Below, piece by piece: positions 1-64,000 of a stretch of DNA of 64,000 bases. The position numbers and the translations under genes were made by a program. The stretch spans positions 76,323,771-76,387,770 of the forward strand of contig NC_090392.1 of assembly GCF_036365525.1 (NCBI RefSeq), read 5' to 3'. Positions within the stretch are counted from its first letter, which is position 1. Each line of letters opens with the position of its first letter. A model generated the notes under the pieces. That model searched no databases. It saw only the letters and a program-made list of their open reading frames with translations, and was not told the DNA's origin. Source of the DNA: Heterodontus francisci (lineage: Eukaryota).

Positions 1-312
1 AGATAAATGACCAGTGATAATCTGTTTTGGTGACGGAGGTTGAAGAGTAAAAACCGGCCAGGGCGCTGGGTAGAACTCCCCTGTTCTTCATCAAAATAGT
101 CACATGGGATCTTTTATGCCCACCTGAGAGGGCAGACAGGTCCTCTGTTTAACATTCCATCTGAAAGGCAGCACCTCCAACAGTGCTGCACTCCTGCAAT
201 ACATAACCAGGATTATCAGCCTAGAATCTGAGCTCAAATCTCTGGAGTGGGACTCAAACCCACAAACTCCACCCAGAGGCAAGAGTGCTATCCACTAAGC
301 CACAGCTGACAT
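1..312 (-). mobile_element. DeuSINE (SacSINE1-like), partial
   Basis: Reverse complement of tRNA-like head plus Deu-type core (AAAAGATCCCATG..ACTATT). Confidence 0.7.
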
Positions 313-789
313 GGAACAAGAAAACCTAGCTAAACCTCCCTGGACTGAGTGTTACTCCTCAGTCCTCTTCACCATATAAAAGACTGCTTTTAGTAGAACA
401 TATTAAATCAGATCTCCTCTCCTCATTGCACATTTTCTGGTGGCCATGACTCCCCTTGTCACCATCCCCTCCTCTCTAAATCTTCGATATTAACTAGTCC
501 TGGCCTGGATACCTTATTCAGGTAAGATGCAAACTTTTAAAAAGTTATGCAAAGAAGCAGCTCTTACAGGTGAGAGCAGGAACAACAGCAATGATGCACT
601 CACATGTTCACGACTTCCCACCAGAAATCCAGAATCTTTTTCCCACCAATTCCTGGTAATAGAGCCTTCGGAATCCCTACTAAGTGGCTGTAGAGGCCTG
701 TTGTTTCATTCTGTAAAGAAATGATTCAAGTAACAGCAAAGTAGACCAGGGGACACATACTGTTTACACAGGAAATGACAAACTAGTAC

Positions 790-1195
790 TTGCATTTGTA
801 TGGCACCTTTCATGGCCTCAGAACATCCTAAACTGCCTTACAAGCAATCATGTACTTTTTGTAGAAAACATGGAAAGCAATTTGCACACAGTAAGCTCCC
901 ACAAAGAGCAGTGTGATAATGACCAGATAATGTTTTTTTAATGGATACTGGCCAGGTTACTGGGAAAACTCCACTGCTCTACTTCGAAATAATGCCATGG
1001 GATCTTTTCCGTCCATCTGGGAGGGCGGACGGGGTCTCAGTTTATTGTTTCATTTGAAAGACGACACCTCAGACACTTCAGCGCTCCTTCAATGCTGCAT
1101 GGGAGTATCAGTCTCGATTTTGTGCCCAAGTCTCCGCAGTGGGATTTGCACTCTCAGCCTTATCAGTGAGAGGGCTACCACTGAGCCATGGCTGA
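790..1195 (-). mobile_element. DeuSINE copy
   Basis: Same core and L2-like tail (cttgcattt.tat.gcacc). Confidence 0.7.
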
Positions 1196-1332
1196 ATATT
1201 TTTAGCAACAGAATATGGCTGTTTGACCTAACTAGGCCCATACCATTTTTACAGATCACTTAATGTGTCTCACTAAATCACTCAATTCCTTCTTAGAAAC
1301 ACATCTATTTGCCAACTGACTCACTGTACGCT

Positions 1333-1598
1333 GCGAAGAGATGAGGAGAAATTACTTCTCTCAAAGGGTCAGGAGTCTGTGGAATTCACTACCCCAGAGT
1401 GCGGTGGATGCCGGGACATTGAGTAAATTTAAGGAGGAGATAGACATATTTTTAATTAGTAAAGGGTTGAAGGAGAATGGAGAACGGGCAGAAAAGTGGA
1501 GTTGAAGCCGAGATGAGATCAGCCATGATTGTATTGAATGGCGGGGCAGGCTCAAGGGGCTGAATTGCCTACTCCTGCTCCTAGTTCTTATGTTCTTA
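1333..1598 (+). mobile_element. CR1/HER1 LINE 3' end
   Basis: RRNYFSQRV..LWNSLP-type coding end and 3' UTR ending cctactcctgctcctagttcttatgttctta. Confidence 0.8.
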
Positions 1599-1755
1599 GT
1601 CCATTTGCCGTCCACAGTAACTCAATACATAAACTCTAAAATGCCCTTCTGATGAAAATCTTCCAGCAAACCTAATACACAAGAGTTCTATTAGCACAGT
1701 AAATATTAACATTTTTGGTGTATCTTGTTCATCGGAATATGTGAAATGTAAGTCT

Positions 1756-2096
1756 GTGGTGTTTTAGCACCGCAGCCTCACAGCTCCAGCGACCCAGGTT
1801 TGATTCTGGGTACTGCCTGTGCAGAGTTTGCAAGTTCTCCCTGTGACCGCGTGGGTTTCCGCCGGGTGCTCCGGTTTCCTCCCGCAGCCAAAGACTTGCA
1901 GGTTGATAGGTAAATTGGCCATTGTAAAATTGCCCCTAGTATAGGTAGGTGGTAGGAGAATTGAGGGGATGTGGTAGAGAATATGGGATTAATGTAGGAT
2001 TAGTATAAATGGGTGGTTGATGGTCAGCACAGACTCGGTGGGCTGAAGGGCCTGTTTCAGTGCTGTATCTCTAAATAAATAAATAATAAATAAATA
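1756..2096 (+). mobile_element. HE1-like V-SINE
   Basis: tRNA-like head, V-domain GGGTGCTCCGGTTTCCTCCC, CR1-type tail, (TAAA)n. Confidence 0.85.
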
Positions 2097-2099
2097 CTT

Positions 2100-2512
2100 G
2101 GTGGGGCTGTTTTCCTTGAAACAGAGGAGACTGAGGGGGAGATTTAATTGAGTGTATAAAATTATGAGGGGCTTAATCAGAGTGGATAGGAAAGATCTAT
2201 TTCCCTTAGCAAAGAGGTCAATAACCAGACAGCATAAATTTAAAGTAATTGGTAGAAGGATTAGAGGGGAGTTGAGAAGAAATAATTTCAGCCAGAGGGT
2301 GATGGGTGTCTGGAACTTGCTGCCTGAAAGGGTGGTAGAGGCAGAATCCCTCATTGCATTTAAAATATACTTGGATATACACCTGAAGTGCCGTAACCTG
2401 CAGAGCTACAGACCAAGAGCTGGAAAGTGTGATCAGGCTGGATAAACTCTTTTTCCACCAGCGCAATGGGCCAAATGGCCTCCTTTTGTGCCATAAATTT
2501 TCTACGTTTCTA
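2100..2512 (+). mobile_element. CR1 LINE 3' fragment
   Basis: ORF YKIMRGL.RVD...FSQRV..VWN.LP, the CR1 ORF2 C-terminus. Confidence 0.85.
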
Positions 2513-3074
2513 AGATGGGCCTCATGTACATCTCCAGCGCTTCCAGTTTTGGTTTCAGATTTTCAGTATTTGCCATTTTGATTTTCATTTTCCAAACTTT
2601 TAAACTTGTGGCTGTGATATTTGAATCGTTCAACGCACTGAAGCTTTATTTTGATTATCCTTCTGTGAAGCACTTTGGGATGGTTTTCTACATTAAAGGC
2701 ACTTTAAAATTGCAAATTGTTGTCATTTTCACTGGACCAACTCCTTTCAGAATCTTTAAAATTTCAGTTATTCAGGTATGATGTAAATCTGAACATTAAA
2801 TATCTAAAAATGTTGAGTTTACAAGTGAGAAATGGAAGTGTGATTGGAAAGTGACAATGCATTCACACATTCACAAATTCCCATTTGAAACCCAGGATCT
2901 GCTTTTTACTGACTCCAGGTTAAAGCCTTCGAAATCTCCTCCAAATGGCTACTTCAAGTCTTTCATCTTACTGTTTTACTCTGCTACCCAGAACTGTTTC
3001 TGTTGCTTGCCTTTGACAATATCCTTCCTTCAATTAGGCGCTCAGAGTACACCAGATGGGATCTAACCAAATCA

Positions 3075-3273
3075 AATAAAAGCAAAATACAACAAATGCT
3101 GGTAATCAGAAATAAAAAGCAGAAAATGCTGGAAAACACGCGGCAGGTCTGGCAGCGCCTACACAGTTAAAACATTTCAGGTCGATGACCTTTCAATGAA
3201 GCATTAACTCCGTTCCTCTCGTCAGAGATGCTGCCTGACCTGCTGAGCATTTGCAGCATTTTCTGCTTTTATT
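3075..3273. mobile_element. Palindromic element built from two inverted Penelope-type termini
   Basis: AAAAGCAGAAAATGCTG...CAGGTCTGGCAGC / GCTGCCTGACCTGCTGAGCATTTGCAGCATTTTCTGCTTTT inverted arms. Confidence 0.55.
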
Positions 3274-3974
3274 TGGGATCTAACCAACGCCGTTTGCAGC
3301 AATAACACAATTTTCCTGATTTGTTCCCGACCCAGCCTGGCAGCTGATTGGTCCTTTTATTGTAACTGAGCTGTAGATGGACAGTTTCATAGATTTATCC
3401 AGGGGAATTGTAGACCGGTTTCCCAGTCAGCAGCTGTACCAGTCAGTATTCTATGGCACCCCCACCCCTCACCTGTTCCATGGAGCAAGCATTCCCTCTT
3501 AGCAAATGCTCCCAATTTTCATTCCTTGCTCCCTTAGTAATTAATTTAGATTTATTATCCACACTGAATTACACCTGCTCTCTACTAACACAAACCAGGT
3601 TTGCGTTGTTCCTCATTATGGGAAAACTGCTACAAATCTTACTAGCCTTAGAAAAGGAAAACATAAGAAGCAAAAAGTTGCTTTACAGGGGAAGTTGCAA
3701 CATTGAAACGTTTAAAATAAACTGCCTTGAAACTTCACCTCTCCCTTTCATTCTCAAACACAGGCAGAATCAGAGAGTGAAAAACAAATGGAAGAGGGAA
3801 GTTTTTTCGGCAGTCGTTAAGGGGAAATGCAGGGAATTACTTCATTGGTCAAGCTTAGCCTTCACACGTTTGAGAATCACCGAATCTAAAAGTTTTGTTA
3901 AAACTTTTGAAGAATGACATTTGGTTTGAGCCAATCTTGAACAAAGGTAAGTGGTAAGGGCATCGAGAGGTGTG

Positions 3975-4170
3975 GAGAGAGGAGTTGGTGGACAGAGACT
4001 GAGTGGGCAGGCACTTGGGCAAGGCATTGAGTGGATGGGGTAGCGTGGGCAGGGCACTGCATGGTTGGGGCACTGTGTGGGCATTGTGGCATCAAGTGGA
4101 CAGGGCACTTGGGCGAGGTACTGAGCAGACAGGGCACTATATGGTTGGGGGACTTGGTGGCCGAGCTATT
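3975..4170. repeat. Degenerate G-rich tandem repeat (gggcagggcact-like)
   Basis: Recurring GGGCA(G)GGCAC(T) units. Confidence 0.55.
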
Positions 4171-4790
4171 GAGTGAGCAGCCTTCTGGTATCTACACCAT
4201 CATTTAGGCTGTGAGAATGAACATACTCAAGGAATTTAAATGACAACACAGATCCTAAGAGCAGAGGCAATGAGCATGTCATCCCCAATATGTTCTGCTA
4301 TCATTTTACAACATGCATCAGCCTTTCAGCTTACTTTTATTCATTGTTGTGAGCTTTACTTTTTCTATTTCTGGTAACAGTCTCTTTCGGGATCATTACA
4401 ACAGAATCGTAGCTCCACTCAGTTCTGCAGTGTGACAGGACAGCTCTTACATGGTTAGGGTTTCGGCAGCATCAGCAATCAAAAGTAGAAGTATTTTCAA
4501 AAACAATGATACATCGTAATGATTTTTTTAAAAATACCAATATATTAAATGTATAATACACACAGGCTGCTAATGTTAGAAAAGAGATAAGTAAAATCTT
4601 AAATGCGGGTCATTTAAATTTGAAAGGTTGCGAACTTAGTGTTGAGGAATATTTACTGTTCCTTGCACTTGTGAATTATTACGTCAACTCCCTTTACTCC
4701 TCATGACTGGGTGGGATAACTGATTGAGCCTGATAACGGGTTCTGGAATTAGTCCTGGGGCAGGTGTAGATCATTACCTGTGAGACATAT

Positions 4791-5140
4791 GGGCGGCACA
4801 GTGGCGCAGTGGTTAGCACCGCAGCCTCACAGCTCCAGGGACCCGGGTTCGATTCTGGGTACTGCCTGTGCAGAGTTTGCAAGTTCTCCCTATGTCTGCG
4901 TGGGTTTCCTCCGGGTGCTCCGGTTTCCTCCCACATGCCAAAGACTTGCAGGTTGATAGGTTAATTGGCCATTATAAATTGCCCCTAGTATAGGTAGGTG
5001 GTAGGGAAATATATAGGGACAGGTGGGGATGTGATAGGGATATGGGATTAGTGTAGGATTAGTATAAATGGGTGGTTGATGGTCGGCACAGACTCGGCGG
5101 GCCGAAGGGCCTGTTTCAGTGCTGTATCTCCAAACTAAAC
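4791..5140 (+). mobile_element. HE1-like V-SINE, full length
   Basis: GGGCGGCACAGTGGCGCAGTGG A box, GGTTCGATTC B box, V domain, (CTAAA) tail. Confidence 0.9.
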
Positions 5141-5675
5141 ATTAAGTTTGATTCCCTCCCCCAACTCTTTTTCCGGTACATTGATGACTGTATCGGTGCC
5201 CAATAGTTCCTTATGTGGCTTGGTGTCAAATTTTGTTTGATAACACTCCTGTGAAGTGACAGTTTACTATATAAAAAGTGCTACATAAATACAACCTATT
5301 GTTTAATTTCTGGGATTGCAGTTCCTTCAATTGTGAATTCCCAGAATTATTGTCATTCAAAATCTTTTATGTAAATCGCCAATTAGGATGACAATTGTCA
5401 TCATCCGTAAAAGTTAACAAGTGCTCCTTTTTTAAAGGGCAGAAACAGTAAACTGTAAATTATAACTGAATTAAAGGACATTTAACAAAATAAAGCATAA
5501 TGTTGTCCCTGGGGTCAACTATGCACTTCAGTCCAGCCGGTGCCCACTGGTCAAGGAAGGCCCCAAGCATACCAGCGGACACTGTGTGTTCCCTCTCAAG
5601 GGCCACCCGGGCATCCAGATAGCTGCGGAAGAGAGGCGGGCAATTGGGCCATTACTATCATTCTAACTCCTATGA

Positions 5676-5767
5676 TTGCAACCCCTTTAAATTCCAGGGT
5701 TGCCACCGCTTTAAATCCCAGAGTTACTGCCCCTTTAAGTCTCAAGGTTGCTGCCCCTTTAAGAGAG
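5676..5767. repeat. 24-bp tandem repeat, ~4 units, core CCCCTTTAA
   Basis: Units start at 5676, 5700, 5724, 5748. Confidence 0.8.
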
Positions 5768-5779
5768 AACAGCCGGTGG

Positions 5780-6110
5780 TTCCATTCGTGATGTCACCTG
5801 TCAGGCGACTCTGCAGCCAATCGCCATCGAGGAGGTGATTCGTCGCATCAGCTTCAATCCCCGCCTACTGCCTTCTGGTTGGTCACTAAGGAAATCCCCG
5901 CCCATTCAGTTGCCCCTTATCATTGGCTCTAATAGAGAAATCATCTGTTGTGGGCAGGCGATTTGACCAATCAACATCAGAGCAACATAGAAGGCGATCG
6001 TCCATTGGTCGGTGCCGACTGTCAATCACAGAAAAGGACGGGAGGCCGGGGTTGGCTGGTTCCTTGGCAACCGCGGTGCTGGAGCTGCGCGAAGCGGCGC
6101 TTTAAATTAA
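5780..6110 (+). promoter_or_regulatory. Putative SC5D promoter (CpG-enriched; NF-Y/Sp1/SRE-like)
   Basis: CCAAT boxes at 5817, 5922 (rev), 5967, 6004 (rev); GC box CCCCGCCC 5896-5903; SRE-like GAGGAGGTGAT 5829-5839; local CpG enrichment; directly upstream of a CAG|GTAGGG donor. Confidence 0.65.
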
Positions 6111-6130
6111 TGTGGAGCTTCGCAGCACAG
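6030..6130 (+). other. SC5D: Putative non-coding exon 1 of SC5D (start approximate)
   Basis: Donor CAG|GTAGGG at 6130/6131 at the end of the CpG-rich block; mammalian SC5D also has a non-coding first exon. Confidence 0.55.
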
Positions 6131-7259
6131 GTAGGGAGTAAATGGCGGGTTGTTCAGCGCCTGAGTGTAAACCGGGGCCGGTCTGATCGCTGTTTGGGGG
6201 TCTGGATCTGTGGAAGGTGCTGGGAGAGGGGGAAGAGAGGAACCATCCTGATTCCCCCCCCCCCCCCCCCCAATCAACTGGTAGCTCCCTCGCCCCAGGG
6301 TCAGAGGTTAAACCCACTGCAGTACTCAGGCAGTGCCGAACTGTCAGAGGTGCTGTCTTTCTGATCAGAGCTTAAACCCAGCATTTTCAGCTGGGTGTAA
6401 AAAAAAATTCCATGGGCTGTGATGATCTGGAATCTGCCCGAATGGGGCGGTGGAAGCTGGGTCTATAAAAACTTTCAAAAGGAAATTTGGATAAATACTT
6501 GGAGAAAAAAAAAGCACTGAAAGGTCCTATATAAATGCAATTTCTTTCCGTGTTTAGTCCCAGTGAGTATTGGTGTACTACTTGTGCAGGACATCAGGGA
6601 AGAAAATTGTAAGGATATGGGAAGGAGTGGGACTAACTGGATTGCTCTTTGAAGGAACTCCTGTTGATCCGGTGAGCTGAATGGCTTCTTTCTGTGCTGT
6701 ACTTTTCTATGATAGGTACTTCTATAAATGCAAGTTGTTGCTGTGTTCTCCCTGATGTCCTAGCTAATATTTATCCCTCAACCGATGTTGCAGCAACAGC
6801 TTTATCGTTTTACTGTTTGTGGGATCTTGCTGTGTGCCAATTGGTTGTGGTGCTTCTTTTCAAAAGCAACAGTTAACAAATTATTTGTTGCTTGTGAAGT
6901 GCTTTGTGATATCCTGAGATTGTGAAAGTTCCTAGTACAAATAGTTATGTTTCTGAGAAACACTTGAAGGAAGAGATTGCTGTGCACTGCTGTAAGAAAT
7001 GAGTGTAGGTTCTATCCTTCATTGAACCTGAAAAAACAACTTGTAGCTTTTTTGTTTTGCTAGCATAAAATCCCAGGTGTGTAATAACAGGTACAAGTAA
7101 CTTTTAAAATGTTTTCAGCTGGTGTAGAGTGAATTGTATTTGTACTGTGTCACGGAGCAAAGGCAAACAATATGTTAATAGTGTGTTGAAAGACAAAGCA
7201 TTAGTACAGATTAGGTGTAAAATGACCTTTTGGTCAGCTATGTGGCCTGGTCCAATCTA

Positions 7260-7432
7260 GATCTCCTTTATTATCTCTTGCCCCACCCCCACCTCACTTG
7301 CTTATAACCTGTGACTTTTCTAATATTTGTCAGTTCCGATGAAGGGTCACTGACCCGAAACGTTAACTCTGCTTCTCTTTCCACAGATGCTGCCAGACCC
7401 GCTGAGTGATTCCAGCATTTCTTGTTTTTATT
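7260..7432 (+). mobile_element. Penelope-like element 3' terminus (pLTR fragment)
   Basis: CCGATGAAGGGTCACTGACCCGAAACGTTAAC followed by CACAGATGCTGCCAGACC..GCTGAGT tail. Confidence 0.6.
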
Positions 7433-7959
7433 ATAGTTGAATTTTAATGTTGTTAGAGTGCAATTCTAGATCCAAAAGTAACAGTGTTGATTTTATACTA
7501 TAACCCGACATGCTTCTTTATCTGTAGTTACTGTTTACAATCCTGATTGTGCACAGTGAATAGATTAAGCTCTAAAGTCCAGTGTATAAAGCTTTATTAT
7601 CGTTTTATGGTGGCCAATTTGTATAAACACCCACAAAGATGTAACCTGCACCAGATCCAACTTTTTATTTGTTTAAGCTGAGACATTTAAGAAATGTCGG
7701 GAATAGTTAGGATTGTGTTTTTGAGTTTAGAGTTTTGTTTGGTGCTCACTGTGGTTGTTGCACAATTTCATTTTATTTTAAAAAGTGGTTAATTCCAAAT
7801 AATTGTGATCATCTGGATGAATCCAGTGTGCAGTTTTAGGATTGAATGTCTTGGCTGTTTCTAGACGTTGCTTTGTGTGGTGTTTAATGAAAGCATTTTG
7901 TAGACAAATATGTCAGTAATTTCTAAGCATATTTTCTGTATTTGGTTGTTTTGGTAATT

Positions 7960-9030
7960 TACACCAATGGAACTTCTCAACTTGACTGTTCCAACTCTCT
8001 CCTGGCCATCTCCCATATTCCACCCTCCATAAACTTAAACTCATGCAAACCTTGCGCCAAGTCCCGTTCACTCCCCACCCACTGTGCTGACCAATGTACA
8101 TTGGCTCCTGGTCCAGCAAGGCCTCACTTTTAAAATTCTCATCTGTGTTTTCAAATCCCTTCATGGCCTCACTCCTCCCTATCTCTGTAACTCCTCTAGC
8201 CCTAAAACCCTCTGAGATTTCTGTGCTCCTCCAATGCTGGCCTCTTGTGCATCCCTGAATTTAATTATTCCACCAGTAGCTGCCTTGGCCTTAAAATCAC
8301 TAAATTTCTCTGTCTCACCAACCACCTTTATAAGACTCCCCTTAAAACTTAGGTTTTTTTACCTGCTTTTGGTCACCTGTCGGAATATCCTTATGTGGTT
8401 CAGTGTCAAATTTTATAGAGTTATAGAGTCGTACAGCATAGAAACAGGCCCTTCAGCCCACCGGGTCCATGCCGACCATAATGCCTATCTATAGTAATCC
8501 CACCTGCCTGCATTAATTCCATATCCCTCTATGCCTTGCTCATTCAAGTACCTGTCCAGATGCCTCTTAAATGTCGCTACTGTTCCTGCTTCTACCATCT
8601 CCTCTGGCAGCTCATTCCAGATACCCACTATTCTTTGTGTGAAAAATTTACCCCTTTGATCCCCTTTAAACCTCCTCCCTCTCACCTTAAATCTATGCCC
8701 TCTAGTTTTAGTCACCCCTACCATGGGAAACAGACTCTGGCTATCTACCCTATCTATGCCTCTCATAATTTTACGTACCTCTATCATGTCCCCTCTCAGC
8801 CTCCTTTGCTCCAGGGAAAACAGACCCAGCCTATCCAATCTCTCTTTATAACTCAAGCCCTCCAAACCAGGCAACATCCTTGTGAATCTTTTCTACACCC
8901 TCTCTAGCTTAATCACATCTTTCCTGTAGTGCGGCGACCAGAACTGCACACAGTACTCCAAAATTTGATAATTGCAGCTGTGAAGCACCTTGAGATATTT
9001 TACTACATTAAATGGTTATAGAAATGTAAG
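7960..9030 (+). mobile_element. L2-type 3' tail interrupted by an antisense CR1 fragment (8415-8960)
   Basis: L2 tail breaks at gtgtcaaattt and resumes at tttgataattgcagctgtgaagcacc; insert encodes MLPGLEGLSYKERLDRLGLFSLE on the minus strand. Confidence 0.8.
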
Positions 9031-9247
9031 GCGGTGATATTAGAATAACTTTGGGATATTTGCTGTTTGTGATCAGAGACCAAAGGGTGAACAATAGGTT
9101 TGGTGCTAACAGTAACCTTGGATACAGATAGACTTTATTTTGTGTGAGTTATGAAGGGAGCCAGGAAATATGCAGGGGGTTAAAATAGATGCACGTATAT
9201 AGAATTTTTCACTGGAGATTATTTTGTAATAAATGTGTAACAACTCA

Positions 9248-9582
9248 TAGAAACATAGAAAATAGGAGCAGGAGTAGGCCGATCATGGCTGATCATCTAA
9301 TTCAGTACCCTTTTCCCACTTTCTCCCCATATCCCTTGATCCCTTTGGCATTAAGAAATATATCTATCTCCTTCTTGAGTATATTTAATGACTGGCCTTC
9401 ACTGCCTTTTGCGGTAGAGAATTCCACAGGTTCACCACCCTCTGAGTGAGGAAATTTCTCCTCATCTCAGTTCTAAATGGCATACCCTGTATCCTGAGAC
9501 TGTGACCCCTGGTTCTGGACTCCCCAGCCATCAGGAACATCCTCCCTGCTTCTAGCCTGTCTAGTCCTGTTAGAATTTTATA
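9248..9582 (-). mobile_element. CR1 LINE 3' end
   Basis: (CATAGAAA)n tail, AGGAGCAGGAGTAGGCC motif. Confidence 0.75.
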
Positions 9583-10201
9583 GGTGTCATGTTAAAAAAA
9601 AATTTCAGTGATCCTGTAATATAAATGTGCTGTAAAAGACTTGCATCTACAAACCGTCTTTCTTGATTTCAGAACATCACAAAACATTATAACCAATGAA
9701 ATACTTTTTTTTTGAAGTGTAGTCACTGTAGGAAATAGGAGCTAATTTGCCACAGCAGAAATGGACCAAAAGCTGAATAAAACTATCTGCACAACCAAGT
9801 TAAATATATTTGGAAAACCACTAACTGACCTTGGGTGTGAGTTTTACCGTTCTTGCACTGTGTTGCTGACAGCTTTCTGCAATATTCTTGTGGTCTTGAA
9901 ATGACACTGAGCACAAATATTTACACAATTACTTAACAGATTGATCTGAAATTCTGCTCTGTTTACTTAAGGGCGATGTTAACCCAAAAGTAAATGGTTG
10001 AGATAGTGGATAGAGGAATTTCAAAGGAATCTCTCCAAGTGTTTCTATGCTAATCATCACACAGTTTGCATGATCTTCAGGTCAGTCCAATCAGGTATAT
10101 TACGAATGGAGACCTGAAAGGGATAGTAGAATGTTCACAGTGGATTGATTTAGTAATTGATGGACTGCTAAGACCCCTTCTTTTGGTTCACAGGTTATGC
10201 C

Positions 10202-10411
10202 ATGGATATCGTACTGCATTACACAGACTACTACTTTTTCACACCATATGTGTACCCCAGCTCCTGGCCAGAGGATGGTGCTTTACGTCAGATACTCAGC
10301 CTCCTCGTGGTAACTAACCTGGGAGCTGCTGTTATTTATCTCCTCTTCGGAATGATCAGCTATTATTTCATTTTTGACCACACACTGAAGAAGCACCCGC
10401 AGTATTTGCCG
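10202..10411 (+). CDS. SC5D: Lathosterol oxidase / sterol-C5-desaturase, coding exon 1
   Basis: Acceptor ttcacag|10194, Kozak gccATGg, MDIVLHYTDYYFFTPYVYPSSWPED...HPQYLP closely matches the vertebrate SC5D N-terminus; donor GTAGGT at 10412. Confidence 0.96.
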
Positions 10412-11440
10412 GTAGGTACGGTACCCCTGAACACGCGTAAAATATATGAATGTAAGTAGATAGGATTGTACTGAACAGAAGGAGCTTATGTTGACTCTTT
10501 GAAAGAGCTATCCAATTACTCCCATTCCCCGTGCTCTTTCCCCACAGCCCTGCAAATCTTTGCTTTTTAAGTATAAATCCAGATCATAGCAAATTTTGGT
10601 CATTTGAATTACAATTGAACAGATAAATACTGTTAACAAACCAGGAACAAGGTTGGAGATTTCTCTCCTCCTCGTCCCCCACCCTCCAGATGAAAAGGGG
10701 GTGATACCAAAAGCAGTCACTAGTGTGTAACTGAATATAGACGCTACAGCCCCTTCAGGTGTTATGAATCTGTACAGTAGTCTTAAGCAATTTTCTAGAT
10801 ATTGATGAGGAGCTGATCAAGCAGCAGAGATTTTCAAAAGGAGAAAGGAGCAAAGATGGTAACTTTAGCGTTGCTCGTGAGTCACAATTGTTTTGTTGAC
10901 TACTCAGCAGATGGAATGTCATAGTCCTGCTGTATGTACAGCCCCACTGTGCTAAATATTCCCCGTTGTGTACTTCCATGTGAAAGAAATGGAGTAAGAA
11001 ATCCTGAGACAGCTCACGAGAAAAGCAGAATGCAGATTTCTAAATTGTTTTGGCAACACTTTCTCTGGGACTTGCGAACAGGAGTTTTTTTTTTGGCTGC
11101 TAGAAAGTCACTGTTTTAGTTCCATAGTCCATTATTGCTACTTTAATATTTTTCCTTTCTGTTTTTCATTCCCCTACCCCTCTGCAGAACAGCTTGCCTC
11201 TAAGTGCCCTCTTTCAGTTAGAAAGGAAGAGTTTTCTGACTGAGTTGTTTTAGTAGCCTGAGAGCACCTTGATGGGCTGAATGGCCTGTTGCTGTACTGT
11301 GATTTTAAAAGCAAACACTTCTGAGTTGTAGATGTTTTGGAAGTGGTGGCAATTCAAGTCGTTTTTATGGTTATTTTTAAAACATACTGAAGTCTTTCTT
11401 CTCTTTCCTCCTCCCTCCCCTCCCCCCCCCCCCCATATAG

Positions 11441-11573
11441 AATCAAGTGCAGCGAGAGATAAAATATGCCCTGAATTCAATGCCATGGATGAGCATTCCA
11501 ACAGTGGCACTCTTCTTTGCAGAGGTCCGAGGGTACAGTAAATTGTATGACAATATCGAGGACTCCAGTTATG
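11441..11573 (+). CDS. SC5D: SC5D coding exon 2
   Basis: Pyrimidine tract+tag acceptor; NQVQREIKYALNSMPWMSIPTVALFFAEVRGYSKLYDNIEDSSY; 133 nt, donor GTAAGC. Confidence 0.96.
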
Positions 11574-12413
11574 GTAAGCTTTTTTTAAAAAAAAAACAAC
11601 AAAATGGGGTAACAGGAATGCCTAGAGGAGGGGAATTCCACACTAAGAAGTGGATGTTTTATTTAATCTCCTTCTACTTTGAAACACAACTGTGAGCAGC
11701 GAGCTGAAATCTGGCATGGTCCTGAAACCTGGAAGCTGTTAGCTGAACTGAGAATCCGATGGATTCGTTGCTTTAGAAAAATAACAATTGAAAGGAGCAA
11801 ATTTCAATCCCTATTCTTGTGTTGTTGCCTACCCTGGACTCCAGCAGTGTAGGACCCCGAAATACATTTTGTTTCAGCTGCCTGAGCCCTAAGCTCTGGA
11901 ATTTCCCTCCCTAAATATCTATATAATCTCTCTCCTCTCCTCTCCTCTCTCTCCCATTTAAGGCGCTTCTTTAAAACCTAACTCTTTGACCAAGCCTTTG
12001 CTCACCTGTCTAAATATCGCCTTCTGTGGCTCGGTATCAAATTTTCTCTAATGTTTCTGTGAAGTGCCTTGGGGCATTTTACTACTTTTAAAGGTGCAAT
12101 ATAAATGCAAGCTGTTATTTATTGGTCTCCTGCCTGAGTCCAGAGGGTACTTCAACTACCCAAGGAAAAAGCGACATTAAAATGGCCGCAGGGCAGGAAA
12201 AGAGCAGCAAGTAAGTGCTTGGATTTTATCTCTTATTTTGTATAGTTCATGCCGCATGGAGGGAATTAATTTCTGTTCCCACCCGCTCTTGTGAGTCTAC
12301 GGCCAGTGAATGCGATGCGTGTGTGTGAGAGTGTGATGTCCCGGAATGGATGGTAAATTCTGTGATTGTATCCTAAACTTCCCACCCTAACATTGGTCTT
12401 CCTGTTTTCTCAG

Positions 12414-12514
12414 GTTGGTACGGAGTGATCCTCAGCATGATCTCTTTCCTCTTCTTCACGGACATGTGCATCTACTGGATCCATCGGTTTCTTCACCACA
12501 GGCTCGTCTATAGG
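12414..12514 (+). CDS. SC5D: SC5D coding exon 3 (first His box)
   Basis: ttttctcag acceptor; GWYGVILSMISFLFFTDMCIYWIHRFLHHRLVYR; 101 nt, phase-compatible, donor GTGAGG. Confidence 0.96.
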
Positions 12515-13118
12515 GTGAGGTATGCTTAGTGTTAGATGGTAGGTTTTAGATTTACAAGGTAGTACAGTTTTGTTGTACAAGTAACTAACTAGAAGAGATT
12601 TAAAAATGGGAATTGCATTTAATTATCACAATTAGAAACACAATTCAATAGTGCATCAATAAAAGGGAGATGCTCAGGTGTAGCTAGCTGCTATTTCATA
12701 AAATCAAACAGCACAGAAGGAGGCTATTTAGTGCATTGTGTCTGTGCTGGCTCTTTAAGAGCTATTCAGTTAGTCCCACTCTCCTGCTGTTTCCCCATAG
12801 CCCTGTAAATTTTTCATTTAAGTATTTATCTAATTCTCCTTTTGAAAGTTACTATTTACTGTATTGTCTGCAAAGGTAATGTCTAGAACCTGTTACTGAC
12901 CTTATTCCCACTTCATTCCTTAAAAAAAACAGTTTGGGTTTTTCATCATTGCAGCTAACCCTGATTTAATTTCTGATAGACGACTAAAGATAGTGAGGGC
13001 GGGTTTGCTACATGATAATTGAAGAGCGTCTCGCATAAATTCAGAACTACATACATTGAATATCATGTGATCATTTTAATGTGAAAATCCTCGTAACGTC
13101 TCCTGGTATTGTCCGCAG

Positions 13119-13562
13119 CATTTACACAAGCCTCACCACATTTGGAAGATTGCAACCCCGTTTGCAAGTCACGCCTTTCATCCTGTGGATGGTTTTCTAC
13201 AGAGCATCCCGTATCACATCTATCCTTTCCTTTTCCCGCTGCACAAGCTGGTCTACCTGGGCCTCTACGTCTTTGTCAACATCTGGACAGTGTCCATTCA
13301 TGACGGAAACTACCGAGTGCCTAAGATCCTTGAGGAGGTCATCAACGGTGCAGCTCACCACACTGACCACCACCTGTACTTTGACTATAACTATGGACAG
13401 TACTTCACACTGTGGGACAGAATCGGAGGCTCCTACATGCGCCCCTCATCCTTCAAAGGTAAAGGACCGCACGACTACCTGAGGAAGCTGAAGTTCGAGG
13501 GAAGGCTGTGTGGTGGGTTTAATGGCCTTGCATCCAATAAAAAAGTCTACAAAGAGGAATGA
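13119..13562 (+). CDS. SC5D: SC5D last coding exon (His boxes HKPHH and HTDHH)
   Basis: [28 protein letters not shown]...[26 protein letters not shown]; stop TGA 13560-13562; spliced CDS 888 nt; AATAAA at 13707. Confidence 0.97.
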
Positions 13563-14849
13563 GCAGCTTTCATTCCCTGACATTGCCCACGCTTTGTTCA
13601 AGTGAAGCATTCTCAACCCTGCCAAGAGCAATACTATGACACATAATCCACTTAATGATTTACTATATTTTATTACTACTGGTGAAGCCTATTGGAAATA
13701 TGCAACAATAAAAGACTACTTGTAGCTTTGTGAGGGAGGGAAAACCCCACTTCACTAGCTTTTGGCAGATTGGAAATGATTTGTTCAAAAATTCTGCAGA
13801 TGGTTACTTGTATGTAGCACAGGAGATCTGCAACAATCTTGTAAATTAGGGCTTCGATGTATTACTGATCTGAAAACTTTATTAATGCCTCGCATGCCAC
13901 TAGCTAGGGTACAGGCTATTCTTGTTTGTCATCTGGTTTTAATTATGTAAGATATTATAACAAGAATAGATTGGTTGCTAAAGGATTTCGATTATTCTGA
14001 TGATTTCAAGCAGTTTTAAAAGACACAGTTTCTGTGCCATACAGCCAGCTACCTTTGTGTCTAGAATGTTTTTTTTGAAGTAAAATCATATTGTTGCTTT
14101 TCAATGATGGCTAATCACAGAAAGACTCCTGCTTCTCACCTACAGGCGATGATACATCTGAAACAGGATATTGTGAATTATTATTGGGGCTTCAGTTTGT
14201 ATCTTAAGTTGTTTTGTTTAATGTTTGCCTACTTTATATTGTATAATTTTTTCTTTGGTCATGTGATGATTACACAGTAAAATACCATACAGCTTTAATG
14301 AGTCTGAGCTAATTATATTTCAAACATAATTTTATATCTAATGCAGGAGGGAACTGGGTTGTGCTGTAGGTTTACGGCACTGATCGGTCTGGATTTAAAT
14401 CCAGTGTGGGCTATAACAATGCCAGGTTAAATGAGTTTGGGGCAGTCTTAATCAAGTTCCTAGTGCATGTGAGCCTATAACAAAACAGGCCTCGTCTTGC
14501 CATTTGTTTGAAGATCTCACACATGTTTGAAGATCATGTCAGGAAACTGGATAGGCCAGTCTAGACCGGCTGTACCTGCCTTGGCTATGCAGAGTGGAAT
14601 GTGTTCTCATTCCTGCACTGCCATCCCTAACAAGCAAATTCATGGTGATGACCTTTGCCATATCAAACCATGTAAGTTTTGAAATATCTGTCTTTGGTGT
14701 TTTGCAGGACCTTTTTTAAGTCCACTTTTGCCAGGTTTCCAGGTCAATATATCAGAGGGCAATCAATCAGTGGCTATGGTAGCATTGCATCCGTCCATCC
14801 AAAATAGCTTTTTTAAAAATTCTGTAGATCTCTATATGAAACAAAAAAC

Positions 14850-15380
14850 ATTTATAAAGTGACTTTTGTGTAGTAAAACATCTCCAGCCACTTCAGGAAC
14901 ATAATCAGACACAAATTGACAACAAGCCACTTAAGGTGATATTAGGATAGGCTTGGTCACAGAGGTAGTTGTTAAGCAGTGTCTTTAAAGAAGGAGTGAA
15001 TTCTAGAGCTCAGGGCCCAGGTAACTTAATACACTACCACCAATTGGGGATGCACGAGAGGCTAGAATTGGAGCAGTGCCAAGATCTGAGAGTTGTAGGG
15101 CTGGAGAAGGTAGAGAGAGATAAGGAAGGGATGAGGTCATGGAGGGATTTGAACTCCTAAAGAATTTTTAAATCAAGGCATTGATGGACCAGAAGCCAAC
15201 CTAGATTGGTGCTCACTGAGCTAAAGAGTGAATGAGACTTGAGTTAGGAGATGGGCAGCAATGTTTTAATGAGCTCAACTTTGTGGAGGGTGAAAGATGG
15301 GAGGCTGGCCTGGAGATAACAAAAGCCTGGATTAGGATTTCTGTCACCAGAAGGCTGAGACAGGTGATATTAGAGGTGGA
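14850..15380 (-). mobile_element. Degraded L2-type 3' fragment
   Basis: Reverse complement of the L2 tail seen at 7960 and 25545. Confidence 0.55.
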
Positions 15381-15794
15381 AGTCCGATACACAGTTGATA
15401 GTTAATGCCCGTGAGAAACATATGTTGTCTAGTAACTTTAACATGTTTTATGAAGAATTATCAAAGTTTTGAAGTGATCAAAGGCACCTAGCAAAAGCTG
15501 CTTCTGGGTTCCAGCATATAAAAGAAAATATTGTGATTAGCTAACTTACTGCCCTAGGTAAATGGCAGAAATAATGCGTACATTTAAACACACAATGACT
15601 GAAACCACACTGTGTGATATTAGTAATGGAGCTGTTCTTATAAAATTCCCTTGCTTGCTAATTAATGAAAGCATTACTGCAACTTTTACTAATGCCACCC
15701 AGCATGATTTCAACCAGTGTTGTAATAACACCAATACTGCTAACGAATCTTCCAAGGAAGTGTTTGTGGTGTTGCCGAGATGCTGGCCTTCTGT

Positions 15795-16245
15795 CAGATG
15801 TAGCTCAGCGGGTAGCACACTTGCCTTTGAGTCAGAGGGTTGTGGGTTAAAGTCCCACTCCAGAGATTTGAGTACATTAGCCAGGCTGACGCTCTAGTCC
15901 AGTACTGAGGGAGTGCTGCACTGTTAACGCTGCTATCTTCCAGTTGACACATTAAACTGAGGCTCAGTCTGCCTTCTGGGGTGGACGTAAAATATCCCAC
16001 AGCACTATTCGAAGAGGAGCAGGAGAGGTTTCTCCAATGGCCTGGCCAACATGTGTCCCTTAACCAACATCACTAAACAGATTATCTGGTCATTATCACA
16101 TTGCTATTTGTAGGACCTTGCTTATGCACAAATTGGCTGCTGCATGTTCTACATTAAACATTGACTATTCTTCAAAAGTACTTCAGTGGATATAAAGTGT
16201 TTTGGAACATCCCGAAATCGTGAGATGTGCCATATAAAAACAAAT
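15795..16245 (+). mobile_element. DeuSINE (SacSINE1-like), near full length
   Basis: tRNA head GTAGCTCAGCGGGTAGCAC...GGGTTAAAGTCCC, Deu core, L2-like tail. Confidence 0.8.
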
Positions 16246-17359
16246 CTTCCCCCCCCACCCCCCCCCCCCCTCAAGATCTCAGCCTGGAACTATTGAGAGC
16301 TGTCTTTCTTCCTACAATCTTCAACCTGTTGGAAGTAGCATGGGGTGTCACGCAGCTTCCTCTATCCTAATGTCTCACCTTTGTCCTTTGCGGTTTTGAA
16401 TGGTCGACTTGGTTTTGAACCTTGATTGAAATTTATTATTGAGTATTGCTTAGTCATTCAACTGGGAGGGCTTCACACTGGAGTCCAATCCTGTATCACT
16501 GGCACTCTCAGCACAAGCTCAACATGGCATTTCGGAGATTTCCTCTTGTGGCCAACTCAAAGACTAGGCTCTTTATGTTAATTTCAGCACCACGTCAAGG
16601 GTTAAAAGCCATCTCAGAAGACCAGACACCTAGATCAACCATGAGCTATTGAATGGTGGACCAGATTCTTATTCTTATGACATTCAACTCCATTTACTGG
16701 AGTTCACAATACTAATTTATAATAGCGCGTGTGATTTGATTAATGCTTCTGTTCAATACTATATGATCGTTTCGAACATACCACTCATTTTTACATCCTG
16801 GTTTTATCTTATGGCTATACCACTTGCCCCACTCCCCCTTGAGGTTTGGATTGGTCAAAAGACAAACTGCTTACAGCATTTTCTGCCTCTTTTGTAGACT
16901 TCCAGCATCTGCAGTCTTTTGCTTTTCACATCATCCAGATGGGCTGTTTCAGGAAATTCATGGTAACAGGTTTTAAGACAGTTAAACAGAACGCCGCCTT
17001 ATGTGCAGTTAATCTGCTGTATCCTCACAGCCCACTTGAGGGCAGCTGTGTGCACAAACCACAGTCACAGCTGATAGCAAGGTGCAGGATGAATGGAGTC
17101 ATTTTGGTTGAAGGCAAATTAAGTTGGATTAGAAGCTACATTGAAATTAGAAGCAATGCAAACACTGTGCAAATCTGAGTCATTAGGCAAATGTAGTAGA
17201 AATAAATACAGACAAGGGAAATCATTGAGCACAACTCATCTTTCCAGCCAATTACAGGAGCCCTTTCCAATCACTGCATGATCCTAGTTTTTGCTTCCAT
17301 GACTGCACCCAGTCATCCAGGTTAAGGTCATGATGATTCTTTGTGACGTGCTTCCTGAC

Positions 17360-18050
17360 ATAAGAAATAGGAGCAGGAGTAGGCCATACATATCCCTCTA
17401 TTCCTTTAATGTCCAAAAATCTATCAGCTTCTGTCTTGAATATACTGAGCATCCACATCCCTCTGGGCTAGAGGATTCCAAAGATTCACAAACCTCTGAA
17501 TGAAGAAATTTCTCCTCATCTCAGTTTTAAATGGCCAACCCTTTATCCTGATGTTGACCAATTTTCTGGGCTCTCCAGCCAGGAGAAACAGCCACTCAGT
17601 ACCCACCTTGTTTATTTATTTATAGATACAGCACTGAAACAGGCCCTTCGGCCCACCAAGTCTGTGCCGACCAACAACCACCCGTTTATACTAACCCTAC
17701 AGTAATTCCATATTCCCTACCACCTACCTACACTAGGGGCAATTTACAATGGCCAATTTACCTATCAACCTGCAAGTCTTTGGCTGTGGGAGGAAACCGG
17801 AGCACCCAGCAAAAACCCACACGGTCTCAGGGAGAACTTGCAAACTCCGCACAGGCAGTACCCAGAATCGAACCCGGGTCCCTGGAGCTGTGAGGCTGCG
17901 GTGCTAACCACTGTGCCGCCCTCTAAGAATATGTTCCAATGAGATCACCTCTCATTCTTCTAAATTCCAGCAAATATCGGCCCATTTTACTCAACCTCTC
18001 ATCATAGGACAATCCTGTTAACCCAGGAATCAGGTTAGTGAACCTTCATT
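17360..18050 (-). mobile_element. CR1 3' fragment with nested HE1 SINE (17610-17921)
   Basis: CR1 tail on both sides of a minus-strand V-SINE. Confidence 0.75.
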
Positions 18051-18934
18051 GACATTTGTTCTTTGTAATAAGCTTGGTTTCCTTTTTACTTGTATCCATC
18101 TTTGTCCTGCACATGTATTGTATTATGGTATTGTAACTTAATAAAGCTCCGGGTTAAGAGTTCCTATTTCCCTTTCAGTCTTATATTCATCCAGGGATGG
18201 AATTGGCATGATGTGCTTTCGCTTCACTAAGTTTCCAGTTGTGGTATAACTGAAAACTGTACCAGGCCACCTGAAGACAGCAGAAGCAGACTCCTTAGGG
18301 GAGAATTGTGGTCTAACTGTAAATCCTTTGCTGTCAGTTCCAAATTGATTTCCCTGTTGAAGTTTCAGGCTATGTACTGGGAATAGTCTTCAGTTTTTCC
18401 AATCAGACAAATGTGGCCACTCATTCATGACTAGTTGCTCAAACCCAAAAGCACATTTCACAACCCCGTCCTCTACCCACATGTAGGTCTACTCATTAAT
18501 GATGGCCTCATTAGTTAGGTAAACTCAATTTGGTGGAATACGACAGAAAAAGATCTTGCATGTAACGCCTTTCACAACCTGAGGATGTTCTGAAGTGATT
18601 CGCAGCTAATGAAGTACTGTTTTGAAGTGTAGTCACTGTTGTAATTTGTGCACAGCAAGCTCCCACAAACAGCAATGTAGTAATGATCAGATTGTCTGCT
18701 ACTCAACGATATTGGTTGAGGTAGAAATATTGTTCCTTGACACCTGGGAGAACTGCCCTGCTATTTTTCGAAATAGTGTTGTGGGATCATGTACATCCAC
18801 CTGAGGGGGCAGACTGGGCCTCAGTTTAACATCTCATCCAAAAGGTCTTTAACTCACTGCTCTGGAGCTCTTCTCACTGATTAAAATGGTGTCAGGCTCA
18901 TCACCTTCTTCGAAGGTTTGCCAAACACTTCCAG

Positions 18935-21900
18935 TTCTTTTTTATTCATTCATGGGATATGGGCGTCGCTGGCTAAGCCAGCATTTATTGCCCATCCCTC
19001 ATTGCCCTTGAGAAGGTGGTGGTGAGCTGCCTTCTTTAACTGCTGCAGTCCATGTGAGGTAGGTGCATCCACAGTGCTGTTAGGAAGGGAGTTCCAGGAT
19101 TTTGACCCAGCGACAGTGAAGGAACGGTGATATAGTTCCAAGTCAGGGTGCTGTGTGACTTGGAGGGGAACTTGCAGGTGGTGGTGTTCCCATGCATTTG
19201 CTGCCCTTGTCCTCCTAGTTGGTAGAGGTCACAGGTTTGGAAGGTGCTGTCGAAGGAGCCTTGGTGCATTGCTGCAGTGCATCTTGTAGATGGTACACAC
19301 TGCTACCACTGTGCGTTGGTGGTGGAGGGAGTGAATGTTTGTGAGTGGGGTACCAATCAAGTGGGCTGCTTTGTCCTGGATGGTGTCGAGCTTCTTGAGT
19401 GTTGTTGGAACTGCACCCATCCAGGCGAGTGGAGAGTATTTCATCACACTCCTGACTTGTGCCTTGTAGATGGTGGACAGGCTTTGGGGAGTCAGGAGGT
19501 GAGTTACTTGCCGCAGGATTCCTAGCCTCTGACCTGCTCTTGTAGCCACAGTATTTATACGCTAGTCATGTTCAGTTTCTTTATTATTATTTTTATTTAT
19601 TTATTTTTTTTATTTCGAGATATAGCACTGAAACAGGCCCTTCAGCCCACCGAGTCTGTGCCGACCATCAACCACCCATTTATACTAATCCTACATTAAT
19701 CCCATTACCTTCTCACATCCCCACCTTCCCTCAATTCCCCTACCACCTACCTATACTAGGGGCAATTTATAATGGCCAATTTACCTATCAACCTGCAAGT
19801 CTTTGGCTGTGGGAGGAAACCGGAGCACCCGGCAAAAACCCACGCTGTCACAGGGAAAACTTGCAAACTCCGCACAGGCAGTACCCAGAATCGAACCCAG
19901 GTCGCTGGAGCTGTGAGGCTGTGGTGCTAACCACTGCGCCACTGTGCCGCCCACTGTGGTCAATGGTAGCCCCTAGGATGTTGATAGTGGGGGATTCAGC
20001 GATGGTAATGCTAACCATCTCCTCAAGGGGAGATGGTTAGATTCTCTCTTGTTGGAGATGGTCATTGCCTGGCACTTGTGTGGCGCGAATGTTACTTGCC
20101 ATTTATCAGCCCAAGCCTGGCTATTGTCCAGGTCCTGCTGCATTTCTACACGAATTGCTTCAGTATCTGAGGAGTCGCGAATGGTGCTGAAGATTGTGCA
20201 ATCATCAGCGAACATCCCCACTTTTGACCTTATGATTGAAGGAAGGTCATTGATGAAGCAGCTGAAGATGGTTGGGCCTAGGACACTACCCTGAGGAACT
20301 CCTGCAGTCATGTCCTGGAGCTGAGACGATTGACGTCCAACAGCCACAACAATCTTCCTTTGCGCTAGGTATGACTCCAACCAGCAGAGAGCTTTCCCCC
20401 TGATTCCCATTGACTTCAGTTTTGCCAGGGCTCCTTGATGCCATACTCGGTCAAATGCTGCTTTGATGGCAAGGCCAGTCACTCTCACCTCACCACTTGA
20501 GTTCAGCTCTTTCGTCCGTGTTTGAACCAGGGCTGTAATGAGGTCAGGAGCTGAGTAGCCCTGGCAGAACCCAAACTTAGCATCACTGAGCAGGTTATTG
20601 CTAAGCAAGTGCCGCTTGATGGCACTATTGATGACACCTTCCATCACTTTACTGATGATTGAGAGTAGACTGATGGCGGTACTTGGCTGGGTTGGATTTG
20701 TCCTGTTTTTTGTGTGCAGGACATACCTGGGTAATTTTCCACATTGCTGGGTAGATGCCAGTGTTGTAGCTGTACTGGAACAGCTTGGCTAGGGGCGTGG
20801 AAATTCTGGAGCACAGGTCTTCAGTACTACTGCCAGAATATTGTCAGGGTCCACAGCTTTTGCAGTATCCAGTGCCTTCAGTCGTTTCTTGATATCACGC
20901 AAAGTGAATTGAATTGGCTGAAGTCTGGCATCTGTTATGCTGGGGACCTCAGGAGGAGGCCGAGATGGATCATCAACTCGGCACTTCTGGCTGAAGATTG
21001 TTGCAAATGCTTCAGCCTTATCTTTCGTACTGATGTGCTGGGCTCCCCCATCATTGAGGATGGAGATATTTGTGGAGCCACCTCCTCCAGTTAGTTGGTT
21101 AATTGTCCTCCACCATTCACAGCTGGATGTGGCAGGACTGCAGAGCTTAGATCTGATCCGTTGGTTATGGGATCGCTTAGCTCTGTCTATCGCATGCTGC
21201 TTCCGCAGTTTGGCACGCAAGTAGTCCTGTGTTGTAACTTCACCAGGTTGACACCTCATTTTGAGGTATGCCTGGTGCTGCTCCTCCTGCACTCTTCATT
21301 GAACCAGGGTTGGTCTCCTGGCTTGATGGTAATGGTAGAGTGGGGGATGTGCCAGGCCATGAGGTTACAGATTGTGGTTGAGTACAATTCTGCTGCTGCT
21401 GATGGCCCACAGCACCTCATGGATGCCCAGTTTTACATTGCTAGATCTGTTCTAAATCTATCCCATTTAGCATGGTGGTAGTGCCACACAACACGATGAA
21501 GGGTATCCTCAATGTGAAGGCGGGACGTCATCTCCACAAGGACTGTGCCGTGGTCACTCCTACCAATACTGTCATAGACAGATGTATCAGCAGCAGGCAG
21601 ATTGGTGAGGACAAGGTCAAGTATGTTTTTCCCTCACCACCTGCCGCATACCCAGTCTAGCAGCTATGTCCTTTAGGACTAGGCCAGCAATGGTGCTACC
21701 AAACCACTCTTGGTGATGGACATTGAAGTCTCCCATCCAGAGTACATTCTGTGCCCTTGCCACCCTCAGTGTTTCCTCCAAGTGCTGTCCAACATGGAGG
21801 AGTACTGACTCTTTAGCTGAGGGAGGGAAGTCAGTGGTAATCAGCAGGAGGTTACCTTGCCCATGTTTGACCTGATTCCATGAGACTTCATGGGGTCCGG

Positions 21901-22555
21901 TGTTGATATTGAGGATTCCCAGGGCAACTCCCTCCCGACTGTATACCACTGTGCCACCACCTCTGCTGGTGGGATAGGACATACCCGGGGACGGTGATGG
22001 TAGTGTCTGGGATATTGTCTGTAAGGTATGATTCCGTGAGTATGACTATGTCAGGCTGATGCTTGACTAGTCTGTGGAACAGCTCTTGCAACTTTGGCAC
22101 AAGCCCCCAGATGTTAGTAAGAAGGACTTTGCAGGATCGACAGGGCTGGGTTTGCCATTGTCATTTCCGGTGCCTAGGTTGATGACGGGTGGTCCGTCCA
22201 GTTTCATTCTTTTTTATTGACTTCGCAGTGGTTAGATTAACTGAGTGGCTTGTTAGGCCATTTCAGAGGGCATGTAAGAGTCAACCACATTGTTGTGGGT
22301 CTGTAGTCAAGTCACATGTCGGCCAGACCAGCAGATTTCCTTCCCTAAAGGACATTAGTGAACCAGATGGGTTTTTACAACAATCGACAGTGGTTTCATG
22401 GCCATCATTAGACTAGCTTTTTTAAAGCCAGGTTATTATTTGAATTCAAATTCCACCTTCTGCTGTGGTGGGATTTGAACCCATGTCCCCAGTGCAATAC
22501 CCTGGGTCTCTGGGTTACCAGTCCAGTGACAATACCAGTACACCACCGCCTCCCC
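18935..22555 (-). mobile_element. Degenerate APE-RT non-LTR retrotransposon (CR1/L2 group) with tRNA-like 5' head; HE1 SINE nested at 19581-19952
   Basis: APE motifs (LLTNIWGL, PDIVILTES, GDFNVHH), RT motifs (AFDRVWH, GVPQGSVLGP, FADD), frameshifted; 3' tail GAATGAATAAAAAA. Confidence 0.9.
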
Positions 22556-22674
22556 TATTCTAAAGTGCACCAATACATTTTTACATTGTTTAATTTTACT
22601 TTTAAAACAAACTAAAAGGAAGGTTTTTCCAAACGCATTCTCATTTTTTAGTGGAGGCTGTCCTTTTAAACTTC

Positions 22675-22902
22675 AGAGACTTTGAACAAAGAACAACTGA
22701 AACTTTACCCTTCACTTCTATAATGCGGTTTCCTGGGCTCAAGAGCCAATCAGGGAACACCACAATGACGTGACTAGCTATCTTGCAGATGGCAAATGAA
22801 CACTCCAAGTGAAACAGAGCAGGCTGCTCTGTTCAGGAGGAATATCCAAAGCAGGCTGGACGGATGTGACTGAGTAGCTTCTGTGGAGTGAATGACCGGC
22901 TC
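22675..22902 (+). promoter_or_regulatory. Putative promoter and non-coding first exon of the JAML-like gene
   Basis: TCF/LEF CTTTGAA 22680, RUNX TGCGGT 22724 abutting ETS-like TTCCTG, CCAAT 22746, RUNX ACCACA 22759, CRE half-site TGACGT 22766; donor GTAAGT at 22903. Confidence 0.45.
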
Positions 22903-23109
22903 GTAAGTTCTTTCCTACTCTGAAACAGAAAAATCTTGAAGAAAAAAAAAAATCTGCTTTCAATCAGAAATTTTTGTTTTAATCGATAAATTTTGTTTTA
23001 ACCTGTCAGAAACAAGACAGAGTTAAAATCCAATTTAGTGAATAAGAGGTTTGTTCAGGAGGACTGTTCCCAAGTGTAAGTTTTCCTCTCATTCTATGAA
23101 TAATTATCA

Positions 23110-23640
23110 TTCATATAGCGCCTTTAATGTGGTAAAAGGCACTTTATAGGAGTATGATCAGATAACATTTTCACACCAAGCCACATAAGGAGCTAGTCGG
23201 ACAAGTTACTAGCAGCTTGGCCAAATAGGTTTTAAGGAGCATCTTAAAGGAGGAGAAAGAGGTGGAGAGGTTTAGGGAGGGAATTCCAGAGATTGTCAGC
23301 TGAAGGCATGGCTGCCAATGGTGGAGCAAAGGAAGTGAGGATGCACAAATGGCCAGAATTGGAGGAATGTAGAGTGCTCGGAGGGTTGTGAAGCTGGAGG
23401 GGTTACTGAGATAGGGAGGGGTGAGACTGTGGAGGGATTCGAAAACAAGGATACAGTTTTTTTAATTGAGGTGTTGCTGGAGTGGGAGTCAATGTCAGCC
23501 AGCAAGCAAAGGTTTAGTGGGTGAATGGGACTTGCTGCGAGTTGGGAAACGGGCAACAGAGTTTTGGATGAGTTCATTTATGGGGGGTGCAGATGGGAGG
23601 CCTGTCAGAACAGCATTAGAATAGTTAAACCTAGAAACCA
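23110..23640 (-). mobile_element. L2-type 3' fragment
   Basis: Minus-strand ORF remnant SRFNYSNAVLTGLP...LIQNSVAR. Confidence 0.7.
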
Positions 23641-23760
23641 GCCATTGGACAGAGCAAGTTCCAAAGAGTGGACAACAAGTTATTGACACCGGTGGACTGT
23701 GAGGAATGAGACTCTGCAATCAAAAGAATAAGACAGAACACAAACTTCTTTAACACACAG

Positions 23761-23792
23761 CTATGCCTAATTTAAGATTCTCATCAAAATAG
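23761..23792 (+). other. Candidate 5' UTR exon of the JAML-like gene
   Basis: acacacag acceptor and strong TAG|GTGAGT donor; contains ATG...TAG mini-ORF. Confidence 0.35.
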
Positions 23793-24656
23793 GTGAGTTT
23801 TTTTGCAGCCAATTGAATGCGTCTCCCCCAAGTGAGTGGGACTCGGCAATGGGGGATCATTCAAAATGGGTGTCACGGTGACTGTTTAGATTTTCCCCCC
23901 CATTTTGTGTTATTTTCTTTCATAAGCTGTAAGCACTAGGACTCCAGGGATTGTACCAGTTATAATTCTCTAGAAATTGCTAATTCAGAAAGTGGAGGAA
24001 TTTCCTAACTTGAAAACTCTCTTCAAATAACAGGCTGAAGTAACTGTTTTTTGATCAGCGTCTAAAGCTGCTGTTGGTTCTGTTTAATGATGAACTAGAG
24101 CTTTCTTCTTCACAGGAAGCTTCCAATGAACAGAACAGCTGCTGGACTGAAACAGCAGCCCAGGGTTGAACGGCAGTGATATTCCGCGATTAGGTGACCA
24201 GAACTAGTCAGTGAAACAGAGATGTGTTTATCTGTGGATCCTCAGTTGTTGAGTATATCCAAGACACAGATCGATACATTTTCGGATACTAAGGGAATCA
24301 AGGGATATGGAAGTAGCGCAGGAAGGTGGACATGAGGTAGAAGATCAATCATGATCTTGTTGAATGGTGGATCAGACTCAAAAGTCCAAATGGCCTACTC
24401 GAGCTCCTGATTCTTATGTTTTGTTCTGTGAATTATGGGTATGGTAACAAGAGAAATCAACATGGATCAATACATTCCTGTCAATACTGTTGCATTTTGC
24501 AATTCATTAACTGATTCAAACTGTCCTGACGTTCTCTTTCATTCTCTTTTAGTTTGTAGAGGCCTTTTGAGGTCTTAAAAGACAGCCACCACCCGCGCCT
24601 TTCACTCTAGACTTTCACTGGCTTTTTCATTATTGCTGTGTCTTTATCCACGATTT

Positions 24657-25326
24657 CCTTTCCTCCTCTCCTGAAGGTGCTGACTCTCACTGGGGTACAC
24701 GTCCCCTCCTCTCTTGAAGATGCCGACTCTCACTGGGGTATGGGTCCCCTCCTCTCCTGAAGGTGCCGACTCTCATTGGGATACGGGTCCCTTCCTCTCC
24801 TGAAGGTGCCGACTCTCACTGGGCTACGGGTCCCTTCCTCTCCTGAAGGTGCCGACTCTCACTGGGGTACGGGTCCCCTCCTCTCCTGAAGGTGCCGACT
24901 CTCATTGGGATACGGCTCCCCTCCTCTCCTGAAGGTGCCGATTCTCACTGGGGTACGGGTCCCCACCTCTCTTGAAGGTGCTGACTCTCACTGGGGTACA
25001 CGTCCCCTCCTCTCCTGAAGGTGCCAACTCTCACTGGAGTACGGGTCCCTTCCTCTCCTGAAGGTGCCGACTCTCACTGGGGTATGGGTCCCCTCCTCTC
25101 CTGAAGATGCCGATTCTCACTGGGGTATGGGTCCCCTCCTCTCCTGAAGGTGCCGAATCTCATTGGGATACGGGTCCCTTCCTCTCCTGAAGGTGCCGAC
25201 TCTCACTGGGGTACGGGACTCCCTCCTCTCCTGGAGGTGCCGACTCTCACTGGGGTACAGGTCCCCTCCTCTCCTGAAGGTGCCGACTCTCACTGGGGTA
25301 CGGGTCCCCTCCTTCCCTGAAGGTGT
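24657..25326. repeat. 43-bp minisatellite, ~15.5 copies
   Basis: Unit CCTCCTCTCCTGAAGGTGCCGACTCTCACTGGGGTACGGGTCC. Confidence 0.95.
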
Positions 25327-25544
25327 CCAGTAGGGGTCACAGTGACCAGAGGGAGGAACCTGGCCTGAATTTGTCCATGGAAACTGTAGGCCTCATTACC
25401 AGCACCTCTTCTGGGACCAGTCGGAAACCAGGATTGAAACTGACAGTGGAGAGACGCCCACACAGTCTGACACTGGGATAAGTATTAACCCCAACAACCA
25501 GTTGAGAATTCAGTCTGCAACCTTTAATTTCACTGCCTGTCTTC

Positions 25545-26022
25545 CATGTTTCATCCTCTGTAAACTTGAGCTCATCTGAATCCTGGCTGCTCGTATCCTT
25601 AGTTGCACGAAGTCCTATTCAACCGGATCCCGGTCCGGCAATGCCACGATTTTAACATTCTTATCCTTGTTTTGAAATCCCTCCATGGCCTCACCCCTCC
25701 ATATCTCTTCAACCTTCTCCAGCCCTACAACTCTCTGAGATATCTGCGCTCTTCCAATTTTGGCCTCTTACTCAACCCTAATTTTAATCACTCCACCATT
25801 GGTGGCCGTACCTTCAGCTGCCTGGGCCCTAAGCTCTGAAATTCCCTCCTTAATTCTTTTAAGACACTCTTTAAAATGTACCTCTTTGACCAAGGTTTTA
25901 TTTACCTGTCATAATGTCTCCTTAAGTGGCTCAGATTCAAATTTTGTTTGATAATGCTCCTGTGAAGCACCTTGGGATGTTTTACTATGTAAAAGGTGCT
26001 ATATAAATGCAAGTTGTTGTTG
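25545..26022 (+). mobile_element. L2-type 3' fragment
   Basis: FNILILVLKSLHGLTPPYL...LRSS...GGRTFSCLGPKL; tail tataaatgcaagttgttgttg. Confidence 0.75.
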
Positions 26023-26058
26023 TCACTGATTAATTTCCTCTGTTTCACTCCATAGGTG

Positions 26059-26110
26059 ATGAGCAGTGTGATGGGTCACCTCTTGGTCCTGTCGTCTCTC
26101 ATATTCTACA
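26059..26110 (+). CDS. JAML: JAML-like Ig V-set protein, signal peptide exon
   Basis: Acceptor ttcactccatag|26056; MSSVMGHLLVLSSLIFY hydrophobic leader; phase-1 donor GTAAGT fits the next exon. Confidence 0.75.
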
Positions 26111-26183
26111 GTAAGTGCTTCATTTATGGTGGAACAATGAACTATTATGTAGAAGGGTTTTGCATCTCAACTGTGATTGGGGG

Positions 26184-26708
26184 TAGGGTTGCCAAATCTG
26201 GTTGAACGTATTCCTGGAGATTTCATCACATGACCTGCCCACCTTCAATCACCCGACCCACACACTCACGCTATTGGTCCATTCCCAGTGCATCCCATTG
26301 CCCCAACCAATTGGAAAGCAAACAAACTCTTCAATATCCAATTGGATGATTCTTCACCATCCCGTCAAGCAGCGATTCTTTCCCCCACCATCTACAATAT
26401 TTTTATTATTCATAAGTGAAAGTGATAAAAGAAATTAAAAATAAATCCTTTAATGTCACCTATTTTTATCCTGGGTATTGCTCACAGCCAATGTTCCCTC
26501 TAAGTTCAACGGCCATGCAGCAACCCAAATATCCCTGTGCAGGACAGGCATACATCGGCACCTTTAAATTACTATGCATGCACAGCTGTGCAAAATAATT
26601 TAAAGGGGCCGCACACTTGAAAAAAAATTATAGGAACGTTGCTCACTGCAGTGTCCTGGAAATTAATCTTTAATTCCTGGGTACTCTCCAGGAAGATTGA
26701 CAACCCTA
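26184..26708. mobile_element. hAT-like MITE (TIR TAGGGTTGCCAA) containing a nested MITE 26489-26641
   Basis: Outer TIRs TAGGGTTGCCAA/TTGACAACCCTA; inner TIRs CAATGTTCC/GGAACGTTG with 8-bp TSD CTCACAGC/CTCACTGC. Confidence 0.7.
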
Positions 26709-26950
26709 CTCAGAGAGATAGTGAGAGAGAGAGCAAGCGCGTGCCGTAGGTTAGAACTGTTAACGAGAATCACTAACTTTTAAGTCACTTCCCTGTAAAC
26801 AGTTCAGTGAAAGTGTTAACTTCAAACCAACAGAGAAAAGTTTATTAAGAACATAAGGAACAGGAGTAGGAATAGACCACACAGCCCCTCGAGCCTGCTC
26901 TACTATTGAGTAAGATCCTGGCTGATCATCTGCCTCAACTCCACGTTCCC

Positions 26951-27799
26951 GCTGTTTGTGGGAGCTTGCTGTGTTTCCTACATTACAACAGTGACTACAC
27001 TTCCAAAGTATTTCATTGGTTGCAAAGCACTTTGGGATATCATGAAAGGTGCTATATAAATGCAAGTTCTTTCTTTTAGTTCTGCCTAGTCTGTGGTCAG
27101 CACTGAACCATATCCCCATATCCTTTGATTCCCTTAGTGCCTAAAAATACATCGGCAACAAAGGGGAGGCAGGCATGGTGGGGGAAGGGAGTAGGGGGCA
27201 AAAAGGAGAGGAGGGGGAGGGGATCGAGGAGGGGCATGATCAGAAGTTGGGGGAGGCAGTCAGGAGGGGGAGGGGATCGAGGTGAGGTGAGGTGAGGAGA
27301 GACCGAGATGGTTGGCAGAAGGGGAAGGGATCGGGAGTGGGGGAGGGAGTCGGGAGATGGCAGAGGTGGTAGGGAGAGGGAACCAGTTGGGGCAAGGTAA
27401 TCAGAGGAGGGGGCAATCGGGAGATGGAAAACAGGATCCTAATAAGTTGAGCACCGGAACCAACACGTGGGCAGATTGGGCTAAATTGGTGATGGGTTTT
27501 ATGTCTAGAAGCAGTGGGAGAAATGGGTTTCCTTGTGTGCTGTTAGACTTGGAAGAGAGAGAAGAATGAGAAGGATGGAAACACTCTGCCTGGTGTGACA
27601 TCGAGCCCCCAGACAAAGAAAAGTTCCAGTTTCTATTTATGGTTCAGTGCTGACCACAGACTAGGCAGAACTAAAAGAAAGAACTTGCATTTATATAGCA
27701 CCTTTCATGACATCCCAAAGTGCTTTGCAACCAATGAAATACTTTGGAAGTGTAGTCACTGTTGTAATGTAGGAAACACAGCAAGCTCCCACAAACAGC
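26951..27799. repeat. 162-bp inverted duplication (arms 26951-27112 and 27638-27799)
   Basis: Arms are reverse complements with one mismatch seen; the same peptide appears in opposite-strand ORFs. Confidence 0.92.
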
Positions 27800-28090
27800 A
27801 ATGTCATAATGGCCAAATAACCTGTTATTTAGTGATGTTGATGGAGGGATAAACATTGGCCAGGACACGAAGGAGACCTCCTCTCCTCTTCTTCACAATA
27901 GTGCCATGGGATCCTTTACTTCCACCCAAGAGGGCAGACGGGACCTCAGTTTAATGTCTCATCCGAAAGATGGCACGTCCAACAGTGCAGCACTCCCTCA
28001 GTATTGCACTGGCACGTCATCCTTGATTTTTGTGGTTAAGTCCAGGAGTGGGATTTGAACCCACAACCTTCTGACACCAAGGTGAGCACT
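27680..28090 (-). mobile_element. DeuSINE copy
   Basis: Deu core and tRNA-like head in reverse. Confidence 0.75.
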
Positions 28091-28544
28091 ACCCTGTTCC
28101 CATATTCCTTTAGCCCCCTATTCTGCAATCACCAATCTAACCAGTTTTAAATGTTGATACAAGTCTCTGCTTCAATCATTATTTCTGGTAGTGAATTCCA
28201 CAGCTTCACAACTCTTGTGAATAAAAAATGTTTCTCTTGCTCTCTCCTAAATCTCTTTCATTTAATCTCACATCTGTATCCTCTCATTCTAGATCCTTCA
28301 ACTACTGGAAACAGTCTGGCCACAATTATAACCCACCCGTCGTGAAGCTGATGGGATTGGGAGCAATTCTTGTTTTACACTCTGCCTGATTTTACTCTTC
28401 AACAGAGAGAAATTTTGTTTTTTCTACCCAACCCAGTGGGATTGGCACCTGGTGAATAAAGTTTAAAAAGCCCTCTTCAGTTTTTATCTACTCTATCCCT
28501 TCCATTCTTAACTTTAAACACCTCTAGCAAATCACCCTGTCCAC

Positions 28545-29000
28545 AAGAACATAAAAACATAAGAAATAGGAGCAGGAGAAGGCCATACAAGCCCTCAAGC
28601 CTGCTCTGCCAGTCAAAAAGATCAGGGCTGATCTTCTACCTCAGCTCCACTTTCCTGCCATATCACCTGATTCACTTACGAACCAGAAATCTATTGATCT
28701 CAGTCTTGAATATACTCAACGACTGAACATCCACAGCTCTCTGGGGTAGAGAATTCCAAAGATTCACAACCCTCTGAGTGAAGAACTTTCTTCTCATCTC
28801 AGTCCTGAATGGTTGACCCCTTGTCCTGCGGCTATGAACCTTAGTTCTGGACACTCCAACCGGGGTAACAGCCTCTCAGCGCCTACCCTATCAAACCCTC
28901 TAAGAATTTTATACATTTCAATGAGATCATCTCTCATTCTTCTAATCTCAGAGAATATAGGCCCTTTCTACTCAATCTCTCCTCATAGGACAGCTTTCTC
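28545..29000 (-). mobile_element. CR1 3' fragment
   Basis: Minus ORF TEMRRKFFTQRVVNLWNSLPQ. Confidence 0.8.
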
Positions 29001-30079
29001 ATCTAGGTTCTAATGAAGCAAATATACCATTGCTTGGATGGCAGCTGTTTAAGGCAACAATTGGGTTTCAGGATTCATATCCCTTGTACAAACAACCCAA
29101 GTTCCATTCAGGTGGTTGGTGATCCGACTCAAGCTGTCACTTTACTGAGACTTGCAGTGAAGGGGTGTCCTTTAGACCAGACACAATTCCATTGCTGCAC
29201 AGGTAAGCAGCAATTGTAATTTACTGTAAAAGGGAAGTCACATCATTACCACCAGCAACCCCACCACCTCCCCCTCCACTCCTCCAACCATACCATGAAC
29301 TACCCACAGTTTCCCTCTTTTCAGACACCTGACTTCTACATACAATTTTCGTGCTGCGGAGCAACTTAACCCTTAATAAGGCTCCATAATTCAGGCCTAT
29401 GCTCCGATGCATTACTGAGGGAGGGCTACCTGGACAGAGGTTCCATTTTCCACATGAGTTATTAAACCAAGAACCCCTGTGGCCTTGTGTAGTGTTTTCC
29501 AACTCGGATGCTTTGTAGGAGGCCTCGTTTGCAAACTGGTCTTAGTTTGTGCAGGAAGATCTGCAGAGATTTTCTTAATAATCTGGTTTCATTGTTCCAA
29601 TATTGGTGGCATGGACAACAGCAAGAGGCTTTCATTTAAGAAAAATAAAAATAAAAGCCAACACGATCTGTTAAAGGTGAATCGTGTTTGACGAACTTGA
29701 TTGAGGTCTTTGATGACGTAACCGAGAGGATTAATGAGGGGAGCGAGGTTGATGTGTTTATGGACAGAAAAAAGTTGTTTGATAAAGTGCCACATAATAG
29801 ACTTGTTAGAAAAATTAAAGGCCATGGGATTAAAGGGGCAGTAGCTGCGTGGATACATAATTGACTAAGGGACAGAAAGGAGAGAGTAGCAGTTAGCGGT
29901 TGTTTTCAGACTGAGCAGTGTGCAGTGGTGTTCCGCAGTGCTCTTTTTGATATATATCTGCATATGTGTGGTTATTGGGCCCAGCAGTGATTCTCTTATC
30001 ATTGCACAAAAGATTCTGGCCTGTAACTAATACTAACGAATATAGTGGCCAGTAATAGAGTTGGGTCTGTACTGCGAAA

Positions 30080-30360
30080 CAGTAAGCATCAGATACCTGA
30101 AATTGAATCGAGGGGTTTGTGTGGTTTATACATAAATAATAGATACCCAGGAACAAGTTACAGGCTGAAATTTAATGGGGGAGTTTGGGTGGTTTCTATA
30201 TAGAAATACAAATAGCCAAGAGTGAGTTACAGGCTGGAATCTAATCAAGGGGTTTGTGATGGGGGGTTATATATCGAATAACAGATACCTGGGAGAGAGT
30301 TACAGGCTGGAATCTAATCGAGGGGTTCAGGTGGTTTATATACCGACTGATGGATACCCA
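30080..30360. repeat. Degenerate ~65-70 bp tandem repeat, ~4 units
   Basis: Recurring CAGATACC..GAGTTACAGGCTGGAATCTAATCGAGGGGTT. Confidence 0.7.
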
Positions 30361-30460
30361 GTGTAACTTCAACAGCAGTGGCAATACACCCACTGCCTCC
30401 CAATACAAATACTGAGGCTTCTACCAATCTAGGTATTGGCTGTTTGTTCCTGCTCTACAG

Positions 30461-30630
30461 ATATCCTCTCAACCTTAGCTATTAGTATCTCTACCCCGGC
30501 ATACCTGGTTGTAGAAGAGGGAATGGAGCTACGACTGGACTGCAAGCTCAACTATCAAGCAGACACTCAAATACACAACATCAAGCTGGACTGGTACTAC
30601 ATGCCTTCCAGTGACACTAAAGAGGACTTG
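30461..30630 (+). CDS. JAML: JAML-like protein, IgV first-half exon
   Basis: ILSTLAISISTPAYLVVEEGMELRLDCKLNY...IKLDWYYMPSSDTKEDL: B-strand Cys, C-strand Trp; phase 1 to 0 split V domain typical of MPZ/JAML/SCNxB genes. Confidence 0.88.
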
Positions 30631-30937
30631 GTGAGTGATGTGTTCCAGTGCTCTGTGTCCATCCTCAGTGGCTGCACTCCACCATGAGCCTCTGGCGCTC
30701 TGTCTTTAACTCGAATGACCTTACAACATGTTGTCAATTTAGGGCAACTGGGATGTTTTGAACCAGAACTTTTGAGCCGTCCCTGGGAGCGTTTGTGCAA
30801 ATAACTGCAGAAATTGTGCACCAAAGCACCATCCAAATGATGAGAGCAGAAATCAGTGGGTGATCTGCTCTGGTTATGATATACATCAAAAAGCATCAAG
30901 AGTAATCTTAGGTTCACTGTCCAGCACATTGAATCAT

Positions 30938-31502
30938 TTACAACATAGAAGGAGGCCATTCAGCCCATCTAGTCCATGCCAGGTCTCAGCGGAGCTATCC
31001 AGTCAGTTCCACACCCCTGCTCGATCCCCATAGCCCTGTATGTTTATTTCCTTCAAGTGCCCATACAATTTCCATTAGAAGTCATTGATTGTCTCTGTTT
31101 CCACCACCCTTGTGGGCAGCGAGTTCCAGGTCATTACCACCCACTCTGTAAAAAAGTTCTTCCTCACATCCCCCCTGCATCTCTTTCCCAAAACCTTCAA
31201 TCTATGTTGCCTAGTCCTTGTACCATTAGTTAATGGGAACAATTTTTCTTTGTCTAACCTATCTAAGCTTGTCATAATCTTGTACAAATCTCCCCTCAAT
31301 CTCCTTTGCTTCAGGGAGAACAATCCCAGCTTCTCCAACCTAACCTTGTAACTAAAATCCCTCATCCCTGGAACCATTCTGGTAAATCTTCCCTGCACCC
31401 TCTCAAGGACCCTCACATCCTTCCTAAAGTGTGGTGACCAGAACTGGATGCAGTACTCTAATTGAGGCCTAACCAGAACTTTATAAAGGTTCAGCATAAC
31501 TT
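30938..31502 (-). mobile_element. CR1 3' fragment
   Basis: ORF LYKVLVRPQLEYCIQFWSPH...WNSLP. Confidence 0.88.
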
Positions 31503-32284
31503 CTACATAACAAAAGTTCTGAGATACATAACGCACAATGTGTTCCCCAAGTGTGCACCCACTTTTCCAGAATTATTTTGAACAGCAAAGGTAGGATTTG
31601 ATCTCATGCTCTTCTGGGTCATTAGTACAGGCCGCAGGACTACCAGAGAAGTTACAAAACCACAACACTATCATACCATTAAGCAGTCAGATCCATGCAG
31701 TGAGAACCAGCAATAGCAATCTCTCGCAGTTAATGTTACCTCAACCCACTATATGCCGTCGGCCTACTTTAGTTAGTGAACTTGCTTGTCCCTTTACCTT
31801 TGATCCTGTAGAATGAAGCAAGCTTGTGTAGATGAGGTGCCCTCCCTGCAGGCTTGAGGACGGTGTCCCTCCTCTGTGGAGGACCACCACTGGGAACCAA
31901 TTCACCCCCTGGAACTCCCCCTCCCCTCTGGACCACAAGACCATCCCCTGGCCTCCCTCCCCCCCAGACCTGCCGGTCTGGCCCTGGTGTCCCCACCTCA
32001 CCTACTTCTGTTCTGTGGTTCCAGTGCTGGGCCTGGGTCTGAGGCCTCTGCAATACCAGCAGTGGCCACCACTCCCGGCAGTGCTTCTGATACTGCTGGG
32101 CTGCTGGCCCTCTGATTGGCCAGCAGCTCATGGAGGCGGGATCCCCCATCCCTTTAAAGTTTTTAAAAGGATGGGGATCCCGCCACCTTAAAAGTTGACA
32201 CAAAAAGACTGGAGGATCGCTCCGGGGGCGGGGGGTGGCCAAGAAGGTGCAGAAGTGGGGATCCAGCACAAAATCCAGCCCATT

Positions 32285-32468
32285 ACCTGCCCTGGGAGTG
32301 TTTGATGGGGGACAGTGTAGAGGGATCTTTACTCTGTATCTAACCCCTGTGCTGTACCTGGCCTGGGTGTGTTTGATGGGACAGTGCAGAGGGAGCTTTA
32401 CTCTGTATCTAACCCCCGTGCTGTACCTGTCCTGGGAGTGTTTGATGGAACAGTTAGAGGGAGCTTTG
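32285..32468. repeat. ~63-bp dispersed minisatellite, ~3 units (also reversed at ~48995-49090 and 49735-49905)
   Basis: GGGAGTGTTTGATGGGACAGTGTAGAGGGAGCTTTACTCTGTATCTAACCCCGTGCTGTACCTG. Confidence 0.8.
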
Positions 32469-32519
32469 CTCCAACCCATGCTTTCTCTTCAGTTACTTTT
32501 TTTGTTTATTCCAACACAG

Positions 32520-32736
32520 ATTTTCTTTCACTACCAAAATATCAGTGTGGTAGTAGACAACGGCATCTTCTTTCCGAGACTTCAGTGGGTGGGTGACATT
32601 GGACAAAACAATGGTTCCATTCTCATAACTGAAGTGGAATGCAGTGACAAAGGCCGATTCACCTGTGATATGCGGATCCCAAGGTCTTCAAACGTGGTCT
32701 GTAGAAGCAGCATTGAACTAATGGTCCTCTGCAAAG
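32520..32736 (+). CDS. JAML: JAML-like protein, IgV second-half exon
   Basis: IFFHYQNISV...FFPRLQWVGDIGQNNGSILITEVECSDKGRFTCDMRIP: MPZ-family RxxWxGD...GSI...DxGxFxC signature; donor G|GTAATG. Confidence 0.9.
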
Positions 32737-32764
32737 GTAATGAACTAAGTTGCTGTAATTCTCT

Positions 32765-33010
32765 ACACTGGAGTTAATGGGAAGGGGTTTGATCCATTGG
32801 TATGTATATACTGGGAATGATGGGGAAGAAGTTGGTCCACTGGGATTTGTACACTGGAAATGAATGGAAAGAGGTTGGTCCATTGAGATTCGATACTACA
32901 GGAGTGAATGAGAAAGGGTTTGGTCCATTGGGATTGTATACACTGGGAGTGAGTGGAAAGGAGTTTGGTCCATTGGGATTAGATACTGCGGGAGTGAATG
33001 GAGGGGGTTT
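32765..33010. repeat. ~42-bp degenerate tandem repeat, ~5-6 units
   Basis: Recurring ACTGGGAGTGAATGG..GGTTTGGTCCATTGGGATT. Confidence 0.75.
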
Positions 33011-33264
33011 ATGTCATGTGTGCATTCTGTAGCGGTTAGATTGATGTAGTGAGTAAGCTAGGATTAAGTAGGTAATCATCTAAGACCATTCTACTGGCCT
33101 GATACTCACAATAACCCCATTAATTAAATTAATGGATGAAAACTTCTGGGCAGCATTCCCTGTGTTCTGATTCATGTGGGTGGGGCCTTCCATAAAGAGC
33201 GAGCAACCTCAAAATTTGTCTTTATATTAACGAGCATGCCGAGCATCCAAAAAATTAAATAAGA

Positions 33265-33625
33265 AAACTTGCATTTATATAACTCATTTGCATCTTTAAG
33301 ACATCCCAAGGTGCTTGTCAATCAGTGAATTCCTTTCAAATGCAGACACTGTTGTTATGGAGATAAACATGGCAGTCAACTTGCACAAAAAGTACCACAA
33401 CAGCAGTTAAATAAATGAGTCCAGTTGATCTGATTTGGTGGTGTTGGTTGAGGGATAAATCTTGACCAGGATACTTTGGTCCTCTTTGAATAATGTCATT
33501 GGTTCTTTTACATTCACCTGAACAGTTAGGCAGATCCTTGGTTTAGCATCTCATCCAAAAGTTGGCACCTCCGACAGTGCAGCACGCCTCCAGTATTGCA
33601 CTGAAGTGTCAGTCTAAATTCCGTG
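33265..33625 (-). mobile_element. DeuSINE copy (diverged)
   Basis: Same family as 27680-28090. Confidence 0.6.
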
Positions 33626-33803
33626 CTAGATCTGGGAGCAGGGCTTCAATCAATAGCCATTGGTGAGATTGTCACTGAGCCACGACTAACTTGTTCCTTT
33701 TATGAAACTGCTGCTTTTTGGGTGTGGGGGTTGATGGTGATGGGGGGTGGGTGAGGCAGAGATTTTCCACCTAAGTATTTCTGAGCATTTCTATTCCCTG
33801 CAG

Positions 33804-33972
33804 GTATCAAACACACAAGAGCTTTCAGGCCACCTGAGTCAGGGGAACTGATTCCAAAGAATATTATCATATATACAACAGTGGGGATCTTTACCTTCTT
33901 TGTTGCATTGTCTATTATCCTTGTAATCATATGGAAGAAACATTCAATGCACACAGCACCAAGGAGTCAAAG
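33804..33972 (+). CDS. JAML: JAML-like protein, stalk + transmembrane exon
   Basis: ttccctgcag acceptor; IIIYTTVGIFTFFVALSIILVIIW followed by KK stop-transfer; phase 1 to 2. Confidence 0.85.
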
Positions 33973-34081
33973 GTACACACATTGAGAAGAGAGAATTTAA
34001 AGGAGTTGTATTATCATCTTTCTTTTTACAAAATGAATAATTTTGAACTTTTCTCCCTCATTCTCTGTGGTCAATAAGCAG

Positions 34082-34115
34082 AAGGAACGATCCAGGCATT
34101 CTTGAAGACTCTGAG
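34082..34115 (+). CDS. JAML: JAML-like protein, small cytoplasmic exon
   Basis: Phase 2 to 0 exon bridging the TM and tyrosine-motif exons; RNDPGILEDSE; GAG|GTAATG donor; tandem AAG/CAG/AAG acceptors. Confidence 0.65.
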
Positions 34116-35039
34116 GTAATGGGTGTTTTAATATATAGTTTTTAGTCTTGATTTTTATAATCCAGAATATTAAATATTCAATCATTTTCTCAGTCACTAA
34201 AACTTTAAGACAAATTGTCAACTCCAGGTCAACAAGTGTTAAGTGTTCTTCCAGAGATTCTCCGTAGTTAGAGGGACATCCACTGAAGACGTACTTTCCC
34301 ATCATAGACAGGGGTGATTTGATTGAGGTTTATGGGATAATGAGAGGAATAAATTGTGTTCCAGTTGACAGTTGCTCCAATTAAACAGATTAGGGTGAAT
34401 CGGGAGGGGGTCACAATTTTTAGTTGTACGAAGCTAGACCGAGATTAGATGTGAGGAGAATAGTGGATCTCTGGTACAGGCTGTTGGCTCATCTGGTAGG
34501 TGCCAATTCACCGATTTCCTTCAAGTGAGAGCCAGACCTGTTCGTGGCTGGGGCAGACATCATCTCTTACAAAAAGTAGGTATTGCAGGAAATTCAGGAC
34601 CAAAGTGATCTTTTAGATCACCTAGATGGGTCGGAAAGGAATTTCCTAATTTGCCCCCCTCCCCCTCTTCCCCCCCACCCCCGCCAATTGGCTTGGGTTT
34701 TAATTTAGTTTCTCACTAGAGATCACATGGTTTTGGCTAGGGTGGAGAGTGCATATATTGTGATATGCAAGGTGTAGGACAGGTTGGATGGGCCAAGGGT
34801 CTTTACCTGCCCATCAGTATTTCTTTGTTTGTGAGATTTGTCCAACCTCTACCCCCATGGCTAACCCAGTGAATAAACAAAGTTTAAACTCCACAGGCTA
34901 GAAAGAAAGCTGGTTGGATTGGACTAAATGAGAGATATAAAATATTAAATGATATAGATAAGGTGAACCCAGAATATTACTTTGAGTAAAATCAGGCTTA
35001 GAAGGGCTAGACATTTTACAATTAGATTATGAATAAAGC

Positions 35040-35435
35040 TAGCATTTATGCAGAACGTTTCAGTACCATTGGCCATTTCAAAGCACTTTTGGAGTGTAGT
35101 CACTGTTGTAATGTAGGAAGCATGGCAGCCAATTTACACACAGCAAGCTCCCACACATAGCAATGTGATAAAGACCAGCTAATTTGTTTTAGTGATGTTG
35201 GTTGAGGGATAGATAACTTCCCTGGTTTTCTTCCCAATAGTGCCAGAGAATCTTTATTTACATCTGAGAGGGCAGACAGGATCTTGGTTTAGTGTCACAC
35301 CTGCAAGACAGCTCCTTCAACAGTGCAGCACCCCCTCAGTGTCAGCCTTGTTTTTGTGCTCAAGTCCTGGGGTGGGACTTGAACCCAGAACGTAGTGAGA
35401 AATAAGAGTGCTACCAACTGAGCCACAGCTGACAT
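35040..35435 (-). mobile_element. DeuSINE copy
   Basis: Same family. Confidence 0.7.
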
Positions 35436-36286
35436 CGCTACTAAATATGCAATATAAAACTGGAGTTATTTAAAGTATGTTTAAATGTTTGGTTTGATCT
35501 GCCAAGCAGGGCTGTAGAGATTCTGGTACTGCAGAATGGGCATCAATGGGATACTAGAGGGTCAAGTTTCCAAGGGAATGTCGGGGTACTGGAGCAATGG
35601 GCTTAGAGAGGAGATTTAGGCAACTGGAGAGATGGGTTTTAGTAGCTCAATGGCATTTTCTTGTCTTGCCTGCTTTAGATGTGATCTGGTGGTGTGGATT
35701 ATTCACTGCATAAGATCATTAAATTTGCTCCCCACTTCTATTCCAGAAACTGTTGAGAATTATCTGTTAATCATATTTTGTTTGCCTTCCTCAACTGTTG
35801 GGTGGCATTGGAGACAATTGTTATTCAGAGATATTTGTTTTACTGCTTCAGTTTCCTCCTTTCCTCTCCTGAAGGTCCTGATCCACAGGTGCCATCAGGC
35901 TTTGGTATCACACTGAAGCAATCATTCTTTATGTATAAGTCTAAACAGTGAATGTTGGCAAGTTATTCAGCCATGGAATAACTGCTGAGCCTGATCCTGC
36001 CTTTACCTAGCAGGTATTCTCCAGAAGGAGTCACTAGATCAGGAGCAGGAACCCCCGTTGATGTTCCTCTGACAGTAGCTTAGAAGTCAAATGTGTGGCC
36101 CTAATTCTGCTGCAGCTGAAATCCATAGATCAATGATAGGACCTGGGACCATCCCGGTCCAGACTGTTGCGTTCCATACTAGATTGACCCAATGAGACAT
36201 TGGAGAAAAACAAGCGGGGATTGGGAGAACTTATATTAGAAATGCCTGTTACAGCTGATTAAACAAATATGTTCACCAACAATCAG

Positions 36287-36412
36287 GACACAAACCGTTA
36301 CGTCACTGTGAGCAGGAGACAACCACATCTGATAGACATAGAAAATAAAGAAATGGAGGGGAAGAAAAATAAGGAATCAAAGACTGGTGAAGAAGAAATT
36401 TATGTAACAATG
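36287..36412 (+). CDS. JAML: JAML-like protein, cytoplasmic exon with YVTV and YVTM (YxxM)
   Basis: DTNRYVTVSRR...GEEEIYVTM|GTAAGA; mirrors the human JAML segment with YSPI...YMTM; acceptor is weak. Confidence 0.72.
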
Positions 36413-36689
36413 GTAAGATTGTTGGGGAATAATTGCTTTTGAATGATGTAAGTACAAGATATTACACAGCGTCTATATGACTTCCAGGTATTCACAGTTA
36501 GTAATGAATCCATGAATACTAGCCATCCATTGGATGCATAAATTGTGTAAAGACATTTTAGCGACAGAAACTGGGCAACAAGCCTGTTGCTCTTTGAGTA
36601 ATCTCAATCCTACCTACTCACCTTCCTACCATATCCCTCAATCCCATTTTCTCACGATAATCCTTCAGTCTATATATAAATTCTATAAT

Positions 36690-38102
36690 CCTGTTCAAGA
36701 AGGGAGGGAGACAAAAAGGAGGAAACTATAGGCCAGTCAGCCTAACATTGGTCGTTGGGAAAATGCTGGAGTCCATTATTGAGGAAGTAATAGCAGGACA
36801 TTTAGAAAAGCTTAACGCAATCAAACAGAGTCAACATGGTTTTGTGAAAGGGAAATCATGTTTGACAAATTTGCTAGAGTTCTTTGAGGATATAACAAGC
36901 AGAGTTGATAAAGGAGAACCGGTAGATGTAGTGTATTTGGATTTCCAGAAGGCATTCGATTAGGTGCCACATAAAAGATAGGAGCTCACGGTATTGGGGG
37001 TAATGTATTAGCATGGATTGAGGATTGGTTAACTCACAGAAAACAGAGAGTCGGGATTAATGGGTCTTTTTCAGGTTGGAAAGACGTAACTAGTGGAGTG
37101 CCACAAGGATCAGTCCTAGGGCCTCAATTATTTACAATCAATATTAATGACATGGAGGAGGAGACAGAGTGTAATATATCCAAAAATAGTTGGGAGGGCA
37201 TGTTGTGATGAGGACATAAGGAATCTGCAAGGGGATATAGATAGGTTGAGTGAGTGGGCAAAAACTTGGAAGATGGAGTTTAATGTGGGAAAGTATGAGG
37301 TCATGCACTTTGGTAGGAAGAATCAAAAGGCAGACTGTTATTTAAATGGAGAGAGACTCCAAAAAAGTGCAGCACAAAGGGATCTGGGAGTTCTTGTTCA
37401 TGAAACAGATAAAGTTAGCATGCAGGTGCAGCAAGTAATTAAGAAGGCAAATGGAATTTTGGCCTTTATTGCTAGGGGGTTGGAGTTTAAAAATAGGGAA
37501 GTTTTGTTACAACTGTACAGGGTGTTGGTGAGGCAGCACCTGAAGTACTGCGTACAGTTTTGGTCCCCGTATTTAAGAAAGGATATACTGGCATTGGAGA
37601 CAGTTCAAAAGAGATTCACTAGGCTGATTCCTGGGATGAAGGGTTTGACTTATCAAGAATGGCTAAACAGGTTAGGCCTTTATTCATTAGAGTTTAGAAG
37701 AATGAGAGGTGATCTTCTTGAAATGTGCAAGATTCTGAGGGGGCTTGACAGGGTAGATGTTGAAAAGATGCCCTCACTAGTAGGGGAATCTTGAACTAGG
37801 AGACATAGTTACAGAATAAGGGGACACTCATTTAAAACCGTGTTGCGAAGGAATTTCTTCTCTCAGAGGGTAGTGAATGTCTGGAATTCTCTACCCCAGA
37901 GAATTGTGGAGGCTAGATCACTGGAAGTATTTAAAGAGGAGGTAGATAGATTTTTGAAATATTGGGGAGTTGAGGGCTAGGAGGAGCTGGCATGAAAGAG
38001 GAGTTAAGGTTTGGGGCAGATTAACCATGATCTTATTGAATGGTGGGGCAGGCTTGAGGGGCCGAATGGCCTACTCCTGCTCCTATTTTTTATGTTCTTA
38101 TG
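36690..38102 (+). mobile_element. 5'-truncated CR1 LINE (RT to 3' UTR), frameshifted
   Basis: QHGFVKGKSCLTNLLEFFE, VYLDFQKAFD, GVPQGSVLGP, YCVQFWSP. Confidence 0.92.
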
Positions 38103-38549
38103 TTTAATCCCACCTATTCATCTTTCCACCATCCCTCTCAATCGATTTCTCCCCAAATTGCTTAGTCCCATGTACCACCTCCTCACCAAATCCCTCAGCC
38201 CTTTTTCCAAAAGTACAACCAAAGTTGAATGGATGTTCACTCTCAGATTCAATGGGCTAGATTGGCAAATTATCCGACAACTCAATTACCCTTTGAGCGA
38301 AAAAGTTCCCTATTCTTTCTCTTCTTTTTCTTCATTTCCTCATTTTAACTCTATCCACTGGGATTTGAGTTATTCACCATAGTGAACAATTTGTCCAGTT
38401 CAGTTTTGTTGGTCCCACTGTCAAACATTTCACATTAAAGACTTTCACTTTCCAATGGAAACAAACTCACCTCCATTAGTAAAACCTAGATTCACAATAC
38501 TAGGAATTTTCACTGATTCTCAAGGGGCAATACTATACCTCCTCAGACT

Positions 38550-38918
38550 TGGGGTTGCTAAAACTACAGGGTTAGACTCTCCAGCAATTAAAGATTGATC
38601 TCCTTGGCACTGCTTCAAGTAACCATGGGGGGAAATTATCCAGTGATTTAAAAAAAAAAAATTTTCATGTTCTTTTAGTAACTTTGTTTCATAGTTATAA
38701 AAATATCACAGATGGGGAATAAAAGGCTGTTTGATTGACAGCCAAGATTCATCCAATCAGCTAATGGAGAGTCTTTTCACTTTCCAATTGGCTGTGGAAA
38801 GGCAATGTGTTGTGAGGATACTCTTGGTCAACCAATGGCAGGAGCATGTGGGTTGGAGGCGGGTGGGTCATTTGATGATACCTCCAGGAATAGGTCCAGC
38901 CAGAGTTGGCAACCCCTT
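38550..38918. mobile_element. hAT-like MITE, same family as 26184-26708, inverted
   Basis: GGGGTTGCTAA / TTGGCAACCCC ends and shared internal motifs. Confidence 0.6.
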
Positions 38919-39665
38919 GTTGTAGCCCCAATCAACCTTGATGGATATCTACAGGAGTGGACCATAATGGAAAGAGGGTTTTGCATTTTTATAGCGCTTT
39001 GCTTGAACGCAAGATGTCCCAAAGTGCTTTTCAGCAAATCAAGTACTTTTTGAAGTATAGTCACTGTTGTACTGTAGGGAAACATGGCAGCCAATTTGTG
39101 CACAGCAAGATCCCACCAAATCAATGAGGTAAATCGTCAATTGAACTGTTTTGTTGGTGTTGTTTGGGTGCAGATCAAGGATTAAACCTCTGACCTTACC
39201 AGTCTGCATGGGATGGCTACTCATCAGCCTTTTCAGGAGTAGTTTTTAATTGTTAAAAATTCCACCTCTTGAATCAGTAAAGTGGGACTCTGAGGGGAGT
39301 CAGGACAAAAGCGACTTTGGCGCTGGGGGAGGAAATATATTTATTTTAAGAGACTTCAGTCCTTCCCTGCTACATTCAAGTTTAAGGGCAATGATTGTGC
39401 GTTACACCCTATGTATTGCAAACTAGTTTGCAAACCGTTCCTGACAAGCCATGGTTGGTGCATATTGTGGGGCATTTTAAAGGATTGTACTCCAGGGAGT
39501 CTCACCCATCTGTCTCCATTTTAGGAAGTCCTGCGGGAAGTGCAATGATTTTCCCAGGTGAGCTATTCTGACCATTAGGGAAAACTCAGAAAATTAGCCT
39601 GGTATGCTTAAAGAATTCCTGTGTGTTTTGTACCTAATATTTTCCTGTTTCTCTTTTATCTCCAG

Positions 39666-39749
39666 CGCTCATTCTTGGGAACTGGGAAATCAGATGATCT
39701 TCCTAAACCTATCGTACTCAGTTCTGGAGAACGTTCCCACCAGGTTTAA
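39666..39749 (+). CDS. JAML: JAML-like protein, terminal coding exon
   Basis: Strong acceptor tttctcttttatctccag; phase 0; RSFLGTGKSDDLPKPIVLSSGERSHQV*; AATAAA at 40016. Confidence 0.6.
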   Translation, partial: RSFLGTGKSDDLPKPIVLSSGERSHQV

Positions 39750-40312
39750 TCTCCAACTCTGAGTTTTCTAGCAGATATTGAGATTTTTTTGAGGCTGTAT
39801 TCATCATTTTATTAGCAAACGTCAAGCAGATCGGGTTTGATGGCGAGTGAGAGATCCCTTCTGCAGCACTGGTTCCCTAAACAGTTGGGTTTTTTTCAGC
39901 GCCTTCCGAAACAAACTGGTTCTGTTTTTATTGCATTAAGAAGCACAGCAGCACTTCTGGGTCCAACTTTTGAAAGTATTATATTTTAATGTTTGCAAAG
40001 AGTTAGCTGTGAATTAATAAATGTTCTGTGTTTTGTTAATTTCTCTAGTTCTGGAGTTAGTTCAAGTTTGTTTCTATTTTGTTTAGAAGTTGGGGGGAAA
40101 AGGTCAAAACAAGTTATTTTTTTGTCATCAGCTCAGATGTGTTTCCATGACACTTGTCAATCTGATTTCTGTTCCATTGGGCACTTGTAGACAAACAAAA
40201 AAAAATTGCCATCACTCATGAAGACTGTGCCCTTTTAACACAATTCTGCAGTGTAGTTTTGAACTCTGTGTTCTGTGTACAGAACATAATAGAGGAAATA
40301 GTCAAATGAGAT

Positions 40313-40537
40313 ACAAAAACAGAAAATGCTGGAAATACCCAGCAGATCTGGCAACATCTGTGGAGACAGAAACCGAGTCAACATTTCAAGTTGAATACCT
40401 TTATTCAGAACAATGAAAGATCACGGATCTGAAACATTAACTGTTCCTCTCTCCACAGATGCTGCCAGACCTGCTGAGTGTTTCCAGCACTTTCTGTTTT
40501 TGTTTCAGATCTCCAGCATCTGCAGTATTTTGCTTTC
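40313..40537. mobile_element. Palindromic Penelope-terminus-derived element
   Basis: AAAAACAGAAAATGCTGGAAA...CATCTGTGGAGA / TCTCCACAGATG...TTTCCAGCACTTTCTGTTTTT. Confidence 0.6.
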
Positions 40538-40604
40538 GTATTCATATCAGAGTTGACTCAGCCTTCTCTCCATGAATTTCTCCCCTCCTGCAAGAACTCA
40601 GAAA

Positions 40605-41040
40605 AGACTTGCATTTATATAGTGCCTTTCATAGCCTCAGAATGCCCCACATTTTACAACCAGTTGAGTACTTTTGAAGTGTAGTCACTGTTGTAATATA
40701 GGTCACACGGCAGCTGATATGTGCACAGCAAGCTCCCACAAACAGCAATGTGATAATGTCTAGATAACTGTGATGTTAGTTGAGGGATAAATATTGGCCA
40801 GGACACTGGGATGAACTCCCCTAATCTTCTTTGAAATAGTGCCATGGGATCTTTTACATCCACCTGAGAGGCAGACAGGGCCTTGATTGAACATCTCAAC
40901 CAAAAGACAACACCTTCAACAGTGCAGCACTCCCTCAGCACTGCAATGGAGGTGGCAGCCTAGATTTTGTGCTCAAGTCTCTGGAGTGGGGCTTGAACCC
41001 ACAACCTTCTGATTCAGCAACGAGAATGCTAACTGAGGCA
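40605..41040 (-). mobile_element. DeuSINE copy
   Basis: Same family. Confidence 0.75.
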
Positions 41041-42185
41041 CATCCCCTGAACACCATCACCTTCCCCAACCAATAGCTTTCCAAAAGGGGTCACTAGATA
41101 ACGATCAGGTACAGTGTCACTGCTTCTCAAATGCAGCTCTTTCCTGTCCTCAAGCCACTCACGCAGCATATACCAGTGATCGAAATATCTTTACAAATGA
41201 TGGTGGAAGTGAGAGTGTAGGTGTACCAGAGAAGGACAAGGAATAATTGGTTATAACTGTACAAAAGGAAATGGTTCTGAAAAAAAAGCAGAACTCACAG
41301 TGGATAAGTCACTGGGCTCTGACTGCATGCACCTTGGATTGTTGAAATAAATTGGAGAAGGTTGGGCCACAATTCCTCATTAAATATGCAAATTGTGTTG
41401 TGGGACTGGAGGATAGTGAATGCAACACTCTTGTTCAAAACCAGAGATAAACCAGATAATACAGATCACTGTGTCTAATGCCAGTTGTGAACAAATTCTT
41501 CAAATCCATTATTTGAGATTGAATTAATGACCATCTAGAAAATAAAGGGTTAATGGAGGATGGATTTGTTAAAGGCATGTCGCATTTGTTAAATTTAATA
41601 GGTTTTCTCGAAGAAGAGACTGATTGGCTAGATAAAGGGAAGCCAGGTTGGTGTAGTAAATGTGGATTTTTCAGACAACCTTTCATATAAAGTCTTGCAG
41701 GAGACTTGCTACAAAAATTCAGGCTTCTGCTCTTGGAGGAGATGTAACATCATGGATAGGAAGTTGATTGATGGATTAAAAATGTGGTAATGGATGTTGT
41801 GTGGAGTGGAGAAGGGGTGGAAATGGTACACCCCTGGGGACAATGCAGGATCCACTTGTGCTCTTGCTGTGTATAGATGTTTTGGAATTAGGAATAGGCA
41901 GCATGATATTGAACAACACTGAATTGGTGGGTTTTCAAGAAGTGAGCATGACTGTAAAAGACTTCAGGACAATAGTGGAATGGGCAGGCAGGTGGCAGAT
42001 GCAATTAAATGTGTGAGGTAAAACATTTTGGGGAGTAAAACAAGTAATGGGGAGTAGACAGTCACTGGGAAGATACTGAAAGGTGTGGATGAACAGAGAG
42101 AGGCCCAAGAATTCAAATACACAATTACCTGAAGGTGCAAGTGCACCAGTAAAAGGCCAACACATTTTGGGTTTTATAACCCAAA

Positions 42186-42460
42186 AGAGAGAGAGGCGAT
42201 GGGAAGGGGTAGGAGGAGGGAGAAGGGGGAGGGAGAGGAAGAAAGTGTAGAAAAGGGGTGGGAGAGGGAATAGAGGGGATGAGGAGAGAGACGGAGAAGG
42301 GGCAGGAGAGGGGGAAGGGAGGGAGAGTGAGAAGGGCGGAGGGAGAGGGAGTAGGGGTGGAAGGAGGTCTGTGGAAGGAGTGGCAGAAGAGCTAGGGAGA
42401 AGGGGAGACAAAGAAGGGCAATGAGGAGGGAGAGAAGGTGAAACGGAGAGGGGGAAGTGG
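42186..42460 (+). repeat. Polypurine low-complexity tract
   Basis: Almost exclusively G/A on the plus strand. Confidence 0.8.
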
Positions 42461-43197
42461 ATGCAAATGCAAACTGCAGATGGATCTGGAGCTGGAGCTG
42501 GGAGAAGGAGGTAAATTCAATGATTTGAGGGAGGGATTTAATCATCATTCAGATTATAAACCATAAAAAAAAACTTTGAATGGAAAGGAAATAAACAGGC
42601 AAGTCAAGTTTGTATAATTTTAATTTCTGAATGTATTTTACACAGTATTTATAGCACTGAAACAGGCTATTCGGCCCAACAGGTCCACACAAGCCTCCTC
42701 CTATCCCTTTTCATCTCCCCATCAACATATCCTTCTACTCCTCTGCCCTAACGGTGTTTATTTCGCTTCGCCTTAACTGCATTTAAGTTAATACACTTTA
42801 AATGGTTAATTTCCTGTTTTTTTTCTCACAGCCCAAATAAGGGGGTAAAAATGTGGAGGGATAAATAATTCTAGTTCCCAGTAACAAGGCTTCTCTTCAT
42901 TAATAGCGGCCCCAGTTTGCAGATTCTGGTGATTTGGGGGCTTTCTACCTGGTGAATATTTCACCCTCACTCGCAGCACATTCATTTCTCAGTGATCGAT
43001 CCGCCTTTGTCTCTCGCCCTGACCTCCTCCAAAGCACAGAATGAGCCCCTTCCCACTCCAGCAATATTCCAGCAACATCCAGCCATATTAAACCTCGCTC
43101 AGTCCCCTGCTAACGCTGAGAGAGTTCTGTACCTCCGCTCATCACCGTCTTCCTTCCTTCCTTCCTTCCCCGTGTCTCCATCTCTGGGAAATTCGCA

Positions 43198-43276
43198 ATG
43201 AAACTTCATGTCAGACCAGGTCTGCCTCGGCTGCATTCCGCCTTGCTCGGGTTGATGCTGTTCTTCAGTGGCTCGG
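43198..43276 (+). CDS. SCN2B: Sodium channel beta-2 subunit, signal peptide exon
   Basis: MKLHVRPGLPRLHSALLGLMLFFSGS resembles human MHRDAWLPRPAFSLTGLSLFFSL; phase-1 donor GTAAGT. Confidence 0.85.
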
Positions 43277-45597
43277 GTAAGTTGCATTTTTTAAAAACAG
43301 ATTTTTCTGGTTAGAAAAGCAAAGTTGAGAGAGAGAGAGAGAATCGAGACTGAATCAGCAGCCAAAACGCAGAGATTGACACATCTCCCTTCATTTTACA
43401 GAGAAAAATAAAATAAAGGGATGTCTAATGTTGGATTACCTGTCATCGAATATGTGAAGGTCCTTGCCCTATACAGATTGGAATTTCCCTAACCAGCTTC
43501 ATATTGTCTGGTTTCCACAGTATTTATATTTTTATTCTTTTCACACAGACTATTATTTATTGCATATGTCAACGCAGATTTTGTGGACTCTGTGTTCTCT
43601 TACTGAGATTGTGGATGTGAACTGACACACTCAGATAATTTTATTTTTTTTTAATACACACACCATCTTACAGGGTGAAATAGAGTTCTTGCTGTCTCCC
43701 AGGCTGGCTATTGGGTGTGTCAAAATGTCCTCTTCATCAGATGTGTTTTATCCTTGTCACAAATCTCCCCACGTCTTCCTCAAGGAGGCTGTCCTACGGG
43801 CAGTTGGTATTCAAAGGAATCTCCCAGTTATCACCAATTGTTTTGCTTCAATTAAGTGACCTCTCAGAAGTGGGGGAGAAGGATTTGTGCAAAAAAGATG
43901 GGAATGATGTCTCAATGGGGGTATTTTAAAAAATGAATTCATGTCAAGGAACCTGAAATTAAAACATGAAAATGTTGGAAACACACATCAGATCTGGTCA
44001 ACATCTGCATAGAGAGAGAGAGAGATAAAAGACAGGTTAATACACTGGGTGGAAGTCCTTCCTCAGAAATGGTTCAGAGAAGGAAAGGGAAAGGCCATGT
44101 TATAAAGCTGGTTACAATAAATGAGGCTTGACAATCTGTAGCATTCTCCAGTATTTTGAAAGGTGGCTATTCCACCATGGCGAGGTCACAGCTGATCCTG
44201 CCCAGCGACTGGAAGCTGTAGAGTTCCGTGGAGAATTCTGAGAGCACCGAGGAGTCGAAACTACCCAGTATTCGGGCCAAAAGGAAAATATATGAATACG
44301 TTGGGCCTTGTTACAGTGAGTTAGTGAGGGAGCAGCAACATTGTAAATCCCACAGCAAGTTGGAATGTGATCATAGAATGAGAAATGTAGGAGAAGGGAG
44401 ACCAGAATCACAAATCCTATAGTTGTATCCTACTGAAGGATACAGTGGAATTGGACAGCACAAAAGACCATTCAGCCCATCATCCCTGTGCTGGCTCATT
44501 GAAAGAGATACCCAGTTGGATCCACTCCACTGCTCTTTCCCCATAGCCTTGCAAATTTCTCCTTTTCAAGTATAAATCTAATTCCCATTTGAAAGTTACT
44601 ATTAAAACTGCTCCACCACATTTCCAGGTAGTTCATTCCAGATTATAACAACTTCCTGTGTAAAATATTTATTGCCATCTCTGCTCTGGTTCTTTTGCCA
44701 ATTATATTAAATCTGTATCTTTTGGTTACTGACCCTCCTGCTAGTGGAAGCAGGTGTCTCCCTATTTACTGTATCAAAACACCGCTTCACCTTGAACAAT
44801 TAAATCTTCCCTTAACCTGCTCTATTCTAAGGAGAGCAATCCCAGCTTCTCCAATCTCTGCACATGGCTGAAGTCAGCTCCAGCCATGCCTCAGTTATAA
44901 ATTCTCATCCTTGTTTTCAAATCCTTCCCTATCTCTGTAACCTCCTCCAGCCCCACAACCCTCCGAGATCTCTGCGCTCCTCCAATTCTGGCCTCTTGCG
45001 CACCCCAATGTTCATCCTTCTACTATTGTCAGCCGTGCCTTCTGCTGCCTGGCCTCTAAGCTCTGGATTTTACTCTCTAAATCTCTCCATCCCTTTACCT
45101 CTCTCTCCTCCTTTAAGACACTCCTTAAAACCTTCTGCTTTGACTCTAGTTTTGGTTGCCTGTCCAAGTATCTCTTTATGTGGCTCAGTATCGAATGTTG
45201 TTTGATAATACTCCTGTGAAACACCTTGGGATGTTTTACTACATTAAAGGTGTTATGTAAGTGTGAGTTGTTGACGTCCATTATCTCTAGTACCAAGTAG
45301 TCAGCTAGTGACTGAAAATCTCACCCCTTGGGTTTGTCTGATGTCATTAGTTCTGCCTAAGTGATCAGTTAATCTACAAAATTATCCACTGCAGCCCCAA
45401 CAAATGTCACCCAGTGACAACTGGACAAATGTAAACTGTCTACGTGGTTTTACAAGTCTGTTAAATCTTAATGTCTAAATTCTGGAGCAATATGAAAGTA
45501 TATATCTAAATATATTTTAAAAATTCCAGGTGAAAAGTCTGGATCCATAAGAACACGGACACCCAGTTACACTGAGCATTATCCATTCTCATGTGTC

Positions 45598-46030
45598 ATC
45601 TGTGGCTCAGTGGGTAGCACTCTCACCTCTAAACTTGAAGATTGTGTGTTCACGTTCCACTCCAGGGACTTGGCCATATCATCCAGGCTGATGCTCCAGT
45701 GTAGTACTGAGGGAGTGCTGCTCTGTTGGAGGTGTTGTCTTTCGGATGAGGCATTAAACCAAGACCCTGTCTGCCCTTCAGGTGAACATAAAAGATCCTT
45801 GGCACTATTCTGAAGAGCAGGAGAATTCTTCCAGTTATCCTGGCCAAATATTTAACTTTCCACCCGCATTATTAAAACAAATTATCTGACCATTAGCTCA
45901 CTGGTGTTTGTGAGAATTTGCTGTGTGCAAATGGGTTGCCACGTTTCCTTACATTACAGTAGTAACTGCACTTCAAATGTACTTTATTGACTGTAAAGCA
46001 CTTTGAGTGTGAAAGATGTTATATAAATGT
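45598..46030 (+). mobile_element. DeuSINE copy
   Basis: GTGGCTCAGTGGGTAGCAC head, Deu core. Confidence 0.75.
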
Positions 46031-47547
46031 AGATGTCTCCCAGAAGTTAATACTGACTCCATCTGGTGAACGGGATGAGTAGTTGCAACTTTGAACTACG
46101 TTGCAATTCCTGATACACTGTAAGTTTGAAATGAATATGAATTGCGTTTAGGGTTGAATAATCTAACATCATCGTGGAAAAATCATCTTCACAAGGAGCT
46201 TCAGCAGTTCAAGAAGGCCGGCCCACCACAACCTTCTTAGGGCAACTATAGACGGGCAATAAATGCTGATCAAGTTTATTTTTTGAAAAAGTGCTTAAAT
46301 AAAAAGTTAAAACAAAACCCTTCATTGACTACAATCCATGTTGCAATTTTTAGAAATTCAATAATCAGATGAGAAAATGAATCCAAATTGCGAAATTATT
46401 TTCGTTAGAGCACGTTACTTTTTGTATTATGGGAGTAGAATCTTTTCTCGATTGCAGCTCTGATAGGTAAATCTTCAAAGAATGCAAGAGAGCTTGGAAT
46501 GAGAATTAGACATTTAGCCTTCAATGACAACTCTTTCTACAGTCCATACAGGTCAACATCAGCCCTTCCTGGAGCTAATCTGTCCTATCGCTATCTGACA
46601 ATCAATAACACCCTCCCTGGAAATTATCTGATCTATCTATATCTCTCTCACCCTCAATCAATGATGATCCAATTCCTTTCCAAAGATATCCCTGACCCTG
46701 AATTTCTCTGCCAGTTTGTTCCACGCATTCACTATCCCATGAGGGAAATGAACCTGCTCTAATCTTGTTCAATGTCATCATACTGTCTGGGTCATTTTCA
46801 GCACAGGTTGGAAACTCTGGCGTTCCTAAATTCTACACCCGGCATCCTTGCTGATTGAACTACTGGTTGACAATAAATTTTGGAGAAAACATGCAGCACA
46901 TTTTCTTGCATTTAGAAACAACTTGCATTTCTATAACCCCTTTAAGGTAGTAGGGCATCCCAAGTTGCTTCACAGGAGCATAATTGGTCAAAAGCATTGG
47001 CACCAAGAAGATGGAAATTTTAGGACAAGTGACCAAAAGCTTGGTCAAGGCAGTAGATTTTAAGAAACTTCTTCAAGGAGGAAAGAGAGGTAGAGAGGTT
47101 TAGGGAGGGAAATCCAGAGCTTTTGGCCCAGGCAGCTGAAGGCACGGCCACCAATAGTGGAAAGTCGGTAATGCACAAGAGGCCAGAGTGGTTGGGCTGG
47201 AGGAGGTCACAGAGATAGGGAGGCCATGGAGGGATTTCAACACAAGGATGAGAAGTTTAAATTTGAGGTGATTTTTTTGGGGGGGCCAATGTAGGTCAGC
47301 ATTTTGCCCTGTATCCAACCCTTCTGTAGCTGCCCTAGGAATTGTTTGATGGGCTCGTGTAGCACAGTTGGGGCAGCAACAGTTGGCCAAAGCACCTCTA
47401 TGTTAATGAAGGTAAAAATCAGCCATGGATCCTGCTACCCATTGTTATCCACCAAGCTCTCTCCTACTGGATGTGTGAATGGTTTTCCTTCAAGACAGGA
47501 TCTGGCTCGACGATGCCCCCATGGTGGAATTTCCTGTTGCTACTCAT

Positions 47548-48360
47548 TGGGCTGTATTTTAAGAGCCCGCCGTCACTCCCTGCGGCGAGCCCAGAAAATG
47601 GCATCATTGAGCACGCTCAAGACAGAAATCAATAGATTTCTGAAAACTAAGAACATCAAGGAATATGCGGATCATGGGGAATAATGGTACAGAGGTAGAT
47701 GATCAGCCATGATCTGTTTGAGTGGCGGAGCAGGCTCAACAGGCCGAATGGCCTACTCCTGCTCCTATTTCCTATGATTCTTATGAACCCCCCCGAAAAT
47801 TTACAAAATAAAATTGGAACGCCCTTTTACGATCACCCAATAAAAATCACAGTATTTGCCCTTCCCCCTCCCCCACCAAAAAACTTACATTTGAATTCTG
47901 ACCTTCCCCTCCCACAAGACAGCACAAAGTTGAAAGTTCACCCCTTCTCAACATCCCCTACACAGATGATGCTTATTTGACCCCATCACCCCACCCCTCC
48001 CGTGCTGAAAATCTTAACTCCTCCCCCCTCCCCACCAATGTAATGTGTGCTTTCCCCAAACGGGGAATTGAAGGCACGGGAGTGCCAGCCGCTGCACTGA
48101 AGATCGCGGCAGTTAAGTTTTAATTGGTCTTAATGATTTAAATATGGAAATTGAGGTCCTGTCGCCCAGCGGCGAACAGGGGTGGGGGAGAGGGGTGGTG
48201 GCGGTGGGGGCCACCATGGAGCCTTGCCGCCACTGGGAGGATCAGGCCGGGGCCTCCCAGGGTCGGACTCTGAGGCGGGCCTCTGCCAGAACAATCTTTC
48301 GGCTTCCCCACCCACCACCGCCATGGAGCGCGACATCATGGACTTGGTAAAATCCAGCCA
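47548..48360. mobile_element. Putative non-autonomous TIR element with nested CR1 tail (47600-47785)
   Basis: GGGCTGTATTTT / AAAATCCAGCC ends; a similar end occurs at 32270-32281. Confidence 0.4.
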
Positions 48361-48584
48361 ATTATCTATTCTCCCACATGAAGTCTGGTTATTTGGGTGA
48401 GGTAAGGTGGATCGTTCCTGTGGAATGTTGCCCCAGGAAGAGCTGGACTTGTGAGGAGGAGGATGGGAGAAATTTCTAGGTGTAAGATGTTTTAAGACAA
48501 GGTGCTCATCCTCATTTCATCAATCGCAAAAACATCGAGGAGTTAATAAAAGCGATTAATAAAGAGGTTGAGTGATTGTTTATC

Positions 48585-48718
48585 CAGTTACAGACTGGCA
48601 GGGGACTCCAGTTGCAGACACACAGGGGACTCCAGTTGCAGACACACAGGGGATTCCAGTTACAGACACACAGGGGACCCGGTTACTGACGCACAGGGGA
48701 ATGCAGTTACAGACACAC
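48585..48718. repeat. 24-bp tandem repeat, ~5 units
   Basis: CAGGGGACTCCAGTTGCAGACACA. Confidence 0.85.
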
Positions 48719-51700
48719 CATTTGGGAACGGGGGGCAAAATTTTAAAAATAGATTTTCATTCACTAACAACAGTTTTAAAAGGGTTGCAGACAGACGGGG
48801 GGCCCCAGTTACAGAGGTAACTTCCCCCACTCTCATTCTCTCCATTCCATCCCCACTCTCAAAACCTCCCTCACTCCCTCACCCAAGCTCACTCCCTCCC
48901 TTCCCTTCAGGCTTACTCTCTCCCTCAGTCTCACACACTCTACCCCTCCAATCCATTCACAGTCCCTCACTCCCTCTTTCCCCCAAGCATGGATTCGATA
49001 GAGTAAAGCTCCCGCTACACTGCCACATGGAACACTTCTAGAGAAGATACAGCACAGGTTAGATACAAAGAAAAGCACCCACTGTACCATCCCATAGAAA
49101 TAGTACAGTACAGATGAAGGCCATTCAACCCATTGAGTATGTGCCAACTCTTCCAAAGAGAAACCCAATTAGTCCCATTCCACTTTCTTTCCCTATACCT
49201 CTGCAAATATTTTTCTCCTTCAAGAATTTATTCAATTTCCTTTTGAAGGCTACTATTGAATCTGCTTCCACCATCCTATTGGGCAGTGCATTTTTGGGAA
49301 TTGGGAGCAAAATTTTAAAAATAGATTTTCATTGGCTAAGAATAGTATTAGACACTCAAACACTCCCAGTGAAGACTGAGGGGTACCGTCTTTAAAATTA
49401 TGAAAGGGTTTGATGGGGTAGACACAGAGAAGTTGTTTCCACTTGTGGGTGAGACCAAAACAAGCGGCCATAAATATAAGATAGTCAGGAAGAAACATCT
49501 TCACCCTGAGAGTAATGAGAATGTGGGACTCACTACCACAGTGAGTAGTTGAGACAAATAGAATAGATACATTTAAGGGAAAGCTCAATATATAGCTGAG
49601 GGAGAAAGGAAGAGAAGGATATGCTGATGGGATTCGATTAAATAGGGAGGGAAGAGGGTTGTGCGGAGCATAAACTGTCATGAGCCTGTTGGGCTGAATG
49701 GCCTGTTTCTGTGCTGTGAACATTTTGTAATAGTATGTTAGATACAGAGTAAAGCTCCCACTAGACTGTCTGATCAAACACACCCAGGATAGGTACAGCA
49801 CAGGGTTAGATACAGAGTAAAATTCCCGCTACACTTTCCCCATCAAACATTCCCAGGACAGGTACAGCATGGGTTAGATACAGAGTAAAGCTCCCTCTAC
49901 ACTATCAGCCTAGAGTTTGTGCAGAAGTCTCTGGAGTAGTCTCTGTCAGGATATTCTGTGAAACAAATAAATGAACAAATGCCAGTGTGAGACCTTGCAT
50001 GCTGATTGTCGATCAATAGATTATTGCAACAAGACTAAACGACTCCTTTAACCCTTTCATCGATACCCCTCTACTTACCTTGGCCAAGTTATTTCTCTGT
50101 CACTTTGTTTAACCAGACAGGTAAGTGAGCAATAGATTCTTTCAACTTGCTATAGTTTGTCACAGTTGGCAGAGGCTGAAGTGGATTAGGCAGAGGAGGA
50201 AGGAAAGAGAAAACTGAAGTAGCTTGCGTTGGCTTTCAGTATAGACACTATTCTCCTGCGAGGAAGGATTTCAGGTTCGCTGTCAGTTAACTCATTCATT
50301 CTTGGTCGAATCATTACAGATGAGGATAGCGATGTTATTTTATACTTAGGGATTTATCATTCTGTCATTTTCCAGTGGTTTCCTTCTTGTCCATTGACTC
50401 TCAGGATCTGAGATGGTAAGAGTGTACCTCTGTACTTTCATGGAAAAAAAATCCAACTGGTCTTAACCCTGGGCTATCTCCATACTTCTAGATATGGTTA
50501 GTTCATTATCTGAGATCCTTTATTCTGCCTTCTGGGGAACCACGTTTCCTCCTTGGGCTAGCCAAAAGATTTTTGTGTCAGGGCCGAGTGAAAAGCATCC
50601 ACAGTCCCCGAATGCTCTGTGTAGACTGGCCTCTGACACCCAACTGATTAAAGACGTCCTTACTTCTCAACAGGAACCTTCACAGATGACGTGAGTCCAG
50701 TTCATCCAAAGTCCTGTAATCTTGTACAATCTTCGCCTCGCAGGGTAACTGAGTATCGAGCATTGCGGGAACCTCTTCCTAACATCTTCAGGGGAAAAAA
50801 ATCCTTTCTGAAGCTTTGTTTATTGGAGTGTTGCAAATTAAACAGTACAAGCTGACAGACAGGATACGATTCCTTTTCATGTTCTGTTGGAATGGAATCT
50901 TGTTCCATTGCAGCATCCCCTGGGATAGGCCCAACTTAGTATTATTCAATAAGAGACTTGCAGAGTCAGCACTCGAGCCCAGCTGCATCGCCCTCTGATT
51001 GATGCAGCATTTGGAGATATAGATTTTTTTTACAGAGACTTAAAGCACAGCAATATGCAAATATTGCTGCAAAGGGTAAAGGCACAACTGCATGATGACA
51101 GCAGCACTGAAGCTGGTGCAGTTTGGGCAATTGAAGAGAAGGTTAAATGGAGAGTTCTGTTATCAGGACCCTTCTTAAGGTGGGTGGTCTTACTGAGAGG
51201 ACCCACTTGAACAAGGTGACCTCGTTAAAACGCTCCTCTTCATCCAAGCTTTTGGTTACCTGCCCCAATAATCTCCTTATGTAGCTCGGTGTCAAATTTT
51301 ATTTGATAACGCTCCTGTGATGTGCCTTGAGACATTTTACTACGTAAAGGTGATGTATGAACACAAGTTGTTGTTCTCTTGCCATGGGGATACTTTTGAA
51401 CCAGGAGTGTCAGCTTTGTGACTTTTTGAACAGAGGAGGAGGTTCACCATCGGACTCACACCTGTAAAGGGCAGCTGTCATCACAGACAGTGTTGTTTGG
51501 GGCACATTATGAGATGGTGAGGCATGTCTTTATTACTCTCTGTTCTCCTTAATGGTTCAATCCTGAAAGATGTGCAACTTGGTGGCATGGGATTTAGGGT
51601 CAGATTTTGAGACGTGGCTTAATTGAGATACTTAATTTTTTGCACCTCCAAAAGGCACCAAATTCAAAAGGACATCCAAACTTCATCATTACCTAGCTTG

Positions 51701-51811
51701 GGCCTTAAATCCCTTTCTCAGGGCTGAGAAAACTATCCCTTTATTTTACAGCTGTGGAACAGGTAATCAGACATTTTCAATGACAGTCTGTTTCCTTCCC
51801 ATTCCCTTTAG

Positions 51812-51978
51812 TCCACATTGGCTCTAGTATGGAAGTCATGGTTTCACCCTATGTCATCAAACTAAATGGTACATCAGCCAAACTGACCTGCACCTTCAAC
51901 TCATGCTATGATGTCAACGAAAAGCGTTTCTCCTTAAATTGGACCTATTTTGAATGTGAAAACTGCACACAAGATGTG
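51812..51978 (+). CDS. SCN2B: SCN2B exon 2
   Basis: SMEVMVSPYVIKLNGTSAKLTCTFNSCYDVNEKRFSLNWTYFECENC; retains the CTFNSCY cysteine that links beta-2 to alpha subunits. Confidence 0.96.
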
Positions 51979-52059
51979 GTAAGTGTTTTGCTTTATTTTT
52001 TGTTTCATGATATAATTGGTAGGTAATAGATGTTCTTTGGAAGAATGTTTCCTTGCAAA

Positions 52060-54680
52060 CTACCGCCCCGCATCTCCCAACTCCCTTTCTTCTCCACAGC
52101 CCTTGAACATGTTGGCATCTCCCAAATCCACGCCCATCTTTCTGCGAATCTCTCCGATCAGGTTTCTGCCTCCTGCCACAGCACTGAAACAGTACTAATC
52201 AAATTCACAAATGACATCAACCATGGTAAACTATCCTGCCTCCTCTTTCTCAACTTGTTTATTTATTTAGAGATACAGCACTGAAACAGGCCCTTTGGCC
52301 CACCAAGTCTGTGCTGACCATCAACCACCCATTGATACTAACCCTACATTAATCCCATATTCCTACCACATCCCCACCTATACTAGGAGCAATTTATAAT
52401 GGCCAATTTACCTATCAACCTTTGGCTGTGGGAGGAAACCAGAGCACCCAGCGAAAACCCACACAGTCACAGGGAGAACTTGCAAACTCCACACAGGCAG
52501 TGCCCAGAATTGAACCCAGGTCGCTGGAGCTGTGAGGCTGCGGTGCTAACCACTGCGCCACTGTGCTGCCCCAACCATTGTCTGCAACCAGTGACACGAT
52601 TGACCGCACAATCCTCCGACATCTCTCCTCCATCATCCAGCTGGGTGGGACTGCTCTCAACAGGTTCAACTCCTACCTATCCATCCATTGCCAGAGAATC
52701 TCCTGCAATAATTTATCTTGCTGCTCCCGCACCATTTCCTCCAGAGTCCCCCAACGATCTATCCTTGGTCCCCTCCTATTTATCCTTTGCATTCTGTCTC
52801 TCGGTGACATCATCCAAAAACACATCACGTTCCACATTTATGCCGATGACACTCAGCTCTACCTCACCACCACCTCGCCCAACCACTCCACCATCACTGA
52901 TTTATCAGACTAACTGTCCGACATCCAGTCAAGAATGAGACAAAATTCCCTGTAAATAAGCATTGGAAAGGGTGACGTCATTGTCTTTGCCCCACTCCCC
53001 CTCACAAACTCTGTTCCCTTGCCACCAGTTGCAGCTCCCTCTCCAGCCATTGTCTGAGGCTGAACCCAACTGTTTACAACCTTGCCGTGTTATTTGACCC
53101 TAAGCCCCAGATCCTGTACATCACAAAGACCACCTACTTCTACCTCCATAGCATGACACGAAAATTGGTGGTGTCGTAAATAATGAGGTGGAAAGCCTTA
53201 GATTACAGGATGATATAGATGGGCTGGTAAGATGGGCAGAGCAGTGACAAACGGAATTTAATCCTGAGAAGTGTGAGGTGTTGCATTTTGGGAGGATTAA
53301 CAAAGCAAGGGAATATACAATGGATGGTAGGGCCCTAGGAAGTATGGAGGGTCAGAGGGACCTTGGTGTACTTGTCCATAGATCACTGGAGGCAGCAGCA
53401 CAGGTAGATAAGGTGGTTAGGAAGGCATATGGCCTTTATTAGCCGAGGCATAGAATATAAGAGCAGGGAGGTTATGATGGAGCTGTATAAAATGCTAGTT
53501 AGGCCACAGCTGGAGTACTGTGTACAGTTCTGGGCACCACACTATAGCAAGGATGTGATTGCACTGGAGAGGATGCAAAGGAGATTCACCAGGATGTTGC
53601 CTGGGCTGGAGCATTTCAGCTATGAAGAGAGACTGGATAGGCTAGGGTTGTTTTCCTTAGAGCAGAGAAGGCTGAGGGCAGTTATGATTGAGGTATACAA
53701 AATTATGAGGGGCATTGATACGTTAGATAGGAAGAAACTTTTCCCCTTAGCGGAGGGGTCAATAACCAGGGGGCATAGATTTAAGGTAAGGGGCAGGAGG
53801 TTTAGAGGGGATTTGAGGAAAAAATGTTTCACCCAGAGGGTGGTTGGAATCTGGAACGCACTGCCTGAACAGGTGGTAGAGGCAGGAACCCTCACAACAT
53901 TTAAGAAGTATTTAGATGTGCACTTGAAACGCCATAGCATACAAGGCTACGGGAAAAGTGCTGGAAAATGGGATTAGAATAGTTAGGTGCTTGTTAGCTG
54001 GCATGGACAAGATGGGCCGAAGGGGCCTGTTTCTGTGCTGTATAACTCTATGACTCTATTGCCTGTCGCCGCCCCTGCCTCAGCCCATTTCCTGCTGAAA
54101 TTCTCATCCATGCCTTTGTTACCTCCAGACTCAACTATTCCAATGTTCTTCTGGCTGGCCCCCCAGCTTCCACTTTCCGTAAACTTAAGCTCATCCAAAA
54201 CATAACCTTGTTTTGTAACTCCCATTCACCTTTCACCTCTGTGCTCACTGACCTAAAATGGCTCCTGATCCAGCAACTCCTCAATTTTAAAATTCTCATC
54301 CTAGTGTTCAAATCCCTCATTGGCCTCATCCCTCCCTATCTCTGGAACCTCCTTAAGCTCCACAACCCTCCAAGATATCTGCATTCCTCCAATTCTGGCC
54401 TCTTGTGCACTCCTCACTTCTTTCACACACCACTCTGTCAGCCGTACCTTCAGCTGCATGGGCCCTAAGCTTTGAAATTACCTCCCTAAACCTCTCCGCC
54501 CTTTGACAGTTCTGTCCTCCTTTAATATGCTCCTTAAAACCTCTTTGACCAAGCTTTGGGTCACCTGTCCAAATATCTCCTCTTTGACTTAGAATCAGTT
54601 TTGCTTTCGTAACGCCCCTGTGAAGCACTTTGGGTTGTGTTTGCTACAATAAAGGTGCCATGTAAATTCAAGTTGTTGTT
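52060..54680 (+). mobile_element. L2 LINE remnant with nested HE1 SINE (52258-52572, minus) and CR1 fragment (53155-54056, plus)
   Basis: L2 RT VPQRSILGPLLF...HIYADDTQLY continues across both inserts; CR1 ORF 53429-53977. Confidence 0.88.
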
Positions 54681-54854
54681 GACTGGGAGCAATGTAACAG
54701 CACGTTGAATGCAGGCTGGTTAAGCTATAGAGAATGGGGTGGCCCAGTACAGAGGGCCTGATGCAGTTAGACAAATGAAGGGGTGCTATGGTCTTCTTAG
54801 TAGATAGCTATAGAGTGTCATTGGCAGATCATAACTTCTTTCTCAGTGACATCA

Positions 54855-55350
54855 GCTTGCACGTATATAACATCTTTAATATAGGAAAATGCTCCAAAGC
54901 GTTTCACAGGAGTGTTATCAAACAAAATTTGGCACAGAGCCATTTAAGGAGATTTAAGGACAGATGACCAAAAGCTTGGTCAAGGAAGTAGGTTTTAAGG
55001 AGCATCTTAAAAGAGGAGAAGGAGGTAGAGAGATGGAGAGGTTTAGGGAAGGAATTCCAGAGTTTAGGGCCTCACCAGCTGAAAGCATGGCCACCAATGG
55101 TGATGCAATTAAAAATCTGAGATGTTCAATAGGCCGAGATTGGAGAAGTGCAAAGATCTCGGAGGGTTGTAGGGCTGGAGGAGAGATCAGGAATTGTGAG
55201 TCCATGGAGGGGTGTGAAAACAGGAAGCAGAATGTAAAATTCGAAGTGTTGCCAGACCAGGAGCCAATGTAGGTCAGCAAGCACAGGGGCAATGGGTGAA
55301 CAGGAGATGGTGCGAGTTAGGATGCGGGTAGTAGAGTTTTGGATGAGTCC
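54855..55350 (-). mobile_element. L2-type 3' fragment
   Basis: Reverse complement of the L2 tail. Confidence 0.7.
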
Positions 55351-55436
55351 AGCCAGAGGTGTTGGGTTAGAAATAGACTTCTAGAGGGGAGGAATTAATG
55401 TGTTTAACAAACCTTTCTCTTTTCTCCCCCCTGTAG

Positions 55437-55647
55437 CTTGTCCAGTTTCGGCGTAAGGTGCTCATGCCCAGAACAGACCGCTTTTTGGGTAGGGTGGAGT
55501 GGTCAGGGAACCTGAAAAGGAATGATGTCTCTGTCACTATTCATGACATCCAGCTCAGTGATGAAGGCTTTTACAACTGTTCTGTGTTAAACCCTCCTGA
55601 CAGACACAACGGATGGGGATTAATCTATCTGAGAGTGGTTACAGAAG
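55437..55647 (+). CDS. SCN2B: SCN2B exon 3
   Basis: LVQFRRKVLMPRTDRFLGRVEWSGNLKRNDVSV...DEGFYNCSVLNPPDRH; phases 0 to 1. Confidence 0.96.
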
Positions 55648-56064
55648 GTATTGTAAAATAATGTTGTTGTCTCGATCACTTTATCTCCATGACATGCCCG
55701 GTCTACCCCTGCATCTGATCTTCCATTGCATTTTCTCTCCGTTTTCTGCTATTTCTGCTCTTTTGTGTTCCTGCTGTAGATGTTCCTCCCTTAACTGACT
55801 AACCACTTGTCTAAACCAAAATTTGAATTTTGTACCATTTTAGAATTTGTTAAATAATTCTTGAAGAGAGAAAAAAAACTCAGGCAAACTTGAACATCCT
55901 ACTTGACAAGAAGTGAGTAACTTATAGTCCTGCCATGAAGAAGCGCAGGTGAAGTTTGGCAGGAAGACGAGAAACTTTCCTCTGGGATTGGAGCCTGTAT
56001 CTCTCTCCAGCTGATGGGATGGAGGCTTTTTCTGTTTGATGACTGCAAGATGAAATGGGGTTCA

Positions 56065-56960
56065 TCCAGGCTTTTCAACACTCTCCTGCTCAGCCTCCCA
56101 TTTGCCCCCCTCTGTAAACTTGCGCTCATCCAAAACTCTGCTGCCCGTGTCCTAACTCACACCAAGTCCCTTTTACCCATCACCCCTGTGCTTGTTAGTT
56201 TAGTTTAGTTTAGAGATACAGCACTGAAACAGGCCCTTCGGCCCACCGAGTCTGTGCCGACCCATCAACCACCCATTTATATACTAATCCTACACTAATT
56301 CCATATTCCTACCACATCCCCACCTGTCCTTATATTTCCCTACCATCTACCTATACTAGGGACAATTTTATAATGGCCAATTTACCTATCAACCTGCAAG
56401 TCCTTTGGCTGTGGGAGGAAACCGGAGCACCCGGAGGAAACCCACGCAGACACAGGGAGAACTTGCAAACTCCACACAGGCAGTACCCAGAATTGAACCC
56501 GGGTCGCTGGAGCTGTGAGGCTGCGGTGCTAACCACTGCGCCACTGTTGACCCACATTGTCTCCCAGTCCACCAACGACTTCAATTTAAAATTCACCTTC
56601 TTGTATTTATATTCCTCCCTATCTCTGTAATCTCCTCCAGCCCTATAACCCTTAGACATCTCTGCCCTCCTCCAATTCTGGCTTTTTGTGCATCCCCCAT
56701 TTTAATCACTCTACCCATTGGCGGCAGTGCCTTCAGCTACCTGAGTCCTAAGCTGTAGAATTCCCTCCCTAAACCTCTCCATCTCTCTACCTCTCTCTCC
56801 TCCTTTAATATGTTCCTTAAAACCTGCCTCTGAGACCAAGCTTTAGTTCATCTGTCCTAATATCTCTTTATGTGCCTCAGTATCAAATTCTGTTCAATAA
56901 CGCTCCTGTGATGCACCTTGGGACATTTTACTACATTAAAGGCACTATATAAATGCGATT
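56065..56960 (+). mobile_element. L2 3' fragment with nested HE1 SINE (56196-56547, minus)
   Basis: LIQNSAARVLT..PITPVL interrupted by (TTTAG)n-tailed V-SINE. Confidence 0.82.
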
Positions 56961-57381
56961 TGATGGCATCAACCTGAATTAGTGTTCCCTCTTTTTTTTA
57001 TTGTTGTGCCCAGTCTGTTCATTTCAATGCATGGTTCTGTTTCATTTTTGCCTGGCCACACACACACATTACCTTAAAAACAGGACAAATTGTGCGGAAC
57101 CTTCCAGGTTGCTCTGCACCTGTTCATTCTTAAAGGGAACATTAGCCTAAACCCAGTAAGTCCAGTCCACAAATTGTCACTGCAAAGAGTCACAGTGATG
57201 GTATTCCCAACTGACATACTGCTGGCCACAAAATCCCCACAAAGTGCCCTTCTTTAAACATTTTATAGAATACTCATAGATCCTATGTTCATTTTTTTTC
57301 CTCCAAAAGTATGCATCTAGCAAGAGACTCCCTCCACGCATGAAGAAGACTATTCCTAATGGTGTGAAATTTCTCTTTCAG

Positions 57382-57581
57382 TTCCCCCTGAACGTGACTC
57401 CACAGTCGCTGTGATTATAGGAGCATCAGTTGGGGGGTTTCTGGCTGTCGTCATTCTGATCTTAGTGATTGTGAAGTGCGTGAGGAGGAAAAAGAAACAA
57501 GATCATCAATGTGAAGATCAGAAAACCGAAGAGGAAGGGAAAACAGATGGTGAAGGCAATCAGGAAGAAGATGGAAAGTAA
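57382..57581 (+). CDS. SCN2B: SCN2B exon 4 (TM + cytoplasmic tail)
   Basis: PPERDSTVAVIIGASVGGFLAVVILILVIVKCVRRKK...KTEEEGKTDGEGNQEEDGK*; near-identical to mammalian beta-2; the stop overlaps a donor AA|GTAAGG. Confidence 0.96.
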
Positions 57582-57614
57582 GGATCTCTGTCAGACCCAA
57601 CTATATATCACAGT

Positions 57615-57960
57615 GTCAGTTGTAGCTCAGTGGCGAGCAGTCTCAACTCTGTGTCAGAAAGTTGTGGATTCAAGTCCCACTCCAGAGATGTGAGTCCACA
57701 ATTGAGGCTGACACTCCAGTGCAGTACTGAAGGAGTGCTGCACTGCCAGCAGTGCTGGTTCCTTGGATAAGGCACGAAACCAAGATCCTGTCTGCCCTCT
57801 CAGGTGGACATAAAAGATCCCAGGGCACTATTTCAGTGAACAGCAGGGAATTGCTCCCCAATCATCTGGGTGAGCATTTGTCCCTCAAACAGCATCACTA
57901 AAAACAGATAGTTGGTGTTCATAGGGGCTTGCTGTGACAGGCGTTATATCAATGCAAGCT
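57615..57960 (+). mobile_element. DeuSINE copy just after SCN2B exon 4
   Basis: GTAGCTCAGTGG head, Deu core AAAAGATCCCAGGGCACTATT. Confidence 0.7.
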
Positions 57961-58131
57961 TGTTTGTTCCTTCCTGGAAGCAAAGGAGTCCGATGATGCT
58001 ATACCTGAGAGATCGCAGAGTGGAAGAGGCAGGAAACCTTATGTAGAATTAAATATTCGGAGTCAAGATTCCTGGCATTGAGATTCAAATTCATGCTGGT
58101 TTTTGCTTGAATTATATTTCCATTTTTGCAG

Positions 58132-58141
58132 GCAGCACTAA
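58132..58141 (+). CDS. SCN2B: Candidate SCN2B terminal exon 5 (adds QH; long 3' UTR follows)
   Basis: Acceptor tttccatttttgcag|G CAG CAC TAA is in frame with the donor at 57578; AATAAA at 59870. Confidence 0.5.
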
Positions 58142-58689
58142 ACCAACACAGGGACAATAGAAAAGGTAGAGGCTGAGGATGACCTGCCTCTGGTGAGAAC
58201 TGTTGGTCTTCGTGCTTCGTGGGATATTACTGATTTGTCTCCGTGTTCAACCCGCGCCGCTTCACATTAAAATGAACGCCGAGACGTGCCGTTAAACTAT
58301 ACTAGCTTCGTCGTGCATGCCATCACCTCCAAACAATGTGCAGGTGTAACACTAAAACATGGTGGTGCCCAACATGAGCACCAGCTTCACACCATGGCCG
58401 TATATACTTGCTACACATCACGCCAAGTGTCATATTAGTGTGGTGAATCCTAACTAGGATGTTAATTGTGCATGTTTTAATTGGACAGCGATGAATAGAC
58501 AGTACCTAACTGTTAAAAATAATGCACACCCAGGCTAATTGCTGCATGGCTTTCTTATTCATTGATGAGGTAATTTTAATCCAACTCACCGGATGGGAGT
58601 CCCACAGGATCAGGTGTAATTCTGCTTTCACATCTGGCTCAATATTACCCTCCATTAGCTTCAATAGGAAGTAAAAGCAGCATTACTTT

Positions 58690-59430
58690 CTAAATGGTGA
58701 AAAGCTAGGAACAGTCCAAAGAGACTTGGGGGTCCAGGTACACAGATCATTGAAATATCATGAAGAGGTACAGAAAATAATGAAAAAGGTAATGGAATGC
58801 TGGCTTTTATATCTAGAGGAACCGAATACAAGAGGGTAGAAGTCATGCTTGAGCTATACAAAGTTCTGGATAAACCACACCTGGAGTTACTGTGAGCAGT
58901 TTTGGGCACCACACCTTAGGAAGGATAAGTTGGCTTTGGAGGGAGTGCAGTGTAGATTTACCAGAATGATAACTGGACTCTAAGGGTTAAATCATGAGGA
59001 GAGATTGCACAGACTATGGTTATATTCCTGAAATTTAGAAGGTTACGGGGTGATTTGATCAAAGTTCTCAAGATAATAAGAGGAACAGATAGGAAAGATA
59101 GAAAGAAAATATTTCACTGTTTGGGAAGTCCAGGGTGAGGGGTCTAGTCGAAAAATTAGAGCCAGACCTCTCAGGTGTGAAATTAGGAAACACTTCTACA
59201 CATAAAGTTTAGTAGAAGTTTGGAACTCTCTTCTGCAAATGGCAATTGATGCTAGATCTATTGTTACTTCTAAATCTGAGATTCACAGATTTTTTGTTAA
59301 CCAAAGGTATTAAGGGATATGGGGCAAAGGAGGCTGTATGGAGTTCGGGCAGAGATCAGCCTTGATGTCATTGAATGATGGAACAGGCTCGAGGGGCTGA
59401 ATGGCCTCCTCCTGTTGCTATGTTATTCTG
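58690..59430 (+). mobile_element. Old CR1 3' fragment in putative SCN2B 3' UTR
   Basis: Degenerate CR1 ORF2 end and GGCCTCCTCCTGTT tail. Confidence 0.7.
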
Positions 59431-60289
59431 TGCATCCAATCCCCTGTTTCTAACAGGCAGGTAAGGTTAAGATTTCCCTCAGTATTAATATTGTTGCTGA
59501 CTTTGTTTTTTTACCAAAAAATTCTCAAAGCATCCAAGATAAAGACTTGGGAGACGCCAGTGTGTCTATTGGGATGGTCACTAGATCTTGAATGAATCAT
59601 GGGATACTGTTCTTGTTTGGCCAATTACCTTGTTAATCTAAGAATATGGGAACTAAAAAATATGGAGGTTTGGACTTGATGACTGTAAAATGGCCATCTC
59701 AAAATGACTTCCAATGTCTTTCTCCATTGGAAGAAGAGGGAGTAATGGCCTGTTCTCTTGTGCCAGATGTGTGGGTAATTTTGTGCAGAGAAATTTAGTT
59801 TGTTTAGGGATGGACTAAGAAGCCATTTTTACACAGAAAAGAAAACATTTACAACTTTGTTTGAGCGCGAATAAAAGTCCCAAGGCCAGAAGGCTCCACA
59901 CAGCTAACAAATGGCCCAAATGTATTATTCTAGTCATCAGGGCTGATATGAGGTTTCCTGGCAGAATTCCCATTGCTCCGCTAATGGCCCAGAGTTTCCC
60001 AGAATCAGGGGATCCTATTCCGAGTCTCCAGTAGCCCAGGTCATCAGTGATTTAAATTTCCTGCCGCAGTGCACCCACATGAATAGCAGACACTGATCTG
60101 TGAGGCACTGTATGTGATAACTGGCTGTTACCCTGGCAATGGGAGACAGAACCAGGTTAAACCACATTCATTTTAAAAGGAATCATTTCCCAGCCTTTCC
60201 CACAAAGCTCATCACCAGCTCAAAGTTGTCATCCGCAAAGAACCAGAACCAGCCAAGAGAGGGGTGACTCTGAAAGCAGATCGGGGGGC

Positions 60290-60755
60290 TAGAGACTGGG
60301 GAGGAGACGGGGGAATGGGACCTCGGTGGAGAGAGAGACTGGGGAATGTGGGCTCGGGGGAAGGGGAGTCTGGGGAATGGGGGCTCGGGGGAAAGGGAGA
60401 ATGGGGAATGGGAGCTCGGTGGAGAGGGAGACTGGGGAATGTGGGCTCGGGGGAAGGGGAGTCTGGGGAATGGGGGCTCAGATGAGAGGAAGACTGGGGG
60501 ATGGGGGCTCGGCAGAGAGGAAGACTGGGGAATGGGGGCTCGGGGGAAAGGGAGAATGGGGAATGGGAGCTCGGTGGAGAGGGAGACTGGGGAATGTGGG
60601 CTCGGGGGAAGGGGAGTCTGGGGAATGGAGGCTCAGATGAGAGGAAGACTGGGGGATGGGGGCTCGGCGGAGAGGAAGACTGGGGAATGTGGGCTCGGGG
60701 AAGGGGAGACTGGGGAATGGGGGCTTGGAATGAAAGATGGAAACTGGGGAATAGG
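60290..60755. repeat. G-rich compound tandem repeat
   Basis: GACTGGGGAATG(T/G)GGGCTCGG subunits in a higher-order array. Confidence 0.85.
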
Positions 60756-61869
60756 GGCTTAACATCCTTTTTTTCCCCACCCATTTCAGTACTTTTGTAA
60801 CTAACAAAAGCGTACAAAGTAAATGAATTCTTTTGGTGTCCAGCAGATTAATTTTTAATTCCTGGAGAGTCCAAGACAATCCTGGAGGGTTAGCTTCACT
60901 TGATGAGCGAGGGACTCCTGTCTACTTTTGTTTCTGACTAAGGTGTAACTCTCCCAGTTGCTGCACGCTAATGACATCATGAATACAATGGGGAGCTTCC
61001 CCACCATCACCTCCCCCCCCCCTTTGCTATTGTAAATGAATTCCAACAGAGCGAGCTTCAAAATAGTCACCATAGACCTTCCCCAACATATCAAACACAT
61101 ATAGACTCATTGCAAAATTTCCAAAACATTTTGCTTAACAATTTAGGAAACGGTTAAAGTATTTGAGAAACGATACTGTTTTTATACCTTTTTCATGGTG
61201 TTTTTCCCCTTTGGGAGGTTTTCAGTACTGCAGAAGTTAAATGAGGGGATTGTCAAGGGTTCTAATATCTGTTAGTTGTAACACAGTTAAAAATAAAGTA
61301 AATGTGATTGAAATAACACATCATGATTTTCTGAAGTTCCTTTTTATACTTCCTCCAATTCACTCTCCTCCTGTCTTGAAGACACTAACTGGCCTCAGGC
61401 ATGTTTGCATTCTTCATGTTTGAGTCTCAACATTAGGTATCAGGAGGCTAATTGAACATGGGGGTATCATGGTCCAGTCTGATGCTGTCCTTAGCTAATG
61501 TACACACTGCTCATTCTCCAATTGGAATTTAAAGCACAGTGATCAAGAGAGGAAGTCCTAACTGGCTTTAAACATTCTCTATCTTGGAGAAGCTGAGACC
61601 ATGTCATCACCCTCAGCTTATGTCCCTCCTGATCTATGTGACTTAGGACCACACTTAGATCCTGCTCAATACACCAAGATTAGGCTCATGTATGAATAAT
61701 GGCCATTATAGTGATTATCAGCCTTCTAGGCTCTAAGGTCTGGAATGTCAACTCAAACCATCCCCATCTCAAGCTTTCTCTTCTCCTTTAAGACCCTCCT
61801 TAAAACTTACCTTTTTGACACAGTGTAGTTGCCTTCCCGAATGACTCCTTCTTCAGATCCGTACCACCC

Positions 61870-62222
61870 AAGTGCAGTGCTGAGGGAGTGCTGCACTATT
61901 ACTGGTGCCAACTTTTGGATGAGATGTTAAACTGAAGTCTCGTCTGCCCTCTCAGGTGGACATAAAGGATCCCATGGCATTATTCGAAGAAGAGCAGTGG
62001 CGTTCTTTCCGGTGTCCCGACCAATATTTACTCCACAACCAAAATCATTGAAACAGATTATCTGGTCATTGTCACATTGCTGTTTGTGGGATCTTGCTGT
62101 GCCCAAACTGACTGCCACATTTCCTACATTACAACAGTGACAACACTTTGGAAGCACTTGATTGGCTGCAAAGCAATTAGGGATTTTTGAGGTTGTGAAA
62201 GGCACTTTATAAATGTAAGCTC
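61870..62222 (+). mobile_element. DeuSINE copy (headless)
   Basis: GATGAGATGTTAAAC...GATCCCATGGCATTATT core. Confidence 0.75.
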
Positions 62223-63814
62223 TTGTTATCGGAGGCCAGTTAATGCTCTTGGAAACAAACCACAACATAAGTCAGCAGCTTGAGGAGAGAACGTGCACCC
62301 AACCTTAACTTTAGTGGCGTCAAACTCCCATCCTGTAATACTATAATTGAAGAATAATTTGATTCAAGCGCACTTAGTGTGTTTTAACAATAAGCCAGGA
62401 ATTGGGACACTACTGTTGATAGCCTTTTGTTAATGGATGTGTATTAGGGTTGGGTTTCAAGACATCAGCCCAGCTCTCCATTAATGACCCGTTAAAAGAA
62501 GGAAAGACAAAAACAGAGAGAAAGATATAACACTTTCTTTGTTGAATACTCAACCCCATTATAAGGTTCTCTGTTATACTCCAGGCCAGTACAAGGCTCT
62601 CAATTATACCATTCTCTCTGTTACACAACCAGTATCAAACCATTCTGTCCCAGCACCATCTTAGCTAAACTCCATCTTACCTTTGCAGAGGCTGTTGTTG
62701 GAGACTTGAGTGGGTTCCTGGCTGAGGTTTGAGTTACTGTCAGATGCCGAGCAGGTACCTATTTCTAGACATATATCCGCTTGCCCTCTGTGCTGGACTG
62801 CAATAGATCCTAAGAACAGCAATCCTCGCAGTGCCACATACCAGAGGACCAGTAAACATTTCTGCTTACTGCAGCTTCTTGCCTCCTTGCTCACTGAAAG
62901 TGCTGAGTTCTTGTTTTGCGGGTAACAGCTGCCTGTTACTTCATGATATGTGCAAGGTGACAGGGCTATGTGGCTCCAATTTAACACTGAATTTTACGCT
63001 GCAAAGGAAAATATTGGCTCCATTCTATGGGCCTCTTCAACTGTCTTTCTCCCCACCCCCCCCCCCCCCCCCCACCCTCTGCCCAATTCCAACATCTGAC
63101 GGGACTGGAAGGAGCTTTCAAGACTGAGGGTGATAATTTTTTGTTAGGTCAGAGCATCAAGTGATATGGAGCTAAAGGCACGTAAATGGAGTTCAGGTCA
63201 GCAAAGATATTATTTTAGTAAATAGGAAAGGAAATTAGGTCCAACAAGCTTTTTTTTTCATTGCTTGATCTTGACCCAACCTAACTGCCATCTCACTGTG
63301 TCCTTCAACGCTACATTCTGCAAGCCCATCTAAAACATTCCTGACTTATCCTTCAACCTCACCCTCTTTCCAAATGCCTCAACTCTACCTAGCCATCTTT
63401 TCTCCAAATCCCGCAACCACTCCTTCTGAAAGTCATCAGACACCACACTACATGTTAGTTCCTGTCCTGCTTGGACTATAGGTTGTGTCTGTTGTGAAAT
63501 CTGATTAATTGGAACTAATTAATGTGAACTAATGTCTTGGAAAACCTCCTCACTAGCTTGAAGGGATAGACGGAAATATCGCAGGAACATAACCATGCCA
63601 GTTTATTTAGTTTCAGTGGGATGTTTTACTACATTGAAGGTACTATATAAATGAAAGTTTTTGGAATGGGGAGAATCTATGACAAAGACAAATGGTACAA
63701 AATTGGTGGATTGTCAGGCTTAATGGGGCAAATGATCTTTAGCCCTCTATTCTTTCTCAAGCCCTCGCTTTCCTTGCTTAGTGTCTGTCTTTCCTAAATT
63801 AAATAATTAATATA

Positions 63815-63946
63815 TTTTGATGAAGGGTCACTGACCTGAAACGTTAACTCTGCTTCTCTCTCCACAGATGCTGCCAGACCTGCTGAGTATTTCCAGCATT
63901 TCTTGTTTTTATTTCAGATTTCCAGCATCTGCAGCATTTTGTTTTT
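63815..63946 (+). mobile_element. Penelope-like 3' terminus
   Basis: TTGATGAAGGGTCACTGACCTGAAACGTTAAC + CACAGATGCTGCCAGACCTGCTGAG tail. Confidence 0.6.
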
Positions 63947-64000
63947 AATATATTTTAGTCATTGTTTCGAATAAAACAATTAGAATTATTGCTTTCTAAT

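Follow-up and report, generated by a model that had tools for sequence, protein, structure and literature searches.

A JAML-like gene with a single IgV domain, probably the ancestral form, upstream of SCN2B in the shark Heterodontus francisci

The closest described system is placental JAML (AMICA1), a receptor with two V domains, D1 and D2, represented by the mouse ectodomain (PDB 3mj6) and by its complex with CAR (PDB 3mj7). JAML has been assigned to the beta/MPZ subfamily (PMC10506104), and in three papers its mammalian motif carries a PxxP after YMxM (PMC7982423), recruits p85 after CAR clustering (PMC7982423; PMC8404475) and is likened to that of CD28 (PMC8404475; PMC4241470), with JAML also presented as a cancer-immunotherapy target (PMC8404475). 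PMC2600739 gives Lys54 (K54) of human D1 as required for dimer formation and CAR adhesion, and reports that CAR binding was mapped to D2 in Zen 2005. JAMLs with one domain are found in chicken (XP_040546240), platypus (XP_007655660), turtle, crocodile, lungfish and coelacanth, and share with the shark protein a leader, a V domain, a transmembrane (TM) segment and a two-tyrosine tail, at an overall identity to it of ~20-25%; the coelacanth model itself lacks the TM segment and tail. A single V domain on two half-exons, the same fold and the same gene cluster are also common to the shark gene and to MPZ, MPZL1-3 and SCN2B/4B. We consider it probable that the gene described here, from a 64-kb stretch of H. 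francisci DNA (the window), is a one-IgV, likely ancestral JAML orthologue that works as a PI3K-recruiting leukocyte adhesion/costimulatory receptor.

Gene model and neighbourhood

The 7-exon, 283-aa model (Table 1) is correct. All introns are GT..AG, with phases 1,0,1,2,0,0 and a single 283-aa open frame, and the first 282 residues are identical to RefSeq XP_067910451 (H. francisci, 'myelin protein P0-like X2'), in agreement with the seven phase-compatible exons and ~283 aa of a preliminary description. The leader, split-exon IgV domain, TM segment, YVTV and exon-terminal EEEIYVTM that it listed are all present, and EEEIYVTM runs right up to the donor of exon 6. The V-set domain is split over exons 2-3 (C45, W62, C123) and is matched by Pfam V-set at residues 29-143 (E 3e-12, RefSeq form of the protein); V-set was the sole Pfam match on the shark protein, where the MPZ-type Myelin-PO_C tail was not found. 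An acceptor immediately 5′ of the coding part of exon 1 implies an untranslated 5′ exon. The candidate for it follows the sole 70-bp window in the 64 kb with two RUNX sites, an ETS site and a CRE, a criterion set post hoc.

Table 1. Features of the JAML-like gene and its neighbours (positions in the window)
Feature	Position	Strand	Content
SC5D-like sterol-desaturase (presumed), upstream neighbour	10202..13562	+	Pfam FA_hydroxylase E 8e-18, last exon; other exons by eye
Candidate promoter and untranslated first exon	22720..22901	+	RUNX-, ETS-, CCAAT- and CRE-like sites (presumed consensus), then GTAAGT donor
Exon 1 (coding part)	26059..26110	+	signal peptide; phase-1 donor; start as in RefSeq P0001
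Exon 2	30461..30630	+	IgV first half: B-strand C45; C-strand K59-L-D61-W62
Exon 3	32520..32736	+	IgV second half: N81 sequon, C115, C123-D-M-R, C145
Exon 4	33804..33972	+	stalk and TM helix (near 167-190; helix 165-195 in predicted structure)
Exon 5	34082..34115	+	short tail exon
Exon 6	36287..36412	+	126 nt, phase 0-0; both conserved Tyr motifs, YVTV (Y219) and YVTM (Y253)
Exon 7	39666..39749	+	tail end and stop codon; ending as in sevengill X4
SCN2B, downstream neighbour (synteny marker)	43198..57581	+	

For exon 6, the acceptor at 36287 is the only one among 12 AG sites 5′ of the donor to combine phase 0 with a stop-free frame; an acceptor at 36255 was rejected, with stops in all three frames. 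The 36287 site has a weak pyrimidine tract, yet it is used in RefSeq P0001. Exon 5 has a tandem acceptor, 34079 or 34082, which adds or removes one Ser (P0012 versus P0001). One contig from run X1 (presumed RNA) uses 34082 and joins exons 3-4-5 with GT..AG introns and zero mismatches, and contigs from X1 and X2 cover 39665-39853 unspliced across the stop. Of the junctions that the earlier proposal would check against RNA, those of exons 3-4-5 are supported in this way; none of the contig matches listed bridges junction 1-2, 2-3, 5-6 or 6-7. The matches that join exons 3-4-5 leave exon 6 uncovered and are uninformative on its use. The 299-aa end given by RefSeq was set aside in favour of the 283-aa end, its last 17 residues being SCN2B exon 2 (51812) in another frame, and it may reflect a genuine read-through transcript into that exon. 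A close second genomic copy was likewise rejected, exon 3 having a single genomic match at E 0.001, a count to be read as a lower bound.

In mammals, JAML immediately precedes SCN2B and SCN4B and has the same orientation. The shark order, JAML-like gene, SCN2B, SCN4B-like gene, all on one strand, reproduces this arrangement, as had been claimed for SCN2B. Upstream, the shark gene differs from placental JAML in that it is not directly downstream of MPZL3; the presumed SC5D-like gene occupies the slot where mammals have MPZL3. MPZL2 and MPZL3 lie apart from it, ~6.3 Mb off on the same contig, and no JAML-like domain was found in the 200 kb around them.

Binding face, tail and proposed function

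The shark domain has the D1-type motifs of placental JAML: K-x-D-W, an N-x-S sequon and C-E/D-x-R. The C-strand motif K-x-[DE]-W is present in 10/10 shark and ray domains, 7/9 one-domain JAMLs of lobe-finned fish and tetrapods and 6/6 placental D1 domains, and the F-strand motif C-[DE]-x-[RH] in 10/10, 8/9 and 5/6 of the same groups and in 0/6 placental D2 domains; each is absent from all 35 paralogue domains (MPZ, MPZL1-3, SCN2B/4B). Both are missing from the five ray-finned members, so the ligand may vary. Unlike placental JAML, the shark domain has an extra Cys pair (C115, C145). On its predicted face, the K-x-D/E of the C strand and the C-D/E-x-R of the F strand are retained as in D1, and the conserved K59 of K59-L-D61-W62 is, as placed by motif, the counterpart of human K54.

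The tail, with a proximal Tyr and a distal Y-x-T-M as in placental JAML, is conserved from sharks to mammals. All full-length JAML-group proteins listed have Y-x-x-M in the tail, the exceptions being two isoforms that skip the exon and a single short model. Of 38 paralogues listed, 25 have a tail of sufficient length for scoring, and none of these carries Y-x-x-M. Y253 of YVTM is a predicted PI3K p85 site. The tyrosines are 34 residues apart in the shark and about 22 in placental JAML, and RSF or HAF follows YVTM in sharks and rays, where the mammalian PxxP is missing. Sauropsid JAML, unlike the shark protein, has a third Tyr after the motif, and bony-vertebrate JAML has a distal P-x-E-W that sharks lack. 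Compared with the ITIM/ITSM consensus, YVTV was rejected as an inhibitory motif, the residue two before the Tyr being hydrophobic only in the whale shark.

On these features we infer a mechanism in which shark JAML would sit on leukocytes, and the exposed face of its single domain would bind an epithelial or endothelial ligand, either CAR or another protein of the CAR family. Clustering would then lead to phosphorylation of YVTM, where the SH2 domains of p85 could dock and start PI3K-AKT signalling. CD28 and ICOS similarly combine one V domain with a YxxM PI3K site and may work in a like manner; their family and ligands differ from those of JAML. Costimulation and CXADR binding by the shark protein are in this sense putative. 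A broader proposal, tentative and less likely than not, makes JAML a founding PI3K costimulator of the CD28-like type in jawed vertebrates. It would have bound CAR through one domain ever since gamma-delta T cells arose, with exon-level tuning of its signal. Under this proposal, skipping of the symmetric two-tyrosine exon would give a signal-dead isoform, and sevengill, smooth-hound and lungfish would each have come independently to skip this exon or to duplicate it in tandem; several shark gene models do skip or duplicate the exon carrying both conserved tyrosines. If true, natural one-domain JAMLs would show which of D1 and D2 is the CAR-binding domain, and what the second mammalian domain added.

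It is also conceivable, if unlikely, that the gene, though descended as JAML and signalling through PI3K, has another ligand or is homophilic in the manner of MPZ, CAR binding having arisen later in tetrapods or mammals. The low identity to placental D1 (~35%), the MPZ-family folds that are its closest structures, the loss of the face motifs in ray-finned members and the assignment of CAR binding to D2 (Zen 2005, cited by PMC2600739) favour this, whereas 10/10 shark and ray domains retain the charged C- and F-strand residues of D1, among them the Lys equivalent to the residue tied to CAR adhesion. D2 is the JAML domain least like the shark V domain. In the JAML-CAR crystal complex, contact is reportedly made through D1. 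The one-domain orthologues of chicken, platypus or shark offer a direct probe of which domain binds CAR and of whether the second is a mere spacer.

Separation from the MPZ family

By position, tree and motifs, the shark gene is a JAML orthologue. In a tree of 56 domains, a 100/99 branch unites all 9 shark and ray rows with the named JAMLs, and AU tests of paralogue groupings, which covered MPZL3, MPZ and MPZL2, reject shark/ray sequences with MPZL3 (p-AU 0.004), MPZ (0.010) and MPZL2 (0.039). When five distant V domains were added, the free tree had no JAML clade, though JAML monophyly withstood the AU test (p-AU 0.264). Among Atlas clusters, JAML comes nearest at 0.98, with MPZL2 and P0 at 0.97.

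The preliminary description had left open a lineage-specific MPZL paralogue. That the gene is a cartilaginous-fish-specific MPZ/MPZL paralogue in the JAML position, its tyrosine motifs gained independently, would suit the upstream neighbour other than MPZL3, the near-tied single-domain scores of JAML and MPZ (37.6 vs 40.3 bits; 63.1 vs 61.6) and the 'myelin protein P0-like' or 'MPZL2/3-like' names of most shark RefSeq models, but it is very improbable given the AU tests, the true MPZL2 and MPZL3 elsewhere on the contig, the Atlas ranking, and face motifs and a two-tyrosine tail that match JAML and no paralogue. When ray-finned rows are left out of the JAML profile, MPZL1 scores higher for 2/10 shark and ray domains. 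A fold search with the predicted structure (domain pLDDT mostly >85) ranked MPZ, SCN2B and MPZL1 above JAML; the model was built on an alignment with MPZ-family proteins in 51/85 rows, and predicted structure cannot separate these paralogues. Orthology to JAML corrects a widespread misannotation of shark models, and it means that the last common ancestor of jawed vertebrates already had JAML with its PI3K motif.

Domain number and the age of the duplication

Among the 2133 six-frame ORFs of the window, a JAML-domain HMM found four significant half-domains, two in this gene and two in SCN2B, the next best having E 1.3, and neither HMM nor tblastn found a second Ig domain in the window; the single pair of Ig half-exons first noted by eye therefore holds. 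One V domain is present in 29/29 shark and ray proteins (P0001-P0029) and in RefSeq JAML of chicken, turtle, crocodile, lungfish, coelacanth, platypus and echidna. The surprise at one domain implied earlier is accordingly misplaced: every non-placental JAML sampled has one, including the annotated chicken and platypus proteins, so two Ig domains define the placental form only, in a sample whose mammals are placentals and monotremes. The shark gene is an ordinary JAML member with a modest evolutionary message.

Placental D1 and D2, 50-65% identical, form one clade (100/96) that is sister to monotremes (95/85). This suggests that the one-IgV form is likely the ancestral state, the pre-duplication alternative raised at the outset and supported here, and that the two domains of textbook mammalian JAML are likely a late exon duplication. 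The V-domain exon pair would have been duplicated later, in placental mammals, D1 retaining the ancestral face and D2 diverging. The AU test does not reject a duplication older than the monotreme split, in which D1 groups with monotremes (p-AU 0.080), and D1-D2 conversion could make the event appear younger. This leaves some room for a two-domain ancestor that lost one domain separately in sharks and other lineages, an idea of very low probability and already largely refuted by the single D1/D2 clade, by the separate losses it requires in sharks, ray-finned fish, lungfish, coelacanth, sauropsids and monotremes, and by the failure to find remnant V exons in the window. No one-domain or shark JAML was found in the literature searched, though subscription journals and supplements, for example of shark genome papers, may list one. 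A JAML has already been given for lamprey, in passages without domain analysis (PMC7916592).

Gene model and 3′ end

The horn-shark JAML gene is real, spliced and conserved. Its seven exons, bounded by GT..AG introns, are read in frame into a 283-aa product whose V domain is divided between exons 2 and 3, and the first 282 residues match the named RefSeq protein of Heterodontus francisci. Exons 3-4-5 are joined with zero mismatch in one contig of sequencing run X1 (whose identity as RNA is a guess), the only joints of this gene among the rows listed. The in-frame splicing, the RefSeq match and this contig uphold the seven-exon, ~283-aa model and the split-exon IgV of the preliminary description. 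The RefSeq form is 299 aa long, with its final 17 residues encoded from 51812 onward, where SCN2B exon 2 is read in another frame. X1 and X2 both have contigs that continue past the stop at 39749 with no splice. The 283-aa form, whose ending is shared by isoform X4 of sevengill, is the better model. The splice into SCN2B reflects either a chimeric gene annotation or transcription that reads through into the neighbour.

Features of the JAML gene and related loci (window positions unless a contig is named)
Feature	Position	Remarks
LINE-like retroelement remains	18940-22430; 36690-38100	Decayed (by eye); second stretch with high repeat depth in contig mapping
RUNX-, ETS-, CCAAT- and CRE-like site cluster, then GTAAGT donor	22720-22901	Candidate leukocyte-type promoter, judged by its motifs
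Tandem array	24670-25330	~45-bp units, 5′ of JAML
JAML gene	26059..39749 (+)	Seven exons
Extra Cys pair C115 + C145	32520-32736	In 10/10 shark/ray domains; possibly a second disulfide; horn shark has a further Cys at 135
NAGNAG tandem acceptor	34079/34082	One-residue isoform pairs recur in many sharks
Exon 6	36287..36412	Y219 (YVTV), Y253 (YVTM)
Exon 7	39666..39749	
XP_067910450/1 splice	39743 to 51812	Within exon 7 to SCN2B exon 2, other frame
MPZL2-like/MPZL3-like loci L031, L032, L038, L041	G000:C22:82685283-82781617	
MPZ-family V-domain match L009	G000:C10:80722196-80722414	Interrupted by two TAA stops in frame; may be a pseudogene

Relationship to JAML and the MPZ family

The horn-shark gene is very probably the JAML orthologue. 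JAML is placed in the beta/MPZ subfamily in PMC10506104. Pairwise scores of the shark domain against MPZ and D1 (D1 and D2 being the first and second V domains of placental JAML) are nearly tied, which explains RefSeq's mixed names for shark models; a fold search prefers MPZ-family structures over JAML, and a tree that keeps distant V domains does not recover the JAML clade, though the constraint is not rejected (p-AU 0.264). Stronger tests favour JAML. In the 56-domain tree, after removal of 20 of 76 rows (5 distant or long, 15 redundant), the named JAMLs and the shark/ray clade share a branch (100/99). Trees that place this clade with MPZL3 (p-AU 0.004), MPZ (p-AU 0.010) or MPZL2 (p-AU 0.039) are rejected, and MPZL2/3-like genes lie elsewhere on the contig, which argues against the paralogue. 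With shark-free profiles of unequal depth, JAML scores best for 8/10 shark/ray domains, and for 10/10 once ray-finned members are added. The motifs K-x-[DE]-W and C-[DE]-x-[RH] occur in 10/10 shark/ray domains versus 0/35 paralogue domains, and tail YxxM in 0/25 scorable paralogues, all three picked post hoc from alignments already viewed.

Gene order on contig C22 is SC5D-like, JAML, SCN2B, SCN4B-like; the last lies 35-45 kb past the window end, and we take it from its position to be SCN4B-like. A satellite of >20 kb (L014-L016) lies within it. MPZL2-like and MPZL3-like genes lie ~6.3 Mb beyond the JAML-SCN2B-SCN4B block; the 200 kb retrieved around them holds nothing resembling a JAML domain. 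Gar model P0204 fuses MPZL2, MPZL3 and a JAML-group domain, which puts the three side by side in a bony fish; the cluster is therefore broken between MPZL3 and JAML in horn shark.

Number of V domains

In vertebrates, JAML usually has a single V domain. A profile from 22 JAML-group proteins, scanned over six frames of the whole window, found two half-domain pairs only, those of JAML and SCN2B; a second domain is therefore absent from horn-shark JAML, bearing out the earlier failure to see a second pair of Ig half-exons. The count is also one in 29/29 shark/ray proteins (P0001-P0029), in RefSeq-named JAML of chicken, turtle, crocodile, lungfish, coelacanth, platypus and echidna, and in unnamed relatives from bowfin, gar, paddlefish and char. 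Among the sampled JAML group, which spans sharks and rays, ray-finned and lobe-finned fishes, sauropsids, monotremes and placental mammals, two domains occur only in placental mammals and unnamed proteins grouping with them. P0079, P0112, P0123 and P0132 (bowfin, paddlefish, char, gar; "uncharacterized") have tails with C-Y-V-T-L and Y-x-T-M and, from sequence, look like unrecognised one-domain JAML.

D1 shares 50-65% identity with D2, and the tree unites the two in a single clade (100/96) whose sister group is the monotreme JAMLs. The simplest reading is tandem duplication of both V exons after the monotreme split. The F-strand motif of the shark domain is found in D1 (5/6) and never in D2 (0/6). 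Of the suggested pre-duplication form, the single domain stands, in horn shark and all sampled non-placental named JAML; the date is not firm, an earlier duplication not being rejected (p-AU 0.080). Two unnamed MPZL1-like proteins (P0032, P0035) carry two near-identical V domains, which points either to a paralogue that duplicated its domain in parallel or to errors of assembly.

PMC12237671 describes JAML as two-domain, and excerpts of PMC7916592, PMC4536121 and PMC9866089 say nothing of domain number. Among the papers listed by our literature searches, none dealt with JAML in sharks or in a one-domain form; the one-domain forms of chicken and platypus are already in databases.

Putative signalling tail

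Shark JAML retains the Lys motif, YxxM and proximal Tyr of mammalian JAML but lacks its PxxP, and Y219, Y253, T255 and M256 are near-invariant alignment columns across 21 sequences. Crystal structure 3mj7 reportedly identifies D1 as the domain binding CAR (CXADR). In mammals, CAR clustering leads to p85 recruitment at YMxMxPxxP and AKT activation (PMC7982423, PMC8404475, PMC4241470, PMC5900413); D1 K54 is required for JAML dimers and adhesion to CAR, according to PMC2600739, where Zen 2005 is cited as assigning CAR binding to D2. By analogy, shark JAML would be a leukocyte receptor whose D1-like face would bind CAR or a relative and which would signal via PI3K; PI3K docking appears likely, and CAR itself is a somewhat favoured candidate ligand.

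Both tyrosines share a single exon of 126 nt, phase 0-0, present once in the window. Among gene models, this exon is missing from two RefSeq isoforms, X4 of whale shark and X3 of basking shark, and doubled in sevengill X2 and smooth-hound, and the lungfish JAML tail repeats Y-I-T-M units.
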